A stretch of 64,000 nucleotides of DNA, from contig NZ_FZOB01000001.1 in assembly GCF_900188395.1 (NCBI RefSeq), positions 198,101 through 262,100 of the forward strand, read 5' to 3'. The translations under genes were made by a program, and so were the position numbers. The notes beneath the pieces were generated by a model that was not told where the DNA came from, searched no databases, and saw only the letters and a program-made list of their open reading frames with translations. This document shows, in pieces, positions 1-64,000 of this stretch. This DNA comes from Desulfurobacterium atlanticum (lineage in GTDB: Bacteria > Aquificota > Aquificia > Desulfurobacteriales > Desulfurobacteriaceae). Each line of letters opens with the position of its first letter. The stretch's first letter is position 1.

Positions 1-948
1 TGTTACAAGAGCTTGAACTTCAAGGAGTATTGGTCTTGAGCCTTCTATTCCGCAGTAGATTACAGAGCCGGATTTTCCTTCAGGTCTTTGAGATAGGAAA
101 AATTTGGACGGATTTTCCACCTGAATAAGTCCTTTCTCTTCCATTTTGAAGACGGCAATTTCTCCTGTTGCCCCGAAGCGATTTTTAAGACTTTTAAGAA
201 TGCGGAAGTTGTATCCCCTGTCTCCTTCAAACTGATAGACGGCATCAACAATATGTTCTAAAACTTTTGGCCCTGCTATGTTTCCTTCTTTGTTAACATG
301 TCCGACTATAAAAGTGGTTATTCCTTTTGACTTTGAAATATTGGTAATTAATGCCGTTCCCTCTCTTACCTGGGAAACAGAGCCTGCAGCTGATTCAATA
401 GAGGGAATGAAAGTTGTCTGGATTGAATCAACGATGAGGAAAGAGGGTTTTAATTTTGCTATGTGTTCTTTTATCTTTTCAAGATTTCCTTCTGCATAGA
501 TGAAAATATTGCTGCTCTTTATTCCAAGCCGTTTTGCCCTTAAAGATACCTGTTCTGGTGATTCTTCTGCAGTTACATAAAGAACTTTTCCGTAAGTGGA
601 TAGCTTTTCTGATAGCTGTAGAAGAAAAGTGGATTTTCCGATACCCGGTTCTCCTGAAAAAAGAGAGACAGAACCTTTTACAACACCTCCCCCAGCCACT
701 TTGTCAAATTCAGTGATTCCTGTTTTAAATCTTTCTTTTTTTATCTCTTCAATTTCGTTAAGCAGTATCGGTTTTTCCTGAGATGAACTAACCCATGAAA
801 TTGATGGGGGAGTTTTCGGAGAAATTTTTGTTTCCTCTTTTTCTTCAACAAAAGTGTTCCACTTGCCGCATTCAGGACATTTTCCTGCCCATTTAGGACT
901 TTTGTATCCGCAGTTTTGACATACATAAACTGTTTTAACTTTTCCCAT
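1..948 (-). CDS. radA: DNA repair protein RadA/Sms, N-terminal ~316 aa (runs off window start)
   Basis: Reverse-strand translation from ATG at 948 gives MGKVKTVYVCQNCGYKSPKWAGKCPECGKWNTF (C4 zinc ribbon), Walker A GEPGIGKST, and KNRFG motif; frame continues to nt 1 without stop. Not in ORF track because it runs off the edge. Confidence 0.85.
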   Translation of the reverse strand, partial: MGKVKTVYVCQNCGYKSPKWAGKCPECGKWNTFVEEKEETKISPKTPPSISWVSSSQEKPILLNEIEEIKKERFKTGITEFDKVAGGGVVKGSVSLFSGEPGIGKSTFLLQLSEKLSTYGKVLYVTAEESPEQVSLRAKRLGIKSSNIFIYAEGNLEKIKEHIAKLKPSFLIVDSIQTTFIPSIESAAGSVSQVREGTALITNISKSKGITTFIVGHVNKEGNIAGPKVLEHIVDAVYQFEGDRGYNFRILKSLKNRFGATGEIAVFKMEEKGLIQVENPSKFFLSQRPEGKSGSVIYCGIEGSRPILLEVQALVT

Positions 949-950
949 TT

Positions 951-1805
951 CTACTCAAAGATAACCGTTTTGTTGTCATATACAAGTATTTTATTCTCAA
1001 GGTGAAGTCTTACAGCTTTTGCAAGGACTACCTTTTCAAGGTCTCTCCCTTTCTTTATCATTCCTTCAATAGTGTCTCTATGGGTTACCCTTACAACATC
1101 CTGTTCTATGATAGGTCCCTGATCTAAGTCTTCTGTGACATAGTGGCTTGTTGCTCCTATTATTTTGACTCCCCTTTCGTAGGCTCTGTGGTAAGGTCTT
1201 GCTCCTACAAATGCTGGAAGGAACGAATGGTGTATGTTTATTATTCTGTTTGGATAAGCTTTTACAAATTTAGGGGTTAAAATCTGCATATAGCGGGCAA
1301 GAACGATGAGGTCAATATCATTTTCCTTTAAAAGTTTTAACTCTTCCTCTTCAACCTTCTCTTTTGTTTCTTTTGTTTTTGGAAAGTGGTAAAAGTCTAT
1401 ACCGTACATTTTTACAACATTCTCAAGGTCTTTGTGGTTGCTTATAACAAGTTTCAGGTTTCCTTTCATTTCGTTTGCTTTAAAACGGTAAAGAAGGTCG
1501 TAAAGGCAGTGGTCATATTTTGAAACAAATATGGCTACACTTGGAATATCTGTATTAAATTTTAGTTCCCATTTCATTGAGAATTTATCGGCAATAAAAG
1601 AGAAAGCTGTCGCTATCTTTTCTTTCGGGATTTTAAAGCCGTCAAGAGACCACTCTATTCTCATAAAGAATATTTCCTTCTGAAAATCTATGTGCTGGTC
1701 TGCGTGGATTATATTCCCATCGTTTCTTGCGATAAATCCGGTTATTTCAGATAATATTCCTTTCCTGTCGGGGCAGGAGATCAGCAGTGTGGCAGTTTCT
1801 TTCAT
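951..1805 (-). CDS. purU: Formyltetrahydrofolate deformylase (ACT domain + formyltransferase)
   Basis: 284 aa; N-terminal ACT-like region, formyl transferase core with HHSFLPAF / GATSHYVTEDLDQGPII motifs typical of PurU/PurN family. Confidence 0.85.
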   Translation of the reverse strand: MKETATLLISCPDRKGILSEITGFIARNDGNIIHADQHIDFQKEIFFMRIEWSLDGFKIPKEKIATAFSFIADKFSMKWELKFNTDIPSVAIFVSKYDHCLYDLLYRFKANEMKGNLKLVISNHKDLENVVKMYGIDFYHFPKTKETKEKVEEEELKLLKENDIDLIVLARYMQILTPKFVKAYPNRIINIHHSFLPAFVGARPYHRAYERGVKIIGATSHYVTEDLDQGPIIEQDVVRVTHRDTIEGMIKKGRDLEKVVLAKAVRLHLENKILVYDNKTVIFE

Positions 1806-1817
1806 GAAGCCTCCTGA

Positions 1818-3635
1818 TTATTCCACAGTAACGCTTTTTGCAAGATTTCTTGGCTGGTCGACATCATATCCGAGAAAATCTGCTATGTAATAGGCAAACA
1901 GCTGGAGAGGAACGACAGTTAGAAACGGAGTCAGAAGTTCATCTGTTTCAGGGATTTCAATGATTCTATCTGTTAATCTTCTTATCTCTCCACATCCAGC
2001 GTTTGTTACTGCAATAACCCTTCCTTTTCTTGCCTTTACCTCTTCTATGTTTGATACCATTTTTTCGTAAACTCTGTCTTTTGGTGCTATCACGATGACC
2101 GGCATCTTTTCATCTATTAATGCTATGGGGCCATGTTTCATTTCACCTGCCGGGTATCCTTCGGCGTGTATGTAGGATATTTCTTTAAGCTTTAATGCCC
2201 CTTCAAGTGCTATAGGATAGTTAACGAATCTTCCGAGAAACAGTGCGTCCTTTGCCATGTAAAATTCAAGTGCAAGTTGCCTTATCCTCTTTTCCTTTTT
2301 TTCTGTTTCAAGAAAATCTTCCATTTTTGATGGGATTTTTATAAGTTCATCTATATATTTTTGCTCCTCTTCTTTGGTTACTGTTCCTTTTATAACTCCG
2401 ATTTCAAGTGCAGTTAGAAAGAGTGCTGTAAGCTGCGTTGTAAAAGCTTTTGTTGAAGCAACACTTATTTCAGGACCTGCGTAAGTATAAATTGTGTAAT
2501 CTGCTTCCCTTGTAAGTGTTGAGCCGATAACGTTGCATATTGCTATAACTTTTGCCCCTTTTAACTTTGCAAGTCTTACAGCTGCAAGGGTGTCTGCTGT
2601 TTCTCCAGATTGAGATATTGCGACAACAACCGTATTTGAGTCTATCAGCGGGTCTCTGTATCTAAATTCTGATGCGTAATCAACTGAAACGGGAATTTTT
2701 GATAAGGTTTCTATGAAAAATTTACCTATAAGCCCTGCGTGGTAGGATGTTCCACATGCCACAATCTGGATTTTATTAAAATCAAAAGGAAGCTCTGCTT
2801 CTCCCTTTATTAGAGATAGTTTCCCTGAAATTGTGTCTGAAATACCTTTTGGTTGTTCATATATCTCTTTAAGCATAAAATGCTTATACCCTGCCTTTTC
2901 CGCCTGAGCGATAGACCATGGAATCGTTTTTATGTTTTTGTTAAGGATTTCTCCACTTTTATCGTAAACGGTTACCCTATCTCTTTCTATAACTGCAAAC
3001 TCATCGTCATCAAGGAAAATCACTTTATTTGTATACTGTAAAAATGCAGGAACATCAGAAGCAAGGAAGTTTTCATCTTCTCCAATTCCTATCACGAGAG
3101 GACTATCTTTTCTGGCGCACACTATTTTTTCAGGTTCTCCTTCATAAATAACAGCAATAGCATAGGAGCCTTTTAACTTCTGGGAGGTATTAAATACCGC
3201 TTTTAAAAGGTCTTTCCCTTGTGCAATCTCCTCTTCAATCAGATGGGCTATTACCTCTGTGTCGGTGTCCGATTTAAAAACATGTCCTTTTTCTTTTAGG
3301 ATATTTTTAAGCTCAACAAAGTTCTCAATAATACCGTTGTGAACAACAGCTATTTTTCCTGTACAGTCTGTGTGAGGATGTGCATTTTTATCTGTTGGCT
3401 CTCCGTGGGTTGCCCATCTTGTATGTCCTATTGCCACAGATGGTAGGGATAGATCTCTGTTTACTTCTATTTCAAGATTTCTTAGTTTTCCACTTCTTTT
3501 AAATATCTTTAATTTTCCACTATCTATAAATGCGATACCTGCAGAGTCGTATCCTCTGTATTCAAGTCTTGAAAGTCCATTTATTACAACGGATTTTGCG
3601 TTATCTTTTCCGATATATCCAACAATTCCACACAT
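1818..3635 (-). CDS. glmS: Glutamine--fructose-6-phosphate aminotransferase
   Basis: 605 aa, MCGIVGYIG N-terminal Ntn-amidotransferase Cys1, two SIS domains, C-terminal ...YDVDQPRNLAKSVTVE. Confidence 0.95.
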   Translation of the reverse strand: MCGIVGYIGKDNAKSVVINGLSRLEYRGYDSAGIAFIDSGKLKIFKRSGKLRNLEIEVNRDLSLPSVAIGHTRWATHGEPTDKNAHPHTDCTGKIAVVHNGIIENFVELKNILKEKGHVFKSDTDTEVIAHLIEEEIAQGKDLLKAVFNTSQKLKGSYAIAVIYEGEPEKIVCARKDSPLVIGIGEDENFLASDVPAFLQYTNKVIFLDDDEFAVIERDRVTVYDKSGEILNKNIKTIPWSIAQAEKAGYKHFMLKEIYEQPKGISDTISGKLSLIKGEAELPFDFNKIQIVACGTSYHAGLIGKFFIETLSKIPVSVDYASEFRYRDPLIDSNTVVVAISQSGETADTLAAVRLAKLKGAKVIAICNVIGSTLTREADYTIYTYAGPEISVASTKAFTTQLTALFLTALEIGVIKGTVTKEEEQKYIDELIKIPSKMEDFLETEKKEKRIRQLALEFYMAKDALFLGRFVNYPIALEGALKLKEISYIHAEGYPAGEMKHGPIALIDEKMPVIVIAPKDRVYEKMVSNIEEVKARKGRVIAVTNAGCGEIRRLTDRIIEIPETDELLTPFLTVVPLQLFAYYIADFLGYDVDQPRNLAKSVTVE

Positions 3636-3734
3636 AGTTGCCTCATTGTTTAATATTTATTCACTCTTTCTTTTAAGGTAAAAATATACCATAATAACTT
3701 TGTCAAAACACTAATTTTTGCAGGAGGAAGGTAA

Positions 3735-4934
3735 ATGAATCTAAACGTAACTCCACTTGATTTTCAGCCAGCTAATGAGCTTGGTGTTGAGATTGTTGAG
3801 AGGAAAGGCATAGGCCACCCTGATACTATATGTGATGCTCTTGCTGAGAAACTTTCGGCAGAGCTTTGCAAGTTTTATAAAGAGAAGTTTGGTTTCGTTC
3901 TTCATCACAATGTTGATAAGGGTTTACTCCTTGGTGGAAGTGCAAGTCCAAAGTTTGGCGGTGGGGAAATTACAGCTCCTATAGAAATTTATCTTGTTGG
4001 TAGGGCTATAAAAGAGTATAAAGGGATTAAGGTTCCTGTTGAGGAGTTTGCTATTGAAGGGACGAAAGAGTGGTTAAAGGAAAATATCCATGCTCTTGAC
4101 CCTGAAAAAGATGTGAAAATTCACTGCCTTGTAAGGCCTGGTTCTGTTGATCTTGTTGATATCTATATGAGACAGCTTGAAACTGGTGTTCCCCTTGCAA
4201 ACGATACCTCTTTTGGTGTTGGTTTTGCGCCGTTTGATGAAGTGGAAAATATCGCCTTTAATGTTGAAAAGGTATTGAACAGTAAAGAGATGAAGAAGAA
4301 ATATCCTGAAATCGGTGAAGATATAAAAGTTATGTGTGTAAGAAAGAGAGATGTTATAGATGTAACGATAGCCTGTGCTTTTGTTGATAGATTTGTTAAA
4401 GATATTAACGATTACATTGAGAAAAGGGAAAATGTGAGAAAAATAGCTGAAGAGGTTGCCAGAAAGTATACAAACAGAGAAGTTCTGATTCATGTTAACA
4501 CAGGTGATGATGATAAGAGGGAAAACGTTTATATCACTGTTGCAGGAACATCAGCAGAGGCCGGAGATGATGGTGAAGTTGGAAGAGGAAACAGAGTAAA
4601 TGGACTTATTACTCCGTATAGACCGATGAGTCTTGAAGCTGCTGCTGGCAAAAATCCGATAACACATGTTGGTAAACTTTACAATATTACAGCCATGGAG
4701 ATTTGTGAAGCTGTTGTTAAGGAGATTCCGGAAGTTAAAGAAGCTTACTGCTACATTGTAAGCCAGATAGGTAAGCCGATAAGTGAGCCTCTTGCTCTTG
4801 ATGTGAAAATAAGGACAGAGGATGGCAAAGTTGAAGCTTATAAAGATAAGATAGAACCGATAGCCAGAGAGCACCTTTCAAATATTGGGAATATCTGGAA
4901 AAGACTTGTTGATGGAGAGATAGTTGTTTATTGA
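3735..4934 (+). CDS. mat: S-adenosylmethionine synthetase, archaeal type
   Basis: 399 aa; N-terminal ...[17 protein letters not shown]... characteristic of archaeal-type MAT (not bacterial MetK GHPDK fold). Archaeal-type MAT is known in Aquificae. Confidence 0.9.
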
Positions 4935-4957
4935 TGAGTTTGGTTGAAATTTCATTT

Positions 4958-4990
4958 AAAGCCCGGGAATTTTCCCGGGTTTTTTTGTTT
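4958..4990 (+). terminator. Rho-independent terminator after mat
   Basis: aaaGCCCGGGAAttTTCCCGGGtttttttgtttt: perfect GC-rich stem followed by T-run. Confidence 0.7.
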
Positions 4991-5043
4991 TGATTTTTTG
5001 TTTTATAATCGTATTAAGTTTTTAAATACATGGAGGCGGTTTA

Positions 5044-5871
5044 GTGTTATCTCATCTTCTTGAAGCCGGAATTGTTCTTTTTGTTTCAGGTTTCTTTATA
5101 GGATTCCTTTCCGGGCTTCTTGGAAAAGGCGGAGGATTGTTACTTATCCCGACTTTCTGGTTTATTTTTCCTTTTATAGGGATTCCCGAAAAGATAGTTC
5201 CCAAGGCTGCTGTAGCCACATCGTTAGCATGTATGACAGTTACTTCTTCAACATCTGCATGGCAGCACATTAAAAAGGGTTATTTAAAGAAAGATATCTT
5301 TTTTAATCTGCTTATAGGTGCTGTTCCTGGAGTTTTTATAGGAAGTGCTATTACTGCAAGACTTCTCTCTCCAGAGATGACAAAACTGCTTTTTGCTATT
5401 TTCCTTATCTTTATGTCGTTAAAGATGTTGAAAAAACCGGAAAAGGGAGAAAAAACAGAGAAAATTAATAAAAGGAAAGTTTTGTTAACAGGTTTTGCTT
5501 CCGGTTTTATAGCGGGTTTACTTGGAATAGGTGGTGGTTCGCTGGTAACTCCTATGCTTTATTCCTTTGCAGATGTTCCTATAAAAGTTGCTATGGCAAC
5601 ATCAACAGGAATAGTATTTTTCAACTCATTCTTTTCTGTTTTAAACTACATTTATTACGGTTTAAATAAAGTTAATTTTCCTTACTTTTTTGGGTATGTT
5701 TATATCCCTGTTCTAATATTTATGGTTCCTTCTCTTTATATCGGCACAAGAATTGGTGTAAGATTGATGCACAGGGTTAATTCAGAAAAGTTAAGAAAGT
5801 GGTTTGCTGTTTTTTTAATTTTTGTTGCCTTTGAAGTTATACTTAAACTTGTTGGTGGATTTTTAAAGTAA
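5044..5871 (+). CDS. TSUP/TauE-SafE family (DUF81) anion exporter-like membrane protein
   Basis: 275 aa, two repeated halves each with GxGGG(S/L)L(L/V)xP motif (GKGGGLLLIP; GIGGGSLVTP), multi-TM hydrophobic profile. Confidence 0.75.
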   Translation: MLSHLLEAGIVLFVSGFFIGFLSGLLGKGGGLLLIPTFWFIFPFIGIPEKIVPKAAVATSLACMTVTSSTSAWQHIKKGYLKKDIFFNLLIGAVPGVFIGSAITARLLSPEMTKLLFAIFLIFMSLKMLKKPEKGEKTEKINKRKVLLTGFASGFIAGLLGIGGGSLVTPMLYSFADVPIKVAMATSTGIVFFNSFFSVLNYIYYGLNKVNFPYFFGYVYIPVLIFMVPSLYIGTRIGVRLMHRVNSEKLRKWFAVFLIFVAFEVILKLVGGFLK

Positions 5872-5885
5872 TTAGAGTGAATTTT

Positions 5886-5896
5886 TGTGTTATAAT
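5886..5896 (+). promoter_or_regulatory. Extended -10 promoter element (TGtTATAAT) upstream of pilT
   Basis: tttTGTGTTATAATttg 60 nt upstream of pilT start; consensus TGn-TATAAT; no good -35. Confidence 0.35.
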
Positions 5897-5955
5897 TTGA
5901 GTAAAATTAGGATAATTTAACGATTAATCCGGTGTAATGTTTAAGGGGAAATTGA

Positions 5956-7029
5956 ATGGCATCTATAGTTGAGTATTTGAAAGAGCTTGTTGATAGAGGT
6001 GGATCAGACCTTCATATATCTCCTGGTAGTCCTCCGAGAATAAGAGTAAGCGGGGATCTTACACCTATAGAGGGGGCGGAAGTTTTAACTCCAAGTGACA
6101 CTAAAAGGTTGATATATAATGTTTTAACCGATATGCAGAAAAAGAGACTTGAGGAAGATCTTGAGCTTGACTTCTCTTTTGGAATAGAGAATCTTGCAAG
6201 GTTCAGGGGAAACGCTTTCTATCAGAGAACAACACTTGCAGGAGTTTTCAGGCTTATTCCTTATGAAATACCGCCTTTTGAAAAGCTTGGACTTCCAGAA
6301 GTCGTAAAAAGCTTTGCCAGCCTTGACCAGGGACTTGTTCTTGTAACTGGTCCTACCGGTTCAGGTAAATCTACAACTCTGGCAGCTCTTATCAATATAA
6401 TAAATGAAACCTATCCTTACCATATAATCACCATAGAAGATCCGGTTGAGTTTGTATATGAACATAAAAAATCTCTTGTTAATCAAAGGGAACTTGGAAG
6501 TGATACCAAGTCATTTGCCAATGCTCTTCGTTCTGCGTTAAGGGAAGACCCTGATGTTATTCTTGTTGGTGAGATGAGGGATATGGAAACCATAGCTGCA
6601 GCTTTAACAGCTGCTGAGACAGGTCACCTTGTTTTCGGAACACTTCACACCAACTCTGCGATAGAAACCATTAACCGTATAGTTGATGTTTTCCCTGCTG
6701 ATAAGCAGTCTCAAATCAGAACTCAGCTTTCATTTTCACTTCAAGGCATTGTTGCCCAGAAACTTTTAAAAAGAAAAGATGGTAAAGGAAGAGTTGCAGC
6801 AGCAGAAGTTTTTATACCAACACCTGCAATTAGAAATCTGATAAGAGAAAATAAATTGCATCAGATATACTCTTTAATGCAGACAGGTCAGGCGGAAACA
6901 GGTATGGTTACAATGAATCAAAGTCTTGCAAGGCTTTACCTTGCCGGTGTGATAGATATTGAAACGGCAAAGAGTGTTTCACCTGAACCGAAAGAGCTTG
7001 AAACGTTAATAAAAACTTATGGTCGGTGA
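5956..7029 (+). CDS. pilT: Twitching motility ATPase PilT (type IV pilus retraction)
   Basis: 357 aa; Walker A GPTGSGKSTT, Asp box, His box, PilT-type N-terminus MASIVEYLKELVDRGGSDLHIS. Confidence 0.9.
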   Translation: MASIVEYLKELVDRGGSDLHISPGSPPRIRVSGDLTPIEGAEVLTPSDTKRLIYNVLTDMQKKRLEEDLELDFSFGIENLARFRGNAFYQRTTLAGVFRLIPYEIPPFEKLGLPEVVKSFASLDQGLVLVTGPTGSGKSTTLAALINIINETYPYHIITIEDPVEFVYEHKKSLVNQRELGSDTKSFANALRSALREDPDVILVGEMRDMETIAAALTAAETGHLVFGTLHTNSAIETINRIVDVFPADKQSQIRTQLSFSLQGIVAQKLLKRKDGKGRVAAAEVFIPTPAIRNLIRENKLHQIYSLMQTGQAETGMVTMNQSLARLYLAGVIDIETAKSVSPEPKELETLIKTYGR

Positions 7030-7046
7030 TTTGGGGAGATTAGCTT

Positions 7047-8264
7047 ATGCCAACGTTTGTTTATAAAGGAAAAACGATTTTAGGTAAGGTTAAAAAGGGG
7101 AAGGTTACTGCAGATAACATAGATGTTGCAAAAAATCTCATAAGAGCGAAAGGTGTTGTGGTTATTGAAAGTATTAAAGAGGAATCTTCCTCCGGCTTAA
7201 ATATGGAGATAAATTTATCTTTTCTTGATAAAGTTAAGTTAAAAGATATTGTTATTTTTACCCGTCAGCTTTACTCAATGATAAATGCAGGTATTCCTCT
7301 TGTAAGTGCTTTGAGGGCTCTTGAGCAGCAGGTATCAAACAGGAAATTGAAAGAGGTGATTAAAGACATAGCAAAACAGGTTGAGGAGGGAGGAAGATTT
7401 TCCGCTGCCCTTGCAAAGCACAAAGATGTTTTCAGTGATCTTTATGTCAGTATGATAAAAGCGGCAGAGGAAGCTGGTACTCTTGATTCTACTCTTAAAA
7501 GACTTGCAGAATACCTTGAAAAAATCGAGCATTTAAGGGCAAAAGTAAAAAGTGCAATGTTTTACCCAACATTTGTTCTTATTATTGCCGGAATTATTGT
7601 TTCAGGTATTTTGATTTTTGTTATACCAACATTTCAAAATATATATGCCGACCTTGGTGGGCAGCTTCCTGCCCTTACCCAGATGGTTATAAAGCTCAGT
7701 GATTTTTTAAGGGATTATATAGGTTGGATGATAGGTGGAATTGTCGTTTTTATCTTTGTGTTTAAGCGTCTTCTGAAAATTCCGAAGTTTAAGTATTATT
7801 TTGATATGGTAATGCTTAAGGTTCCTGTCTTTGGAGAACTTATTCTGAAAAGCTCAATAGCAAATTTTGCAAGGACACTTTCTTCTATGATTTCAAGTGG
7901 TATAAATATTTTAAAAGCTCTTGAGATTGCAGCAGAAACATCAAATAACAAGATAATTCAGGAAGAGATACTTAAGGTTAAAAATCAGGTGGAAAGAGGT
8001 ATAAGCCTTGCCGTTGCTCTTTCAAGGAGTAAGATATTCCCTCCGATGCTTATAAATATGGTTGCAATTGGAGAGGATGCAGGTAATCTTGATGAGATGC
8101 TTGCTAAAGTTGCGGAGTTTTATGAGGAAGAAGTGGATACAATGGTTGATGGTCTTACCTCTCTTATAGAACCGATGATGATGGTTTTGATAGGTGGGGT
8201 TATAGGTTTTATTATTATTGCTATGTATCTACCGATATTCAAGATGGGAGATCTTGTTAAGTAA
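7047..8264 (+). CDS. pilC: Type IV pilus assembly platform protein PilC (GspF family)
   Basis: 405 aa, two GspF repeats, three TM segments, typical PilC size/profile; directly follows pilT. Confidence 0.9.
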   Translation: MPTFVYKGKTILGKVKKGKVTADNIDVAKNLIRAKGVVVIESIKEESSSGLNMEINLSFLDKVKLKDIVIFTRQLYSMINAGIPLVSALRALEQQVSNRKLKEVIKDIAKQVEEGGRFSAALAKHKDVFSDLYVSMIKAAEEAGTLDSTLKRLAEYLEKIEHLRAKVKSAMFYPTFVLIIAGIIVSGILIFVIPTFQNIYADLGGQLPALTQMVIKLSDFLRDYIGWMIGGIVVFIFVFKRLLKIPKFKYYFDMVMLKVPVFGELILKSSIANFARTLSSMISSGINILKALEIAAETSNNKIIQEEILKVKNQVERGISLAVALSRSKIFPPMLINMVAIGEDAGNLDEMLAKVAEFYEEEVDTMVDGLTSLIEPMMMVLIGGVIGFIIIAMYLPIFKMGDLVK

Positions 8265-9489
8265 CTCTTTCTCTTAATATAGTTAGCTCTGGTATGGTTA
8301 TTTTGTTCTTAAATTCAATTTGAACTTTAAAGTTCGGATGTGCTTCTTCTATCTTTGATTCATCCTTGCTTATAGTGACTATTTCAGTTTTTTTTGAAAA
8401 ACCTTCCTTAAAGAAAAGTTCAACTTTTGCTCCTGTTTTTATTTTGTTTCGTATCTGCCATATTCCGTCTTTGTAAATTCCAAGAAACCTGTAATTTCTT
8501 ATGTAGGAGCTTGTTTCAAAATGTTGCAATTCTTTCTCTTCTGTTAAAAATCCTGTAGTGTAGGGTCTGTGGCTTACTTTTTCAAGCTCTTTTACAAATT
8601 CTCCTATTTTCTCTTTAAATTTTTCTCTTTTTCCTTCTTTTATCAGGTTTATTGCCTGCCTGTAAATGGCCGTTGTTACAGCCACGTAATAGGAGCTTTT
8701 TACCCTTCCTTCAATTTTTACAGAATCAACACCTGCATCATATAGCTTATCAAGAAGTGGAAGAGCACACAGGTCTTTGGAGTTAAAGATGTAAGTTCCG
8801 TGGCTATCCTCTTCTATCTGGTAAAGTTCTCCTTCTCTTTTCTCTTCCATTACATAATATTTCCACCTGCAGCTCTGGGAGCATGCACCTTTGTTGGAAT
8901 CTCTATGGGAGAGATAATTTGATAGAAGGCATCTTCCTGAATACGCCATACAGAGAGCTCCATGAACAAACACTTCAATTTCCATTTCAGGAAGCTTTTC
9001 CTTTATCTCTCTTATCTCTTCAATAGATAGTTCTCTTGCAAGGACGATTCTTGAAGCTCCTAAAGATTTATAAACTTTTACAGCTTCATAATTTGTTACA
9101 TTTGCCTGCGTGCTTATGTGAATTGGAATGTTTGAATTTTCAGCAGCAATTGATAAACCGCCGATATCAGATACGATAAATGCGTCAGGTTTAAGGGGAG
9201 TTATCTCTTTTATAGCTGTTTTAAATTCTTCCAGGTCCTTGTTTTTTAAAAATGCGTTAAGTGTTACATAAACTTTCACTCCTTTTTTGCGGGCGTAGTT
9301 TATTCCCTCTTCAAGCTCCTCTATAGTGAAATTTCCTGCTCTTTCTCGTAAACTTAACTTTTTTACTCCAAGATAAACTGCATCAGCTCCATAATCTACT
9401 GCAACTCTCAGCTTCTCAAGTGTTCCGGCTGGCGATAAAAGTTCCATCTCTACTCCTGATGTTTGTGTTGCAGTATTAAACATAGACAT
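8257..9489 (-). CDS. Peptidase U32 family protein (collagenase-like / RlhA-type)
   Basis: 410 aa; N-terminal ELLSPAGTLEKLRVAVDYGADAVYLG TIM-barrel U32 signature and conserved Cys cluster region. Confidence 0.85.
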   Translation of the reverse strand: MSMFNTATQTSGVEMELLSPAGTLEKLRVAVDYGADAVYLGVKKLSLRERAGNFTIEELEEGINYARKKGVKVYVTLNAFLKNKDLEEFKTAIKEITPLKPDAFIVSDIGGLSIAAENSNIPIHISTQANVTNYEAVKVYKSLGASRIVLARELSIEEIREIKEKLPEMEIEVFVHGALCMAYSGRCLLSNYLSHRDSNKGACSQSCRWKYYVMEEKREGELYQIEEDSHGTYIFNSKDLCALPLLDKLYDAGVDSVKIEGRVKSSYYVAVTTAIYRQAINLIKEGKREKFKEKIGEFVKELEKVSHRPYTTGFLTEEKELQHFETSSYIRNYRFLGIYKDGIWQIRNKIKTGAKVELFFKEGFSKKTEIVTISKDESKIEEAHPNFKVQIEFKNKITIPELTILRERVT

Positions 9490-9552
9490 TTGTTGCCATT
9501 ATTCAATAAACCTCTTAACTTTTTATAAAAGCTTTTTCTTGCAGGAGTTTAT

Positions 9553-12500
9553 ATGTATTCAGTCGGTATAGATATAGGTTCAACAACAATTAAGTGTGTG
9601 GTTATAGATGAGAACGGAAAAATTCTGTTCAAAAGTTATGAGAGGCATGAAGCAAAACAGGGAGAAAAACTTTTAAATCTTCTTTTTGAAATAGAGAAAC
9701 GGTTTGGTAAGAAGTTTTCTCTTTTTATGACAGGAAGCGGTGCTACTATTTTTTCAAACATTCTGGATGTGAAATTCATTCAGGAAGTTAACGCTGTTAG
9801 TATAGCAGTTGAGCATTATGAAGCTGATACCAGAACCGTTATTGAGCTTGGCGGTCAGGATGCCAAAATGATTTTCTGGCAGGAGGTAAAAGGAAAAAAA
9901 AGAAAGATTACAACTATGAACGATAAGTGTGCTGGCGGAACCGGTGCAACGATAGATAGAATTGTTTCAAAGTTAAAAATACCTGTAAAAAAGGCTGTTG
10001 ATGTTAAATATGACCCTTCAAAGGTTTATCCCGTTGCTGCAAAGTGCGGTGTTTTTGCTGAAACGGATATAACAGGATTGCAGAAGTGTGGAGTTGAGCC
10101 GGATTCTTTACTTATTTCCCTTTTTGATGCCATTGTGTTACAGAATTTAACCGTCCTAACAAGGGGATACACAGTTGCTCCAAAGGTTTTGCTTCTTGGT
10201 GGTCCAAATACATTTTTTAAAGGACTGCAGGAAGCATGGAGATACCATATAGAAAATCTCTGGAAAGAAAAATCTATACCCTATTCTGAAAAAAGTGTTG
10301 TTATTCCTGAAAATTCCCAGATTTTTGCAGCCCTTGGAGCGGCAATTTACGGATTAAAAGAACCATGTATTTATAATGGAACAGAGTCTCTTTTGTCTTT
10401 TCTTTCAAAGGGTGAGGATGAACTGAAGAGAAAGACAGGAGTTGTAGGACTTTTAAAGAATAAAGAGGAACTTGAAGAGTTTAAAAAGGAAGTTTTTCGG
10501 TTTAGTTCTCGCTCGGTTGAATATACTTCTTTTTCATCTGAAAAAATAGATGTTTTTATAGGGATAGACGGTGGTTCCACGTCAACAAAAGTTGTCCTGA
10601 TAGATAAAGAAAAAAGGGTTGTGGAAAAGGCTTATACCCTCTCTTCTGGAAATCCTATAACAGATGTTAAGAGACTTTTTAAAGAGATAAGGGAAAGGTT
10701 AAAAAAGAAGGGAATTGAAGTTTCTGTTAGGGGTGTGGGTGTTACTGGATATGCCAAAGAGATGATTAAAGAGATTGTAAGTGCTGATGTGGCTGTGGTT
10801 GAGACGGTAGCACATACCATTTCTGCTCTTTCCTTCTTTAATGATATAGATGTGATTGTTGATGTAGGTGGTCAGGATATAAAGGTGATTTTTATGTCAA
10901 ACAACACTGTAAAAGATTTTAAATTAAATACTCAGTGTTCAGCAGGTAACGGATATTTTCTTCAGACAACTGCTGAAAGGTTTGGATTTTCGGTTGAAGA
11001 GTATGCAGATGTGGCTTTCAGGGCAAAGTATGTTCCTGATTTTAATTTTGGATGTGCTGTTTTCCTTGAGCAGGATATTGTTGATTTCCAGCGTCTTGGC
11101 TGGGAGCCGCACGAGATAATGGCAGGACTTGCAAAGGTTTTACCCAAAAATATCTGGCTTTATGTGGTTCAGGAGCCGAACTTAAGAAAATTCGGAAAGA
11201 GATTCCTTTTACAGGGAGGAACCCAGAGAAACCTTGCAGCTGTAAAAGCCCAGTATGATTTTATAAAAGAGCGGGTTCCTGATGCTGAGATTTTTGTTCA
11301 TCCTTTGACAGGGGAAGCCGGAGCTTTCGGGGCTGCTGTAGAAGCCATGAAGACAGAAAAAACGGTATTTCCCGGCTTTGATGTTGTAGAAAATATGGAG
11401 ATAGATGTTAAAAGTGATGAATCTACCCGTTGCACGTTCTGTTCTAATAGATGTGTAAGAACGTTTATTTACTTTAAAAATAAGCTTTACATCATAGCAC
11501 CCTGCGAAAAGGGAAGTGTTGAGACGATTGATGAACTGAAAGAGAAAATCAATGAGTTGAAGGAGATAAAGAACAAGTATCCCAATATGCAGGAAATTTC
11601 GGCACAGCTTTGTTTTAAAGAACCAACGGTAGATTTGATTTCAAATAAGTTAAGCGGAATAACCGTTGGAATGCCAAGGGTTTTAAACTTCTACTCTATT
11701 GCTCCCTTCTTTTACGGTTACTTTAAATCTCTCGGGGCAAAAGTAATTTTCTCTCCGTATACTACCGAAGAGATGATTAAAAAGGACCTTGTAGGCGGAG
11801 CCATAGACCCCTGTTTTCCGAGTAAAATAGCTCTTGCCCATGTTGTTAATCTTATAAGAAAAAAGCCAGATATTATATTTTTCCCGAAAATCTTAACCCT
11901 TCAAAAAATGATACCAGATTCTGAAGATTCAAAGGCGTGTCCTACTGTCTCTGGAACTCCTATGGTTGTTAAAGCTGCATTGACAAAAGAGAGGAATGTT
12001 TTTGCCGAAAAAGGTATAAAGTTTGTTTCTCCGATTATCCATTTTCACGATCTGGATTACCTTGAGTTTGAAATGTTTGAAACATTTAGAGAGTTTGGAA
12101 TATCAAAAGAGGAGAACAGTAAAGCTGTAAGGGGAGGGTTGTTGGCACTTAATAAATATTACAACACTTTAAAAAGTATGGGGAAAGAGATTTTGGACAG
12201 AGCTGAGCAGGAAGGTAAGATTGTAATTCTTGCCCTTGGAAGGCCTTACCACAATGACCCGGGAATAAATCACGGGATTACAGGAGAACTTCAAAAGAAA
12301 GGTTATCCCATTATTTCAGTTGATTCACTTCCTGAAAACAGAAATATCTCTTTATCTTCTGTTTATAAGAAATCTTATAGTGAGAATACCAACAGAAAAC
12401 TCTGGGCTGCACTTTATGCAGCATCCTGTCCAAACATGGCGGTTCTTGACTTTTCAAGTTTCAGGTGTGGTCCAGATGCCCCAACATACAGATTGATTGA

Positions 12501-12651
12501 AAAGATTATGGAGGAAAGTGGAACTCCGTATTTTACCTTCCATGAAATCGATGAGAATAAACCTTCAGGTGCCATAAAGATAAGGGTTGAGACGATAGAT
12601 TACTTTCTCAGGCAGTATGAAAAGAATCTGCTTAACTCTTCTCGCCGGTAA
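9553..12651 (+). CDS. CoA-substrate-specific enzyme activase, fused double BadF/BadG/BcrA/BcrD-type ATPase + DUF2229-like C-terminal domain
   Basis: 1032 aa; two ASKHA ATPase repeats (GIDIGSTTIKCVVID...; GIDGGSTSTKVVLID...), Cys cluster (CTFCSNRC) and long C-terminal domain, as in 2-hydroxyglutaryl-CoA dehydratase activator fusions. Confidence 0.8.
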   Translation: MYSVGIDIGSTTIKCVVIDENGKILFKSYERHEAKQGEKLLNLLFEIEKRFGKKFSLFMTGSGATIFSNILDVKFIQEVNAVSIAVEHYEADTRTVIELGGQDAKMIFWQEVKGKKRKITTMNDKCAGGTGATIDRIVSKLKIPVKKAVDVKYDPSKVYPVAAKCGVFAETDITGLQKCGVEPDSLLISLFDAIVLQNLTVLTRGYTVAPKVLLLGGPNTFFKGLQEAWRYHIENLWKEKSIPYSEKSVVIPENSQIFAALGAAIYGLKEPCIYNGTESLLSFLSKGEDELKRKTGVVGLLKNKEELEEFKKEVFRFSSRSVEYTSFSSEKIDVFIGIDGGSTSTKVVLIDKEKRVVEKAYTLSSGNPITDVKRLFKEIRERLKKKGIEVSVRGVGVTGYAKEMIKEIVSADVAVVETVAHTISALSFFNDIDVIVDVGGQDIKVIFMSNNTVKDFKLNTQCSAGNGYFLQTTAERFGFSVEEYADVAFRAKYVPDFNFGCAVFLEQDIVDFQRLGWEPHEIMAGLAKVLPKNIWLYVVQEPNLRKFGKRFLLQGGTQRNLAAVKAQYDFIKERVPDAEIFVHPLTGEAGAFGAAVEAMKTEKTVFPGFDVVENMEIDVKSDESTRCTFCSNRCVRTFIYFKNKLYIIAPCEKGSVETIDELKEKINELKEIKNKYPNMQEISAQLCFKEPTVDLISNKLSGITVGMPRVLNFYSIAPFFYGYFKSLGAKVIFSPYTTEEMIKKDLVGGAIDPCFPSKIALAHVVNLIRKKPDIIFFPKILTLQKMIPDSEDSKACPTVSGTPMVVKAALTKERNVFAEKGIKFVSPIIHFHDLDYLEFEMFETFREFGISKEENSKAVRGGLLALNKYYNTLKSMGKEILDRAEQEGKIVILALGRPYHNDPGINHGITGELQKKGYPIISVDSLPENRNISLSSVYKKSYSENTNRKLWAALYAASCPNMAVLDFSSFRCGPDAPTYRLIEKIMEESGTPYFTFHEIDENKPSGAIKIRVETIDYFLRQYEKNLLNSSRR

Positions 12652-12850
12652 CAATTTTTTTCAATACAACTATGGTTATAAAGCCGTTAACAATTGCAAA
12701 GGGAAGACTTTTTAGGAGAATGCTGTAAACGGTTAATGTAAAGGAAGCAAACAGGTTAAACCATAAAAATAATCTGAATCTCTTTAAGTAAAGGAAAAGA
12801 TAGGCTAAAAGCAGTAGAAAACATCCAAGCCAGCCGATAAGTTCAACCAT
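12632..12850 (-). CDS. Small hypothetical membrane protein (2 TM)
   Basis: ORF 12632..12901; internal Met (MVELIGWLGCFLLLLAYLF...) chosen to avoid overlap with upstream AEC transporter gene; strongly hydrophobic. Confidence 0.35.
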   Translation of the reverse strand: MVELIGWLGCFLLLLAYLFLYLKRFRLFLWFNLFASFTLTVYSILLKSLPFAIVNGFITIVVLKKIVTGEKS

Positions 12851-12858
12851 TTCACCTC

Positions 12859-13749
12859 TCATATTAAAGGAAGCAGGAATTTTACAACTATAAAAAGCCA
12901 TACAGGTGAGATAAGCGTTGAAAAAAATATAATTGACGCACTTATGTCAGGGTCCTGTTTAAATCTATCGCAAAGGACGAAATTTAAAATTGCTGATGGC
13001 AGCGTTGATTGGACAAAGATTGTTTTTTTAAGTAGTTCAGGGCAGGAAAATGTTTTAACTGTTAAAAATGAAATAAAGGTTCCTCCTATAAGCCTTAGTA
13101 AAGCACCTGAAATGCCTGTATGCAGATTTTCCATCTTTATGCTGGAAAGTTTTATGCCTATTGTTATAAGCATTAGCGGCATAGTTGAATCTCCCATTAG
13201 TTTTAACATCTTTTCCATACCGTCTGGTAAAGGTATGTTTTTAAAAAAGAAGGAAAAAATTACTGCATAAATGAGCGGGATTTTTAAAGTTTCAACTATT
13301 CCATCTTTTAAGCTGTCAGGATTGAGAGCTACAACTGCTATTGTAAAATGTATTATTGTTACAAGCACCATGTATGTAACCGCATATCCGAGAGCGTTTT
13401 CTCCAAAAAGAACATAAATAAGCGGAAGTCCAAGATATCCGATATTCATTATTGAGGACGAAAGTTCAAAAGCAGGGATACGCCTTTTATAGAAAATTTT
13501 TGCAAACAGGAAAGCTATGAACCAGATACTACCTATAGTTACTGTTCCATTGATAGCTATATATGTAAAACTTTCTACTGTTATGTGAAGTTTCCTGAAA
13601 GAAGAAAAGACAAGAGCAGGAGCGAGGAAGTAGAGAACAATAAAAGTTATTCCTTCTGTATCAAGTCTTTTTTTGGCTTTTCCCGCAATAAACCCGAGAG
13701 CTATTAGTATGTATATAGGGAAAATAACATTCAGTATTATTGTTTCCAT
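12859..13749 (-). CDS. AEC (auxin efflux carrier / malate permease-like) family transporter
   Basis: 296 aa, ~10 TM, N-terminus METIILNVIFPIYILIALGFIAGK typical of AEC family. Confidence 0.8.
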   Translation of the reverse strand: METIILNVIFPIYILIALGFIAGKAKKRLDTEGITFIVLYFLAPALVFSSFRKLHITVESFTYIAINGTVTIGSIWFIAFLFAKIFYKRRIPAFELSSSIMNIGYLGLPLIYVLFGENALGYAVTYMVLVTIIHFTIAVVALNPDSLKDGIVETLKIPLIYAVIFSFFFKNIPLPDGMEKMLKLMGDSTMPLMLITIGIKLSSIKMENLHTGISGALLRLIGGTFISFLTVKTFSCPELLKKTIFVQSTLPSAILNFVLCDRFKQDPDISASIIFFSTLISPVWLFIVVKFLLPLI

Positions 13750-13761
13750 GAAATTCCTTTT

Positions 13762-14499
13762 TTATAAAACAAAATGTTCTCCAAGGTAAACTTTCTTGAC
13801 TTTCTCTGAAGATATTATCTCTTCAGGTGTTCCTTCTGCAAGCACTTTTCCATGGCTTATAATGTAAGCTCTATCTATAATTCTCAGAGTTTCTCTTACA
13901 TTATGGTCTGTTATTAAAATACCGATGTCTCTTTTTTTCAACTCTTTTATAAGATTTTGAATATCTGCAACAGCTATGGGATCGACTCCTGCAAATGGTT
14001 CATCAAGAAGAAGAAATTTCGGCTTTATTGTTAAAGCTCTTGCTATTTCAAGCCTTCTTCTTTCTCCTCCTGAAAGGGTATCTGCCCGATTTTTTCTTAA
14101 ATGTTTTATTCCAAACTCTTCAAGCAGTGTTTCTGTTGTTTTCTCTATCTCTCTTTTTGGGTAGTTGTGCATCTCCATTACGGCAATAAGATTCTCTTCA
14201 ACAGTAAGCTTTCTGAAAATTGAAGCTTCCTGTGGAAGGTATGATAAACCTTTCCTTGCACGGATGTATGTTGGATCGTTTGTTATCTCTTCCTCTCCGA
14301 TGAAAACTTTTCCATCTTCAGGTTTTACAAGTCCGATTATGCAATAAAAAGTGGTTGTTTTTCCTGCACCGTTTGGCCCAAGCAAGCCTACAACCTCTCC
14401 TTCTTTTACTTTAAGAGAAACATTTTCAACAACTGTTCTACTTCCGTAAACTTTTTTAAGGTTAACTGCTGAAAGCACATTCAGGTCAGAAGTGTTCAT
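13762..14499 (-). CDS. lptB: LPS export ABC transporter ATP-binding protein LptB
   Basis: 245 aa; Walker [15 protein letters not shown] signature [15 protein letters not shown], Walker B LLLDEP; sits downstream of lptC-lptA. Confidence 0.9.
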
Positions 14500-14969
14500 T
14501 TTTCTGTTTCCTCTGGATAGATTATGGTTTTGACCTTCTGTTTTATCCCTTCAACTGTTACATTTCCGTTTCTAAATGCTACGATTCTATCTCCTATGAT
14601 CACATTTTTTCCCTGTTTTAACTGGGCGTTTCCTTTCAGTATCACTTTTTCCTGTCCAGGAAAGTATTCAAGTTCATCGCATTTACCACTTCCCTGCTTC
14701 CATCTAAATGTAACATTACCAACCATTACCGCTTTTTCAACAACCTTTCCGGTTTTATCAAAGTAAAGGTATAGTTTGTCTCCTTTTATTGTCAGGTCGC
14801 CTTTCTCAACAATAACGTTCCCGATGTATGTGGCTATCTGTTTATTTTTGTCGTAGGTAAGCTGTCTTGCTTCAACAATAAGCGGGAAATTTTCATTTTT
14901 AGCTGTTTTTCCGTAAACATTAAGTGTCAATGAAACGGCAGTGATAAAAAGTATTATCAGTTTTTTCAT
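14496..14969 (-). CDS. lptA: LPS transport periplasmic protein LptA (OstA-like)
   Basis: 157 aa, signal peptide, OstA-N beta-jellyroll repeats; between lptC and lptB. Confidence 0.75.
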
Positions 14970-15511
14970 CTTTTCTCTCCTTCTTTAAATGCTTCTCCAA
15001 TTACTGTTGAAACCCCTTGCTTAATTATAACTTTTCCGTTTCTTAAATTTATAAGGCACTGATTGCCTTTTATAGTGTAGCCGTTTTTAAAATCTATAAT
15101 ACATGGAGTTATTGATTTGAAAATTTCTGTTTTTCCGTTGAAAATGCCTTCTGTGGTTTTAGCTATAAAGTCTCTACTTTCAAGTTTTATGTTTTTTAAA
15201 ATTGTTATATTTTCTTTTTGATTGTATGTTGCTTTTTTTGCGTATATTGTAGAGTTGCTTGAGAATATTTTAAAAATGGGATCTTCAAGAATTACCACAT
15301 CTTTTCCTTTAAAAGAAGCTTTTGGAGATTTTAATGTCCATTTTTCTCCTTTTTTTGATAGTTCTGTAAATGTAAATTTCTCAACAGTTTGTTCCTTATA
15401 TCTTTTAAGCTCTTTTTTAGGGTAAGGTTCACTTTTAAGAGTGAAGTAAAGTAAGGGCAGTAAGCCTATAAGCAGAAGCAAAAGGGCTAATTTAAAGAGT
15501 TTTTCTCTCAC
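14966..15511 (-). CDS. lptC: LPS export system protein LptC
   Basis: 181 aa, single N-terminal TM anchor then beta-rich periplasmic domain; position between kdsC and lptA. Confidence 0.6.
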   Translation of the reverse strand: MREKLFKLALLLLLIGLLPLLYFTLKSEPYPKKELKRYKEQTVEKFTFTELSKKGEKWTLKSPKASFKGKDVVILEDPIFKIFSSNSTIYAKKATYNQKENITILKNIKLESRDFIAKTTEGIFNGKTEIFKSITPCIIDFKNGYTIKGNQCLINLRNGKVIIKQGVSTVIGEAFKEGEKR

Positions 15512-15975
15512 TCTATCTCACCTATTATTCTCTCTATAAATTCTCTTACTGCTCCTTTGCCACCGGGATATACGCTTACAAAGTCAACTTCTTTTTTTAC
15601 TTTCCTTACAGCGTCTATTGGTGCTCCTGAAAATCCAACTTTTTTAAGAAGAGGGAGGTCTGGAATGTCATCGCCCATATAGGCAACCTGATAGTAGGTT
15701 ATTCCTAACTTTTCTACCAGTTCATCGCACACTTTTACTTTGTCTTCTACATTTTGAAACACATAATTTATTCCCAATTCGCCGCATCTTTTTTCAACCA
15801 TTGAGGAGATACGTCCTGTTATTACAGCAAAAGTTATGCTTTTTTGTATGGCGTATTTTATTGCAAATCCGTCTTTTACGTTGAATCTTTTATACTCTCT
15901 GCCTTCACTATCGTAATATATAGAACCATCGGTCATTACACCATCAACATCAAGAACTATAAGCTTAATATCCAT
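15508..15975 (-). CDS. kdsC: 3-deoxy-D-manno-octulosonate 8-phosphate phosphatase (HAD family)
   Basis: 155 aa; HAD motif I LIVLDVDGVMTDG, ...GDDIPDL... motif IV. Confidence 0.85.
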   Translation of the reverse strand: MDIKLIVLDVDGVMTDGSIYYDSEGREYKRFNVKDGFAIKYAIQKSITFAVITGRISSMVEKRCGELGINYVFQNVEDKVKVCDELVEKLGITYYQVAYMGDDIPDLPLLKKVGFSGAPIDAVRKVKKEVDFVSVYPGGKGAVREFIERIIGEIE

Positions 15976-16940
15976 TAAAACCTCCTGCCTAAAATATCGT
16001 GAAGGTGAATTATTCCTTTAAGATTTCCTTTCTGGTCCACTACTGGTAGAACTGTTATTTTATACTTTTCCATCTTTTCTATCGCTTTTTCTGCAAACTC
16101 CTCCTCTTCAATAGTTTTTGGCGATATGGTCATAGCATCTCTTACAGGAGCTTTAATGTTTCCGTCCTTTTCAAAAAATCTTCTTAAATCGCCATCTGTC
16201 AATATACCTACAAGTTTTCCGTTTTCCACTACAAGTGTTGCTCCCACTTTTTTGGAGGATATCTCATATATGGCATCTTTTATTGATGTTTCAGGAGATA
16301 CTACAGGAACATCTTCTCCCTTTCTCATAAGTTCTTTTACCTTTGAAAGTCTTATGCCCAGTTTGCCGCCAGGGTGGTATCTGGCAAAATCTTCACTTTT
16401 AAAGCCTTTTTCAACCATTAAAGCTGCTGCAATTGCATCTCCAAGCGCAAGGGTGGCTGTTGTTGTTGTCATTGGAGCAAGACCGAGTGGACATGCTTCC
16501 CTTTCAATTCCAAGATAAAGAGAAATATCAGCAAGCTTTGCAAGTGATGATGTTGGGTCATTTGTTATTGCTATTATAGGAATTCCAAAACTTTTGATTA
16601 CTGGAATGATATTTAAAACCTCTTTAGTTTCTCCGCTATTTGAAATGGCTATTACCGTATCATCACCTTTTAGCATTCCAAGGTCTCCGTGAATTGCATC
16701 TGCTGGATGAAGAAAGAATGCTGGTGTCCCTGTGCTTGAGAGTGTTGCTGCTATTTTTTTACATATAAGTCCAGATTTACCCATACCTGTTAATACAACT
16801 CTCCCCCTGGTAGTTAAAAGTAAGTTTACTGCTTTTGAAAAGTTCTCACCTATTTTCTCTTTAAGGGATATTATTGCTTTTCCTTCTTCTTCAAGCACCT
16901 TTTTCGCTGTTTCAACTATTCTTCTTTTTCTATTTTCCAC
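15975..16940 (-). CDS. kdsD: Arabinose-5-phosphate isomerase (SIS + tandem CBS domains)
   Basis: 321 aa; SIS domain (GMGKSG...), C-terminal CBS pair. Confidence 0.9.
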   Translation of the reverse strand: MENRKRRIVETAKKVLEEEGKAIISLKEKIGENFSKAVNLLLTTRGRVVLTGMGKSGLICKKIAATLSSTGTPAFFLHPADAIHGDLGMLKGDDTVIAISNSGETKEVLNIIPVIKSFGIPIIAITNDPTSSLAKLADISLYLGIEREACPLGLAPMTTTTATLALGDAIAAALMVEKGFKSEDFARYHPGGKLGIRLSKVKELMRKGEDVPVVSPETSIKDAIYEISSKKVGATLVVENGKLVGILTDGDLRRFFEKDGNIKAPVRDAMTISPKTIEEEEFAEKAIEKMEKYKITVLPVVDQKGNLKGIIHLHDILGRRF

Positions 16941-17064
16941 TTAATACTCCTTGAATTTAAGGTATAATTTAAAAGTAGTTCTTTGTTTAGCTTTGTCAGT
17001 CTGCTTATCTTCAATCTGCAGCCTAATTTTACAATAGAAATTTTATGATGGGGTCACGAAAATT

Positions 17065-18375
17065 ATGGATATAAAACCGTTACTTCAGCAAAAGTTGACA
17101 GTTGAGCTTAAGTTAACTCCGGCTCTTATGCACAGTATGGAGTTATTACAACTTCCTATTATTGAACTTGAAAACGCTTTAAAAGATGAAATAGAAACAA
17201 ATCCTGTTATTGAAATTGAAGAACAGGAAGAAGATTCAGTGGTCAGTGTAGATAAAGAAGGTTCAGAAAGTGTATGGGATTTTGTTGTTGATGGGGGAAA
17301 TCTTGTTTTTATTGATGATTCAGAAACTTTTGATCCTCTTTCAATAAAGCCCTCTCCTGTTTCTTTAAGGGATAGACTGCTTAAGCAGGCTTCTCTTGAG
17401 TTTGATGGTAAAGATTTTGAGATTGCGAAGTTTATTATAGATAACCTTGATACGACCGGTTTTTTAAAAATTCCTTTTTCAGAAATTGCTTCAGAATTTG
17501 GTGTTTCTACTGAACAGGTTGAGAGTGTCAGGAAAAAAATATTGCGATTTGATCCTGTCGGTTGTGCTGCAAAAGATATTATTGAGTGTTTTAAAGTTCA
17601 GGCGGAAGAGATTGGTGCTCCTGAAAAATTTGTAAAAGCTATTGAGTATATTGATGAATTAAGGAAAGGAAGCTCCTTTTTTGTGAAAAAAACCGGATTT
17701 TCAGAAAAAGAGCTTGAGGAGTTTCTTTCTCTTTTAAGACATTTAGACCCTCAGCCTGGAAGTGATACTGAGACTGTAAGGATAGTGCCAGACCTTTTTG
17801 TTGGATTAAGGGATGGTAAGCCAGAAGTAAAGGTTTTAAAAACAAAAATGTTTAATTTCAGGTTAAACACCGCTTATCTTAAAACGGCAGATACTAAAGA
17901 ACTTAAAAAATATCTTATGGAGAAATATCAGAGGGCTTTAAACCTAAAGAAAGCCATAGACCAGAGAAATCAAACATTAAAATCTATTGGAGAGGTAGTT
18001 TTTTCTCACCAGATAGAGTTTCTTAAAAAAGGGGAGAAATACATTAAACCCCTTGGATATAAAGATGTGGCTGAAAAACTTTCTATTCATGAATCAACAG
18101 TCAGCAGAGCTGTTAAAGATAAGTTTGTTGAGACACCTTTCGGTGTCTATCCTTTTAAGGTCTTCTTTAAAAGAGCTGTTTCAGGGACAAGTTCTGACAG
18201 AATAAAAGAGTTAATAAAAGAGATAATAGAGAGTGAGGATAAAAGGAAGCCATTTAGTGACCTGAAGATTTCTCAGATTTTGAAAGAAAAAGGTGTGAAA
18301 GTTGCAAGAAGGACTGTGGCTAAATACAGGGAAGAGATGGGAATACCCGGAGCTTTTGAAAGGAGAGAGAGATGA
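17065..18375 (+). CDS. rpoN: RNA polymerase sigma-54 factor
   Basis: 436 aa; region I MDIKPLLQQKLTVELKLTPALMHSMELLQLP, HTH, C-terminal RpoN box ARRTVAKYRE. Confidence 0.95.
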   Translation: MDIKPLLQQKLTVELKLTPALMHSMELLQLPIIELENALKDEIETNPVIEIEEQEEDSVVSVDKEGSESVWDFVVDGGNLVFIDDSETFDPLSIKPSPVSLRDRLLKQASLEFDGKDFEIAKFIIDNLDTTGFLKIPFSEIASEFGVSTEQVESVRKKILRFDPVGCAAKDIIECFKVQAEEIGAPEKFVKAIEYIDELRKGSSFFVKKTGFSEKELEEFLSLLRHLDPQPGSDTETVRIVPDLFVGLRDGKPEVKVLKTKMFNFRLNTAYLKTADTKELKKYLMEKYQRALNLKKAIDQRNQTLKSIGEVVFSHQIEFLKKGEKYIKPLGYKDVAEKLSIHESTVSRAVKDKFVETPFGVYPFKVFFKRAVSGTSSDRIKELIKEIIESEDKRKPFSDLKISQILKEKGVKVARRTVAKYREEMGIPGAFERRER

Positions 18376-21059
18376 AATACCTTTTACCCAGGTTGAGGAA
18401 TGAATATTCAGATAGATGGCAAAAAGTGCTTGATATTGTTGAAAGTGAACCTCTGCCAAATCCTAAAAGAGCATTGATTTTTATTGATAAACTTAAAACA
18501 AAACTTGAGCATAAATTTCCCGATTTTTTTCTTGATGAAGCTTTTTTAGTGGATTTAATTTACCTGTTTTCCTATTCTCAATTTTTAGGTGATTTTTTTG
18601 TTAAATATCCAGAAGAGATAGAAAAATTAGCTTCCATTTACAGGAAAAAGTTATGCAGAAAGGATTTTCTGTTGTCTTTTCCTGAAAGTATGGATGAAAC
18701 AAACTTTAAAAAACTTATCAGATTTCATCATCGTCTTCATATGGCAAGGATTGTTCTAAGAGATATAAGGAAGCTGGATTCTCTGCTCTATCTTACAAGG
18801 GATGTTACCCTTCTTCATGATGCTATTTTAGATGCTTCTTTAAGGTTTGCAACAGGTGTAATGGAAAAGAGGTATGGAAAACCTGAAGGTAGTGGTTTTT
18901 GTATCGTTGATATGGGAAAGGCTGCCGGGTTTGAACTTAACTACTCTTCCGATCTTGATGTTATATATGTTTACTATTCAAGATACGGAAGAACCACTGG
19001 CGGGAGCTATGGAAGTCTTGATAACCACGATTATTTTTCTCTTTTTTCAGAATACATAACAAAGCTTATTACAGAAAACACGAAAGAAGGTAAATGTTTT
19101 GAGCTTGATTTAAGATTGCGACCTAACGGGACAATGGGGCCTATATGTAACGATATAGAGGCACTGGAAGAATACTATACGGCGGTGGCAAGGCCGTGGG
19201 AGAGATTTGCTCTTTTAAAATCAAGACCGTCTGCGGGAGATTTAAAAACAACAGGAATTGAATTTGTAAAGCTTATCACTCCTTTTGTTTATCGTAAATA
19301 TATAGATTTTACTCTTATAGAGGAGGTTTTGAGATTAAAAGAACTTATAAAAGCCAAGGTTTCCAAAAAGCTTTCAAAGATTGATGTTAAACTCGGTGAA
19401 GGCGGAATTAGAGAAATTGAGTTTATTGTTCAAGCGTTTCAGATAATTTTTGGAGGAAAAAATCCCCATATAAGGTCCCGTAACACTCTTATAGCCCTTG
19501 AAAAATTACGTCACTGGGGATTCCTTACAGAATCAGAGTATAGGGTGCTGAAAGAGAGTTATCTGTTTTTAAGACGTACCGAACACATGATTCAGATAAC
19601 AAATTTTCGTCAGACTCAAACTTTTCATCCAGACAGTGAAGAAGCGGAAGAACTTGCAAAGAAACTTGGCTTTGAGACAAAAGAAAAGTTTTTAAGTTAT
19701 TTAAAAGAAATTATGTCAGCAGTTCATCAAATGTTTGAAAGGTTTTTCCCTACAGAAAAGAAAAAAACACTTTCTTCTCTTACAGTTGAAGATTTGAAAA
19801 AGAAAGAATTTTTTGAGCCTGAAGAGATAAAAAGATTTATTGATTATCTTTTTAACGGAAAACTTTTATCTGCAGAAGCACAAAATCGTCTTGATATTAT
19901 GGGAGAAACATTTATAGACCTTATATTTGAGATGCCAGACTCAAGGGAGTGTATGAAAAATCTCATAACTTTTCTTGAAAAGGAAGAAGGGAAAATCTAT
20001 TTTCTGTCCTATCTGAAAGAGATAAATACTTTGAAAGTTATTTTGATGCTTCTGTCTATGAAAGAATTTTTCATAAAGAGATTTTTAAAAAATCCTGAAA
20101 TACTGGAGTATATCTTTGACCCAGAGGGTATAGAACGTGAACGGAGCATAGAAATTATAAGTAAAACTTTTGATTTAATTAAAAATGATAACCTTGCCAA
20201 GGATTTGGAAGAGGTCAGAGCGGTTTTAAGATATCTTCTTGGTAGAAGTGATGTTAAAACTTTAAACAGAGAGCTTACAAATGTTGCAGATGTTGTTATA
20301 AATAGAGTTTATAAGGATTTAAAGCCTCCTTTTCTTGTTGCTTCTCTTGGAAAGCACGGTAGCAGAGAGATGAATATAGGTTCTGACATAGACATACTTT
20401 TTATTTTTTGTGATGAGAAGGATAAAGAGAGCTATATGAATCTTATAGTAGATTTTATAGAAAAACTTAAATGTTTTGATTACGAAGTTGACACAAGGCT
20501 CAGACCTTTTGGAGAAAAGGGAGAGCTTGGTTTTACAGTAAATTATATGGAGAGTTATTTTAAAGAATCTGCACGTGTATGGGAAAGGCTTGCTTACACA
20601 AGGTTTAGAGTGGTTGCAGGGAATGATGATTTTAAAAAGCTGGTTAACTTAAAAGTGAAAAAGTTTTTGTTTGAAGAAAATCTTGACGAAAAAACTTTAA
20701 GAGAGATTTTAAAGATGAGAGAAAGGCTTGAGAAAGAACTTTCCAAAAAATCTAAATTAAAATATAGTGTAGGTGGAATTGTTGATTCTGAATTTATAGC
20801 TTATACTTATCAACTTCTGAGGAAAAAGTGGATAGGAAACGTTTATGACGTTCTTCATGAGATTGCCAGGGAAAATGCCCGATTTTCAGAGCTTCCTGAA
20901 CTTTTTATACATTTGAGAGAAGCTGAAGTGGAAAAACGGTTTTACGGGAAGTTTATCAGTTGTGAAAATAAACTTTCTGATATTATGGAGAAAAACAGAA
21001 AGCTTTATCTGGAGTTTTTTGAATGGATAAGACCCTTAGTGAATACAAACGGGAAATAG
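18372..21059 (+). CDS. glnE: Glutamine synthetase adenylyltransferase/adenylyl-removing enzyme (GlnE-like, two nucleotidyltransferase domains)
   Basis: 895 aa; two Pol-beta-like NTase motifs (GKAAGFELNYSSDLDVIYVY and GKHGSREMNIGSDIDILFIF), each followed by GlnE-type helical domains; start overlaps rpoN stop (ATGA). Confidence 0.75.
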   Translation: MKYLLPRLRNEYSDRWQKVLDIVESEPLPNPKRALIFIDKLKTKLEHKFPDFFLDEAFLVDLIYLFSYSQFLGDFFVKYPEEIEKLASIYRKKLCRKDFLLSFPESMDETNFKKLIRFHHRLHMARIVLRDIRKLDSLLYLTRDVTLLHDAILDASLRFATGVMEKRYGKPEGSGFCIVDMGKAAGFELNYSSDLDVIYVYYSRYGRTTGGSYGSLDNHDYFSLFSEYITKLITENTKEGKCFELDLRLRPNGTMGPICNDIEALEEYYTAVARPWERFALLKSRPSAGDLKTTGIEFVKLITPFVYRKYIDFTLIEEVLRLKELIKAKVSKKLSKIDVKLGEGGIREIEFIVQAFQIIFGGKNPHIRSRNTLIALEKLRHWGFLTESEYRVLKESYLFLRRTEHMIQITNFRQTQTFHPDSEEAEELAKKLGFETKEKFLSYLKEIMSAVHQMFERFFPTEKKKTLSSLTVEDLKKKEFFEPEEIKRFIDYLFNGKLLSAEAQNRLDIMGETFIDLIFEMPDSRECMKNLITFLEKEEGKIYFLSYLKEINTLKVILMLLSMKEFFIKRFLKNPEILEYIFDPEGIERERSIEIISKTFDLIKNDNLAKDLEEVRAVLRYLLGRSDVKTLNRELTNVADVVINRVYKDLKPPFLVASLGKHGSREMNIGSDIDILFIFCDEKDKESYMNLIVDFIEKLKCFDYEVDTRLRPFGEKGELGFTVNYMESYFKESARVWERLAYTRFRVVAGNDDFKKLVNLKVKKFLFEENLDEKTLREILKMRERLEKELSKKSKLKYSVGGIVDSEFIAYTYQLLRKKWIGNVYDVLHEIARENARFSELPELFIHLREAEVEKRFYGKFISCENKLSDIMEKNRKLYLEFFEWIRPLVNTNGK

Positions 21060-21643
21060 TTTCATATATTTCTCAAACGTTCCCGAATTTACAGTTTCGG
21101 GGAAGTGCAGATATTAAGTTGCTTGAAAGATGGTATTATCTTGGAATTCCTCACACATTTATTTTGAAATATGTTACGGAGATGGAAGATAATCCTCCAA
21201 AAAGTTTAAAGGAACTTCAAGAAGTAATAGAGAGAAGATTCAAGGCGGATAAGAAGAAAGAAAAAGAACATTTAAATATGCTTTTTAAAAGCTACTCTTC
21301 TCCGCAGGAAAGACTCAGGTATCTTTATGATATTTTGCAGGCTATTCTTATTTCAATATCAGTGGATAACGTTTTAATTCTTGAAAAACTAAAAGAACTT
21401 GAAAATTGTGATGTTGAGACTGTAGAAGTTGAACTTGAGAGATTTGAAGAACTTTTTTATAAGTTTTTGTTTGAACATTCCAGGGATAAAGATGAAATTT
21501 TGCTTGAAGCTGTTAAAGAACTTGAGCCTTACCGCTTTTACTGGGATGAAAAAATTTATAAAATGACTTTGAAAGCTTTGATAAAAAAATTATTGAAGGA
21601 AAGGTATGAAATTCCTGACTTCACAACCGTTATTAGCAGTTGA
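21023..21643 (+). CDS. Hypothetical protein (helical, Lys/Glu-rich)
   Basis: 206 aa ORF overlapping the glnE 3' end by 37 nt; no recognised motif. Confidence 0.4.
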   Translation: MDKTLSEYKREIVSYISQTFPNLQFRGSADIKLLERWYYLGIPHTFILKYVTEMEDNPPKSLKELQEVIERRFKADKKKEKEHLNMLFKSYSSPQERLRYLYDILQAILISISVDNVLILEKLKELENCDVETVEVELERFEELFYKFLFEHSRDKDEILLEAVKELEPYRFYWDEKIYKMTLKALIKKLLKERYEIPDFTTVISS

Positions 21644-22304
21644 TTATCCGGCTGGAAGAGAAGATATAGTAAAAAAAAGAATTGAAAAACTTGAAAGATA
21701 TGGCATATCGCTGGAAAAGTTTATTGCCAAAGGTTACAGAGGGACAGTTTTTTCAGGAAAAATGTTTCCTCCCAGTTACTTTTCAACACCTATTAAAGTT
21801 GCTGTAAAGTTTGCAAGAAGTGATGTTGATAAAGTAAATTTTCTGCTCAAAGAAGCAGAAATTCTTGAGTATCTTTCCAATAATGATTTTGTTCCTGCTG
21901 TTTATTTTTATGATAAAGATTTTCTTGTTATGGAGTTTGTGGATGGAGAGCCTTTTGATAGTAAGACTTTTCTGCACAGGAAAGATTTTAAAGAGATTGT
22001 TTCCGTAATTTTAGAAAAATGTTACTTGATGGATGAACTTGGAGTAGAACACACAGAACTTAAAGGCAAGGATCACATAGTTGTTAATAGATTTTCAGTT
22101 AAATTTATAGACTTTGAGAGTGCAAAGTTTGCAAAATCTCCGAGGAATCTGTTTCAATTTTTAGGTGCCCACCTTTTTAATTTACCTGATGATGCTTTGG
22201 AAAGAAAGGGTATTAATGTTGAAAGAGTAAAGAAAGGTATGAAAACGTATAAGGAAAACAGAGAAAAAGGCTTGAAAGAGGTTTTAGAAGGTCTAAATCT
22301 TTAA
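21606..22304 (+). CDS. Atypical protein-kinase-like fold protein (RIO/Bud32/Kdo-kinase-like)
   Basis: 232 aa; VAVKFAR (VAIK-like Lys), catalytic-loop-like HTELKGKDHIVVN, metal-binding IDFESA (DFG-like). Overlaps previous ORF by 38 nt. Confidence 0.5.
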   Translation: MKFLTSQPLLAVDYPAGREDIVKKRIEKLERYGISLEKFIAKGYRGTVFSGKMFPPSYFSTPIKVAVKFARSDVDKVNFLLKEAEILEYLSNNDFVPAVYFYDKDFLVMEFVDGEPFDSKTFLHRKDFKEIVSVILEKCYLMDELGVEHTELKGKDHIVVNRFSVKFIDFESAKFAKSPRNLFQFLGAHLFNLPDDALERKGINVERVKKGMKTYKENREKGLKEVLEGLNL

Positions 22305-22399
22305 AGAACTTTAAGATTTTTCCTATTTCATTTTCTTTATCATGTTAAAATTTCTTTTGTTTTAAATCTATAAATATCTTTACTTCATAGGAGGAGGTT

Positions 22400-23464
22400 T
22401 TGATGAAAGTTGCTGTTTTTGGTTTTGGTAACCAGAGTTATTACAGAGATGTTATAAATATGGAAAGCCTACTTGGAGGGGAGCCACCTTTTGGTGGTGC
22501 AAGAATGGCTATGGAGTTTGCGCAGGCTGGCTATGAAGTTGTTCTTTCTGACCCACATATATCAACTATTGATGCGTCTCTTATTGAAAAGGTTAAAGCA
22601 GCTGGAGTTGAATTGACTACCGATGATGCTGTTGCTGCAAAAGATGCAGAAGTGGCCATTTTATTTACTCCTTTCAGAAGTGGCATTTCAATGAAGATAG
22701 CAGAGAGGATAATTCCACATCTTGGGAAGGGTGCTGTAATCTGCACAACATGTACAATGCCGGTTCTTGTTTTTGAAGTGGCAGTTAAAAAGACGCTCTT
22801 TATGGAAGATAGAGAAGATATCGGCTTCTCAACAATGCATCCGGCCGCTGTTCCTGGGACCCCTAAGCATAAACATTATTTTATAGCAACAAATGAACTT
22901 CTTGAGGATCATATTGTTGAACCTGAGCAGATTGAGAAGTTGAAAAAACTTGCCCAGGATACAGGTAAAACACCCTATCTTATACCGGCTGAGCTTGTGT
23001 CAGCTATGGGGGATATGGGAGTTGTTGCTACATCTGCAGCTTTTGCAAGTGCCCTTGAGTACTATGCTGTTTCCAGGAAATATTTGAAAACCACAAAAGA
23101 GATGACAGAATTTCAGCTTGCTCAGGCGTTTCAGGTAATGGCAAGTATTATTGCAAAGTATGGCCTTGAAGGTCTTGTAAAATTTATAAATTCTGAAGCT
23201 TTGAAAGTTTCTTTAAGTTCTATGCTGTATGATGAGAAAATTCAAAAGGTGGCTTTCTCTTCTATGGAGGCTCTTGAAAATATTAGGGCTATATCTGAAG
23301 ATTTACCGGAGAAAACAAAAATTTTTACTAAATATGAACCAACCTTTCTATCTGCTCCATCTCCAATGCTTATATCTTACATAGAAGAGCTTGCCGGTGA
23401 AGATGTTGCAAAGGGTATTATCAGAGAGGCTTTAAGGAAACTTTACGAAGGAAATAAATCGTAA
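22400..23464 (+). CDS. hmdII: Hmd-family protein ([Fe]-hydrogenase paralog, HmdII-like)
   Basis: 354 aa. By-eye alignment to methanogen Hmd: KVAVFGFGNQSYY ~ KIAILGAGCYRSH; EVVLSDP ~ EVVVSDP; GAVICTTCTMP ~ GAIVTHACTIP (FeGP Fe-ligating Cys aligned); FSTMHPAAVPGT ~ VSFHPGCVPEMKG; IPAELVSAMGDMGVVATSA ~ MPANLISPVCDMGSAVTA. Confidence 0.7.
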   Translation: MMKVAVFGFGNQSYYRDVINMESLLGGEPPFGGARMAMEFAQAGYEVVLSDPHISTIDASLIEKVKAAGVELTTDDAVAAKDAEVAILFTPFRSGISMKIAERIIPHLGKGAVICTTCTMPVLVFEVAVKKTLFMEDREDIGFSTMHPAAVPGTPKHKHYFIATNELLEDHIVEPEQIEKLKKLAQDTGKTPYLIPAELVSAMGDMGVVATSAAFASALEYYAVSRKYLKTTKEMTEFQLAQAFQVMASIIAKYGLEGLVKFINSEALKVSLSSMLYDEKIQKVAFSSMEALENIRAISEDLPEKTKIFTKYEPTFLSAPSPMLISYIEELAGEDVAKGIIREALRKLYEGNKS

Positions 23465-23479
23465 GAGGGGGAAATTGAT

Positions 23480-23860
23480 ATGCCAAGTAAAAGAGAACTA
23501 CTTGAAGAAGTATTGGCCAATTTAACTGATGCTCTTGGTGCTGATATTTTTGGGGCTCTTGTAGCCACTCCAGATGGTCAGGTTGTTGTATCAGCAATGC
23601 TAAAAGGTGGCCTTAGTGCTGAGAAGCTGGCAGCTATGGCTGCTGCAGTTGTTGGAACGTCTGAAAGATTGTCAAAAGTTGTTGAGGCAGGAGAGTTTAA
23701 TGATGCTCTTATAAGGTGCTCCAGTCAAAACATTTTAACTAAAAGGGCTGGAAGAAGAGCTATTCTTGTTTGTGTTGTTAAATCGGATGCAAATGTTGGT
23801 CTTTTAAATATAGAAGTTGAAGACGCGATTGATAGAATAAAGTCAATTCTTGGAGTTTAA
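23480..23860 (+). CDS. Roadblock/LC7 (MglB-like) domain protein
   Basis: 126 aa; alpha-beta-beta-alpha-beta pattern, GALVATPDGQVVVSAM and RAILVCVVKSDANVGLL typical of Roadblock/LC7 family. Confidence 0.7.
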   Translation: MPSKRELLEEVLANLTDALGADIFGALVATPDGQVVVSAMLKGGLSAEKLAAMAAAVVGTSERLSKVVEAGEFNDALIRCSSQNILTKRAGRRAILVCVVKSDANVGLLNIEVEDAIDRIKSILGV

Positions 23861-23888
23861 CTTTTTATGGATTGATGCCGATTTTAAA

Positions 23889-23917
23889 GGTGGCTTTAAA
23901 GCCGCCTTTTCTTTTTG
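23889..23917 (+). terminator. Rho-independent terminator after roadblock gene
   Basis: GGUGGCUUUAAAGCCGCC hairpin (one G-U) followed by ttttctttttg. Confidence 0.6.
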
Positions 23918-23964
23918 CTTTTAAATAAATGAGGCTGTTTGAAAAATGGCTATGAACTTTAAGA

Positions 23965-25606
<1,642 letters not shown>

Positions 25607-25614
25607 CTGTTTTG

Positions 25615-25640
25615 TCAGGAGGCATACGCCTCCTGATTTA
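25615..25640 (+). terminator. Terminator hairpin after guaB
   Basis: TCAGGAGGCatacGCCTCCTGA followed by ttta. Confidence 0.5.
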
Positions 25641-25752
25641 AAGATCTTTCAAAATCCCCTCCAGAATTTTTCAAAAATTAACACTTTCTCTTCTTGTAGA
25701 TAATATATTATTAGCATACCCATAATCTATTTTTACTATTCAAGGATTAGCA

Positions 25753-26127
25753 ATGAAAGTAGTTTCCAGAATAGATGGAAGAGTCAGGATAAAGTTTGAC
25801 AATATATATGAGCAGAGAAGCTTTGTTGAAAATATTTCAAAAATTCCAGGTGTGATAAATATAGAAACAGGAAAAGCTTTAAGTGCACTTGTTATTTATA
25901 AATCTGGTTCTCCTGCTGATTTTGTTCTACGGAATTTAAGAGAAACAGAAGAAGTGGTAAGGGCCGGGAGAGAAGAGATTTATCACTATGGAAATGCTGT
26001 TTTAACCCATCCTGCGGCTAAAGCTTTATGGACAGTTATGTGGCTTGGGTTTAGACGAGGAATTGTCACTTTTGCAGCGTGCAGTTTGATTCTTAACAGA
26101 TATATAAAAGCTGCATTTGAAAAATAA
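25753..26127 (+). CDS. Free-standing paralog of the P-type ATPase N-terminal ferredoxin-like (HMA-like, no CxxC) domain, with hydrophobic C-terminus
   Basis: 124 aa; MKVVSRIDGRVRIKFDNIYE...IPGVINIETGKALSALVIY aligns with ATPase N-terminus YKIVSFMEGRVQVKSDFFKY...FSGVISVKVSKKTGRVTVEY; C-terminal WTVMWLGFRRGIVTFAACSLIL hydrophobic segment. Confidence 0.5.
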   Translation: MKVVSRIDGRVRIKFDNIYEQRSFVENISKIPGVINIETGKALSALVIYKSGSPADFVLRNLRETEEVVRAGREEIYHYGNAVLTHPAAKALWTVMWLGFRRGIVTFAACSLILNRYIKAAFEK

Positions 26128-26144
26128 AGAGAGGAGGAGAAGTT

Positions 26145-26459
26145 ATGAAAATTTTGGGAGTTGGTGCTGCGGTTGGAGAGTGCATTTCTAAAAACTACTT
26201 TTTAGCAGGTCTTGGAACCGTTGCAGGAGTGGTTATTCTCGGAAGACTTCTAAAAGAAGCAAAGCCTTTGCTTGTTGGTGTAACAAAGGAAGCTATCGCT
26301 TTTCAGCAGTGGCTTAGTTCAAATATTGCTGAAGGGCAGGAAACGTGGGAGGATATTCTTGCCGAGGCAAGACATCAATATAAGCTTGAGATAGAAAAAA
26401 AACTTGAAATTATTCAAAAACAGCAGGAAGTTCTTGAAAAGCTTAAAGCAAGTCTTTAA
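26145..26459 (+). CDS. Small Gly-rich TM + coiled-coil protein (hypothetical)
   Basis: 104 aa; N-terminal GVGAAVG...LAGLGTVAGVVILG (GxxxG-like) hydrophobic stretch, C-terminal charged helical region; 17 nt after previous gene. Confidence 0.45.
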   Translation: MKILGVGAAVGECISKNYFLAGLGTVAGVVILGRLLKEAKPLLVGVTKEAIAFQQWLSSNIAEGQETWEDILAEARHQYKLEIEKKLEIIQKQQEVLEKLKASL

Positions 26460-26480
26460 TAAAAACAAACATCAGGAGGT

Positions 26481-26693
26481 GTGAAAATGAGCATTTTAAA
26501 TACAGCAGGGAAAGTTGTTTGTTCTGGACCATTTTCTTTCTTTTTAGGTGTAAGTGCAGGCTTAATCGGGCTTTATATGGTGAGCAGAATTGAGGAGCAG
26601 AGAAATCTTGAAAAGATGCAAAAGGAGATAGAAGCTGCAGTTAAAGCACTTGAAGCTCAAAAGAAGGCGGCTGAAGCTACTTCAACAAAATAA
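26481..26693 (+). CDS. Small TM + coiled-coil protein (hypothetical)
   Basis: 70 aa; PFSFFLGVSAGLIGLYMV TM then EEQRNLEKMQKEIEAAVKALEAQKKAAE helix; RBS GGAGG upstream. Confidence 0.4.
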   Translation: MKMSILNTAGKVVCSGPFSFFLGVSAGLIGLYMVSRIEEQRNLEKMQKEIEAAVKALEAQKKAAEATSTK

Positions 26694-26712
26694 ACATTGA
26701 AAAGGTGAAACT

Positions 26713-28863
26713 ATGAGTCTCCCATATAAGATAGTTAGTTTCATGGAAGGCAGGGTTCAGGTTAAGAGTGATTTTTTTAAGTATATATGTGTGTCTGAAG
26801 CTGGAATAGAGAGCTATATAAAATCTCACTTTTCCGGTGTTATTTCTGTAAAAGTAAGCAAAAAAACGGGCAGGGTAACTGTTGAGTATGACCCTGCTTC
26901 CTTTGATGTTAAAGAGTTTTTCTCTTTTCTTGCTTCCATTACTTCTGAGACAGTTCTTGATATGCTTTCTCAGTGGGATAAAGAGAACGGAAATGAGCAA
27001 AAAGAGGAAGAAACAGGTGAAGCAAAAAGAAGGTTTATTTTAAACTCACTTGCAATGGGTTTTGGAATTTCAAAGATTTTGCCTGTAAATGCTCTTTCAG
27101 CTCTTACACTTGCGCTTGCAATGCCAGTTTTTAAGAAAGCGTATAATTCATTAAAGCAAAAGAAAATAGATGTCTATTTCCTTGATTCTTCAGCAATAGC
27201 AATCCTTGCATTAAGAGGAACTCCCATTTCTTCTCTTCTCATGGTGTGGTTGCTTTCCCTTGGTGATTATATAGAAGAAATGACTCAAGGTTCTGCCCAT
27301 AAGGCTATTCGTGAACTTCTTGATTATAAAAACGAGGAAGCCTGGCTTGTCAAAAACGGTAGTGTTGAGAGGGTTTCGGTAGAGCTTTTAGAAAAAGGGG
27401 ATAAAGTAGTTGTTTACACTGGAGAGAAAATTACTGTTGATGGTGTTGTTTATGACGGTGAAGGACTTGTAAATCAGGCTTCATTAACGGGAGAATCCAA
27501 TCCGGTTCTTAAGAAAAAAGGAGATAAAGTTTATGCTGGCACCTATCTTGAGGATGGAAAGCTTTATGTAATAGCTGAGAAGGTTGGAGATGAAACGGCT
27601 CTTGCAAAAATAGTTAAAATCATAGAGGAAAGTGCTGCTGAACAGTTGCAGCTTCAGGAGAAAGCAGAGGAGCTTGCCAATAAAGCTGTTATACCAACGC
27701 TTGCTCTTGCATCTTACGCTGCTTTAACCGGGAACCTTGAAAGGGCAACAGCCACTTTGATAGTTGATTATCATACAGGTATTCATGTTTCAACTCCTGT
27801 TGCGGTTATGTCTCACATGGCATATGCGGCAAAAAAAGGAATTCTCTTTAAAAGTGGTAGATACCTTGAGATAATGCACAAAGTTGATACGGTAGTTTTT
27901 GATAAAACAGGAACTCTAACAATAGGTCATCCTACAATTACAGAAGTTGTTCCATTAAAGGTTTCTGAAGAAGAAGTTATTCAAATAGCTGCCACTCTTG
28001 AGCAGAGATTGACCCATCCTGTTGCTAAAGCGGTTGTGGCTTATGCTAAGGAAAGGAACATTGAACTTTTAAAGAGAGAAGATTCTCAGTATTATATGGG
28101 ACTTGGGGTAGAAGCTAAGATTAATGGTGTTACATATTACATAGGAAGTTCAAAATTTATGGAACATAAGGGAATAAAAATTCCCCAACGTATAATGAAG
28201 TTTAGAGAGGAGATGCACAAAAAAGGAGAATCGGTCCTCTATCTGGTGAGAGGTAAAGTGATAATAGGTCTTATTGGATTTACCGATCCTCCAAGGAAGG
28301 AGTCAAAATTTATTGTTGAAACTCTACATAGCCTTGGTAGAGAAGTTATTCTTTGCACAGGGGATAACGAAGGGGCTGCAGCTTTGATAGCTCAGAAACT
28401 GGGTATTAAGAAGTATTATGCCAGGGCTTTTCCTGATGAGAAAGCAAGAATAATTAAAGAGTTGAAAAAGCAGGGCAAAGTTGTAGCGTTTCTTGGGGAT
28501 GGAGTTAACGATTCTCCTGCTCTTTCGGTTGCTGATGTTGGCATTTCAATCCGTAGCGGTGCTGATATAGCTATAGAAGTTGCAGATGTGGTTATTAATG
28601 AAAGTTTATGTAATCTCGTTGAGGCTTTTGAGATTTCTGACCTTGCGATGAGAAATATAGAGGAAAACTACAAAATAAATACCATAGCAAATACGCTTGG
28701 TCTTGTAGGTTCTTTCTTTGGTTTTATAAATCCTGTTGTTGCAACTCTTATAAATAATGGGACTACTATTCTCATAGGTTTAAATGCTTTAAAACCTATG
28801 TGGAAGAAAAAGTTCAGAGAGATAGAAAAGATAGAGCAGCAGTGTGAAATGTTTGCTTATTAA
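26713..28863 (+). CDS. P1B-type (heavy-metal-like) P-type ATPase with non-canonical TM4 motif (YHT in place of CPC/SPC); substrate unknown
   Basis: 716 aa; TGES (SLTGESNP), DKTGTLT, P1B-specific HP motif (LTHPVAKAV), TGDN, GDGVNDSPAL; TM4 reads LIVDYHTGIHVSTPVAV where P1B pumps have ACPCALGLATP; no Cys in any TM; TM6 NNGTT. Confidence 0.85.
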   Translation: MSLPYKIVSFMEGRVQVKSDFFKYICVSEAGIESYIKSHFSGVISVKVSKKTGRVTVEYDPASFDVKEFFSFLASITSETVLDMLSQWDKENGNEQKEEETGEAKRRFILNSLAMGFGISKILPVNALSALTLALAMPVFKKAYNSLKQKKIDVYFLDSSAIAILALRGTPISSLLMVWLLSLGDYIEEMTQGSAHKAIRELLDYKNEEAWLVKNGSVERVSVELLEKGDKVVVYTGEKITVDGVVYDGEGLVNQASLTGESNPVLKKKGDKVYAGTYLEDGKLYVIAEKVGDETALAKIVKIIEESAAEQLQLQEKAEELANKAVIPTLALASYAALTGNLERATATLIVDYHTGIHVSTPVAVMSHMAYAAKKGILFKSGRYLEIMHKVDTVVFDKTGTLTIGHPTITEVVPLKVSEEEVIQIAATLEQRLTHPVAKAVVAYAKERNIELLKREDSQYYMGLGVEAKINGVTYYIGSSKFMEHKGIKIPQRIMKFREEMHKKGESVLYLVRGKVIIGLIGFTDPPRKESKFIVETLHSLGREVILCTGDNEGAAALIAQKLGIKKYYARAFPDEKARIIKELKKQGKVVAFLGDGVNDSPALSVADVGISIRSGADIAIEVADVVINESLCNLVEAFEISDLAMRNIEENYKINTIANTLGLVGSFFGFINPVVATLINNGTTILIGLNALKPMWKKKFREIEKIEQQCEMFAY

Positions 28864-28884
28864 ACCGTATAAAAGGGGGAAACT

Positions 28885-29199
28885 ATGGTGAAGAAAAAAG
28901 ATGTAACAGAGAAAGACATAGAAAAAACACTTGAAGAGGTAAAGAAAGAGCTTGAAGAGTTAAGAGAAAAGCTTGGCATGACCGATGATGGGAGTATAGT
29001 AAAACTTCCTGTTGAAGCGGCTAAAAAGATAACAGATAAGGCTGGCGAGATTGTAAAGTCTGCTACAGAGATAGCGGAAAAAGCTCTTAATGTGATAAAG
29101 GCATCTGCTACCGGTGCTGTTGAGGGGGCTAAAGCGGCACTTAAGGAAGATTCTGAAGAGTGCAGGAAGGAAGATAATTCTGAAGAAAATAACAAATGA
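28885..29199 (+). CDS. Acidic coiled-coil / amphipathic-helix protein (hypothetical)
   Basis: 104 aa, Lys/Glu-rich helical, last gene of the tightly spaced ATPase operon (21-nt gap). Confidence 0.4.
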   Translation: MVKKKDVTEKDIEKTLEEVKKELEELREKLGMTDDGSIVKLPVEAAKKITDKAGEIVKSATEIAEKALNVIKASATGAVEGAKAALKEDSEECRKEDNSEENNK

Positions 29200-29211
29200 A
29201 GATGAGAAAAT

Positions 29212-29238
29212 GGGAAAGGTTATTCCTTTCCCTCTTTT
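29212..29238 (+). terminator. Rho-independent terminator ending the ATPase operon
   Basis: GGGAAAGGttatTCCTTTCCC followed by tctttt. Confidence 0.65.
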
Positions 29239-29248
29239 GAGGTAAATT

Positions 29249-29521
29249 ATGGGTTCAGGTAAAGTTTTTATAAGGACAAGAAGTGGAAGGTATCTTTTGC
29301 TTGAACATATTATAGGTTTTGATGTAGTATCTCAAAAAGTTGAGATAGATGGGAAAAGAGTTCTTGTGTTTGAAGTAATAGCATATCTTCCAGGCAATCT
29401 CCTTCCGGCTGTTCTTGGTATCTATTACAATGAGAAAGATGCCTATGAATGGCTTAATTATCTTGTGGGACAGATTTTGAAAACAGAAAAAGGGATTGTT
29501 TTTATTCCTACGGAGATTTAA
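29249..29521 (+). CDS. Hypothetical protein
   Basis: 90 aa ORF, no recognisable motif; 2-nt gap to next ORF. Confidence 0.4.
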   Translation: MGSGKVFIRTRSGRYLLLEHIIGFDVVSQKVEIDGKRVLVFEVIAYLPGNLLPAVLGIYYNEKDAYEWLNYLVGQILKTEKGIVFIPTEI

Positions 29522-29523
29522 AG

Positions 29524-29838
29524 ATGTATTCTGAGGTTTATAAAATAGTTGAAAATCTAAATGAAAAGCATAAAAACGATTTTTCTTCTATAGAAAATCC
29601 TGTTCTTATAGAGGTTAAATTTCCAGATGGTGCAGTTAAAACTTTTGAAGTGGGAAAAAGGGGAATAGTTGAAGTTGATGGTGGACAGAAAATAGAGGAT
29701 AAAATAGTTATATCATCCAGAGACCTTATAAGAGTGGAGAGGAACAGAAAGCTTATTCTTCCCTACTTAATGTCTGGAAAAATAAAATTAAGGGGGAATG
29801 TAAAGAGGCTTATGTCGGTTATTCAGGATATTCTTTAA
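29524..29838 (+). CDS. SCP2 (sterol carrier protein-2-like) lipid-binding domain protein
   Basis: 104 aa; C-terminal LMSGKIKLRGNVKRLMSVIQDIL matches the SCP2 signature (LxxGKLKxxGdxxxaxKL). Confidence 0.6.
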   Translation: MYSEVYKIVENLNEKHKNDFSSIENPVLIEVKFPDGAVKTFEVGKRGIVEVDGGQKIEDKIVISSRDLIRVERNRKLILPYLMSGKIKLRGNVKRLMSVIQDIL

Positions 29839-29917
29839 AGTTTATTTCTTTACACATTCTTAACAAATTTGCCATTATACTTGTCAAAATACGATAAGGT
29901 TTTTCAGGAGGAGTATA

Positions 29918-30133
29918 ATGGCTAACAGAGCTGTAGAGTTTTCAAAAATAGAAAAAGAACTTGAGATGTTAAAAAGAAAATATTCCAGCTTTATAGAAGA
30001 GAAAGAAAGAAAAAGAAGGAAGATGAGAGATGTTCACTTTTCAGAAGGGGACAGGGAAGTTTTAATTCAGTCAATAGTTATAGGCGGTTTGATTGAGAAT
30101 ATGATAAGCCACTTTGTTGCAAAGGTTTTTTGA
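29918..30133 (+). CDS. Small hypothetical protein
   Basis: 71 aa; basic/coiled N-half, hydrophobic C-half; GGAGG RBS upstream. Confidence 0.3.
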   Translation: MANRAVEFSKIEKELEMLKRKYSSFIEEKERKRRKMRDVHFSEGDREVLIQSIVIGGLIENMISHFVAKVF

Positions 30134-30210
30134 TAAATTTCTTTTACATTGCCTGCTGGTAATTTCTTTATAAAAGTGTAAAATTTGTCAAAAACTTTAG
30201 GAGGACTGTT

Positions 30211-30732
30211 ATGGATGTGAAGAAAATTCCAGCAGGGAAAAATGTTCCAGAAGATATCTATGCGGTTATAGAAATTCCGCAGGGTTCAAACATCAAATAT
30301 GAAGTTGATAAAGATAGTGGTGCTATTTTTGTTGACAGATTTTTATTCACTCCGATGTTTTACCCTGCAAACTATGGATTTGTTCCAAATACACTTGCAG
30401 ATGATGGTGACCCTATAGATGTTCTTGTTATTTCAAGAGCTCCTGTTGTTCCAGGTTCTGTAATAAGATGCAGGCCTATCGGTGTTCTTATAATGGAAGA
30501 TGAAAGCGGTCAGGATGAGAAAATCCTTGCTGTGCCAGTAGATAAACTTGACTTAAAATACAAAAATGTTAGAGAAATAACTGACCTTCCAGAAGCTGTA
30601 TTAAACGAGATTAAACACTTTTTTGAACATTACAAAGACCTTGAACCTGGTAAATGGGTTAAGCTAAAGGAATATAAAGGTTCTGAAGAAGCTAAAGCTC
30701 TTATTATGAAAGCTGTTGAAAACTGTAAATAA
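30211..30732 (+). CDS. ppa: Inorganic pyrophosphatase (family I)
   Basis: 173 aa; DGDPIDVLV signature. Confidence 0.95.
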
Positions 30733-30737
30733 TCTCT

Positions 30738-30763
30738 CCCGCCGTCTGGCGGGTCTTTCATTC
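30738..30763 (+). terminator. Terminator after ppa
   Basis: CCCGCCgtctGGCGGG + tctttcatt. Confidence 0.6.
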
Positions 30764-30889
30764 TATCTGTATCTGTTTTTATAAAAATCTTTTCAAATTT
30801 CTTCCCAAATTAAGGAAAAATTTATAATTTATACGTTATAGTTATATTTGAACAAATTTTCATAACTTCTTTAAGGAGGAAAGTAACTG

Positions 30890-31591
30890 ATGGTAAATAA
30901 ATACGTTGAAGAACTTGATGAGCTAAAAAGGGATTTTATTGAAATTTCTGACATGGCAAGAAGAATCATCTCTGAAGCTATGGAGGCTCTTATAGATAGG
31001 GATTCTGATAAGGCAAGGGCAACTTACGAGTATGACAAGCTTATAGATTTAAAAGAGCTTGAAATTGAAGAAAAATGTGTGAGAATTTTTGCTCTTTATC
31101 AGCCTGAAGCTTCTGATTTAAGGTTTGTTGTTTCTATTTTAAAAAGCATTGCAGACCTTGAGAGAGTGGGAGACCTTGCAAGAGATATATGTGAAATTGC
31201 TATTTATCTTTCTGAATATCCTCCGATAAAACCTTATGTTGACCTGCCCAGAATGGCTATTATTGTGAAAGAGATGTTAAAAGATGCTATTCTTTCTATT
31301 TTAAAAGGTGATATAGAGATGGCAAAAGAGGTTATTGAAAAGGATGATATTGTTGATAGTTTTTACGATAGAATAACTGATGAGCTTATAGAAGTGGTTG
31401 AAAATGACCCTAAGACAGCACATATAGCTGTAAGACTTATCCTTGTTACCCGTTCTCTTGAAAGGGTTGGAGACCATGCTACAAATATAGCTGAATATGC
31501 TGTTTATATGAAAACAGGAGAGATTATTAAACATCAGAAAGCTTTAAGATGGCTTAGAGAGCAGGAGGAGAAGAAGAATGACAGAGAGTGA
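30890..31591 (+). CDS. phoU: Phosphate transport system regulator PhoU
   Basis: 233 aa; two PhoU repeats with conserved E/D-xxxD motifs (DLERVGDLARDI; SLERVGDHATNI). Confidence 0.9.
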   Translation: MVNKYVEELDELKRDFIEISDMARRIISEAMEALIDRDSDKARATYEYDKLIDLKELEIEEKCVRIFALYQPEASDLRFVVSILKSIADLERVGDLARDICEIAIYLSEYPPIKPYVDLPRMAIIVKEMLKDAILSILKGDIEMAKEVIEKDDIVDSFYDRITDELIEVVENDPKTAHIAVRLILVTRSLERVGDHATNIAEYAVYMKTGEIIKHQKALRWLREQEEKKNDRE

Positions 31592-32423
31592 CCGGTTAAA
31601 GAAAACACCGTTGAAACCGTTTTTCTTTATACCGGTTTTCTTCTTGATAATTATACTTCTGGTAAATTCGTTTATAACGATAGATGCCGGGGAAGTGGGG
31701 GTAAGGCTTCGTCTTGGTAAGATAGATAAAGAGGAGCTTTATCCTGGCTTTCATTTTATAATTCCTGCTGTGGATAAAGTTGTTATCTTCTCAACCAGAG
31801 TTGAGAAGATAGATATGACTCAAGCTCATAGAAATCCCATATCTGCTTTAAGTATGGAAGGATTACCTGCTGTTCTTGATGTTACCATTCTTTACAGAAT
31901 TGTTCCTTCAAAAGCTGATGAGATATATAAAAATTTTGGAACAGATTACGCTCAAAAGCTAATTGTACCGATTGCGAGAGAATCTGTAAGGAATATCGTT
32001 GCTCAGTATAAGATTGAAGATCTTTACTCTTCTAAAAGGGCAGAACTTCAAAAACGTATATTTGATGAGATAAGAACAAGGCTTGAAGGGGATAATATTA
32101 AAGTTACCGATGTTCTTCTGAGAAATGTGAAGCTTCCTGCTAAAGTGGTTGAGAAGATAGAGGAGAAACTTCGTGCAAAAGAGGAAGCAGAAAAGATGAA
32201 ATTTGTTATCCAGAAAGAGAAGCTTGAGGCTGAAAGAAAAATTACAGAGGCTAAAGGTATTGCTGAATCAAATAAAATAATAGCCGATTCTCTTTCTAAC
32301 TCCTATTTGCAGTGGTATTATCTGCAAACTATTAAATCACTTGCTAATGGACCAAACAACACATTTATAATAACGCCTTACGATAAAAATCTTGTTCCGC
32401 TTCTTAACCTTAATAAAAAATGA
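31578..32423 (+). CDS. SPFH/band-7 (stomatin/prohibitin-like) membrane protein
   Basis: 281 aa; N-terminal TM, SPFH core (IDAGEVGVRLRLGKI...), C-terminal coiled coil. Confidence 0.85.
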   Translation: MTESDRLKKTPLKPFFFIPVFFLIIILLVNSFITIDAGEVGVRLRLGKIDKEELYPGFHFIIPAVDKVVIFSTRVEKIDMTQAHRNPISALSMEGLPAVLDVTILYRIVPSKADEIYKNFGTDYAQKLIVPIARESVRNIVAQYKIEDLYSSKRAELQKRIFDEIRTRLEGDNIKVTDVLLRNVKLPAKVVEKIEEKLRAKEEAEKMKFVIQKEKLEAERKITEAKGIAESNKIIADSLSNSYLQWYYLQTIKSLANGPNNTFIITPYDKNLVPLLNLNKK

Positions 32424-33241
32424 TAGAAATTGCCAATCCTTTTATATTTTTTAAATACGGCATTTTTCAGAAGGCAATTGTTGCTTCCCTGCTTTCAGGA
32501 ATTTTGTGTTCTATTGTAGGTGTTTATGTTTACTTGAGAAAGATGACATTTATTGGTGCTGGTCTGGCTCATATAGCTTTTGCAGGTATCTCTTTTGGAT
32601 TGCTTGTTGGCTATTTTCCGATGCTGTGGGGGTTTATTTTTACTTTATTGGCGGCGATTATGGTTTGGTTTTTCAGTTATAGAGGAAAACTTACAGCTGA
32701 TTCAACTGTTGGAATTCTGTTTGCTACAAGTATGGGACTTGCTGTTTTCCTTCTCAGTATTTCTGGAAAGTATCGTGCTGAAGCTTTATCTTATCTTTTT
32801 GGAAGTCCTTTAACAGTAAACTGTATTGATATAGTTTTTCTTTTTCTTACCTGTGTTCTGCTTTTAATACTTGTAGTTTACTACTACAGAGATATTTATT
32901 TGACTATTTTTAGTGAAGAGATTGCTAAGGCTTCCGGCATTTCAACGGAAAAAATCACTTTTGTAGCGACATTTTTTATTTCTGTAGCTGTAGTAAGTGC
33001 AATGAAAGCTGTTGGTGCTCTGCTTGTTTTTTCTCTTATTGTTGTGCCGCCGGCAGCTGCGTATGAGATAGCTGAAAGTTTTACTGGAATGATACTTTTT
33101 TCGGTTTTATTTGCTTCTTTTTCTGTTGTTTTAGGGTTGTTCTTTTCTTTCTTTTTTAATGTTCCTTCTGGGTCAATGATTACTTTTGTAGCTTTTGCAG
33201 TATTTGTGTTATCATATATAAAAAAATGGAGAAGCTTATGA
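32420..33241 (+). CDS. ABC-3 family metal (Zn/Mn) transporter permease (ZnuB/MntB-like), orphan
   Basis: 273 aa, 8-9 TM, ABC-3 pattern; no adjacent ATPase or substrate-binding protein gene. Confidence 0.8.
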   Translation: MIEIANPFIFFKYGIFQKAIVASLLSGILCSIVGVYVYLRKMTFIGAGLAHIAFAGISFGLLVGYFPMLWGFIFTLLAAIMVWFFSYRGKLTADSTVGILFATSMGLAVFLLSISGKYRAEALSYLFGSPLTVNCIDIVFLFLTCVLLLILVVYYYRDIYLTIFSEEIAKASGISTEKITFVATFFISVAVVSAMKAVGALLVFSLIVVPPAAAYEIAESFTGMILFSVLFASFSVVLGLFFSFFFNVPSGSMITFVAFAVFVLSYIKKWRSL

Positions 33242-33753
33242 AAAGAAGATTGAAAGTTCTTGTTGCAGGAGCTTTTGACTCTGGAAAGACGACGTTTGTT
33301 AAAACTTCCAATTCTGAAGGCTATGATGGAGTTGAAGTTTCCAATTTTGATGTAGAGGAGTTGAAAGAGATAGAAGGCACCACAACAGTTGGGCTTGATA
33401 TTTCCAATGTAAAAATTGGAGATAAAGAGTTTCTCCTTGTAGGACTTCCAGGTCAGAAGCGGTTCTCTTTTCTGTGGGATACCCTTGGTAGCGATTTTGA
33501 TGCAATAATAATTCTCCATTCTGCCGAACATCCTGTTGAAGAGACAAAGTTTTATATAGACTTCTTTTCAAAGACTTCAGCATGGGAAAAGGCAAAGAAA
33601 TTGATAGTGCTTACAAAAACAGATCTTTATCCAGATTTTGATAAACAAAAACTTGCATCTTTTGGTATTCCCGTTCTATCTTGTGACCCAAGGAATAAAG
33701 AGGAGGTTCAGGGAGTGCTTCAGTTTCTGTATCAGATTGCACTCCCCCGTTAA
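33226..33753 (+). CDS. MglA-like Ras-superfamily small GTPase (COG2229-type)
   Basis: 175 aa; G1 GAFDSGKTTF, G3 GLPGQKRF (Asp-less as in MglA), G4 LTKTD. Confidence 0.7.
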   Translation: MEKLMKRRLKVLVAGAFDSGKTTFVKTSNSEGYDGVEVSNFDVEELKEIEGTTTVGLDISNVKIGDKEFLLVGLPGQKRFSFLWDTLGSDFDAIIILHSAEHPVEETKFYIDFFSKTSAWEKAKKLIVLTKTDLYPDFDKQKLASFGIPVLSCDPRNKEEVQGVLQFLYQIALPR

Positions 33754-33762
33754 TTTAAAGAT

Positions 33763-34755
33763 TTATCCAAGCCATTTAGCTACATCTTTTGCGAAATAGG
33801 TAAGGATAAGGTCAGCTCCAGCTCTTTTCATTGATAGTAAAGTTTCCATAACAAGTTTTCTTTCATCTATCCAGCCGTTTAAAGCAGCAGCCTTAATCAT
33901 TGAGTATTCACCACTTACATTATATGCTGCTGTTGGATATTTAAATGTATCTTTAACAGCTTTTATGACATCCATATAGGAAAGGGCAGGTTTAACCATT
34001 ACTATGTCGGCTCCCTCTTCTATATCAAGGGCAACTTCTCTTAACGCTTCATTTATGTTTGCAGGATCCATCTGATAACTTCTTCTGTCTCCAAAACTTG
34101 GAGTTGATTCAGCGGCATCGCGGAAAGGTCCGTAATAGGCTGAGGCGTATTTTGCTGCGTAAGACATTATCGGAATTTCTGTAAAACCTGCTCTGTCAAG
34201 TCCTTCTCTTATAGCTTTTATCATTCCATCCATCATTCCAGATGGTGCAACCATATCAGCACCTGCTTTTGCATGGGAAACAACCTGTTTTTTGAGAAGT
34301 TCAAGTGTTTTATCATTGTCAACATCGCAATAGCCATTTTCACATTTAAGATATCCGCAGTGACCGTGGGAAGTGTATTCGCAAAAGCAAACGTCCGTAA
34401 TAATATACATCTCAGGAACTGCATCTTTAATCGCTTTTATACTTCTTTGTATTATTCCGTCATCTGAAAAACTGTCGCTACCAAGTTCGTCTTTCTCTTC
34501 TGGAATTCCAAACAAAATAATGCCTGGAATGCCAAGTTCTTTAATCTCTTTGACCTCTTCAACTATTTTATCAATGGAATATCTGTATTGTCCTGGCATC
34601 GAACTTATCTCTTCCTTTATCCCTTCTCCTTCAACGATAAAAAGAGGATAGATAAGGTCGTCAACTGTTAAAACAGTTTCTCTTACCATTCTTCTTATGT
34701 TTTCATTTTTTCTTAATCTTCTTGGTCTTAACTGAGGAAATTTTCCTGTAATCAT
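33763..34755 (-). CDS. hemB: Porphobilinogen synthase (delta-aminolevulinic acid dehydratase)
   Basis: 330 aa; Cys-rich Zn site [12 protein letters not shown], active-site Lys regions. Confidence 0.95.
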
Positions 34756-35477
34756 TATGCCTCCAGCAACTTTAGGTTTTTTATTATTGTGTTTACTATT
34801 CCGTTTAAAGTAAATTCATCGGGAATTTTCCACACTTTATACCCTTTTTTTTCTACTGCCTTTGCTGTGACTTCACCTATCGGGATTATTTTTCCTTCTT
34901 TTAAAGCTTTTTCTCCTGTAGATTGAGAAAGTTTCAAAAAGCTTTTAAATGTTGATGGACTTGTAAACACAAATACATCTATTTTTTCTTTTAGAGTTTT
35001 TAAAAGTTCGTCTTTCATCTCTTTGTTGATAATAGTTTCATATACAATAATTTCTTTTACATCTGCTCCATTTTCCTCAAGAAATTCCTTTAGGACTTTA
35101 CGGGCTATTTTGGGTCTTACTATTAGAAACTTTTTTCCTTTGACATTTTTGCTGGAAAAAAAGGATATGAGGCCTTCTCCGCTGAACTTTTTAGGTGTTT
35201 CAGAAGGTATTCCTACTTCTTTTAGCTTTTCAGCAGTGCTTTTCCCCACAGCTATAACGTTGCATTTGGCAATTTTGGATGGAGGAACTCTGGATAAGAA
35301 GTGCTTTACACCGTTTTTACTTGAAAAGATAACATAGTCAAATGATGAAAAGTCTATATTTGTATTAAAATCTACAGGAACTGTTTTAATAAGAGGTATT
35401 TCAACACAAGTAATGGCTTTTTTCTGTAGATTTCTTTTCAAATTTTCAGGTAAGAAAGAGGGAAAGAAAACCCTCAT
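34755..35477 (-). CDS. hemD: Uroporphyrinogen-III synthase
   Basis: 240 aa; position between hemC and hemB, HemD-like two-lobed alpha/beta pattern. Confidence 0.75.
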
Positions 35478-36403
35478 TACTGCTCCGTTTTAAGATTTTC
35501 AAGGATTTCTCTTCCGCCTCTTTCAAGAAGTCTTTCTGCTATTTCTTTTCCTATTTTTTCAGGGTTTTCGTGGGGATAAAGACCACTTTCCTTCAAAAAG
35601 AGTGTTCCGTCAAGAGATGAAATAAAAGCTGTAATATATATTCCGTTTTCTTTTACCTGAGCGTAGCAACCCATTGGAACCTGACAACCACCTTCAACAG
35701 TTTTAAGGAATGAGCGTTCAACTTTTGCTGCTATTTCGCTTTTTTCATCGTTGATAACTTTTCTTACAATTTCTTCAATTTCTTTATCGTTTTCTCTTCC
35801 TTCTATTCCCAGTATTCCCTGTGAAACAGATGGAATCATTATATCAGGAGAGAGTATTTCGTCTATCTCTTCCTCAAAACCGAGTCTTTTCACTCCTGCA
35901 GCAGCAAGGATTATTGCATCATACTGTCCCTCTTTCAATTTTCTTATACGGGTATCAACGTTACCCCTTAAATCTTCTATCTGAAGGTCAGGTCTTAATT
36001 TTTTAAGCTGAGCCTTTCTCCTTAAAGAACTTGTTCCAACTTTTGCGTTTTCAGGAAGTGTATTTAAGGTATATTTTCCACTTGAAAGAAAAGCGTCCCT
36101 TGGGTCTTCCCGATGGGAGTATGCTATCAGTTTAAGACCTTCTGGCAGGATACTTGGAACATCTTTAAGGCTGTGAACAGCTATATCAACCTCACCTTTA
36201 ATCATCGCTTCTTCTATCTCTTTTGTGAACAAACCTTTATCGCCTATTTTTGCAAGCGGTGCGTCAAGGATTTTATCTCCTTTAGTAACTATTTTTACAA
36301 GTTCAACCTTTATTTCTGGAAATGCTTTTTCTATCTGGTTTTTGACCCATTCAGATTGCCATAATGCAAGTTTACTTTTTCTTGTTCCTATTTTTATTAT
36401 CAA
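35477..36403 (-). CDS. hemC: Hydroxymethylbilane synthase (porphobilinogen deaminase)
   Basis: 308 aa; KIGTRKSKLALWQSEWV..., cofactor-binding Cys near C-terminus (GCQVPMG). Confidence 0.95.
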   Translation of the reverse strand: MIIKIGTRKSKLALWQSEWVKNQIEKAFPEIKVELVKIVTKGDKILDAPLAKIGDKGLFTKEIEEAMIKGEVDIAVHSLKDVPSILPEGLKLIAYSHREDPRDAFLSSGKYTLNTLPENAKVGTSSLRRKAQLKKLRPDLQIEDLRGNVDTRIRKLKEGQYDAIILAAAGVKRLGFEEEIDEILSPDIMIPSVSQGILGIEGRENDKEIEEIVRKVINDEKSEIAAKVERSFLKTVEGGCQVPMGCYAQVKENGIYITAFISSLDGTLFLKESGLYPHENPEKIGKEIAERLLERGGREILENLKTEQ

Positions 36404-36416
36404 TTTTTCCTCCTAT

Positions 36417-37682
36417 TTAATCTTTTGAAAGTCCGAATATCTCTTTGAATACCTGAATATACGTTTTTTCTTCAGGGGCTTTTTGACGAAATGTTGTTAT
36501 AGGGGTATGGAGCAGTTTATTTATTATTATCTGGGTAAGGTATTCTACCTGTGCTTTCTCTTCATCTGTAAGGTTCAATTTTGAAAGTCTTTTTTCAAGT
36601 TCCTGTTTTCTTATTTGTTCTGCTTTCTGTTTAAGCTCCACTATAAGAGGTGCAACTTCATACTCTTTTAGCCAGTGAACAAACCGTTTTACGCATCCTT
36701 CAATAATCTCTTCAGCTTCTTTTGCCGCTCTTTTTCTCTCTTCAAGGTTTGCTTCAACAACTTCTTTTAGATTGTCAATGTCAAAAAGATAAACATTATC
36801 TATTTTATCTATTTCAGGGTCTATATCCCTTGGAACAGCAATATCTATAAGAAATAGTGGACGGCTGCTACGGTCTTTCATGATTGTATTTATTAAATCG
36901 TAGGTAAGAACATACTCTGGAGCTCCTGTCGAGCTTATTACAATGTCAGATTTCTTTATCACTTTTTCAAGTTCATTGAGACTGAATGCTTTCCCTCCAA
37001 ACTCTTTAGCAAGTTTCTCCGCTCTTTCAAGAGTTCTGTTTACAACAAAAACATTATTTACTCCAGAATTTATCAGATGCTTAACAGCAAGTTCTGCCAT
37101 TTCTCCTGCACCGATTATTGCTACATTTTTATCGTAGAGCTGGCAGAAGATTTTTTTTGCCAATTCAACGGCTGCAAAACTGATGGAAACAGCGTTTTTT
37201 GCTATTGCTGTTTCAGTTCTTACTTTTTTTGATACTTTCAGGGCTGTTTCACAGAATCTGTTGATTACAACTCCTGCAGTTCCAAGTTCTTTGGCTTTTG
37301 AAAATGCCGTTTTAAACTGAGATATTATCTGCGGTTCTCCTATAACCATTGAGTCAAGGCTTGAAGCAACTCTGAAACCGTGGCGTACTGCATCTTCTTG
37401 TGTTTTGAAATAAAGAAATCTGTTTATCTCTTCAATGGATATGTTTCCAAGATTGGAAAGGAATGGTTTTATATCTTTAAATGGAACATCTTCACGTGTA
37501 ACAAAGTAAAATTCAACCCTGTTGCAGGTTGAAAGAATCATACATTCATCTATTTGAGGAAGTGCATTTAAAGATAGTATGGCTTCTTCCAGTCTGCCAT
37601 CCTTCAATGCAAATCTTTCCCTTATTTCAACCGGGGCGGTTTTATGGTTCATTCCTGCAACGCAAAGTTTAATCTCTTTCAT
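36417..37682 (-). CDS. hemA: Glutamyl-tRNA reductase
   Basis: Start at internal Met (MKEIKLCVAGMNHKTAPVEIRERFA...); catalytic Cys (STCNRVE), NADPH-binding GAGEMAE. Confidence 0.9.
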   Translation of the reverse strand: MKEIKLCVAGMNHKTAPVEIRERFALKDGRLEEAILSLNALPQIDECMILSTCNRVEFYFVTREDVPFKDIKPFLSNLGNISIEEINRFLYFKTQEDAVRHGFRVASSLDSMVIGEPQIISQFKTAFSKAKELGTAGVVINRFCETALKVSKKVRTETAIAKNAVSISFAAVELAKKIFCQLYDKNVAIIGAGEMAELAVKHLINSGVNNVFVVNRTLERAEKLAKEFGGKAFSLNELEKVIKKSDIVISSTGAPEYVLTYDLINTIMKDRSSRPLFLIDIAVPRDIDPEIDKIDNVYLFDIDNLKEVVEANLEERKRAAKEAEEIIEGCVKRFVHWLKEYEVAPLIVELKQKAEQIRKQELEKRLSKLNLTDEEKAQVEYLTQIIINKLLHTPITTFRQKAPEEKTYIQVFKEIFGLSKD

Positions 37683-37702
37683 CCACAAACCTCAATTTAT
37701 AA

Positions 37703-38512
37703 TTAAAAAGAGTGTACTCCTTTAAACGCAATGTTAACTCCAATAAAGTTTATCATAACAAGCGCTGTTCCACCAATTGAAAGATAACACAGTTTTTTAC
37801 CGTTCCATTTTCCTGTAACATAAAGATGAAGTATGGCAGCGTATATAAACCATGTTATAAGGGTTAAAACCTGTTTCGGGTCCCAGCTCCAGTAAGTTCC
37901 AAACAGCTTTGCTGACCAGATTGCACCGGTAAACATGGATATAGTGATAAACATAAATCCAAAAGATATACTGCTGTAAATAATATTTTCAAGTAGTTTT
38001 AGAGATGGTATTTTATGATAAAAGACGGAAAATTTCTTCTTTTTAAGCTGTCTTTCAAGGATTATATAAAGGATGGATACGATTGTTGAAAACATAAAGG
38101 CAGCATAACCGGTAAGGGCACTGAAAATGTGTATGGTTCCTATTATACCTATCGGAAACATATCTTTTGGGATACCTTTACTGAACGTTGCTATTCCGGC
38201 AAAAAGGGCTGCCCAGGGAGTTAAAAATGCTCCAGATATATGAAGTTTATATTTTGTTGAAAAGTATAAGAAAACGGAAATTGTTGAAATTGAGAGTAAA
38301 GCAAAAACTCCTTTAGGTGTGAAAAGCACGGCAGTTCCTTTGGTATAGATAAGAGCTGTTAAAAACAGAAGATTTGTTAAAAATCCTATTCTGCTTGCAT
38401 AGAGCCCAACAGTTGCTATTTTGTCTTTTTTTGTAATAAGAAAAAGAAGGTAGTGAAGTGTTGATAGAAGGTAAAGAATAAGTGTTGTAAAACCGAAACT
38501 ATTTACCGTCAT
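37703..38512 (-). CDS. hemX: CcsA/ResC-like cytochrome c assembly-type membrane protein (HemX-like, as in hemAXCDB operons)
   Basis: 269 aa, 8 TM; Trp-rich motif GAIWSAKLFGTYWSWDPKQV (WGxxWxWD). Confidence 0.7.
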   Translation of the reverse strand: MTVNSFGFTTLILYLLSTLHYLLFLITKKDKIATVGLYASRIGFLTNLLFLTALIYTKGTAVLFTPKGVFALLSISTISVFLYFSTKYKLHISGAFLTPWAALFAGIATFSKGIPKDMFPIGIIGTIHIFSALTGYAAFMFSTIVSILYIILERQLKKKKFSVFYHKIPSLKLLENIIYSSISFGFMFITISMFTGAIWSAKLFGTYWSWDPKQVLTLITWFIYAAILHLYVTGKWNGKKLCYLSIGGTALVMINFIGVNIAFKGVHSF

Positions 38513-39258
38513 AGGGCTTCCTTAAAATATAGATGTTTTGATTTTCTATATTCTGGATAAAATTTTGCAAGTAGCTTTACTAACTCTTCAAGTTCAATCT
38601 GTCCTGGTGCAACAGCCTTCCCTATAAAGGTATATGTAAGTAAAGATCCAAAAATAAACCCATCAACTCTGGATATTGAACCTTTCTCTCCCATAAGCAT
38701 GAATATTTTAGGAAAAGAGATTTTGTTCATCAAGCTGGATACGTTTGTAACATCACTGTAACTGTTTGCTTTGAATGCACATTTAACAATATCAGCTTTA
38801 AGATTCCTTGCTTTTTCAAATATATCCTGTATGGATTTTTCATCTGGAGTTTTCTCAAAATCGTGATAGGAAATGATAACTTTTTTCCCGTTTGCTTTTG
38901 CAAAAGTGATGGTGCGTTTTAAAATAGCTTCAGCTCTTAACTCTATATCTATTGCAGCAACAGCTGGATGAGAAATGATATTGTGAAATACAGCAAACCT
39001 CTCTTCTTCATCTTTTTTGAACTTTCCACCTTCCCAGATGGGTCTTACTGTTGCAATACAGAAAAATCCAAAATCTGCGATTGTATCAAGAAATCTTTTA
39101 ACAGACTTTTTTGATACAGTTTCAAGAAGATCAACTCTTGCTTCTATAAGGTCTGCTTTCAGCTCTCGCGCTTTGAAAAGCTTATCTTTTAAATTGACTC
39201 CATCTATTGCAACAATTACTCTTGGTATTTTTCCAAGCTCTACCGTTCCTAAAAACAT
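38509..39258 (-). CDS. aroD: 3-dehydroquinate dehydratase, type I
   Basis: 249 aa; ADLIEARVDLL and TIM-barrel pattern of type I DHQase with Schiff-base Lys region. Confidence 0.75.
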   Translation of the reverse strand: MFLGTVELGKIPRVIVAIDGVNLKDKLFKARELKADLIEARVDLLETVSKKSVKRFLDTIADFGFFCIATVRPIWEGGKFKKDEEERFAVFHNIISHPAVAAIDIELRAEAILKRTITFAKANGKKVIISYHDFEKTPDEKSIQDIFEKARNLKADIVKCAFKANSYSDVTNVSSLMNKISFPKIFMLMGEKGSISRVDGFIFGSLLTYTFIGKAVAPGQIELEELVKLLAKFYPEYRKSKHLYFKEAL

Positions 39259-39262
39259 TGTT

Positions 39263-39586
39263 TCACCTGTGCCTGTATATTTTTACTTCTACATCTTGAA
39301 CAGTTATAAGTCCTTCTTCCACTATTTCGTCAAGTATATTAATAAACTTTTCTATTTTTTCTTCAAGGTCAACTATTTCTATTATAAGAGGGATATTAAT
39401 GGATAGAGATAACAGATTGATGGTGTGTATTTTTGAATGAGAGCCTATGCCAGCTACAGCTTTTAGAACTGTAGCACCTGCAATTCCGCTTTCCTTTGCT
39501 TTACTAAGTATAACTTTCCACAACGGTTTTCCGTTGTATTTATCTTCACTGTCTATATATATTTTGAGCAGTTTCTCTTTTTTCAC
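39263..39586 (-). CDS. DUF190 (PII-like fold) protein
   Basis: 107 aa; LKIYIDSEDKYNGKPLWKVILSKAKESGIAGATVLKAVAGIG matches DUF190/COG1993. Confidence 0.6.
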   Translation of the reverse strand: MKKEKLLKIYIDSEDKYNGKPLWKVILSKAKESGIAGATVLKAVAGIGSHSKIHTINLLSLSINIPLIIEIVDLEEKIEKFINILDEIVEEGLITVQDVEVKIYRHR

Positions 39587-39595
39587 TGTTCTCTC

Positions 39596-41317
39596 CTAAT
39601 ATTCTCTTGTAACTCTCAATACTTCTTCAGGTGTTGTATAGCCTTTCGCTATTTTTATTCTACCTATATCCCTTAGTGTCCTCATACCTTCAAGTTTGGC
39701 TATCTGTCTTATATCGTCGCTTGTTTTACCTTTAAGTATTGCATCTCTAACTTTGTGTGTCATTTCAAGAACTTCATAAAGCCCCACTCTGCCTTTATAC
39801 CCACTGCCGTTGCAGTACTCACATCCTTTTCCTTTATAGGTTTTAACTGACATCGCTTCTTCTTTGGAGAATCCAACTTCCATAAGAACTTCTAAAGGGT
39901 ACTTATAAGGTTCCTTGCAATGTGAACATATTTTTCTTGCAAGTCTTTGGGCTATAACAATCAAGACGGATGAAGAAACAAGGAACGACTCTATTCCCAT
40001 ATCAATAAGCCTTGTAACGGTACTTGGAGCATCGTTTGTGTGAAGGGTGGAAAATACAAGGTGACCTGTAAGAGCTGACTCTATTGCTATCTGGGCAGTT
40101 TCTTTATCCCTTATCTCACCGACCATGATAATGTCCGGGTCCTGTCTTAAAAACGCTCTTAGCACCCTTGCAAAGTCAAGTCCTATTTCATGTTTTATCT
40201 GAACCTGGTTAATCCCGTAAAGGTTATATTCTACAGGATCTTCTGCAGTCATTATATTTACTTCAGGGGTATTAACGGTAAGTAGAGAAGAGTATAGAGT
40301 GGTTGTTTTACCTGAACCTGTTGGTCCGGTAACAAGCACCATACCGTAAGGTGCCTTTATCGCTTTTAAAAGTAGTTTATATTCTCTATCTTCAAGTCCG
40401 AGTTTTGAAAGGTCAAGCTGTAAGTTCCCTTTATCCAGAATTCTTAAAACTATCTTTTCACCGAAAATCGTTGGAAGAGTAGATACCCTGAAATCTATTT
40501 TTCTACCTTTATATTTAACTGACATTCTTCCGTCTTGAGGAAGGCGTTTTTCTGCTATGTCAAGATTACTTAAAACTTTAAATCTGGCTGCTACTGCATC
40601 TTTAATTTCGGGAGAGTATTTCCCTACAATGTGGAGCACTCCATCTATTCTGTATCTTATTCTCAGCTCTTTTTCAAAAGGTTCTATATGAATATCACTT
40701 GCTCCTCTTTTAAGAGCTTCAAGAACAATTGCGTTAACAAGTTTTACTATAGGCGCTTGAGTTGCAAGTTGTTTTAGATTATCAAGAGAGACAACTGTTT
40801 CTTTTGAAGGAGTTTCCTCTTCAAGTTCTTCTGCTTCAGCAGTTTCTTTTTCACTTAACAATTCCTGTTTTAGTTTTGAGAAAAAATCCTCTTCTATCTT
40901 TCCGTAAACTTCTTCAAGTTTCTGTTTTATTCTGAAAGGAAGAGCTACAAACGGTTCTATTTTGAAGCCTGTTGAGAATCTGAGTTTTTCTATTGTCTGT
41001 AGGTCTGAAGGGTCAGCCATTGCAAGTTTTAAGTTTGGTCCTATTCTTCCGATTGGAAGAATCATATTTTTTTCGGCGGTACTTTGAGGTATTAGTTTAA
41101 TCACGTCTTCACTGGGTTTTATTTCCCTAAGATCTACGAAAGGAACGTTGTAAACTTGAGAAAGCATTTCAAGAAGTTCTGTTTCATCTATAAGTTTGTT
41201 TTTTATAAGCTGTTCAAAGAAATCCCCTTCAGATGTTTTTAATTTTTGGATAGTTTCCTTTGGAATACCACTTGCTATCAATCTTTTTTCTATTTGCTCT
41301 ATTAAATTTTTATCCAT
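39596..41317 (-). CDS. pilB: Type IV pilus assembly ATPase PilB (GspE family)
   Basis: 573 aa; N-terminal T2SSE_N domain, Walker A GPTGSGKTTT, tetracysteine CxxC...CxxC (CSHCKEP...CEYCNGSGY). Confidence 0.9.
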   Translation of the reverse strand: MDKNLIEQIEKRLIASGIPKETIQKLKTSEGDFFEQLIKNKLIDETELLEMLSQVYNVPFVDLREIKPSEDVIKLIPQSTAEKNMILPIGRIGPNLKLAMADPSDLQTIEKLRFSTGFKIEPFVALPFRIKQKLEEVYGKIEEDFFSKLKQELLSEKETAEAEELEEETPSKETVVSLDNLKQLATQAPIVKLVNAIVLEALKRGASDIHIEPFEKELRIRYRIDGVLHIVGKYSPEIKDAVAARFKVLSNLDIAEKRLPQDGRMSVKYKGRKIDFRVSTLPTIFGEKIVLRILDKGNLQLDLSKLGLEDREYKLLLKAIKAPYGMVLVTGPTGSGKTTTLYSSLLTVNTPEVNIMTAEDPVEYNLYGINQVQIKHEIGLDFARVLRAFLRQDPDIIMVGEIRDKETAQIAIESALTGHLVFSTLHTNDAPSTVTRLIDMGIESFLVSSSVLIVIAQRLARKICSHCKEPYKYPLEVLMEVGFSKEEAMSVKTYKGKGCEYCNGSGYKGRVGLYEVLEMTHKVRDAILKGKTSDDIRQIAKLEGMRTLRDIGRIKIAKGYTTPEEVLRVTREY

Positions 41318-41343
41318 AATAGGAATACTCCTTAAAGAGCCTT

Positions 41344-41967
41344 TTATCTACTTTCGGATACTTCTCTCAACTTGTGGAGAAGATCCGCAGGGCTTTTAAT
41401 GGGAAATTCTATCATATCTATTAACTCTTCAGCATCTCTTCCTTTTACAGAAATTCCTTTTAATCTTTGTTTTAGTAGTTCCTTTTCATTTTCATAAATG
41501 GGAAAGTCAATACCTTTTATAGATGTAAGAACTTCTACAGGCCATACTACATCAAAAAGCTGGGAAAGATAAGTTTTACATACTGCATTAACAAAAGAGA
41601 TGTTGTCTCTCCCTTCTTTTACTTCTCTGTATGCTAATTTTGCAAGACCTCCTGCAGTATGCACTTTTATCTCTTTACTTTCCAGTTCTCCTTCAAGTTT
41701 TTTTAGTACAAGTTCAGGATCTGCTGCAAGCATATTTCTTACTGTTTGTTTTGTTATACCTATAAATTCTGCAATCTCATCTTCTGTTTTCATTCCCTCT
41801 TCTTTAAGAACCACTGCATAGCAGGCTTCCATTAAGCTTGGAACCCACGTAAGATTTCTATATTCAAACAGTTTCCTTGGCCCTCCAATGATTTCAAGAG
41901 CTTTTAGAAATACTCTGAGTGCAATAGTATCGTAGTCTTTCTCTTGAGGTTTCACTTCTATTACCAT
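41344..41967 (-). CDS. Hypothetical HTH-containing protein
   Basis: 207 aa; probable HTH TEDEIAEFIGITKQTVRNML; immediately upstream (same strand) of pilB. Confidence 0.45.
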   Translation of the reverse strand: MVIEVKPQEKDYDTIALRVFLKALEIIGGPRKLFEYRNLTWVPSLMEACYAVVLKEEGMKTEDEIAEFIGITKQTVRNMLAADPELVLKKLEGELESKEIKVHTAGGLAKLAYREVKEGRDNISFVNAVCKTYLSQLFDVVWPVEVLTSIKGIDFPIYENEKELLKQRLKGISVKGRDAEELIDMIEFPIKSPADLLHKLREVSESR

Positions 41968-42083
41968 CTTTTTCCTCCCGGGTTGATATTTTGGCTGTTT
42001 CTTTTCATTTACTTTATTTTATATAATTTCACTTAACACTTACAGTCTGAAATTAAATTTCACTAAGTATTTAGGAGAAGGTT

Positions 42084-43328
42084 ATGAAAAGAAGAGTTGT
42101 GGTAACAGGAATAGGTGTTGTTTCACCTGCTGGAAGTGATGTTGATACGTTCTGGAAGAACATTACAAACGGGCTTTCCTGTGTTTCAAAGATTACAAAA
42201 TTTGATACTTCTGGTTTTCCCGTTCAAATAGCTGCAGAAGTTAAAGACTTTGATCCGTTGAATTATTTTGACAAAAAAGAGGTCCGGAAAACTGACGAAT
42301 TTATTCAGTATGCAGTTGCCGCTTCTGCTCAGGCTATAGAGATGTCTGGACTTGATCTTGAATCTATAAATCTCAATAGGGCCGGTGTTCTCATCGGTTC
42401 AGGTATAGGCGGTATAGGTACTATAGAAAAGCAGCATGAAATTTTAATGACAAAAGGTCCAAAAAGGGTATCTCCATTTTTTGTTCCTATGGAAATAATA
42501 AATATGGCTTCTGGTTACGTTTCTATCCGTTTTGGTTTTAAAGGTCCAAACCTGTCTGTTGTTACTGCATGTGCAACAGGTACTCATGCTATAGGGGAAG
42601 CTTTTAGAACAATACAGTATGGTGATGCTGATATTATGATAGCCGGTGGAACAGAAAGTGCAATTACTCCTTTAAGTGTTGCTGGATTTGCTGCTGCTAA
42701 AGCTCTTTCAAACAGGAATGATGAGCCTGAAAGGGCGAGTCGTCCATTTGAGAAAAACAGAAACGGATTTGTTATGGGAGAAGGTTGCGGAATTTTAATT
42801 CTTGAAGAATATGAGCATGCTGTTAAAAGGGGAGCTTCTATACTTGCAGAGGTTGTAGGTTATGCTACTACAGGAGATGCGTATCACATAACGGCTCCAG
42901 CACCTGAAGGTGAGGGGGCTGCAAGAGCGATGGCAAATGCCATTAAGGATGCGGGTATAGAGCCTGATGATATTGATTATATAAATGCTCACGGAACATC
43001 TACTAAGTTTAATGATCTTTTTGAAACAATGGCTATAAAGAAAGTTTTTGGGGATTATGCCTACAAGCTGAAAATAAGCAGTATAAAATCCATGATAGGA
43101 CATCTTCTTGGAGCAGCAGGAGGAGTGGAGTCTGTGGCATCTGTTATGACTTTAAGGACGGGAATTATTCCTCCTACTATAAACTATGAAGAACCTGATC
43201 CTGAGTGTGATCTTTATTATGTTCCGAATAAAGCTGAAGAGGCTGATGTTAGATATGTTTTAAAGAACAACTTTGGTTTTGGTGGGACAAATGCCTGTCT
43301 TGTGTTTAAAAAGTATGATGGGGAGTAG
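42084..43328 (+). CDS. fabF: 3-oxoacyl-ACP synthase II
   Basis: 414 aa; active-site Cys ([10 protein letters not shown]), His-His (HGTST..., GHLLGAAG). Confidence 0.95.
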
Positions 43329-43330
43329 TA

Positions 43331-44032
43331 GTGAGTTTAATAGATGTTAAGTTGGATGAGCTTGAAGAGAAACTTGGCTATAGTTTCAAAAATAGAGAGC
43401 TCCTTTACAGGGCTCTCACTCATACCTCTTATGCTTTTGAGAAAAAAGATGTAACAGAGAATTACGAGGTTCTTGAATTTCTTGGAGATTCTGTTATAGG
43501 GTTAATTGTGAGTGAAAAACTTGTGGAAAGGTTCCCGGAAAAGTCGGAGGGAGAGTTATCCCAGATAAGGGCATTTCTTGTGAGTGAGCCGTCCCTTGCA
43601 AAGCTTGCAAGGAGTGTTGATTTGGGGAAATTTATATTTCTTGGAAAAGGGGAAATAAAATCTGGAGGGAAGGAGAAAGATTCAATTTTGTGTGATGTTT
43701 TTGAATCCATATTTGGTGCTATATATCTTGATTCAAACTTTGAGACTGCTAAAAAAATTTTTGAAAATAAATTTATTGATGAAATGTGGCAAATACTTGA
43801 AAAGACAAGAACATATAAAGATTACAAAAGTTATCTTCAGGAAATTACACAGAGAGATTTTAAAACTATTCCTCAATACAGAGTTATTAAAGAAGAGGGG
43901 CCAGAACACTCTAAGGAATTTACTGTAGAGTGCTGGGTTAACGATTATGTTTCAGTTGCTTCTGGAAAATCAAAAAAGGAAGCTGAGCAGCTTGCTGCAG
44001 AAAAAATGTTGGAGAAATTGGGGATTTTATGA
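43331..44032 (+). CDS. rnc: Ribonuclease III
   Basis: 233 aa; RNase III signature ERLEFLGDS, C-terminal dsRBD. Confidence 0.95.
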   Translation: MSLIDVKLDELEEKLGYSFKNRELLYRALTHTSYAFEKKDVTENYEVLEFLGDSVIGLIVSEKLVERFPEKSEGELSQIRAFLVSEPSLAKLARSVDLGKFIFLGKGEIKSGGKEKDSILCDVFESIFGAIYLDSNFETAKKIFENKFIDEMWQILEKTRTYKDYKSYLQEITQRDFKTIPQYRVIKEEGPEHSKEFTVECWVNDYVSVASGKSKKEAEQLAAEKMLEKLGIL

Positions 44033-44616
44033 TAAATAGATTGCTTCTTCTTTCGTCTTCTCCAAGGAGGAGAGAAATTTTATCAATGGTTGGTGTGCCT
44101 TTCAGGGTTTTTTCAAACTTTAATGTTGAAGAAGTAATGGAAGGTGATCCTTTAAAGATTGCTGTGTCAAATGCATTGTTGAAGCTGCAAGCTGGAGCTT
44201 TTTTCCAAAAAAAGGATGAAATTGCACTTGCGGCAGATACACTTGTTGTTTTTGAAGACAAAATATATGGAAAACCGAAGGATGAAAAAGAGGCTGTAGA
44301 GATTTTAGAGGAACTTTCAGGTAACGTTCATACAGTTATAACAGGTTTTGCTATGAAGCTACCGGATAACAGAGTTTTGAAAGGATTTGACATTTCAAAT
44401 GTGAAATTTAAAAGTCTTTCAAATGAGGAAATAAAATGGTATGTTGGAACGGGAGAACCTCTTGACAAAGCAGGGGCTTACGGTATTCAAGGTAAAGGAG
44501 CCTTATTTGTGGAGCGTATAGAAGGGGACTTCTTTAACGTTATGGGTTTACCTATAGGAAAGATTTATGATATTCTATTAAATAACAATATAGACATTAA
44601 AAGTTTTGGTGGGTAG
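44029..44616 (+). CDS. maf: Maf-like nucleoside triphosphate pyrophosphatase
   Basis: 195 aa; LLSSSPRRREIL N-terminal Maf signature. Confidence 0.85.
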   Translation: MINRLLLLSSSPRRREILSMVGVPFRVFSNFNVEEVMEGDPLKIAVSNALLKLQAGAFFQKKDEIALAADTLVVFEDKIYGKPKDEKEAVEILEELSGNVHTVITGFAMKLPDNRVLKGFDISNVKFKSLSNEEIKWYVGTGEPLDKAGAYGIQGKGALFVERIEGDFFNVMGLPIGKIYDILLNNNIDIKSFGG

Positions 44617-44620
44617 AAAG

Positions 44621-45340
44621 ATGAATACTGGAATGATAACTATTTTGGTTGCTGCACTATTTTGTGGGATAGGGGTTGTTGCTGGCTTTTTAATAGGTAG
44701 AATGGCGGGGGGCTCTCCTAAGGAAGATAAAGAGATGCCTTCTATAGATGTGCATTCTATTGAAGCGGCTATCAGTGACTTAAAGAATTTAACTGAATCA
44801 TTAATAAAAGAGATAGAAAGTTCTACTAAAGAGGTTGTCTCATCCCAGAGAGAAAAAATATCTAAAATAATTTCTATAGTAGAGAGTCTTAAAGAACAGT
44901 TAAAATCTTCAGAGTTGCCGTTGAAGAGTTCTTCTTATATTGATGATATTTTGTTTTCGCTAAAAAGTATAGATATGAATTCTCTGCCATCTCTTGAAAT
45001 TGATGAAAATCTTGTTGTTAAATTGAAAGATAAAGTAGATATTATAAGAACGGAAATTGAGTCTTTAAAGCTTTCTATTAATGAAAAGAAAGATAAAGAA
45101 ATTAAAGAAAAGCCTGAAGTTTCTATGGATTTTGGAAAAATAGAGGAAGCTATTAGATTTGCAAGAGAGATAAATGAAGAAGCGGTAAAGGGAGATTTGA
45201 TAAGTTTGATGTATGCTTTTAAGGACTATGATAAAACAGATTTATTAAAGACCATTGATAATATAGCTTTAAATTCCAAGCAACTTGTATTTATTTTAGA
45301 AGATTTTCTTAATAAGGCAAAAGAGAGGGAAATAAGATGA
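44621..45340 (+). CDS. Membrane-anchored coiled-coil protein (hypothetical)
   Basis: Start at internal Met (MNTGMITILVAALFCGIGVVAGFLIG single TM) followed by ~200 aa Lys/Glu/Ser-rich helical region. Confidence 0.45.
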   Translation: MNTGMITILVAALFCGIGVVAGFLIGRMAGGSPKEDKEMPSIDVHSIEAAISDLKNLTESLIKEIESSTKEVVSSQREKISKIISIVESLKEQLKSSELPLKSSSYIDDILFSLKSIDMNSLPSLEIDENLVVKLKDKVDIIRTEIESLKLSINEKKDKEIKEKPEVSMDFGKIEEAIRFAREINEEAVKGDLISLMYAFKDYDKTDLLKTIDNIALNSKQLVFILEDFLNKAKEREIR

Positions 45341-46368
45341 AGGTCCTTTACGCAGATGCTAAAAATATGTGGCATAAGCTTATGGAGAAAGTTCTTGAAC
45401 CAAGGGGAGTTGAAATTGTCCATGCTTACTCTCTAAAAGAAGTTTTAAATAAAATCAATTCAGAGAAGCCAGAAGTTGCCATTTTAAATGTATCACTTAG
45501 AAATGGTAAAGCTTATGAAATAATTCCAAATATTTTTTCTTTAGGTGTTCCTGTTATTCTTATAGGTCTTAAAAGTGAAGGGCTTGATGAAGAGAAAGCT
45601 AAAGCTCTGGGAGTTAAATTTGTCCTGCCAAAACCTTTTACTGTGGATGATCTTTTCAGGGCGATAAATGAAGCAAGGCTTGAAAAGCCGAAAGTGGAGG
45701 ATAAAGAAGAACTTCCGGCTATTGTTCATAGTGGTGGAGTAAAAGAACCTGTTGAAGATGAAGAGGTTATAGATTTGACTCCAGTTGAGCAGGAACAGCA
45801 TGTTGATGAATTAGAAGTGGAGCCTATCGTTACAGAAGCTTCTGTTATCCCTAAAATTGAAGATGAGCATGATGAGTTAGTTATGGAGCCTTCAGAAGAA
45901 GGTGTTATTGAGATAGAGCCTGTTTCCGATTTATCAATTGAAGAGGAAACTTCACAACATGAAGAACTTTCTCTGGAACCGGAAGAGAAAGATATGCTTT
46001 CAAAAGCTTTTGGAATTACTAAAGAAGGAGATGTAAATTCATCAAAAGAGGAAGAAGAGATTCCGGTTGTTGAGGAGAATGTGCAGTCTGAAATGGAAAC
46101 TGAAAAGGAAGAAGAAAAAGAGCCTGAGGTATTATCAGAACCTGAATCTGAAGGGACTAAAGAGATTGAAAGAGAAACAGAGAAAGTGGCTTTATCCACT
46201 CAGGATTTTAAAGAGTTAAAGGAGGAGGTTAAAGCCAAAATTTTAAAAGATCTTGAAAAAGAAATAAGAGAAGAGATAAGGGCTGTTATATGGGAAGTTA
46301 TCCCAGATATGGCAGAAAAGGTGATAAGAGAAGAGATAGAGAAATTTATAAAAAGCAGGTTAGTATAG
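45337..46368 (+). CDS. Pseudo-receiver (CheY-like, phospho-acceptor Asp replaced) domain protein with long poly-acidic linker and C-terminal amphipathic helix
   Basis: 343 aa; N-terminal ~120 aa (beta-alpha)5 REC-like, with VAILNVSL where receivers have LD; residues ~130-270 are >40% Glu/Asp low complexity; start overlaps previous gene (ATGA). Confidence 0.5.
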   Translation: MKVLYADAKNMWHKLMEKVLEPRGVEIVHAYSLKEVLNKINSEKPEVAILNVSLRNGKAYEIIPNIFSLGVPVILIGLKSEGLDEEKAKALGVKFVLPKPFTVDDLFRAINEARLEKPKVEDKEELPAIVHSGGVKEPVEDEEVIDLTPVEQEQHVDELEVEPIVTEASVIPKIEDEHDELVMEPSEEGVIEIEPVSDLSIEEETSQHEELSLEPEEKDMLSKAFGITKEGDVNSSKEEEEIPVVEENVQSEMETEKEEEKEPEVLSEPESEGTKEIERETEKVALSTQDFKELKEEVKAKILKDLEKEIREEIRAVIWEVIPDMAEKVIREEIEKFIKSRLV

Positions 46369-46371
46369 TTT

Positions 46372-46860
46372 ATGTTTAGGGTAGGAATAGGTTTTGATGT
46401 TCATAGGTTCGTTGAGGGTCGGCCATTAAAAATTGGTGGGGTTGAGATTCCCTTTGAGAAAGGTCTTTTAGGCCATTCGGATGCAGATGTTCTTCTTCAT
46501 GCTATTTCAGATGCTATTTTAGGAGCTGTAGCACTTGGTGATATTGGAAAACATTTTCCAGATAGTGATGAGAAGTATAAAGGAGCTAACAGCTTGGTTT
46601 TATTGGGTGCAGTTTATAGACTTCTGAAAGAAAAAGGGTTTAAAATTATCAATGTTGATTGTGTGGTAATTGCTCAAAAGCCAAAGTTAGCTCCCTATAT
46701 TGATGAAATGAGAAAAAATATATCTGTTGTTCTTGAGACTTCTTTTGAAAATGTATCTGTTAAAGCGACAACTACCGAAAGGCTTGGTTTTACAGGGAGA
46801 GAAGAGGGAATTGCAGCTCAAGCGGTAGTAATGGTTCAGGAGGTGAATAGTGGAATTTGA
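46372..46860 (+). CDS. ispF: 2-C-methyl-D-erythritol 2,4-cyclodiphosphate synthase
   Basis: 162 aa; GIGFDVHRF...[10 protein letters not shown] signature. Confidence 0.95.
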
Positions 46861-47293
46861 GATGGATATTTTTGAAATAATGGAAGTGCTCCCCCATAGG
46901 TATCCTTTTCTTTTGGTTGATAGAATTGTTGAGTTTGAACCAAAAAAGAAAATAGTAGGGATAAAAAACGTTACCATTAATGAGCCTTTTTTTAATGGGC
47001 ATTTTCCTGGTCATCCAATAATGCCTGGAGTGCTTATCATTGAGGCTATGGCTCAGGTTGGTGGGATTTTGATGCTTAAGTCTTTTGAGATGAGAGCAGG
47101 AGATGTTGTTATCTACTTTATGGGTGTTGATAAGGCAAGGTTCAGAAATCCTGTGAGGCCGGGAGATCAGCTAAAGCTTGTTCTTGAGCCTATAGTTTTA
47201 AAGAGAACTGTTTCCAAAATGAAGGGTATTGCTTATGTTGGTGATAAAGTAGCAGCAGAAGCAGAAATTATGGCATCGGTGGTGAAAAAATGA
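46850..47293 (+). CDS. fabZ: 3-hydroxyacyl-ACP dehydratase
   Basis: 147 aa; [13 protein letters not shown]...[16 protein letters not shown] signature. Confidence 0.95.
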
Positions 47294-48069
47294 GTGTAAA
47301 TATTCATAAACTTGCTGTTGTTGAAAAAGGTGCTGAGCTTGATGATGGAGTTATTGTAGGTCCTTTTGCTTTTGTAGGTAAAGACGTAAAGGTAGGTAAG
47401 GATACTATTATAAAGACTGGTGCTGTTATTGAAGGTAAGACAACTATCGGAGAGAAATGCACCATCTATTCTGCAACCATAGGAGTTGCTCCGCAGGATT
47501 TAAAATATAAGGGAGAATCTTCAGAGGTTGTAATAGGGAATAGAACAGTAATAAGAGAGTATGCTACTATCCATCGTGGCACTGAAGGTGGTGGAATGGT
47601 AACTAAAGTTGGAGATGAGTGTCTGATAATGGCTTATTCCCATGTTGCTCATGATTGTAAACTTGGTAATCATGTTATTCTTGCAAATGTTGCAACTTTA
47701 GCAGGACATGTTGAAGTTGGAGATTGGGCAATTATTGGCGGAATGAGTGGGGTACATCAATTTGTAAGAATTGGAAAACACGCAATGATAGGAGGAGCAT
47801 CTGCTGTTGCAAGAGATGTTCCGCCTTTTACTGTTGCTATAGGGAACAGAGCAAAACTTGAGGGTATAAATCTTATAGGATTGAAAAGAAGAGGTTTTTC
47901 AAAAGAAACAATAAGAGCTCTTGCAACTGCGTTTGAGATGGTGTTTAAAACTGATGAGCCTTTAAGAGTTTCTCTTGAAAAAGTTAAAGAGGAGTTTCAA
48001 GATATTCCTGAAATTATTGAGTTTGTTGAGTTTATAGAGAAAAGCAAAAGAGGCGTTTGCACAGCTTAA
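47290..48069 (+). CDS. lpxA: UDP-N-acetylglucosamine O-acyltransferase
   Basis: 259 aa; hexapeptide left-handed beta-helix repeats, LpxA-type C-terminal helical domain; follows fabZ as in fabZ-lpxA operons. Confidence 0.9.
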
Positions 48070-48086
48070 AATTTAAGGGGTGAAAG

Positions 48087-49544
48087 ATGGAGTTTGAAGC
48101 AGTTATAGGGCTTGAGGTACACGCTCAACTTTTAACAGATACGAAAATTTTCTGTTCGTGCAGGAATAGGTTTGGAGATCCGCCTAACACAAATGTTTGT
48201 CCTGTGTGTCTGGGGATGCCTGGTTCTTTGCCGGTGCTTAATAAAAAAGCTGTTGAGTATGCTGTTAAAGCTGCTCTTGCTTTAAACTGTAAAATTAATA
48301 CCTATTCCATTTTTGCGAGGAAACACTATTTCTATCCGGACCTGCCGAAAGCTTATCAGATAACCCAGTATGAGCTTCCTTTTGCAGAGCACGGATGGAT
48401 TGAGATAGAAAAGCCTGATGGGACAAAGAAAAAGATAAGAATCAGAAGAATTCACATGGAAGAGGATGCCGGGAAAACCCTTCATGGTGAAGGGTATGAC
48501 CAGAATTCTTATGTTGATTTGAACAGAGCCGGGACACCGTTGATAGAGATAGTTAGTGAACCTGATATTTCCTCTCCTGAAGAGGCAAGACTTTATATGC
48601 AAAAATTAAGAGATATTCTTGTCTGGATAGGTGTAAATGATGGGAACCTTGAAGAAGGTTCACTAAGATGTGATGCAAATGTTTCCATAAGGCCTAAAGG
48701 TTCTGATAAATTGGGAACAAGAACAGAGATTAAAAATGTTAACTCTTTCAGATTTATTCAAAAAGCACTTGAATATGAAATTGAAAGGCAGATAAAAGTC
48801 GTTAAAGGTGGTGGAGAGGTTGTTCAGGAAACAAGATTGTACGATTCACAGAAAAACATTACCAAAACAATGAGAACTAAAGAGGAAGCTGAAGATTACA
48901 GATATTTCCCGGAACCGGATTTGCCTCCTTTAATAATTGACAGTGAATGGCTTGATTCTATAAAAGCTTCTTTGCCAGAGCTTCCAGACAGTGTAAAAGA
49001 AAGGTTTGTGAAAGATTACTCATTGACTCCTTACGATGCCTCTATACTGGTAAAGGAGCGTGCCCTTGCTCACTTTTTTGAAAGTGCAGTTTCGTCCTAC
49101 AGTGGAGAACCGAAAAAAGTTGCTAACTTTATTATTTCCGATTTTCTTGGTATTTTAAATGAAGAGAAAATCGGGATTTCAGATGTAAAGGTTAAACCTG
49201 AATATATAGCGGAGCTTCTAACTCTTGTTGATAAGGGAACAATATCTTTGAGAGTTGCTAAAGAGGATGTTTTGCCTGAAATGGTAAAAACCGGCAAATC
49301 TCCAGAAAAGATAGTTAAAGAAAAAGGTCTGGTGCAGATATCTGATGAGTCAGCTTTAGTTGAAATAATAGAAGCGGTTCTTAATAAGAACGAGAAGGCG
49401 GTAAATCAGTATAAGACAGGAGATGATAAGAAGAAAACAAAAGCAGTTAAGTTTCTGATAGGTCAGGTTATGAAAGAAACGAAAGGAAAAGCAAATCCGA
49501 AAGTTTTAAACGAGCTTATTCCTAAAATTCTTGATAAAAAGTAG
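48087..49544 (+). CDS. gatB: Asp-tRNA(Asn)/Glu-tRNA(Gln) amidotransferase subunit B
   Basis: 485 aa; MEFEAVIGLEVHAQL N-terminus, GatB/YqeY C-terminal domain. Confidence 0.95.
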   Translation: MEFEAVIGLEVHAQLLTDTKIFCSCRNRFGDPPNTNVCPVCLGMPGSLPVLNKKAVEYAVKAALALNCKINTYSIFARKHYFYPDLPKAYQITQYELPFAEHGWIEIEKPDGTKKKIRIRRIHMEEDAGKTLHGEGYDQNSYVDLNRAGTPLIEIVSEPDISSPEEARLYMQKLRDILVWIGVNDGNLEEGSLRCDANVSIRPKGSDKLGTRTEIKNVNSFRFIQKALEYEIERQIKVVKGGGEVVQETRLYDSQKNITKTMRTKEEAEDYRYFPEPDLPPLIIDSEWLDSIKASLPELPDSVKERFVKDYSLTPYDASILVKERALAHFFESAVSSYSGEPKKVANFIISDFLGILNEEKIGISDVKVKPEYIAELLTLVDKGTISLRVAKEDVLPEMVKTGKSPEKIVKEKGLVQISDESALVEIIEAVLNKNEKAVNQYKTGDDKKKTKAVKFLIGQVMKETKGKANPKVLNELIPKILDKK

Positions 49545-49547
49545 TCA

Positions 49548-50042
49548 CTACTGGGAGCTCTTTTTATGGAGCTCCCTTTTAAGGTTTTCTGCATCTTTTA
49601 CGAGAGCCGGTATAGGACATAGATCCTTTACAATTTCAATAAATTCAAAAGCTTCTTTTGTAAATTCTCCCTTTTCTACTGAGAACTTTACAAAATCGAT
49701 GAGAGATTTAAAAGCTTCATAATCAAGGCCTCTTTTTACTAAAGCTCTAAAAAGAATTCTGTAAATCTTAGGATGCTTTACATAAAATGTCACTTTTTTA
49801 AGATACCCTATAACTGTATCGTAAAAACCTTCTTTTAAAAGCTGTTCGGAAACTTCTGTAGCTATATCTATTGCTCTATTTTTGTTTCCCATGTTGTAAT
49901 AAATATCAAACAGTAGCATTTTTATCTGATAGTTATTAGGCTCCCTTTTAAGTACTTTTAGAAGCTTTTTAAGAGCCTCGTTATATTTTTCTTCAAGTAT
50001 CAATTGAACGATTTCTAACTTCGGGTCAATTCTTGAAACCAT
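49548..50042 (-). CDS. TPR-repeat protein (hypothetical)
   Basis: 164 aa; helical repeats with TPR-like W/LG/Y/A/F/A/P spacing. Confidence 0.5.
   Translation of the reverse strand: MVSRIDPKLEIVQLILEEKYNEALKKLLKVLKREPNNYQIKMLLFDIYYNMGNKNRAIDIATEVSEQLLKEGFYDTVIGYLKKVTFYVKHPKIYRILFRALVKRGLDYEAFKSLIDFVKFSVEKGEFTKEAFEFIEIVKDLCPIPALVKDAENLKRELHKKSSQ
49553..49580. terminator. Bidirectional terminator hairpin after gatB (embedded in the 3' end of the convergent TPR gene)
   Basis: GGGAGCTCtttttatgGAGCTCCCtttt 9 nt after gatB stop. Confidence 0.45.
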
Positions 50043-50104
50043 TTCTTTTCCATATATTTTTATGATTTAGGAATTCTACAGTAAATTTTAAGAGAGTTAA
50101 AGGG

Positions 50105-51142
50105 ATGAATGTTCCAGAGATAGATGTTAAGAAGGCTTTAAATGGAAATTTCACTTTTGTTGATGTTAGAACAGCTGAAGAATTTAAGAATTTCCACATT
50201 CCAAAAGCTTACAATGTTCCTCTGTTTAATAAAGAGGAGAAGGAGTTTATCTCAAAAATTTATAGGGAAAAGGGAGAGAAAGAAGCAAGATTTGAAGCGG
50301 TTAAGGTGGTTTCTCCTAAAATATATTCAATAGTTGAAAGAGTAGATGAGATAAAGAAAAGGCATGAGAATGTAGCGGTTTACTGCTGGAGAGGCGGATT
50401 GAGAAGTCTTGCTGTGACTTCGTTTTGCCAGCTTGCAGGAGTATTTGTTTTCAGATTAAAAGGGGGTTATAGGGCTTTTAGATACTTTATTCTTGCTGAT
50501 ATGGAAAAGCTTTTGTCTGATAAAAGAGTTTATGTTCTCTACGGTCCTACAGGATGCGGGAAAACCGCAGTTTTAAGATACTTAAAAGCAAAGAATTTTC
50601 CTGTAATAGACCTTGAAGGACTTGCAGGTCATAGAGGTTCTGTTTTTGGAAGTATTGGTATGAAACAACCATCTCAGAAAATGTTTGATGCTCTACTGTG
50701 GTGTCAGTTAAGAAGATTTAAGAATAGTCCTTTTATTATAGTTGAGGGGGAGAGTAAAAAGATAGGAAATCTTTATCTTCCAGATTGCCTTTTTAATAAA
50801 ATGAAGGAAGATTTTAAAATAGCCGTTTCTGTTCCATTGGAAGAGCGGGTAAGATTTTCTCTTAAGGAGTATGGTGTTGGTAAATTTGAAAGTTCTGTTT
50901 ATCTTGATGCTCTTTCAAAAATAAAAAGGTATCTCTCTCCAGAAGTTTATAAAGAACTTGAAAGTGGAATAAGGTGTGAAGATTATCCATCAGTAGTAAG
51001 AAATTTGATAATTTTTTATTACGATAAATTGTATAAACGTTCAATGCCGGGAAAGTTTGATTTTGAAATTAAAGCTTCAAGTGTTGAAGAGCTTAAAGTA
51101 AAACTTGAAAAATTCTTTTTATACTTAAAAGACTCTGAATAG
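50105..51142 (+). CDS. selU: tRNA 2-selenouridine synthase (rhodanese + P-loop)
   Basis: 345 aa; rhodanese domain with active Cys (AVYCWRGGLRS), downstream Walker A GPTGCGKT; domain order as in SelU/MnmH (YbbB). Confidence 0.8.
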   Translation: MNVPEIDVKKALNGNFTFVDVRTAEEFKNFHIPKAYNVPLFNKEEKEFISKIYREKGEKEARFEAVKVVSPKIYSIVERVDEIKKRHENVAVYCWRGGLRSLAVTSFCQLAGVFVFRLKGGYRAFRYFILADMEKLLSDKRVYVLYGPTGCGKTAVLRYLKAKNFPVIDLEGLAGHRGSVFGSIGMKQPSQKMFDALLWCQLRRFKNSPFIIVEGESKKIGNLYLPDCLFNKMKEDFKIAVSVPLEERVRFSLKEYGVGKFESSVYLDALSKIKRYLSPEVYKELESGIRCEDYPSVVRNLIIFYYDKLYKRSMPGKFDFEIKASSVEELKVKLEKFFLYLKDSE

Positions 51143-51775
51143 TTTTCCTTTTTCAAGTCTAAATACTGGCCATTTTAGTTCTTCTATCATATCCTTATCA
51201 TGGGTAATAATAAGTGTTGTTTTAGGTGTTGTTTTTAGAAACTGAAGGAGAAGCTCCAATTTCTCATTGTCAACTCCGGTGGTAGGTTCATCCATTACAA
51301 ACCATTCAGGGTTCATTGCAAGGACAGATGCTATTGAAACAAGTCTTTTTTCTCCACCGGAAAGTTTAAAGGTCAATTTGTTTTTAAGATAATGAATATC
51401 CAGCATTTTAAGAGTTGTATCTATTATTTCGGGTATTTTTTCTCTGTCTATACCTATGTTAAGAAGCCCAAAAGCTATGTCTTCTTCAACAGTAGGAGAA
51501 AATAGCTGGTCATCAGGATTTTGAAACACATATCCGGTAGATATTCTGAATCTATAAAGGTCTTTTTCTGTTTTTATCTCTTTTCCTTTAAACAGGATTT
51601 TTCCTGATATAGGTTTTACAAATCCCATTATCGTTTCTATCAATGTTGTTTTTCCTGCTCCGTTTGGGCCTGTAAGAAAAAATTTCTCTCCCTGATTTAT
51701 CGTGAGGTTGATGTTTTGAAAAAGGAATTTTCCATCTCTTTTAACAGAAAGGTTTTCTATCTTTAAAATCTCCAA
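51125..51775 (-). CDS. cbiO: Ni/Co ECF-type transporter ATPase (CbiO/NikO)
   Basis: 216 aa; Walker [10 protein letters not shown], signature LSGGEKRLVSIA, Walker B FVMDEP. Confidence 0.85.
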   Translation of the reverse strand: MEILKIENLSVKRDGKFLFQNINLTINQGEKFFLTGPNGAGKTTLIETIMGFVKPISGKILFKGKEIKTEKDLYRFRISTGYVFQNPDDQLFSPTVEEDIAFGLLNIGIDREKIPEIIDTTLKMLDIHYLKNKLTFKLSGGEKRLVSIASVLAMNPEWFVMDEPTTGVDNEKLELLLQFLKTTPKTTLIITHDKDMIEELKWPVFRLEKGKLFRVF

Positions 51776-52521
51776 ATTTCACTCCACGTAAATGCAAGCA
51801 GAAAATATGCTACCGAAATTGTAGCAAAGAGGATGTCTTCTTTTTTAAGTTTAAAGTGCTTATATACCGGAAATTCGCCTTTAAATCCTCTACAAAGCAT
51901 TGCCTTATAAATCCTATCTGATTTTAAGTAGCTTCTTATCAGAAGATTTGCGACTATATATCCGTATGTTTTGTATGTGTGAATGTTGGTTTTTGGTTTA
52001 AAGCCTCTTGCCTTTGCTGCTTTCAGTAATCTGTTGTATTCATCTTTTATAACCTGAAGATATCTGAATGTGAAGAACAACATCTGGACAAGTTTTGATG
52101 GTACTTTAAGATGGTGAAGGGCATGGGCAATTTCAAATATGGTTGAGGTTGATAGAAAAACTATAACTGTCAAAAGGATAATGTTTGACTTGAAAAACAG
52201 AAAAGCGCCGTATTTTAAACCCTCAATATAGAGGGGAAAAACACCTACTTTTATAAGTTTCCCTTTGTTAAAAGTTAAGGTGGTTGTGATGATTATAAAA
52301 AACAGAAAAGAATCGGCAAAAAGCAGGGTGTAAAAGATATCTTTTAGATTTTTCCTTAAAAAAACCAGAATTAGAAACATAAGAAATAATCCGATCATAC
52401 CAAGAAAAGAGATAGAGGAGGAAAGGGCGCAGACAAAAGAAAAAAGAAGACATATCAATACTTTTGTCCGCGCATCAATTCTGTGTAAAAGAGAGACTCC
52501 GTTTGAAAATTTAGTTTCCAT
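51763..52521 (-). CDS. cbiQ: Ni/Co ECF transporter T component (CbiQ/NikQ)
   Basis: 252 aa, 5-6 TM, CbiQ-like N-terminus (RIDARTKVLICLLFSF). Confidence 0.8.
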   Translation of the reverse strand: METKFSNGVSLLHRIDARTKVLICLLFSFVCALSSSISFLGMIGLFLMFLILVFLRKNLKDIFYTLLFADSFLFFIIITTTLTFNKGKLIKVGVFPLYIEGLKYGAFLFFKSNIILLTVIVFLSTSTIFEIAHALHHLKVPSKLVQMLFFTFRYLQVIKDEYNRLLKAAKARGFKPKTNIHTYKTYGYIVANLLIRSYLKSDRIYKAMLCRGFKGEFPVYKHFKLKKEDILFATISVAYFLLAFTWSEIWRF

Positions 52522-53152
52522 TCCTTTTATTCCTGCTGCTAAAATATGCTCCTACTCCGAAAATTCCTAAAATCCAGCCTATTCCTCCGAAAATTTCATT
52601 GATAGTTGGTTTTGTTAAAGCCATTTTTATCTGTAGTATCTCTTCTCTTATAGGTTTAAGTTCTTTTTTAACAGCTTCTTTTACAGCTTTATTTACTATT
52701 TTTTCAAGTTCCTGTTGAGAAATTGTTTGCTCTACTTGCGAGTTTTCTTTATAAAAAGATTTGTCCGTTTCTTCTTGAGAGTTAATTATATCTTTATCTG
52801 TTTCCTGATCTGCTGTTCCTTCAACATCTGATAGTTCTGAAGCTGGAATTGTGCTTTCTATTCTATGTCCAAGTTCTGCTTCTACGACTACTTTAAGGTC
52901 GGTTATTTTAGGTGGAGTAAATGAAAATTCTCCATCTGCGTTTGTTTTTCCAGTTAAAAGGACTTTCCCCGTTTTTGCGTCTATCACTTCAACTTTGGAA
53001 TTCTTGCAGGGTGTTCCATCATTAAAGTAGGTCATAACATTAACTTTTCCATCTTCAACATCTGTAAAGGCGGAAATTTTATGGGCAAATGATACTGAAA
53101 GTGCTGACAATGAGATTAAAACGGCAATAAATAAGCTTTTAAGATGCTGCAT
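52511..53152 (-). CDS. Additional periplasmic-domain component of the Ni/Co transporter (NikL/NikN-position protein; transthyretin/carboxypeptidase-regulatory-like fold)
   Basis: 213 aa; signal peptide, beta-rich domain (KVEVIDAKTGKVLLTGKTNADGEFSF), acidic linker, C-terminal TM (IFGGIGWILGIFGVGAYF); occupies the cbiN slot between cbiM and cbiQ but is longer than CbiN. Confidence 0.45.
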   Translation of the reverse strand: MQHLKSLFIAVLISLSALSVSFAHKISAFTDVEDGKVNVMTYFNDGTPCKNSKVEVIDAKTGKVLLTGKTNADGEFSFTPPKITDLKVVVEAELGHRIESTIPASELSDVEGTADQETDKDIINSQEETDKSFYKENSQVEQTISQQELEKIVNKAVKEAVKKELKPIREEILQIKMALTKPTINEIFGGIGWILGIFGVGAYFSSRNKRNGN

Positions 53153-53753
53153 AGTTAACCTCCAGGAGCTCAGGAAATACTTTCTTTATAAAGGAAAGGA
53201 CAAATATGTTTATTACAGCTTCAACAACGGCTACCGGCAGATGAGCTATTACTACAAGTTCTGCTACTTTTGTAAACTGTTCACCTGTTAGAAAAAGTTC
53301 AATAGCCACAAGTAGCCCTGAGCCTATTATTGCGACAAAAGCGGCAGTTATTCCAGCCAAAATGATAGATGTGGATGAACTGCTTTTTAAGAGTTTTCGG
53401 CATATATAGTAAGCAACTACGGCAGGAAATGCCATGTTGAATGTGTTTACTCCAAGTACTGTAATTCCTCCAAATTGAAACAGAACTGCCTGAAGGAATA
53501 AACCTACAAGCAAAATCGGAAAAGCTACCCAGCCGGCTAATAGACCTACAAGACCGTTCATAACAAGATGAACGCTTGTTGGACCAAGGGGAACATGTAT
53601 CAAAGATGCAACGAAGAAAGCAGCGGCAAGGAGAGCCGCTACCGGGATTTTACTATTATCAAGTCTTTTAAGTCCTATGGCTGTTCCTGCAGCAGTTAAT
53701 CCCCAACCTGTTATAAGCATCCATCCTGGAAGTACACCTTCTGATATGTGCAT
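53139..53753 (-). CDS. cbiM: Ni/Co ECF transporter substrate-capture component CbiM/NikM
   Basis: 204 aa; invariant N-terminus MHISEGVLP, 6 TM. Confidence 0.9.
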   Translation of the reverse strand: MHISEGVLPGWMLITGWGLTAAGTAIGLKRLDNSKIPVAALLAAAFFVASLIHVPLGPTSVHLVMNGLVGLLAGWVAFPILLVGLFLQAVLFQFGGITVLGVNTFNMAFPAVVAYYICRKLLKSSSSTSIILAGITAAFVAIIGSGLLVAIELFLTGEQFTKVAELVVIAHLPVAVVEAVINIFVLSFIKKVFPELLEVNYAAS

Positions 53754-53754
53754 C

Positions 53755-54537
53755 TTATCTTACCTCTTTTGGTTTTGGATATGCTTTTACCCACACAATA
53801 GAGTCAAGTTCAACAGGATAATACTTTCCATCCTTTTTAAGTTTCCCGCCATCTCCAAGGACAGAGAATCCCCACCATCCTGCCCACGGGATTGTATATT
53901 CAAAGTATCCATCTTTATCGGTTTTTACAACCTGTGTTACAAATGGGTCGGCAGGTGGCTTAACACCTTTTGTATTAAGATATTCAATTTCAACTTCTGC
54001 ATTTGCAAGGGGTTTACCGTTAAGATAAGCTCTTCCTCTGAATGTATTTCCTTCCCATATACCAAAAGGCCTTGTGAGAGGGACAATTTCAGCTTTAAGA
54101 CCTATAGGTTCATCCCATCCATCTTCAAGTCCAAATGTTTCAACATAAACCTTTGTAATCTGCTGGATAAACTTCTCTTCTGCAGGTTCAAAGTAAGGTG
54201 TTGGAACAACATAAAACTGATACACTCCAGGTCTTTTGATTTTAAAAGATGTTTTATACATAGGTGCCTTTTTATTGCTACCTTTAAGGGCAGGTATCAT
54301 TATTTTCTTCCACTTTAACTTATATTTTTTTCCATTTATAAAAGCACCACTGTCAACTATACCAAATTCCATATTGGGACCGCCTTCCATAGGATGGGTA
54401 AACTTTGTTTCAAGATGGATAATTCTGCTTCCTCCTTCAACTATATCCTTGTTTGGCTTTAGCACAACAAAGTGTGCATACGCACTTGAAGATAAAGCAA
54501 CAATTCCAGCTACTGTCAAGCCCAAAAGTTTTCTCAT
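53755..54537 (-). CDS. DUF4198 / COG5266 periplasmic Ni/Co-transport-associated protein (NikK/CbiK-like)
   Basis: 260 aa; signal peptide, beta-sandwich pattern with conserved His near N-terminus (AHFVVLKP) as in DUF4198; first gene of the cbiM operon. Confidence 0.6.
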
Positions 54538-54810
54538 GGTGTTACCTCCTGTCTATTAGTTTTACTAAATGTTAACAGGCGAGTATAAAAAAGTCAAGAT
54601 GTAAGAAAATTATTATCCAATATGAAGATGATAAGTCTCTTTAATTATAACTTTTTCTAAAAAAATCTTATCAAGTATTACATTAATTTATTACGTTATC
54701 CCCAAGGATTATTGATTTAAATCAAAGTTTTTTTGACTTTGTTTTTATTCGGCAATATATTAATAAACAGAAATAACTTTATTTCTTAAAATCTAATATT
54801 GAGGTGTTTG

Positions 54811-55323
54811 ATGAGATATGTAAACCTTGTTCCGGAGGAAGTTGCTCTTAAAGCTTTTAATTATTTCCCTGATTTAAAGTGCTCTGAAGCTTCATTTAAA
54901 GCGATTATTGAAACTCTTTCTGAGAAGATAGGTGAACCTTACAGTTTTATTCCCTCATCTATCCTTGCTTACGGAAAAGCAGGTATATATGGTTGGTGTG
55001 GAGTGTGTGGTGCATTTAACGGCACATCAGCAGCTGTAAGTGTGATTTTTGAAGGTAATGATAAGAAAGTTAAAGCAGTGCTGAATCACCTTGCCAACTT
55101 TCTTCTGTCAAATGTTCAGCCTGTTTTTTTGCCCGGAAATGTAGATTCCATATTGAGGATTTCCTTGCCTTCACTATCTTGCAGTGATATTTTTCTGCGT
55201 TTTCACAAAGAGCATGGTGTGGATTTTGAGGATGACAGAAGAAAAAAGTTCTGCAGGTGTTTAACATATACAACTGTTTTTAAAACGGTTGAGATATTAA
55301 ACAGGTCTTTTTATCAGGCGTAG
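54811..55323 (+). CDS. C_GCAxxG_C_C family protein (putative redox-active Cys-rich protein)
   Basis: Start at ATG 54811 after GAGGTG RBS; motif GWCGVCGAFNG plus downstream Cys pairs (CSDIF...CRC). Confidence 0.65.
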   Translation: MRYVNLVPEEVALKAFNYFPDLKCSEASFKAIIETLSEKIGEPYSFIPSSILAYGKAGIYGWCGVCGAFNGTSAAVSVIFEGNDKKVKAVLNHLANFLLSNVQPVFLPGNVDSILRISLPSLSCSDIFLRFHKEHGVDFEDDRRKKFCRCLTYTTVFKTVEILNRSFYQA

Positions 55324-55324
55324 A

Positions 55325-55348
55325 GCCGGGATTGTTTACCCCGGCTTT
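55325..55348. terminator. Bidirectional terminator between C_GCAxxG_C_C gene and sdhE
   Basis: GCCGGGattgtttaCCCCGGCttt; lies between convergent stops. Confidence 0.55.
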
Positions 55349-56207
55349 AAACTATGTAAAGTGCTGGAACGACATTTTTATCAAGTCCAATTTCTTCAGG
55401 TGAAAGTCCCATTGCAAGTCCTATAAGTTGTTGAATATGGAGAACCGGCATGATAAACTTTTCTCCGATAGTTTTCAAAGCCTTCCTTTGATTTGCGTCC
55501 ATATTAAGATGGCACAATGGGCATGGTGTTACTACACAGTCAGCATCCATATCATGGGCTTCCTTTAGATTTTGCCCTGTTAGAGTCATTGCTAAACGTG
55601 AGGCTGAAAAGGAAGCGTGAAATCCGCAGCAGAGGATTCTCCTATTTCCGGATACCGGGATTCCTCCAAGTAGTTTTATCAGTTTTTCAAGAGATGATGG
55701 ATTTTCAGAATCATCATATCCTGTGATATGCTTTGGTCTTATTGAATGGCATCCGTAATATGGGTAAACTTTTATATTGGTAAGGGGTTTTTTGATTTTC
55801 TTTTTTAAGGTATCTGTAAAATAGTCAAGTATTACATGGTGGAGGAGGTAAACGTTTACTTTTCCCTCATATCTTAACCCTGCTTCAGAAAGAATTTCAT
55901 TGTATTCCTCTTTCAGAGTTTCTCTTTCTTCAAGTCTTCTCTGCGCTTTCTTAAGCTCAAGATAACAGGTGCTGCAGATGGTTATTATGTCTCTTCCTTC
56001 TGTTTCAGCTATTGCAAGGTTTCTTACGTTTATGCCGAGGGCAACAGAGGGCTTTACCTCTTCAATATTCCCTGCACCGCAGCAGCTGAAAGATAGCGGT
56101 TCTGTGTAGTCTATTTCAAGCTTGTTCATTACAGCTTTTGCACTGATGTAAGATTCTATAGATGCACCTTTTGGGGCACATCCGGGATAGAATGCAAATT
56201 TTTTCAC
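55347..56207 (-). CDS. sdhE: Type-E succinate dehydrogenase/fumarate reductase subunit with two CCG (HdrB-like) Cys-rich domains
   Basis: 286 aa; two CCG motifs (CCGAG...; CCGF...) as in HdrB/SdhE. Confidence 0.75.
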   Translation of the reverse strand: MKKFAFYPGCAPKGASIESYISAKAVMNKLEIDYTEPLSFSCCGAGNIEEVKPSVALGINVRNLAIAETEGRDIITICSTCYLELKKAQRRLEERETLKEEYNEILSEAGLRYEGKVNVYLLHHVILDYFTDTLKKKIKKPLTNIKVYPYYGCHSIRPKHITGYDDSENPSSLEKLIKLLGGIPVSGNRRILCCGFHASFSASRLAMTLTGQNLKEAHDMDADCVVTPCPLCHLNMDANQRKALKTIGEKFIMPVLHIQQLIGLAMGLSPEEIGLDKNVVPALYIV

Positions 56208-57172
56208 AGTTCCACCTCCTCAGAAAGGGCAACAACTTTCTTGAAACTTTCAAGGTCTTCTATCGGTTTTACAAGGGGAGGAGGCATTTTCCCTCTTGCA
56301 AGAAAAGAAAGGGCGACGGGCATCTCCTCAATTACACCTTTTATTCCTTTAGACATAAGAGGAATTATCGCTTCATTTAAGATACCTTTTGAAATTACAC
56401 TTTTATAAAAAGCTATTGCGTGTCTTGCTCCCGGATTTAGAGTTAGTCCTTTTTTAATGGACATAGCTCTTAAGTGGATAACAGCTTCAGATGAGGAAAT
56501 CTGCTTCGGGCATACATCAGAGCATCTTTCACATCTTATACACTGCCACAGGTCAAAAGCGTAGGCGATTTTACTTCTTTCCTCTTTTAATCCGTCTCTC
56601 GGGTCTTTTGCAAAACGGTATATTCTTGCATGCTGGAAAGGTCCAGCATATTCTTTAAAATTCATAACAGCAGGGCACATTGAGAAGCAACTTCCACATA
56701 AGATACAGTCAGTATATTTATCAAATTTTTCAACTTCTTCTGGATAGACTATAGATTCTTCTTCACAGTTTTGTGGAACAATCTCGGGGTCGGGAATTAA
56801 ATACGGTTTTATCCTTTCAAATTTCTCTTGAGCATCTTTAAAGTCAACTGCAAGATCTCTTATTACTGTTGCATTTTGAAGAGGTTCAAGGGTTAAGGTA
56901 TCTGTGTTGAAGCGGTCAAGTTCCATAAAAACTTGCGTTTTGCAGGCAAGTTTAGGATGGCCGTTAACCTTTAGAGCACATGAACCGCAGATTGCACTTC
57001 TGCAAAATCCTTTAAATGTTAAAGTTGGATCTATGTTGTCTTTTATGTATTGAAGAGCCTCAAGGATTGTCATTCCTTTATGGACTGTTATTTTAAACGC
57101 TTCAAAATGGGGAAAATCATCATATTCCGGATTAAATCTACTTATCCTGAAGGTTACTTTTCTTTTTTCCAT
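56204..57172 (-). CDS. sdhB: Succinate dehydrogenase/fumarate reductase iron-sulfur subunit
   Basis: 322 aa; 2Fe-2S (CRSAICGSC...C), 4Fe-4S and 3Fe-4S Cys clusters (CILCGSCFSMCP; CIRCERCSDVCP). Confidence 0.9.
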   Translation of the reverse strand: MEKRKVTFRISRFNPEYDDFPHFEAFKITVHKGMTILEALQYIKDNIDPTLTFKGFCRSAICGSCALKVNGHPKLACKTQVFMELDRFNTDTLTLEPLQNATVIRDLAVDFKDAQEKFERIKPYLIPDPEIVPQNCEEESIVYPEEVEKFDKYTDCILCGSCFSMCPAVMNFKEYAGPFQHARIYRFAKDPRDGLKEERSKIAYAFDLWQCIRCERCSDVCPKQISSSEAVIHLRAMSIKKGLTLNPGARHAIAFYKSVISKGILNEAIIPLMSKGIKGVIEEMPVALSFLARGKMPPPLVKPIEDLESFKKVVALSEEVEL

Positions 57173-58872
57173 TAGTATTTCCTCTCTTCAGGTTTGTATC
57201 TTGTTATAGTGACAGGTTTATAAGAGATCTTATAATCACCATTTTCAAAGGTAACTACTGAGTGTTTCAAAAACTCCTTATCGTTTCTTTCTGGGTAATC
57301 TGTTCTAAAGTGAGCACCTCTACTTTCTTTTCTTTCAAGTGCTGTAATAACTGTAACTTCAGCGAGTTCAACCATGTTTAAAAACTCAAGAGTTTGTTGA
57401 AGATTTGTGTTAAATGTGTATGAGAGGTCTTCAACCTTTATATGGTTTGCCCGTTCTTTTATCTCCTTTACCTTTTCAAGAGCTTTTTTAAGTTTTACTT
57501 CATCTCTAAATATGCCCGCTCCTTCTGTGAGGGTGTCACTTAATTCATTTCTTAGTGTGGCAAGTTTTTCTTTTCCATCCTTTTCAAATAGAGATTCTAT
57601 TTTATTTCTTTCGTCTTTCAACTTTTCTACCGGAAATTCAGGTAGTTCTGACGATAAAGCGTATTCAGCTGCCATCTCTCCGGCTATTTTTCCAAACACA
57701 ACTATATCAAGTAGGGAGTTACCGCCAAGTCTGTTTGCTCCGTGCACCGATACACATGCACACTCACCGGCTGCAAATAGCCCGTCTATAATGGTTGCAG
57801 TATTTATATCTGTATCAATTCCTCCCATACAGTAGTGGGCTGTGGGTCTGATAGGAATGGGTTCTTCTATAGGATCAATTCCCTCAAAGTCTATTGCAAG
57901 TTCTCTGATTTGAGGTAATTTTTCAAGTATTTTTCCTTTTCCAAGATGTCTTAAATCAAGGAAAACAAATTTATTTCCTTCATCATCTTCAAATCCTCTT
58001 CCCTGTGCTATCTCTGTTTCTATCGCTCTTGAAACCATATCCCTTGGAGCAAGTTCCATCTTTTCAGGGGCGTATCTGGACATAAATCTTTCACCTTCTT
58101 TGTTTATGAGATATCCGCCTTCTCCCCGTGCTCCTTCAGTAACTAAAATTCCAGTTCTCCTTAAACCTGTAGGATGAAACTGCACAAACTCCATATCTTT
58201 TAAAGGAACTCCTGTTTTTAAAGCAAGAGCAGTTCCATCACCTGTGCAGCCAAGAGCGTTTGATGTTCTTTTCCAGTATATTCTTGCATGTCCGCCGGTT
58301 GCAAGAATTACAGATTTTGCTCTTATAACCTCTATTTTTCCAGATTTCATATCTATTGCTATAAGACCGCATATTTTCTGGCCATCATGAACAAGGGATG
58401 TAACAAACCATTCATTAAAAAATTTGACATTTCTTCTTATGCACTGTTCAAAAAGAGTTTGTAGCATTACATGTCCTGTTTTGTCTGCTGCGTAACAGGT
58501 TCTGGGGAAGGAAGCTCCCCCGAAAGGTCTCTGGGCTATTTTACCGTTTTCAAGTCTTGAAAAAGGTAATCCCATGTGTTCCATTTCTATTATTATTTTT
58601 GGAGCTATCTGGCACATAAGTTCTGCTGCATCCTGGTCGGCAAGGAAATCACTGCCTTTTATCGTATCGTAGGTATGTTTTTCAGGGGAATCGTTGGCCA
58701 CATTTGAAAGAGCTGCGTTTACTCCTCCCTGAGCAGCGCCTGTATGTGAACGGGTTGGATAAACTTTAGAGATTACTCCGACTTTTATATTCGGATTTTT
58801 TCTTATTGCTGAGAGAGCTGCATATAGTCCTGCTCCGCCCGCTCCAACTATGGCGACATCAAGCTTTAACAT
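57172..58872 (-). CDS. sdhA: Succinate dehydrogenase/fumarate reductase flavoprotein subunit
   Basis: 566 aa; FAD-binding [11 protein letters not shown], covalent-FAD His region (SHTGAAQGG), catalytic HPTG / RxxxG motifs. Confidence 0.9.
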
Positions 58873-58999
58873 TTTTCCTCCTGCTGAATATAAGTGAATT
58901 CATCTGCCCTAATTCTACCAAAAATTAAGACTTTATAACTTGTTTTTAAGTTAATTAGAAATATATTTTTAAATGAAACTCTTGTTAGGAGGTACTAAC

Positions 59000-59293
59000 A
59001 TGAAGATGCCGGTAAGAGTGTTTAAGTGTATGGATTGTGGCGAAGAGTTTAAGGTTCCCTTCGGTAAACCAAAATGGATGCTTGAATGTCCTGAGTGCGG
59101 AAGTGAACGTATAGTTAGAATCGGCACAGAAGCCGGGGATTTTGAAAGCCGGGAAAAAGATGGAAAAGAAAGTGAGCCGGTATTTCTGTGCTGTGGTAAT
59201 ATGCACAAGTTTGGCTGGGGTTGGCGTCCTCGCTTCGGGAAAGGTTTTGGCTGGCGTAGAAATGGAAGAGGAAGAGGCTGGTGTAGAGGGTAG
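59000..59293 (+). CDS. FmdB-like zinc-ribbon protein with Trp/Arg/Gly-rich C-terminal tail
   Basis: Start at ATG 59000 after AGGAGG; CMDCGEEF...ECPECGS zinc ribbon; tail GWGWRPRFGKGFGWRRNGRGRGWCRG. Confidence 0.55.
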   Translation: MKMPVRVFKCMDCGEEFKVPFGKPKWMLECPECGSERIVRIGTEAGDFESREKDGKESEPVFLCCGNMHKFGWGWRPRFGKGFGWRRNGRGRGWCRG

Positions 59294-59307
59294 ATATAGT
59301 TTTGAAA

Positions 59308-59341
59308 GTTAGAAATGGGGTATAATATCCCCGTTTCTAAC
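59308..59341 (+). terminator. Strong hairpin after zinc-ribbon gene (probable terminator)
   Basis: GTTAGAAAtGGGGtataataTCCCCgTTTCTAAC followed by tttatt. Confidence 0.5.
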
Positions 59342-59357
59342 TTTATTAAAATGAGGT

Positions 59358-61523
59358 GTGTTGGGTTTGGAGTCCGATTTTTCTGGAAATAAAGTTAAAA
59401 GTTTTTTGCTATCTTTTCTTAAAAGTTATTCTGGGATTTTTTTCATTTCAGAGCCGCTTTTTGGTTTTTTTCTATTCCTTATAACTTTACTTAATCCAAA
59501 TATGGCATTATCAGGTTTCCTGTGTGTTATTTCGGCTTATTCTTTTGCAAGATTATTGGGTCTTAAAGACACTTTTCTCGGACTTGATTTTTATATTTAC
59601 AATCCATTACTTGTAGGGCTTGCAATAGGCTACCTTTTCAAACTAAACCTTCTTACTTTTATTTTTATTTTCAGTCTCGGAATATTAACATTTCTCATGA
59701 CTTACACTTTATCTTCTATATTTTCTTACTATTTGAAGTTGCCAGTGCTTAGTATTCCCTTTGTAATTGGAAGCTTTATTGTTTATCTTGCATCAATTAG
59801 ATATTCTAATCTTTTTGTAATATCTTTATATCCACATTATCCTGTTTTTCAGCTACATCTTCCTGATTTTTTAAAAGGCTTCTTTTCTTCACTTGGTGCA
59901 ATTCTTTTTTCTCCATCTGTCTTTGCAGGGTTGTTCATATTTTTAGCCCTTTTTCTTTATTCAAGAATTCTTACTTTTCTTGCTGTTATTGGCTATTTTT
60001 CAGCAATATTTATCACAGGTTTGATGACAGGGTCGTTCGTGAATACCTTTAATGATATTTCCGCATTCAACTATATATTGATAGCTATGGCTGTTGGAGG
60101 TGTTTTCCTTATACCTTCTCCTAAAAGTTATCTTTTTGCCATACTTTCTTCCATTATAGCTGTTCCGATTGTGGAATCAACGAAAGCTTTCTGGCAACAG
60201 TTTGGAATTCCTGTATTTGCTTTACCGTTTAATACAGTTACTTTACTTATAGTATATACGCTCGGTCTTATTAGCTGGGAATATACGACAAAGCTTTATA
60301 GAGGAACTCCAGAAAAAACACTTGATTATTATCTTACTTACTTAAAAAGATTTCCCTTTTCCACAAGAACATTGTCTCTTCCTTTTTCTGGTGAATGGAC
60401 GGTATGGCAGTCTTTTGATGGAGAATGGACGCACAGGGGACCCTGGAAATATGCAATTGATTTTGTTATTTCTGATGATAAAGGAAGTACTTTTAAAGGT
60501 GACGGTAATTCTTTAACAGATTATTATGCTTTCGGAAAACCAGTTCTTTCTCCTGTAAGAGGAAGGGTTATTAAAGCTCTGGATAGAATTAAGGATAATC
60601 CTCCCGGTCAGGCTGATAAAGAAAACAATTTCGGAAATTATGTCTTGATATATGATGAGAGGGGATTCTACGTTCTTATTGCTCATCTTAAGGAAAATTC
60701 TTTAAAGGTAAAGTCAGGAGATTGGGTGGAGAAGGGTTCTATTATAGGGCTTTGCGGAAATTCAGGTTATTCTCCTCAACCTCACATTCATATTCATGTG
60801 CAACTATTATCTGATATCGGTTCTCCAACTGTGCCGTTTAGTTTTGCACCTTTTATACGAAATGAAAGAGAATTTGTTGATAATGGAGTGCCATTAAGGG
60901 ACGAAAGAGTAAAACCTGTATTTGCAGATAAAGCTTTGAAGAAAAAATTAAATCTTTTAATAGACATGGTTATGAAATATAAAGTTGTTCAAAATGATGA
61001 AGAAATGGGTGATGTAGAATTTGCTGTTAAGATGGCTCCTGATGGGACTTTTTATCTTACAGATGGAAGTGCGAAGCTTTATTTTGCTGTATTTAATGAG
61101 ACTTTCTATTTTCTTAATTTTGAAGGGAATAAAGATTCTTATTTAAGGTATCTTTTTATTTCAGGTAGTAAAATACCCCTGTTTCTTGAAAAGGCTTTAT
61201 TCTGGAAAGATTATTTACCGTTAGACCTTTTAGAAAATGGCATGATGACAGCTATATTGAGATTTTTAGCTTCCTTTAAACACGATTTTTATGAGGTTAA
61301 AGCGATTTATGAATGTTCTGGAAATAATTCTATTTCTGGAAAAGTGGAGTATCCTAATGGTTTTCTGTCAACTTTTATTAAAGTTGATTCTAACTTTGGA
61401 TTTAAAGAGATTAAAATTGAGTCTAACAAAAAAAGATTAATACTTAGGAGAGTAGAGGATGAAAAAGTTTTTATTAATGGCAACGGCAATGGCAGTGCTT
61501 TTTTCACAAAAAGCATCGGCTAA
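59358..61523 (+). CDS. Fusion protein: urea-transporter (UT)-family-like membrane channel domain + M23 (LytM) metallopeptidase domain + C-terminal domain of unknown function
   Basis: 721 aa; N-terminal ~320 aa with ~10 TM and UT-like motifs (GLDFYIYNPLLVGLAIG; ALPFNTVTLL); M23 motifs HxxxD-like (HRGPWKYAIDF), GNSGYSPQPHIHIHVQ (HxH); ~230-aa C-terminal beta-rich domain. Confidence 0.65.
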   Translation: MLGLESDFSGNKVKSFLLSFLKSYSGIFFISEPLFGFFLFLITLLNPNMALSGFLCVISAYSFARLLGLKDTFLGLDFYIYNPLLVGLAIGYLFKLNLLTFIFIFSLGILTFLMTYTLSSIFSYYLKLPVLSIPFVIGSFIVYLASIRYSNLFVISLYPHYPVFQLHLPDFLKGFFSSLGAILFSPSVFAGLFIFLALFLYSRILTFLAVIGYFSAIFITGLMTGSFVNTFNDISAFNYILIAMAVGGVFLIPSPKSYLFAILSSIIAVPIVESTKAFWQQFGIPVFALPFNTVTLLIVYTLGLISWEYTTKLYRGTPEKTLDYYLTYLKRFPFSTRTLSLPFSGEWTVWQSFDGEWTHRGPWKYAIDFVISDDKGSTFKGDGNSLTDYYAFGKPVLSPVRGRVIKALDRIKDNPPGQADKENNFGNYVLIYDERGFYVLIAHLKENSLKVKSGDWVEKGSIIGLCGNSGYSPQPHIHIHVQLLSDIGSPTVPFSFAPFIRNEREFVDNGVPLRDERVKPVFADKALKKKLNLLIDMVMKYKVVQNDEEMGDVEFAVKMAPDGTFYLTDGSAKLYFAVFNETFYFLNFEGNKDSYLRYLFISGSKIPLFLEKALFWKDYLPLDLLENGMMTAILRFLASFKHDFYEVKAIYECSGNNSISGKVEYPNGFLSTFIKVDSNFGFKEIKIESNKKRLILRRVEDEKVFINGNGNGSAFFTKSIG

Positions 61524-62340
61524 AACCTATTCAGCTTTTTATGGAACTTATATTGATTATAGCAGTGGCAATAAAACCTCTGGATACTCTGGAACGTTTT
61601 ATTTAAATACAGGAGATCTTTATCAATCAACATCCTTTGGAATATCTGCAACGAGAGTGGAAGAGAAAACAGAAGAAACTGTTTCTTTTCAAGGAAAACA
61701 AAGAACAGAGATCGTGACAGATTATATAGACCAGCTTGATTTTACTCTTCTTTACACAAATACAGATAAAATTCTAAAAAATCATATTTTTAGTTTCGGG
61801 TTCCATTACATATTAACAGATGACAAATCAACAAATAACGGTTCTATTTTCTACTTTGACGGAACATACTTTAAACCTTACAACTGGAATTCTGGGTTAG
61901 AGTTTGCAGTTTCGTTTTATCCTTCCACTAAGGTTTTTCAATTTGTTCCTCATCTTGGAAAGTATTTTTATACAAAAAATTTCACCTATTATACCTGGGT
62001 AAAAGGATACTATATAAAGGTTGGAGATACGGCAGATTTTGCTTTTTCCAAAACCAATTACTTTTCAGGGGAATTTGGAGTTCACTTTTATAAAGGTAAT
62101 TTTGATGCCGGTGTTTTTCTTTGGGGAGGGGAGCAGGTTTTTGCTGTGAAAAATTCAGGATTTGTTGTTTATAACTTAGGAGATGTTTACAAGGGAGGAA
62201 TAGTTTTTGATGGTGGATATAAGATTGATAAAAATTATAGAGTCGGATTTACTGCATCTTTAAATAGATTTGAGTATCCTGATACTGGAGAAAATGCTGT
62301 TCAAACTTCTGTAACAGGGTATGTAGGCTATACCTGGTAA
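61459..62340 (+). CDS. Putative outer-membrane beta-barrel protein
   Basis: 293 aa; signal peptide (MKKFLLMATAMAVLFSQKASA), alternating hydrophobic beta-strand pattern rich in Y/G/T, C-terminal aromatic ...GYVGYTW. Start overlaps previous ORF by 65 nt; true start may be downstream. Confidence 0.5.
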   Translation: MKKFLLMATAMAVLFSQKASAKTYSAFYGTYIDYSSGNKTSGYSGTFYLNTGDLYQSTSFGISATRVEEKTEETVSFQGKQRTEIVTDYIDQLDFTLLYTNTDKILKNHIFSFGFHYILTDDKSTNNGSIFYFDGTYFKPYNWNSGLEFAVSFYPSTKVFQFVPHLGKYFYTKNFTYYTWVKGYYIKVGDTADFAFSKTNYFSGEFGVHFYKGNFDAGVFLWGGEQVFAVKNSGFVVYNLGDVYKGGIVFDGGYKIDKNYRVGFTASLNRFEYPDTGENAVQTSVTGYVGYTW

Positions 62341-62345
62341 AGGAG

Positions 62346-63284
62346 GTGTTTTTGAAATACATATTTGGTCCTGTTTATTCAAGAAGGCTTGGCCTTTCTC
62401 TTGGAGTTGACCTTGTTCCCTATAAAGTTTGTAGTATGGATTGTGTTTACTGTGAAGTGGGAAGAACAACTGTTAAAACTCTTGAAAGAAAAGAGTATGT
62501 GCCTGTAAAGGAGGTTATAAAAGAGCTTGGGGATTTTTTGTCTGCTTCTCCTCCGGTTGATTTTGTAACCTTCAGTGGTTACGGAGAACCTACTTTAAAT
62601 TCTAAAATAGGAAAAGTAGTTAAATTTTTGAAAGGAGAAATCCCCGATATTCCTATTGCTTTAATAACGAACAGTTCATTACTGTGGCAGAAAGATGTTT
62701 TAAATGATATAAGGGAGATGGACCTTTTTCTGCCTTCCTTTGATGCAGCTTCAGATACTGTTTTGAAAAAAATTAATAGACCTGTATCTGCAATTTCGGT
62801 AGAGCTTTTAAAAAAGGGGCTTTTAAATCTTAAAAAGGAAACAGAAGGGAAAATCTGGCTTGAAACATTATTTGTTGAAGGTTTAAACAATAATAAAGAT
62901 GAAATTCTAAAGATAGGTGAGTTTGTGCACTATTTGGAGCCAGATAGATGGCAGATAAACACAGTTGATAGGCCTCCAGCTTATAACAGCAAACCTCTTT
63001 CTTACGAAGAGCTTGAGAAGATAAAAGAGATGGTTAAATATCCTGCTACGGATATTATTGTAAGAAAATCTACTGAAAATCGGAGCAGTTTTACTTCTGA
63101 TTTTAAAAGAGAGATTCTTGATCTTGTAAACCGACGTCCCTGTCCGATAAAAGAGATTTCAGATGCTCTTGGGGTATTGCAGGAAGATGTGGAAAAGGCG
63201 GTTGAAGAGTTGTTAAGAGAAGGGAGAGTGTTTAAAGTAAAATTTGGAAACGTTTTTTATCTTAAAGGAAAAGAGAAAAAATGA
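62346..63284 (+). CDS. Radical SAM protein with C-terminal winged-helix-like domain
   Basis: 312 aa; CSMDCVYC (Cx3Cx2C), GYGEPTLN glycine-rich SAM motif; C-terminal LVNRRPCPIKEISDALGVLQEDVEKAVEELLREGRV wHTH-like. Confidence 0.8.
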   Translation: MFLKYIFGPVYSRRLGLSLGVDLVPYKVCSMDCVYCEVGRTTVKTLERKEYVPVKEVIKELGDFLSASPPVDFVTFSGYGEPTLNSKIGKVVKFLKGEIPDIPIALITNSSLLWQKDVLNDIREMDLFLPSFDAASDTVLKKINRPVSAISVELLKKGLLNLKKETEGKIWLETLFVEGLNNNKDEILKIGEFVHYLEPDRWQINTVDRPPAYNSKPLSYEELEKIKEMVKYPATDIIVRKSTENRSSFTSDFKREILDLVNRRPCPIKEISDALGVLQEDVEKAVEELLREGRVFKVKFGNVFYLKGKEKK

Positions 63285-64000
63285 GATTTTTTCAGGTTTT
63301 TATTCTGATTTTTGTTTTTTCCTTGAAGGCGCAAGCGCAAGTTATAAACATAAGCTCTGATGTATATTTTCCTGAATATCTTAAAAAAGAGATAATAGCT
63401 CAATCAAAAAAAGTTTGTTCTGCTTCAAATTGCACACATGTAGTGGTAGAACTTTTGCGATTTTTAGGTTATGAAGCTGAGATAGATAACAATAATATAA
63501 GAATTGCCAGAAATTTAAAGATAACCTCTGTTTCTGTCAGGGGTCTTCCTGAATTTATGAAAAAGGATGAAAATATTGTCAAAAATTTCCTTTTAAACCA
63601 GATATATTCCTCTGAGCTTATAGAAAATGCAAGGCTTCTTCTTCTTTTTAAATTGAGAAGTGCAGGGTTTAAAGATGTAAAGATTAATGTAAAAACGGAA
63701 GAAACATTTAGAGGATATAGTGTTATTTTTAATATAGATAAGGGCCTTCCTCACGTAATAACAAAGATTTTGGTGGAGTGTGAAGTTCCTGACTTAAGAG
63801 CCATTGTTGAAAGAATTTTTTCCAAAGAAGTTGGGAAAAGATTTGACAGAGAACAGATTTTTGAAGTTGTAAAAGATATTGAAAAGAAGTTTTTAGAGCT
63901 TGGTTATTTTAATGTTGAAATTTCTTTTTCCTGGAAGGTCCTGAAGAAAAAGGAGAACAGAAAAGAAACAGTACTTATTATAAAGGTTGTTCCAGGTAAA
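63281..64000 (+). CDS. POTRA-containing outer-membrane protein (BamA/TamA-like), N-terminal fragment running off window
   Basis: Start ATG overlaps radical SAM stop (ATGA); signal peptide MRFFQVFILIFVFSLKAQA, then ~75-aa repeats resembling POTRA domains; no stop before nt 64000. Confidence 0.45.
   Translation, partial: MRFFQVFILIFVFSLKAQAQVINISSDVYFPEYLKKEIIAQSKKVCSASNCTHVVVELLRFLGYEAEIDNNNIRIARNLKITSVSVRGLPEFMKKDENIVKNFLLNQIYSSELIENARLLLLFKLRSAGFKDVKINVKTEETFRGYSVIFNIDKGLPHVITKILVECEVPDLRAIVERIFSKEVGKRFDREQIFEVVKDIEKKFLELGYFNVEISFSWKVLKKKENRKETVLIIKVVPGK

Follow-up and report, generated by a model that had tools for sequence, protein, structure and literature searches.

A clade A HmdII-type gene of the iron-hydrogenase family, apart from the hcg cofactor-synthesis genes, in the bacterium Desulfurobacterium atlanticum

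The window analyzed here is a stretch of 64,000 nucleotides from the genome of D. atlanticum. The presence of rpoN, glnE, guaB, fabF, lpxA, gatB and lptA/B/C bears out the bacterial context proposed for it in an initial annotation. The hmdII gene lies on the forward strand within an open reading frame listed at 22400-23464. Whereas the initial annotation had counted 354 amino acids from the TTG codon at 22400, the true start is the ATG at 22403. The ribosome-binding site GGAGGAGG, visible in the sequence at 22390-22397 (+), is spaced 5 nt from this ATG but only 2 nt from the TTG, and the NCBI record of the identical D. atlanticum protein (WP_089322257.1; SNR61808.1) comprises 353 amino acids. 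The coding sequence therefore extends from 22403 to 23464 (+) and specifies 353 rather than 354 residues, followed by the stop codon. In the same orientation and after a gap of 15 nt, which includes the ribosome-binding site GAGGGGG visible at 23465-23471 (+), follows a gene for a Roadblock/LC7 domain protein of 126 amino acids (23480-23860, +; Pfam Robl_LC7 41.1 bits, cut-off 23). Next comes an intrinsic-terminator-like hairpin found by a terminator scan at 23886-23919 (+), with a 10-bp stem, 5 G-C pairs and a T-run. The RNA fold of region 23858-23925 had a free energy of −16.8 kcal/mol (z = −3.0), and none of 200 shuffled sequences folded as well. Together, the ribosome-binding sites, the short gap and the hairpin, which would end the unit, point to a predicted hmdII-Roadblock operon. 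Upstream of hmdII are a gene for a kinase-like protein of 232 amino acids (21606-22304, +), with weak Pkinase/RIO/Bud32-type Pfam matches at or under the cut-offs, and orf206 (21023-21643, +), which is without a family match and overlaps both the 3' end of glnE (37 nt) and the kinase-like gene (38 nt). A sigma-70 scan gave sites no more often than in shuffled sequence, and none within the gap at 22305-22399. Rfam and tRNA scans across the 64-kb window returned no matches, and no further hmd copy was found inside it. The folate enzyme gene purU is located at 951-1805.

The protein belongs over its full length to the HmdII/HmdIII (hmd_rel) family. Its gene is genuinely related to those of the methanogen iron-hydrogenase family and is a bacterial representative of the HmdII type. 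The profile NCBIfam NF009208 scored 353 bits (cut-off 258), matching residues 2-350 of the 354-residue frame to profile positions 1-341 of 342, and TIGR01724 (hmd_rel) scored 311.2 bits (cut-off 167.2). The two-domain architecture was recovered with Pfam, at 37.1 bits for HMD_N (cut-off 27) and 79.5 bits for HMD (cut-off 23.1). Among solved structures, phmmer gave the best score, 447 bits, to 6HUY, the HmdII of D. thermolithotrophum, and 264 bits to the MJ1338 structures; the full-length identity is 57% with the D. thermolithotrophum protein and 41-42% with M. jannaschii MJ1338. By contrast, the equivalog profile of the true [Fe]-hydrogenase Hmd, TIGR01723, scored 69.7 bits (cut-off 341.45) and matched residues 67-293 only, so that assignment as a true Hmd was rejected. 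The alignment with methanogen Hmd by which the gene had originally been recognized held in part: HMMER pairs the quoted motifs of the protein and true Hmd (6HAC) as proposed (GAVICTTCTMP with GAIVTHACTIP, MHPAAVPG with FHPGCVPE, AMGDMG with PVCDMG), but the similarity, described as running over the whole length, covers residues 66-309 only, at 19-22% identity. Assignment to a generic 6PGDH/Rossmann dehydrogenase family was likewise rejected: Pfam NAD_binding_2 reached 18.1 bits, under its cut-off of 21, HIBADH 15.4 bits against 291.6, and the nearest structures of this kind had TM-scores of at most 0.41.

Phylogenetic analysis placed the bacterial-type proteins in one clade apart from every archaeal one, and within Desulfurobacterium it separated two lineages, here termed clade A and clade B, each of which is monophyletic (200/200 bootstraps in all three cases). 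The window copy belongs to clade A and thus lies outside the clade B lineage of Dester_1504, the D. thermolithotrophum HmdII (DthHmdII). The mean identity between the two clades is 58.6%, compared to 75-81% inside them, and 23 differences are fixed, including N10, Q11 and R34, which clade A has kept in common with the archaeal proteins, and, three positions past the iron-ligating cysteine, Pro120. Since clade A is a separate lineage with this many fixed differences, its ligand preference could differ from that of DthHmdII. One copy of each clade is present in five genomes (D. indicum, strain TC5-1, GCA_054029275.1, GCA_054017255.1 and D. atlanticum), and clade B accompanied clade A in all genomes in which this could be checked; a clade A copy was not detected in D. 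thermolithotrophum. Clade A hmdII is under purifying selection, with dN/dS values of 0.08-0.15 within the clade, at saturated dS. A regulatory motif, whether promoter or operator, that the hmdII genes of clade A or of clade B might have in common was not recovered, as the alignments of the regions preceding them are too diverged; the conservation that these show is confined to the ribosome-binding site.

The active-site cluster Cys-Thr...His is intact. The codon of Cys117 is located at 22751-22753 (+), and this residue, Cys118 in the numbering of the initial annotation, aligns with the iron ligand Cys176 of M. jannaschii Hmd and with C127 of MJ1338. Cys117, Thr118 and His146 pair with C176, T177 and H201 of Hmd and with C127, T128 and H154 of MJ1338, a correspondence between the two archaeal proteins that has been described before (PMC2739858). 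The iron-ligating cysteine is conserved to at least 90% within clade A, clade B and archaeal HmdII. Across the 40 sequences aligned, which include the window protein, 27 columns are invariant, and in 65 columns a single residue accounts for at least 90% of the sequences from clade A, clade B and the archaea. An AF2 model of the protein (pLDDT 89.4, pTM 0.85) was compared by Foldseek with solved structures: it superposes on DthHmdII reconstituted with FeGP (6HUY/6HUZ) with a TM-score of 0.94 and an rmsd of 1.7 Å, and on M. jannaschii HmdII bound to FeGP or methylene-H4MPT (4YT2/4YT4/4YT5) with TM-scores of 0.91-0.92, as compared to 0.60-0.64 for true Hmd. Profile HMMs, structure superposition and multiple alignment thus agree with the original proposal of an HmdII-like gene of the Hmd family in a bacterium with the iron-ligating cysteine kept.

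Also in line with the initial annotation, no hcg genes were found in the window by NCBIfam or Pfam scans of its non-overlapping open reading frames of at least 100 amino acids (with the Pfam calls for 12859-18375 taken from locus L004), and tblastn with HcgA, HcgB-C, HcgD, HcgE, HcgF and HcgG of D. thermolithotrophum gave a best E-value of 0.13. The radical-SAM reading frame at 62346-63284 was considered as HcgA and rejected, as it is not HcgA-like. However, another contig of the D. atlanticum assembly encodes a second HmdII, WP_089323637.1, of clade B, and an HcgB-HcgC fusion, WP_089323634.1; their linkage was read from accession numbers that are three apart and from the shared contig of 41,147 bp. 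The fusion is the only member of the hcg set found directly in D. atlanticum; hcgA, D, E, F and G are present in the clade B cluster at loci L005 and L008, and in the sibling genome GCA_054029275.1, in which both paralogs are on one contig, hcgA-G lie behind clade B. More generally, each clade B locus or HcgB-HcgC protein that was recovered placed hcg genes beside clade B, whereas clade A adjoins them at none of the loci examined. To judge from these gene positions, the question raised initially, whether the FeGP cofactor is made, appears to be largely answered by the HcgB-HcgC fusion beside the second HmdII. By homology to D. thermolithotrophum, whose FeGP activates M. jannaschii Hmd to 42 U/mg (Table 1 of PMC7460606, citing Watanabe 2019), FeGP would be supplied to the clade A protein from an hcgA-G cluster adjoining the clade B paralog in another part of the genome.

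This separation bears on two other explanations. If clade A made no use of FeGP, its product could be a protein of the Rossmann type that binds a different nucleotide, or a moonlighting protein with proteins or tRNA as its partners. The missing hcg linkage and the weak NAD_binding_2 similarity would fit such a role, as would the reported binding of M. jannaschii Hmd paralog 1 to prolyl-tRNA synthetase (PMC2739858). We nevertheless regard this as extremely improbable: the NAD_binding_2 score is under the cut-off, all checkable clade A genomes also carry clade B, next to which hcg genes lay at each such locus recovered, and clade A shows strict conservation of Cys117 and of the residues clustered around it. 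The cysteine was lost in a clade D protein and in one Methanothermococcus paralog; loss is therefore possible, yet absent in clade A. Alternatively, the clade A protein might be a carrier, store or scaffold that holds the cofactor or precursor made by the Hcg proteins and either passes it to clade B or protects it. Archaeal HmdII binds FeGP and was formerly proposed as a scaffold (PMC3087415; PMC7460606), HcgG has a C-terminal domain similar to the N-terminal one of HmdII (PMC10100467), and all residues conserved throughout the family are present in the window protein. Against this stand the unlinked position of the gene in every genome seen, the synthesis of FeGP by D. thermolithotrophum with no clade A copy detected there, and, according to the summary in PMC7460606, the maturation of M. 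maripaludis Hmd without hmdII and the exclusion of the scaffold idea on structural grounds. Such a role is hence very unlikely.

The surroundings of the clade A gene are conserved in an order of their own, rpoN-glnE-orf206-kinase-like followed by hmdII. The kinase-like homolog is the upstream neighbor at loci L001, L007, L011 and L012, orf206 is kept at clade A loci, and neither gene of the window is homologous to those that precede hmdII in clade B. On the other side, the Roadblock gene and its terminator-like hairpin are followed by guaB in the window and by purB or carB at other clade A loci. A gene for 5-formyl-THF cyclo-ligase was observed near clade A at loci L007 and L011. The Roadblock gene itself is located directly 3' of hmdII at all clade A and clade B loci of Desulfurobacterium that we examined, as well as at the Methanothermobacter locus L003. 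Its products are 75-86% identical between loci; recent gene conversion as the cause of the high identity between the clade A and clade B neighbors was rejected, since a dS of 1.47 separates the two copies within one genome. The tree of the Roadblock proteins suggests that clades A and B are sisters that arose by duplication inside the genus. Roadblock orthologs occur also in relatives without an HmdII match, so HmdII is not required by Roadblock. In these relatives the ortholog adjoins a module that encodes a GTPase, a longin-like protein of 228 amino acids and a further protein of 158, and in D. thermolithotrophum the hmdII-Roadblock-hcg genes come directly after a GTPase/158-aa/longin-like module. 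The window itself encodes a GTPase of 175 amino acids at 33226-33753.

Based on the present sequence comparisons, the gene is quite probably a second, hcg-unlinked clade A paralog of bacterial HmdII, the product of which would bind FeGP and C1-folate and serve sensing rather than bulk catalysis. From the 57% identity to the FeGP-reconstituted structures 6HUY/6HUZ we infer that the protein would bind FeGP, the Rossmann-like domain at its N-terminus accommodating the GMP moiety and Cys117 the iron. By the same homology, methenyl- or methylene-tetrahydrofolate would be bound in the cleft between the domains. This accords with the folate-bound C1 unit suggested initially, which matches an experimental finding for the sister paralog as reported in PMC7460606: tetrahydrofolate derivatives are substrates of DthHmdII, according to the title of Watanabe 2019 cited there. 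H2 turnover is likely to be very slow and in the mU/mg range as in DthHmdII, for which Table 1 of that article, citing Watanabe 2019, lists 8 mU/mg. With such turnover to be expected, binding or sensing of the state of C1-folate, H2 or FeGP is a more likely role than bulk catalysis, and the adjacency of the genes suggests that the signal is possibly relayed via the Roadblock partner. The opposing explanation is that clade A is a catalytic, FeGP-dependent, H2-forming methylene-tetrahydrofolate dehydrogenase isoenzyme, which carries real H2/folate-C1 flux in conditions without such flux through clade B, such as a different H2 or nickel level. The intact Cys-Thr...His cluster in an HmdII fold, the turnover of H4F derivatives by DthHmdII (Table 1 of PMC7460606), the folate enzymes encoded nearby (purU; 5-formyl-THF cyclo-ligase) and a proline after C-T-M in clade A, like that after C-T-I in true Hmd, are consistent with an isoenzyme. 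However, the same table gives 5-8 mU/mg for HmdII proteins and 350-1100 U/mg for Hmd, archaeal HmdII and HmdIII do not catalyse the reaction (PMC3087415), and both the equivalog score and the TM-scores set the protein apart from true Hmd, which makes an isoenzyme rather unlikely.

In its most specific form, the sensing role would have clade A HmdII and the Roadblock/LC7 protein act as a sensor pair that reports the state of FeGP, H2 or methylene-folate to a prokaryotic Ras-like GTPase switch. We consider this form a decidedly doubtful one. If it were true, the fixed place behind rpoN-glnE-orf206-kinase-like would tie H2/C1 status to nitrogen control, and HmdII paralogs, whose role has been a question since 2000, would gain a concrete signalling function. 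Any functional link to Roadblock would indicate signalling over catalysis.

A bacterial HmdII and a bacterial cluster for FeGP biosynthesis are known already; their appeal was chiefly biotechnological, in that they offer a way to obtain the [Fe]-hydrogenase cofactor from bacteria. This bacterial family was crystallised and assayed in 2019, so the sole novelty of the present gene lies in its being a second paralog away from the cofactor-synthesis genes. It is modestly new: clade A is robustly separate and unlinked to hcg, has a conserved context and a conserved Roadblock/LC7 partner, and is under purifying selection. Most of the Desulfurobacterium genomes examined have two HmdII lineages, of which only the hcg-linked one has been studied. 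As the second is conserved and selected, keeps the cysteine and has a Roadblock gene of its own, it is a natural comparison protein for the role of HmdII paralogs, the same question that stands for methanogens.

Of the known systems, true Hmd (TIGR01723; 2B0J, 3F47, 6HAC) shares with the window protein the two-domain plan and the motifs at the iron-ligating cysteine, HP..VP and DMG. It differs in the low identity and profile score and the lower TM-score given above, in the first 65 residues of the window protein, which HMMER leaves unaligned, and in activity, as HmdII-type proteins reach mU/mg at most. Archaeal HmdII and HmdIII (MJ1338, MJ0715; 4YT2, 4YT4, 4YT5, 4YTE, 6HUX) are closer, with 41-42% identity over the full length, TM-scores of 0.91-0.92, the Cys-Thr...His cluster, the residues N10, Q11 and R34 found in clade A, and a Roadblock gene 3' of hmdII in Methanothermobacter too. 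They differ by small insertions around residues 92 and 136 and in that the host of the window gene is a bacterium, which probably has folate rather than H4MPT. Closest is DthHmdII (Dester_1504; 6HUY, 6HUZ), crystallised and assayed by Watanabe et al. 2019 (Angew Chem 58:3506, as cited in PMC7460606). Family, length, fold (TM-score 0.94, rmsd 1.7 Å), the cysteine motif AVICTTCTM, genus and a 126-aa Roadblock/LC7 gene directly 3' are all in common, at 57% identity. However, DthHmdII belongs to clade B and the window copy to clade A, with the 23 fixed differences including N10/Q11/R34 and P120. Moreover, clade B hmdII heads the arrangement hmdII-Roadblock-hcgA-hcgBC-hcgD-hcgF-hcgE-hcgG, so that an hcgA-G cluster follows DthHmdII, whereas the window copy heads no such cluster and itself follows rpoN-glnE-orf206-kinase-like.

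The ORF listing places the hmdII gene of the window at 22400-23464 (+), with a TTG start and 354 aa. The sequence, however, reads GGAGGAGG at 22390-22397 followed by ttttgATG, and the identical database protein P0001 (WP_089322257.1 / SNR61808.1) is 353 aa long. Since the spacing of the RBS-like GGAGGAGG suits ATG 22403 and the length of P0001 agrees with this start, we replaced the start at 22400 of the initial annotation and define the clade A hmdII CDS as 22403-23464 (+). Its proposed membership of the Hmd-related families was borne out by profile searches. The protein matched NF009208 ('H(2)-dependent methylene-H4MPT dehydrogenase-related protein') end to end with 353 bits (cut-off 258), TIGR01724 hmd_rel with 311 bits (cut-off 167), Pfam HMD with 79.5 bits (cut-off 23.1) and HMD_N with 37.1 bits (cut-off 27). 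The true-Hmd equivalog TIGR01723 reached 69.7 bits only, under its cut-off of 341, and NAD_binding_2 reached 18.1 bits, under its cut-off of 21. The RefSeq name of the gene is correct.

The Fe-binding cluster is conserved. The motifs quoted in the initial annotation pair with true Hmd (6HAC) in the HMMER alignment, and the Fe-ligating Cys is indeed kept as Cys117 (codon 22751-22753, +, from translation and alignment to true Hmd). In a multiple alignment, Cys117, Thr118 and His146 occupy the columns of Hmd C176/T177/H201, which Goldman et al. (PMC2739858) equated with C127/T128/H154 of MJ1338. The claim of strong similarity to Hmd held for the motifs, but not for the whole length: just residues 66-309 align, with 19-22% identity, whereas the similarity to HmdII extends over the full protein. 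The best solved-structure match is 6HUY/6HUZ (447 bits, 57% identity), the FeGP-reconstituted HmdII of Desulfurobacterium thermolithotrophum, which is the nearest structure to the window protein. It is followed by M. jannaschii HmdII (264 bits) and then by the HmdIII N-terminal domain. AlphaFold2, given an alignment of 40 sequences, yielded a model (pLDDT 89.4, pTM 0.85) that has the HmdII fold, as it superposes on 6HUY/6HUZ with a TM score of 0.94 and an rmsd of 1.7 A; the TM scores were 0.91-0.92 for M. jannaschii HmdII and 0.60-0.64 for true Hmd. Against generic Rossmann dehydrogenases the TM score was at most 0.41. Together with the NAD_binding_2 score below, and the HMD family scores above, their cut-offs, this rules out a generic Rossmann dehydrogenase. 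Elsewhere in the HmdII family the Fe-ligating Cys has been lost: STYNVP and TTYNICP replace TTCT.. in the clade D protein P0022 and in the product of the leading gene of a tandem hmdII-like pair of Methanothermococcus (L002 8721-9749). The retention of the Cys in clade A therefore carries more meaning.

A search of 5.8 billion proteins returned 87 homologous clusters at E <= 1e-10, about 23 of them of bacterial type. In an NJ tree with 200 bootstrap replicates, all bacterial types were separated from archaeal HmdII/III (200/200), with full support for clade A (the window type), clade B (the D. thermolithotrophum type) and clade D (200/200 each) and 197/200 for clade C. The branching among A-D was poorly supported (A+B 73/200, B+C+D 105/200). 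Mean identity was 75% inside A and 81% inside B. Clades A and B share 59% on average, and A shares 40% with the archaeal proteins. Five genomes each carry one A and one B copy, namely D. atlanticum, D. indicum, strain TC5-1, GCA_054029275.1 and GCA_054017255.1. For D. thermolithotrophum, homologue searches detected no clade A cluster and only one Roadblock cluster, so that this organism of the 2019 study appears to be without clade A. Clade A is maintained by selection, as judged from its low internal dN/dS (0.08-0.15; dS saturated). A third bacterial-type lineage, clade C, was seen in GCA_054016915.1 (L010 8785-14249; 51-53% identity); there, hmdII is flanked by a divergent hcgB-C gene and by hcgA, hcgG and hcgF without a Roadblock gene, in a different neighbourhood with Pel polysaccharide genes. 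Bacterial HmdII/hcg may extend past Desulfurobacterium clades A and B.

The absence of hcg genes from the window, as initially annotated, was confirmed by family scans, which found none, and by tblastn with six D. thermolithotrophum Hcg proteins (best E 0.13). The genome of D. atlanticum (taxid 240169) nevertheless encodes an HcgB-HcgC fusion, P0125 (WP_089323634.1), whose accession is of one SNR/WP_0893 series with that of the window protein, and a second HmdII, P0013 (WP_089323637.1), which is of clade B. These two are three accession numbers apart on a common 41,147-bp contig, in agreement with the order hmdII, Roadblock, hcgA, hcgB-C; in D. thermolithotrophum (L005) the order is hmdII, Roadblock, hcgA, hcgB-C fusion, hcgD, hcgF, hcgE, hcgG. 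We infer that the remaining hcg genes lie beside P0013.

Upstream of hmdII, the window and four further clade A loci (L007, L011, L012, L013/L001) have rpoN, glnE, orf206 and a kinase-like gene of about 230 aa in this order, while the downstream neighbour varies between guaB, purB and carB. In the window, orf206 and the gene of the 232-aa minimal kinase-like protein (21023-22304, +) have no family match and RIO/Bud32/Pkinase matches at or below cut-offs, respectively, and overlaps of 37-38 nt join glnE to orf206 and orf206 to the kinase-like gene. An AT-rich gap of 98 nt lies before ATG 22403; the search for a conserved motif there found none. A Roadblock/LC7 gene with its own RBS (23480-23860, +; 126 aa) follows 15 nt after hmdII, and a hairpin with a T-run (23886-23919; -16.8 kcal/mol, z = -3.0) comes next. 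The arrangement reads as a predicted bicistronic unit of hmdII and Roadblock.

This pairing is conserved, as a Roadblock gene directly follows hmdII at every Desulfurobacterium clade A/B locus examined (e.g. L005 11104-11484, L008 11103-11483 and L007 11066-11446). At a Methanothermobacter locus, a 117-aa Robl_LC7 ORF (75 bits; L003 11032-11385) begins 5 nt after hmdII. Over the A and B loci the Roadblock proteins share 75-86% identity, against about 57% for the partner HmdII. Within one genome, the two Roadblock copies have a saturated dS of 1.47, which rules out gene conversion and argues that this high identity reflects constraint. An NJ tree that carries no bootstrap support places the A-linked copies inside the B-linked Desulfurobacterium copies, which hints that the pair may have been duplicated in the genus. 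D. crinifex, Balnearium and Thermovibrio, for which the homologue search gave no HmdII match, have Roadblock orthologs with 66-70% identity. For two of the three, D. crinifex (L016 6795-10044) and Balnearium (L014 6809-10027), the loci were retrieved; in both, Roadblock is preceded by a 113-116-aa ORF and an ODP-type metallo-beta-lactamase, and is convergent to three genes for a small Ras-like GTPase (Arf 25.3 bits, cut-off 22.3; SRPRB 24.6), a ~158-aa protein and a ~228-aa protein with a faint longin match. The corresponding GTPase set of D. thermolithotrophum is at L005 8286-9953. The D. crinifex locus shares its flanking genes with the hmdII-hcg locus of D. thermolithotrophum (RapZ, NAD kinase and a CofH-like gene to one side; abhydrolase, CtpB and transketolase to the other), which suggests that hmdII and hcg were inserted into a Roadblock/GTPase locus that already existed. 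In the window, a 175-aa GTPase-like ORF (33226-33753, +; Pfam Arf 26.3 bits, cut-off 22.3) has 44% identity to the GTPase upstream of D. thermolithotrophum hmdII; it lies after a znuB-like permease gene and lacks the 158-aa and 228-aa partners.

The window is otherwise a typical bacterial chromosome with purU, glmS, a methionine adenosyltransferase gene, pilT/pilC, lptA/B/C, kdsC and kpsF-type genes, then rpoN and glnE, guaB, a P-type ATPase gene, ppa, phoU, hemA/B/C/D, pilB, fabF, rnc, maf, ispF, fabZ, lpxA, gatB and mnmH. Over positions 1-64000, scans for tRNA genes and for Rfam families (gathering threshold) found neither. The formyl-tetrahydrofolate deformylase gene purU (951-1805, -; 415 bits) indicates folate-based C1 metabolism, which bears on the proposed folate ligand of HmdII. 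The methionine adenosyltransferase (3735-4934, +) matches NF003366 (PRK04439-derived NCBIfam; 557 bits, cut-off 435) and is thus the archaeal-type enzyme, here in a bacterial genome. A 1032-aa fusion of two BcrAD/BadFG-type activase ATPase domains and DUF2229 (9553-12651, +) also matches methanogenesis marker 15 with 103 bits, under the model cut-off; it is found at the same place in every clade A locus. Fumarate reductase/succinate dehydrogenase flavoprotein and Fe-S subunits (55347-58872, -) are accompanied by an HdrB/SdhE-type (CCG-domain) third subunit that replaces the haem membrane anchor. Positions 51125-54537 (-) encode a nickel/cobalt ECF transporter of the CbiM/NikL/CbiQ/CbiO type and, next to it, a DUF4198 protein. 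As [Fe]-hydrogenase use in methanogens is linked to nickel limitation, this transporter may be relevant to HmdII.

The bacterial family, its occurrence in Desulfurobacterium, its structure, cofactor and folate substrates have already been published. In the literature examined we did not find the second, hcg-unlinked lineage that is apparently absent from the organism studied, the conserved rpoN-glnE context of clade A hmdII, or the hmdII-Roadblock pairing. In the values of Watanabe et al. 2019, as tabulated in PMC7460606, DthHmdII with FeGP has 8 mU/mg and MjaHmdII 5 mU/mg, and MjaHmd with FeGP extracted from D. thermolithotrophum has 42 U/mg. The genus Desulfurobacterium hence produces FeGP, and the known ligands of the clade B sister are folate derivatives. 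Clade A HmdII would accordingly be expected to resemble that sister: it may bind FeGP through Cys117 and methenyl-/methylene-H4F, probably with very low turnover. Scaffold and sensor functions have been proposed for HmdII/III (PMC3087415, PMC7460606), and for clade A we have a slight preference for binding or sensing, rather than bulk catalysis, as the role because of the mU/mg activities of its relatives and the conserved Roadblock pairing. Clades A and B are distinguished by 23 fixed differences in the alignment. At N10, Q11 and R34, clade A retains the archaeal residue. Its residue 120 is Pro, as in true Hmd (CTIP); in clade B and archaeal HmdII this residue is Ser.

Follow-up and report, generated by a model that had tools for sequence, protein, structure and literature searches.

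Gene, locus and family

Within the 64,000-nucleotide stretch of Desulfurobacterium atlanticum DNA analyzed here (the window), one plus-strand open reading frame (59358..61523; GTG start at 59358) encodes a 721-aa fusion of a UT-like channel domain, an M23 peptidase, and a beta-barrel, its position and length exactly as originally predicted. The NCBI start lies 3 codons downstream, probably at TTG 59367, giving 718 aa. From N to C terminus, the gene specifies a UT-fold membrane domain (residues 16-305; 59403..60272), a basic linker with a conserved helix (residues 306-340; 60273..60377), an M23/LytM-type zinc peptidase domain (residues 341-492; 60378..60833), and an open beta-barrel of lipovitellin/LolA-like appearance (residues 493-700; 60834..61457), all on the plus strand; a disordered C-terminal tail (pLDDT, <50) and the stop codon occupy 61458..61523. 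The AlphaFold2 model of the full protein (pLDDT, 89.8; pTM, 0.86) showed all three domains modelled confidently.

The 3' end of the fusion gene overlaps by 65 nt the start of the next gene, p300 (61459..62340, plus strand; 293 aa, with a signal peptide). Upstream, between a Zn-ribbon gene and the fusion gene, a plus-strand hairpin (59308..59341; 13-bp arms, then UUUAUU; dG, -25.1 kcal/mol; z, -5.4) is probably the terminator delimiting the fusion/p300 transcription unit.

The gene is an ordinary orthologue of a widespread inner-membrane protein family. Orthologues of ~700 aa were found in 358 species-level genomes from >15 phyla, and the best 120 database matches all carried both PF03253 and PF01551, under the names "urea transporter," "peptidase M23," and "urea transporter/murein DD-endopeptidase MepM." A literature search on the fusion, or on the gene cassette described below, returned one 2026 survey alone (Cagliani et al., Biol Direct; PMC12998343), and a graspetide census did not mention either. 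That survey counts M23 with the modules most often joined to UT domains in bacteria, and the representative of the combination (A0A399T3G1) has the same two-Pfam order as the D. atlanticum protein, itself a member of that set, with M23 C-terminal; the survey lists the combination and does not address topology, the third domain, the zinc motif, the filter, or the cassette. The fusion is therefore widespread and already annotated, and the original view of an undescribed architecture does not hold. Although the fusion itself is not new, being present in Pfam/UniProt architectures and in the survey, the predicted intracellular location of its M23 domain and its membership of a conserved six-gene cassette apparently are.

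Channel and peptidase domains

The N-terminal domain matched Pfam UT (PF03253) well beyond chance; the match takes in residues 19-300 and positions 3-289 of the 292-position profile (E, 1.6e-59; 201.9 bits, with a cutoff of 25). The AlphaFold2 helices of the domain form two inverted repeats of five transmembrane (TM) segments plus a tilted half-helix, which is the UT fold, and Foldseek gave TM-scores of 0.80 to 0.83 against the D. vulgaris UT (dvUT) and 0.68 to 0.76 against UT-A and UT-B. Besides the fold and the inverted repeats, the protein has in common with UT/SLC14 channels (dvUT, PDB 3K3F; bovine and human UT-B, UT-A) the signatures YN..LVG, LP....PFN, and FN..L....GG.F and, as inferred below, an N-in/C-in topology; it differs from them in identity (20 to 23% only) and in some 400 additional residues, predicted to be cytoplasmic. 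Across 80 sequences, N82, L85, P134, F135, F184, F237, N238, L241, P290, F291, and N292 were invariant or nearly so, and the Sm leucines (L85, L241) were retained. The two motifs of the original prediction, GLDFYIYNPLLVGLAIG and LPFNTVTLL, were both found, at the invariant UT signature positions N82, L85, P290, F291, and N292. That the UT domain is a mere membrane anchor is argued against by pore-lining signature residues that do not vary between phyla and by the rigid docking predicted for the domains (pTM, 0.86).

Filter residues were mapped with our own alignment to UTs and with PMC4357013. The Sm threonine pair of UTs corresponds to S132/A288 here (position 132 was Ser in 74/80 sequences; position 288 was Ala in 39 and Thr in 41), the Gln/Glu position at So to A181 (Ala in 65/80), and the Gln position at Si to G26 (45 Glu, 18 Gly, and 10 Ala among the 80). 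The residue set of functional urea channels (Thr pair at Sm; Gln/Glu at So and Si) was not found, and the match to the bacterial urea transporter Yut equivalog (NCBIfam TIGR03441) reached 100.2 bits against a cutoff of 274.6. The pore thus appears to keep the UT scaffold with a filter less polar than the urea filter.

Residues 393-482 of the peptidase domain matched Pfam Peptidase_M23 (PF01551), likewise well beyond chance (E, 2.6e-13; 50.4 bits, with a cutoff of 28.7), and the domain had the M23 beta-core fold, with Foldseek TM-scores of 0.65 to 0.73 against the catalytic domains of lysostaphin, EnpA, and LytM; the UT and M23 identities proposed originally are thus borne out. It is the most conserved domain of the family, with H359, D368, H443, C466, H476, and H478 invariant in 80/80 sequences, and H443, H476, and H478 align with the catalytic and ligand histidines of lysostaphin (HLH motif). 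Of the two zinc motifs first read as intact, HxH stands (H476-I-H478, invariant), whereas HxxxD is absent; no H-x3-D occurs anywhere in the protein, and the PF01551 match begins at profile position 13, past the HxxxD region. Judging from its invariance, the pair H359-x8-D368 is the likely substitute, and its spacing recalls the long His-Asp spacing of M23A enzymes (LasA, beta-lytic protease). A global hhalign alignment with lysostaphin placed the canonical Asp at D388 and was rejected, as D388 is present in 66/80 sequences versus 80/80 for D368.

With M23/LytM enzymes (lysostaphin, LytM, MepM/ShyA, Csd1-3) the domain has in common the beta-sheet core, HxH, and the catalytic His, and its GxSGYSxxPHxH block is similar to that of lysostaphin. 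It differs in a loop inserted at residues 369-392, the invariant Cys466, its predicted cytoplasmic location, and the lack of peptidoglycan-binding or coiled-coil accessory domains. On its residue pattern (H-x8-D, H, HxH), the domain is putatively catalytically intact, though atypical.

These two domains bear on the possibility that the protein is a genuine urea/small-amide channel whose cytoplasmic M23-barrel part is mainly regulatory or gating, like the ankyrin or EF-hand modules on other UTs. The survey (PMC12998343) suggests regulatory roles for UT-fused modules. The pore scaffold invariant across phyla, the fold very near dvUT, and the rigid docking are consistent with such a channel, but its polar urea-coordinating residues are replaced, it scores 100 bits against the equivalog cutoff of 275, and no urease or urea-metabolism gene was found in the conserved cassette. 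Moreover, none of the five catalytic/ligand residues varies and no other domain is as conserved as M23, which argues for catalysis rather than mere binding; in the regulatory degenerate LytM domains of EnvC and NlpD, the catalytic/ligand residues are lost. We consider a gated channel doubtful.

The barrel and the six-gene cassette

The third, beta-rich domain also agrees with the original prediction, with ~210 aa (residues 493-700) modelled as an open beta-barrel (pLDDT, 91.5). It matched no Pfam family and was seen solely in the UT-M23-barrel protein family (491 representatives). In the model, it has a lipovitellin/LolA-like, lipid-binding-type fold; its identity to LolA/LolB/LppX-type barrels and to the N-terminal barrels of lipovitellin/ApoB/MTP was 2 to 14%, which, with no Pfam hit, does not place it in their sequence families. 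Unlike those periplasmic or secreted barrels, to which it has no sequence relationship, the fusion barrel is predicted to be cytoplasmic.

Six genes make up a conserved cassette with the fusion protein as its membrane hub: a PqqD-like peptide-binding chaperone, an ATP-grasp carboxylate-amine ligase, an FslC/DAP-type PLP decarboxylase, UT-M23-barrel, p300, and a periplasmic TPR protein. The genes lie on the same strand at fixed offsets, and at loci with enough flank the partners were present in 52/59 (PqqD), 53/59 (ATP-grasp), 54/59 (PLP decarboxylase), 48/60 (p300), and 50/60 (TPR) cases. The cassette spans >15 phyla, including Aquificota, Planctomycetota, and Gemmatimonadota; in some genomes the fusion has no partners nearby. 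In D. atlanticum it is split, with the three enzyme genes on a different contig and the fusion and p300 alone in the window; no TPR, PqqD, ATP-grasp, or decarboxylase gene was detected in the 64 kb, even at an E value of 1. Several cassette loci had no intergenic space. Rfam searches of nine cassette loci and of positions 57000-64000 in the window detected neither a riboswitch nor any other family.

The window copy of p300 is 38% identical to its T. indicus counterpart. Both this copy and ~60 homologues have a signal peptide, an aromatic beta-signal at the C terminus (…GYVGYTW in the window copy), and a high content of aromatic residues and glycine; the window copy is rich in Tyr, Gly, Thr, and Phe. 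The p300 profile matched nothing convincing in the PDB or Pfam; faint matches were to OMP_b-brl (3/23 members), OmpG, and Porin_2, with none in the PDB. From these sequence features, p300 probably forms a beta-barrel in the outer membrane and represents a family not yet described.

The nearest solved relative of the decarboxylase is FslC, an N-citrylornithine decarboxylase (E, 9e-60), and BtrK was also matched. The pairing of a ligase with a conjugate decarboxylase is known from FslA/FslC (rhizoferrin) and BtrJ/BtrK (butirosin side chain), to which the cassette decarboxylase is related; BtrJ, an ATP-grasp ligase, precedes BtrK and works on a small carrier protein. The cassette differs from both in its ATP-grasp subfamily (CPS-like/PF15632) and in its small partner, which is PqqD-like instead of an ACP, and M23, UT, TPR, and outer-membrane components are all missing from the Fsl/Btr pathways. 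In 52/59 loci, the ATP-grasp gene is preceded by the PqqD-like gene (PF05402).

These partners, together with the barrel, could instead serve cytoplasmic-face editing of a lipid-linked peptidoglycan precursor, with the barrel holding the polyprenyl tail of lipid II while M23 cuts the peptide stem, the ATP-grasp and DAP-decarboxylase-like enzymes rebuild or modify the stem, and TPR/p300 read the modified wall from the outer-membrane side. M23, DAP-type decarboxylases, and ATP-grasp enzymes (Ddl-like) all have peptidoglycan-related paralogues, the barrel fold is of the lipid-carrier type, and the listed hosts belong nearly all to what we take to be diderm phyla; a cytoplasmic LAS-fold peptidase, VanX, acts alongside the ATP-grasp ligase VanA. 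However, no mur, mra, or other cell-wall gene was conserved near the cassette. The decarboxylase is nearer FslC than bacterial LysA, the barrel likeness is generic (8 to 10% identity), and the UT pore would be left without a role. Precursor editing is accordingly judged unlikely.

Membrane topology and proposed function

In mammalian UTs, the N and C termini are both cytoplasmic (PMC9097623), and the central loop of the fusion protein (residues 155-175) aligns to the N-glycosylated extracellular loop of those UTs. Over 49 sequences, K+R numbered 8.0 on predicted inner loops versus 2.9 on outer ones, plus a mean of 5.9 in the post-TM linker (residues 306-340), in which P318, E319, L322, D323, and R331 are invariant. 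There was no signal peptide, and the AlphaFold2 model had no additional TM segment between the UT domain and M23. In three natural full-length variants (P0154, P0158, and P0200), the barrel leads into a stretch rich in Arg, then a single hydrophobic helix, then TPR modules that are 37 to 43% identical (E, 1e-35 to 1e-41) to the product of the separate TPR gene of the cassette, which encodes a signal peptide; because one hydrophobic helix separates them, the membrane must lie between barrel and TPR. Three independent lines, namely homology to UTs, the positive-inside rule, and these natural TPR fusions via an extra TM helix, place M23 and the barrel in the cytoplasm. We strongly infer from the sequences that both UT-domain termini are cytoplasmic, which would hold M23 and the barrel at the cytoplasmic pore mouth with the peptidoglycan sacculus out of reach.

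Three further sequences were set aside. The soluble, UT-less M23-barrel forms P0267 and P0258 were rejected as support for cytoplasmic placement; both are truncated at a contig edge, where the reading frame is still open, and their sequence matches the family linker. P0122, in which ETF-beta is joined to part of a barrel, was disregarded as a probable assembly chimera.

A cytoplasmic M23 is an exceptional claim, and a predicted one; the conserved partners p300 and TPR, both extracytoplasmic, would also suit a periplasmic enzyme. To our knowledge, all known M23 enzymes are extracytoplasmic or virion borne.

The same topological evidence weighs on the original idea of a periplasmic, peptidoglycan-directed enzyme, in which a UT domain oriented N-out/C-out anchors an M23 endopeptidase that remodels peptidoglycan cross-links, perhaps when triggered by a small molecule that passes the channel. 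The NCBIfam and PDB M23 matches closest to the fusion protein are peptidoglycan hydrolases (Csd1/2, ShyA, MepM, lysostaphin), its partners p300 and TPR are envelope proteins, and the characterized M23 enzymes that we know of all target peptidoglycan outside the cytoplasm. Against this stand the cytoplasmic termini of UT homologues, the K+R bias (8.0 versus 2.9) and basic linker, the Rosetta-stone variants that require an extra TM helix for a periplasmic TPR, the lack of a signal peptide or extra TM segment before M23, and the fact that three of the five conserved partners are cytoplasmic enzymes; these act on amide bonds and are no cell-wall genes, which also bears on a coupling of small molecules to wall remodelling. 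The topology predictions (UT homology, K+R bias, TPR fusions) point to the cytoplasm instead; the fusion protein is unlikely to be a periplasmic cell-wall hydrolase, and an anchored cross-link endopeptidase is given little credence.

An RRE/PqqD-like protein beside a modifying enzyme is also a mark of RiPP clusters, and the best matches of the PqqD-like protein are lasso-peptide RRE chaperones. Were the cassette a RiPP-like or carrier-peptide pathway, a peptide would be presented by PqqD (RRE) and modified by ATP-grasp and decarboxylase, and the membrane M23 would mature or release it with export; in peptidase-containing ABC exporters, too, a membrane conduit carries a fused cytoplasmic peptidase. 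RiPP pathways are known to pair ATP-grasp enzymes with RRE-like chaperones (PMC8939145). Searches upstream of PqqD and unbiased clustering of all ORFs of at least 25 aa at ~85 loci found no conserved small plus-strand ORF as a RiPP precursor, nor any further conserved gene, in or beside the cassette (~80 to 85 loci; short peptides could escape BLAST). This pathway is very improbable given that result, a UT pore far too narrow for a peptide and with no energising module, and a uniform six-gene order across >15 phyla that resembles a housekeeping pathway more than a variable biosynthetic cluster.

The best explanation overall, which we hold to be slightly on the probable side, is a cytoplasmic M23-barrel on a UT-like pore as the hub of an amide-conjugate cassette. 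More tentatively, and with somewhat less than even confidence, we propose that in this family an M23 peptidase would, for the first time, be found catalytically active in the cytoplasm, docked rigidly to the inner mouth of a re-purposed UT pore, and that the cassette would encode an unrecognised envelope-spanning pathway making, trimming, and moving a small amide/amine or lipid-linked metabolite in >15 mostly diderm phyla. M23/LytM domains are the usual markers of extracytoplasmic cell-wall hydrolysis, and a conserved, catalytically intact cytoplasmic M23, if true, would broaden the biology of the family; automatic names such as "peptidoglycan DD-metalloendopeptidase" and "urea transporter" would then be misleading across hundreds of genomes. 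The only role of the UT fold known to us is that of a urea/amide channel; a kept scaffold with a less polar filter and a hard-wired enzyme suggests another permeant. The six-gene cassette offers a defined, testable unit toward a new envelope pathway.

In the amide-conjugate reading, an amino-acid/amine conjugate with an amide link would be assembled and decarboxylated by the cytoplasmic cassette enzymes, the M23 domain would cleave an amide bond of this intermediate at the membrane surface while the barrel possibly grips a hydrophobic or lipid moiety, and the UT-like pore would conduct a small neutral substrate or product. Neither a peptide nor a polymer would fit through the narrow pore, and the link between M23 product and pore is conjectural. 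TPR and p300 may form the periplasmic and outer-membrane leg. As in the synthase-dependent secretion systems of PgaA, BcsC, and AlgK/AlgE, a TPR gene lies beside an OM-barrel-like gene downstream of an inner-membrane component. The cassette differs from those systems in that p300 belongs to none of their barrel families, there is no glycosyltransferase or synthase, and the inner-membrane component is a narrow-pore UT fold; the TPR protein gave weak NCBIfam matches to BcsC and PgaA.

Architecture and distribution of the fusion protein

The open reading frame at 59358-61523 (+ strand, 721 codons) encodes a product 100% identical to the NCBI "Urea transporter" of D. atlanticum (718 aa). Pfam-A searches returned a full-length match to PF03253 (UT; residues 19-300, E = 1.6e-59) and a match to PF01551 (Peptidase_M23; residues 393-482, E = 2.6e-13). 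The AlphaFold2 model, for which 49 homologues were used, was confident over its whole length (mean pLDDT, 89.8; pTM, 0.86), with the N-terminal part superposing on the D. vulgaris urea channel (TM-score, 0.80-0.83) and the middle part on the lysostaphin, EnpA, and LytM catalytic domains (TM-score, 0.65-0.73). The C-terminal beta-rich domain (residues 493-700), an open barrel without any Pfam family match, gave a confident fold when modelled in isolation (pLDDT, 91.5). Domain matches, model, and superpositions thus establish a three-domain protein and bear out the original prediction on both the UT-M23 fusion and the third domain. A barrel-domain profile, searched against 1.84 billion representative proteins, matched 491. 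Complete members are ~700 aa long and carry it at ~485-690, which makes the barrel specific to the fusion family.

The architecture, originally put forward as undescribed, was found to be widespread and already annotated. All of the top 120 database relatives (655-731 aa, 47-100% identity) carried both Pfam domains, under the names "urea transporter," "peptidase M23," "peptidoglycan DD-metalloendopeptidase family protein," and "urea transporter/murein DD-endopeptidase MepM." With each species represented by one genome, a further scan detected relatives in 358 species of the Aquificota, Thermodesulfobacteriota, Desulfobacterota, Desulfurellales, Thermotogota, Deferribacteres, Calditrichota, Ignavibacteria, Rhodothermales, Gemmatimonadota, Planctomycetota, Verrucomicrobiota, Nitrospinota, and others. 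In a UniProt scan with a UT profile, Cagliani et al. (Biol Direct 2026, PMC12998343) reported M23 among the commonest modules on bacterial UT domains and showed a model of one UT-M23 example. The window protein is an ordinary member of a catalogued family. Literature searches found no paper on the function, topology, or gene context of the fusion; the interest of the case lies in its predicted cytoplasmic M23 domain and its conserved gene cassette.

Six residues (H359, D368, H443, C466, H476, and H478) were invariant in 80 sequences from many phyla. Profile alignment paired H443 with the lysostaphin catalytic His and H476/H478 with its HLH motif, in agreement with the HxH ligands first read from the sequence. 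The accompanying HxxxD motif is absent: H-x3-D occurs nowhere in the protein, the Pfam M23 alignment starts beyond the profile's HxxxD segment, and the H359-D368 spacing is 8 residues. D388, placed as the canonical Asp by the lysostaphin profile alignment, was rejected because it is conserved in only 66/80 sequences, which makes D368 the better candidate Zn ligand.

Published UT filter residues (PMC4357013) were mapped onto the protein via UT-A2 alignment. Positions forming the hydrophobic scaffold and UT signatures (Y81, N82, L85, P134, F135, F184, F237, N238, L241, F287, P290, F291, and N292) were invariant or nearly so across phyla, and this conserved pore lining argues that the UT domain is more than the membrane anchor suggested earlier. 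The polar pore positions are unlike those of canonical UTs. Among 80 sequences, the Sm threonine positions held Ser (74/80) and Ala/Thr (39/41), and the So Gln/Glu position held Ala in 65; at the Si Gln position the family has Glu, Gly, or Ala, and the window protein has Gly. The NCBIfam urea-transporter equivalog scored 100 bits against a cutoff of 275. Sequence and fold place the membrane domain in the UT family, but its filter differs from that of proven urea channels.

Membrane topology

Three independent arguments strongly indicate a cytoplasmic location for the M23 and barrel domains. The first is UT homology: mammalian UTs have 10 transmembrane (TM) segments, an extracellular N-glycosylated loop between the halves, and cytoplasmic N and C termini (PMC9097623). 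The central loop of the window protein (residues 155-175) aligns with the glycosylated loop, and the AlphaFold2 model has no further helix of membrane-spanning length between the last UT helix (289-304) and M23. The second is the positive-inside rule: across 49 sequences, K+R averaged 8.0 in predicted cytoplasmic loops versus 2.9 in opposite loops, and the 37 linker residues that follow the final TM segment contributed 5.9 more.

The third comes from Rosetta-stone variants, the full-length, high-GC proteins P0154, P0158, and P0200 (L008 132-3353; 1073-1085 aa), in which the barrel leads into an Arg-rich stretch, then just one strongly hydrophobic segment, and finally two tandem TPR modules. 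K+R numbered 6, 3, and 7 ahead of that single TM helix versus 3, 1, and 3 past it. The modules share 37 to 43% identity (E = 3e-35 to 3e-41) with a separate TPR protein, which bears a signal peptide and in other genomes is encoded downstream of the fusion; since the separate protein is exported and the fused form needs an added membrane crossing, barrel and TPR lie on opposite membrane sides. Together, these arguments make the periplasmic cell-wall role implied by the original prediction unlikely. UT-less soluble forms, considered as a fourth argument, were contig-edge fragments and were dropped. One further protein, P0160 (1029 aa), has beyond its UT-M23-barrel region several additional hydrophobic segments, TPR-like repeats of the form W..DG.GW, and another UT-like tail (…LPCN…); it may be a genuine architecture or a chimera of the assembly.

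A conserved six-gene cassette

The fusion gene of Thermodesulfatator, Persephonella, Hippea, D. thermolithotrophum, and Thermodesulfobacterium lies in a co-directional, tightly packed cassette encoding, in order, a PqqD-like protein (~80 aa), an ATP-grasp ligase (~342 aa), an Orn/DAP/Arg-family PLP decarboxylase (~450 aa), the fusion, p300 (a ~300-aa protein without family), and a TPR protein (~204 aa). Across 80 further loci, counting only those with enough flank, all five partners occurred at fixed offsets from the fusion gene (PqqD, 52/59; ATP-grasp, 53/59; decarboxylase, 54/59; p300, 48/60; TPR, 50/60). Unbiased clustering of all ORFs at the loci gave neither another widely conserved gene nor a precursor-peptide candidate, and an Rfam search of nine cassette loci and of window positions 57000-64000 found zero elements.

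The p300 homologues matched no known family. They have a signal peptide, abundant Tyr, Gly, Thr, and Phe, and an aromatic C-terminal residue after an alternating pattern (…GYRF, …GFNF, …GYTW), which are hallmarks of outer-membrane barrels; p300 is thus probably in the outer membrane. The TPR protein is very probably periplasmic. The closest solved relative of the decarboxylase was the N-citrylornithine decarboxylase FslC (E = 9e-60), ahead of DAP decarboxylases, with BtrK also among the matches; FslC and BtrK decarboxylate amino acids that have first been linked through an amide or to a carrier. The ATP-grasp enzyme is one of the CPS-like/PF15632 group.

We propose a pathway whose specifics, taken jointly, are possible but rather doubtful. 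The ligase and conjugate-type decarboxylase would make an amino-acid/amine intermediate joined by an amide linkage, and the PqqD-like protein would possibly present it. At the membrane surface, the M23 domain would hydrolyze an amide bond of this intermediate while the barrel possibly holds a hydrophobic moiety, a small neutral substrate or product would pass the UT-like pore, and TPR and p300 would serve the outer leg. Lipid II editing is a plausible alternative on family resemblance, but has no supporting neighbor genes. A RiPP-like pathway is hard to reconcile with the missing precursor gene and so narrow a pore. The topology contradicts a periplasmic peptidoglycan hydrolase; the invariant catalytic site, altered filter, and lack of urea-metabolism context contradict a regulated true urea channel.

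Several loci depart from the common arrangement. Fusion genes with 0/5 partners inside the available flanks (L032, L034, L035, L038, L049, L077, and L080; mostly Aquificota MAGs, Persephonella, and Nitrospinia) may reflect additional cassette splits or form an "orphan" subgroup of paralogues. At two loci of Desulfurobacterium spp. (L006 440-3355 and L090 5849-7734), a DUF4405 membrane-protein gene is immediately 5' of the PqqD gene, with a MamS/MamX-like protein and sigma-54 two-component pair also upstream in L006 and a DUF2202 protein in L090; this synteny is lineage specific (8 to 14 loci). An ORF 3' of a fragmentary fusion gene (L009 1156-1605), incomplete at the contig end, has a signal peptide, a TPR-like N terminus, and Gly/Ser/Tyr-rich beta-like sequence, and may be a single-chain TPR-barrel protein comparable to PgaA and BcsC. 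Pfam annotation assigns an intein bearing a LAGLIDADG endonuclease to the called Persephonella uvrB gene adjoining the cassette (L003 1-3261).

The D. atlanticum locus

Only the fusion and p300 (61459-62340, + strand; 38% identical to the T. indicus partner) represent the cassette in the window, where searches at permissive thresholds still detected no PqqD, ATP-grasp, decarboxylase, or TPR gene. An orthologue of the ATP-grasp gene (72% identity) is on another D. atlanticum contig, flanked by the PqqD and decarboxylase genes and preceded by a DUF4405 gene as in D. thermolithotrophum. The cassette is therefore split, its 3' half relocated beside a fumarate-reductase-like operon. Fusion and p300 genes overlap by 65 nt (61459-61523) versus 1 to 26 nt in other genomes; the overlap encodes a disordered 21-residue tail of the fusion protein, suggesting a recent 3' extension after the split.

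The operon (55347-58872, - strand) comprises three fumarate reductase/succinate dehydrogenase-like genes (566-aa flavoprotein, 322-aa Fe-S subunit, and 286-aa HdrB-like subunit with two CCG motifs) and, judged from translations, resembles type-E SQR or thiol:fumarate reductase. A small FmdB-type Zn-ribbon gene follows (58973-59293, + strand; CxxC…CxxC; TIGR02605, E = 2e-5), probably starting at the ATG near 59001 after AGGAGG, with an unusual Gly/Trp/Arg-rich C-terminal tail (GWGWRPRFGKGFGWRRNGRGRGWCRG). Between it and the fusion gene is a hairpin (59308-59341; dG, -25.1 kcal/mol; z, -5.4) with perfect 13-bp arms GTTAGAAATGGGG / CCCCGTTTCTAAC and TATAAT in the loop, followed by UUUAUU (DNA TTTATT); a consensus terminator scan did not flag it. 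A 312-aa radical-SAM protein (62346-63284, + strand; PF04055, E = 1e-16; weak winged-helix-like C terminus) starts 6 nt past the p300 stop; its gene is not a cassette member elsewhere, and in other genomes the TPR gene holds that position.
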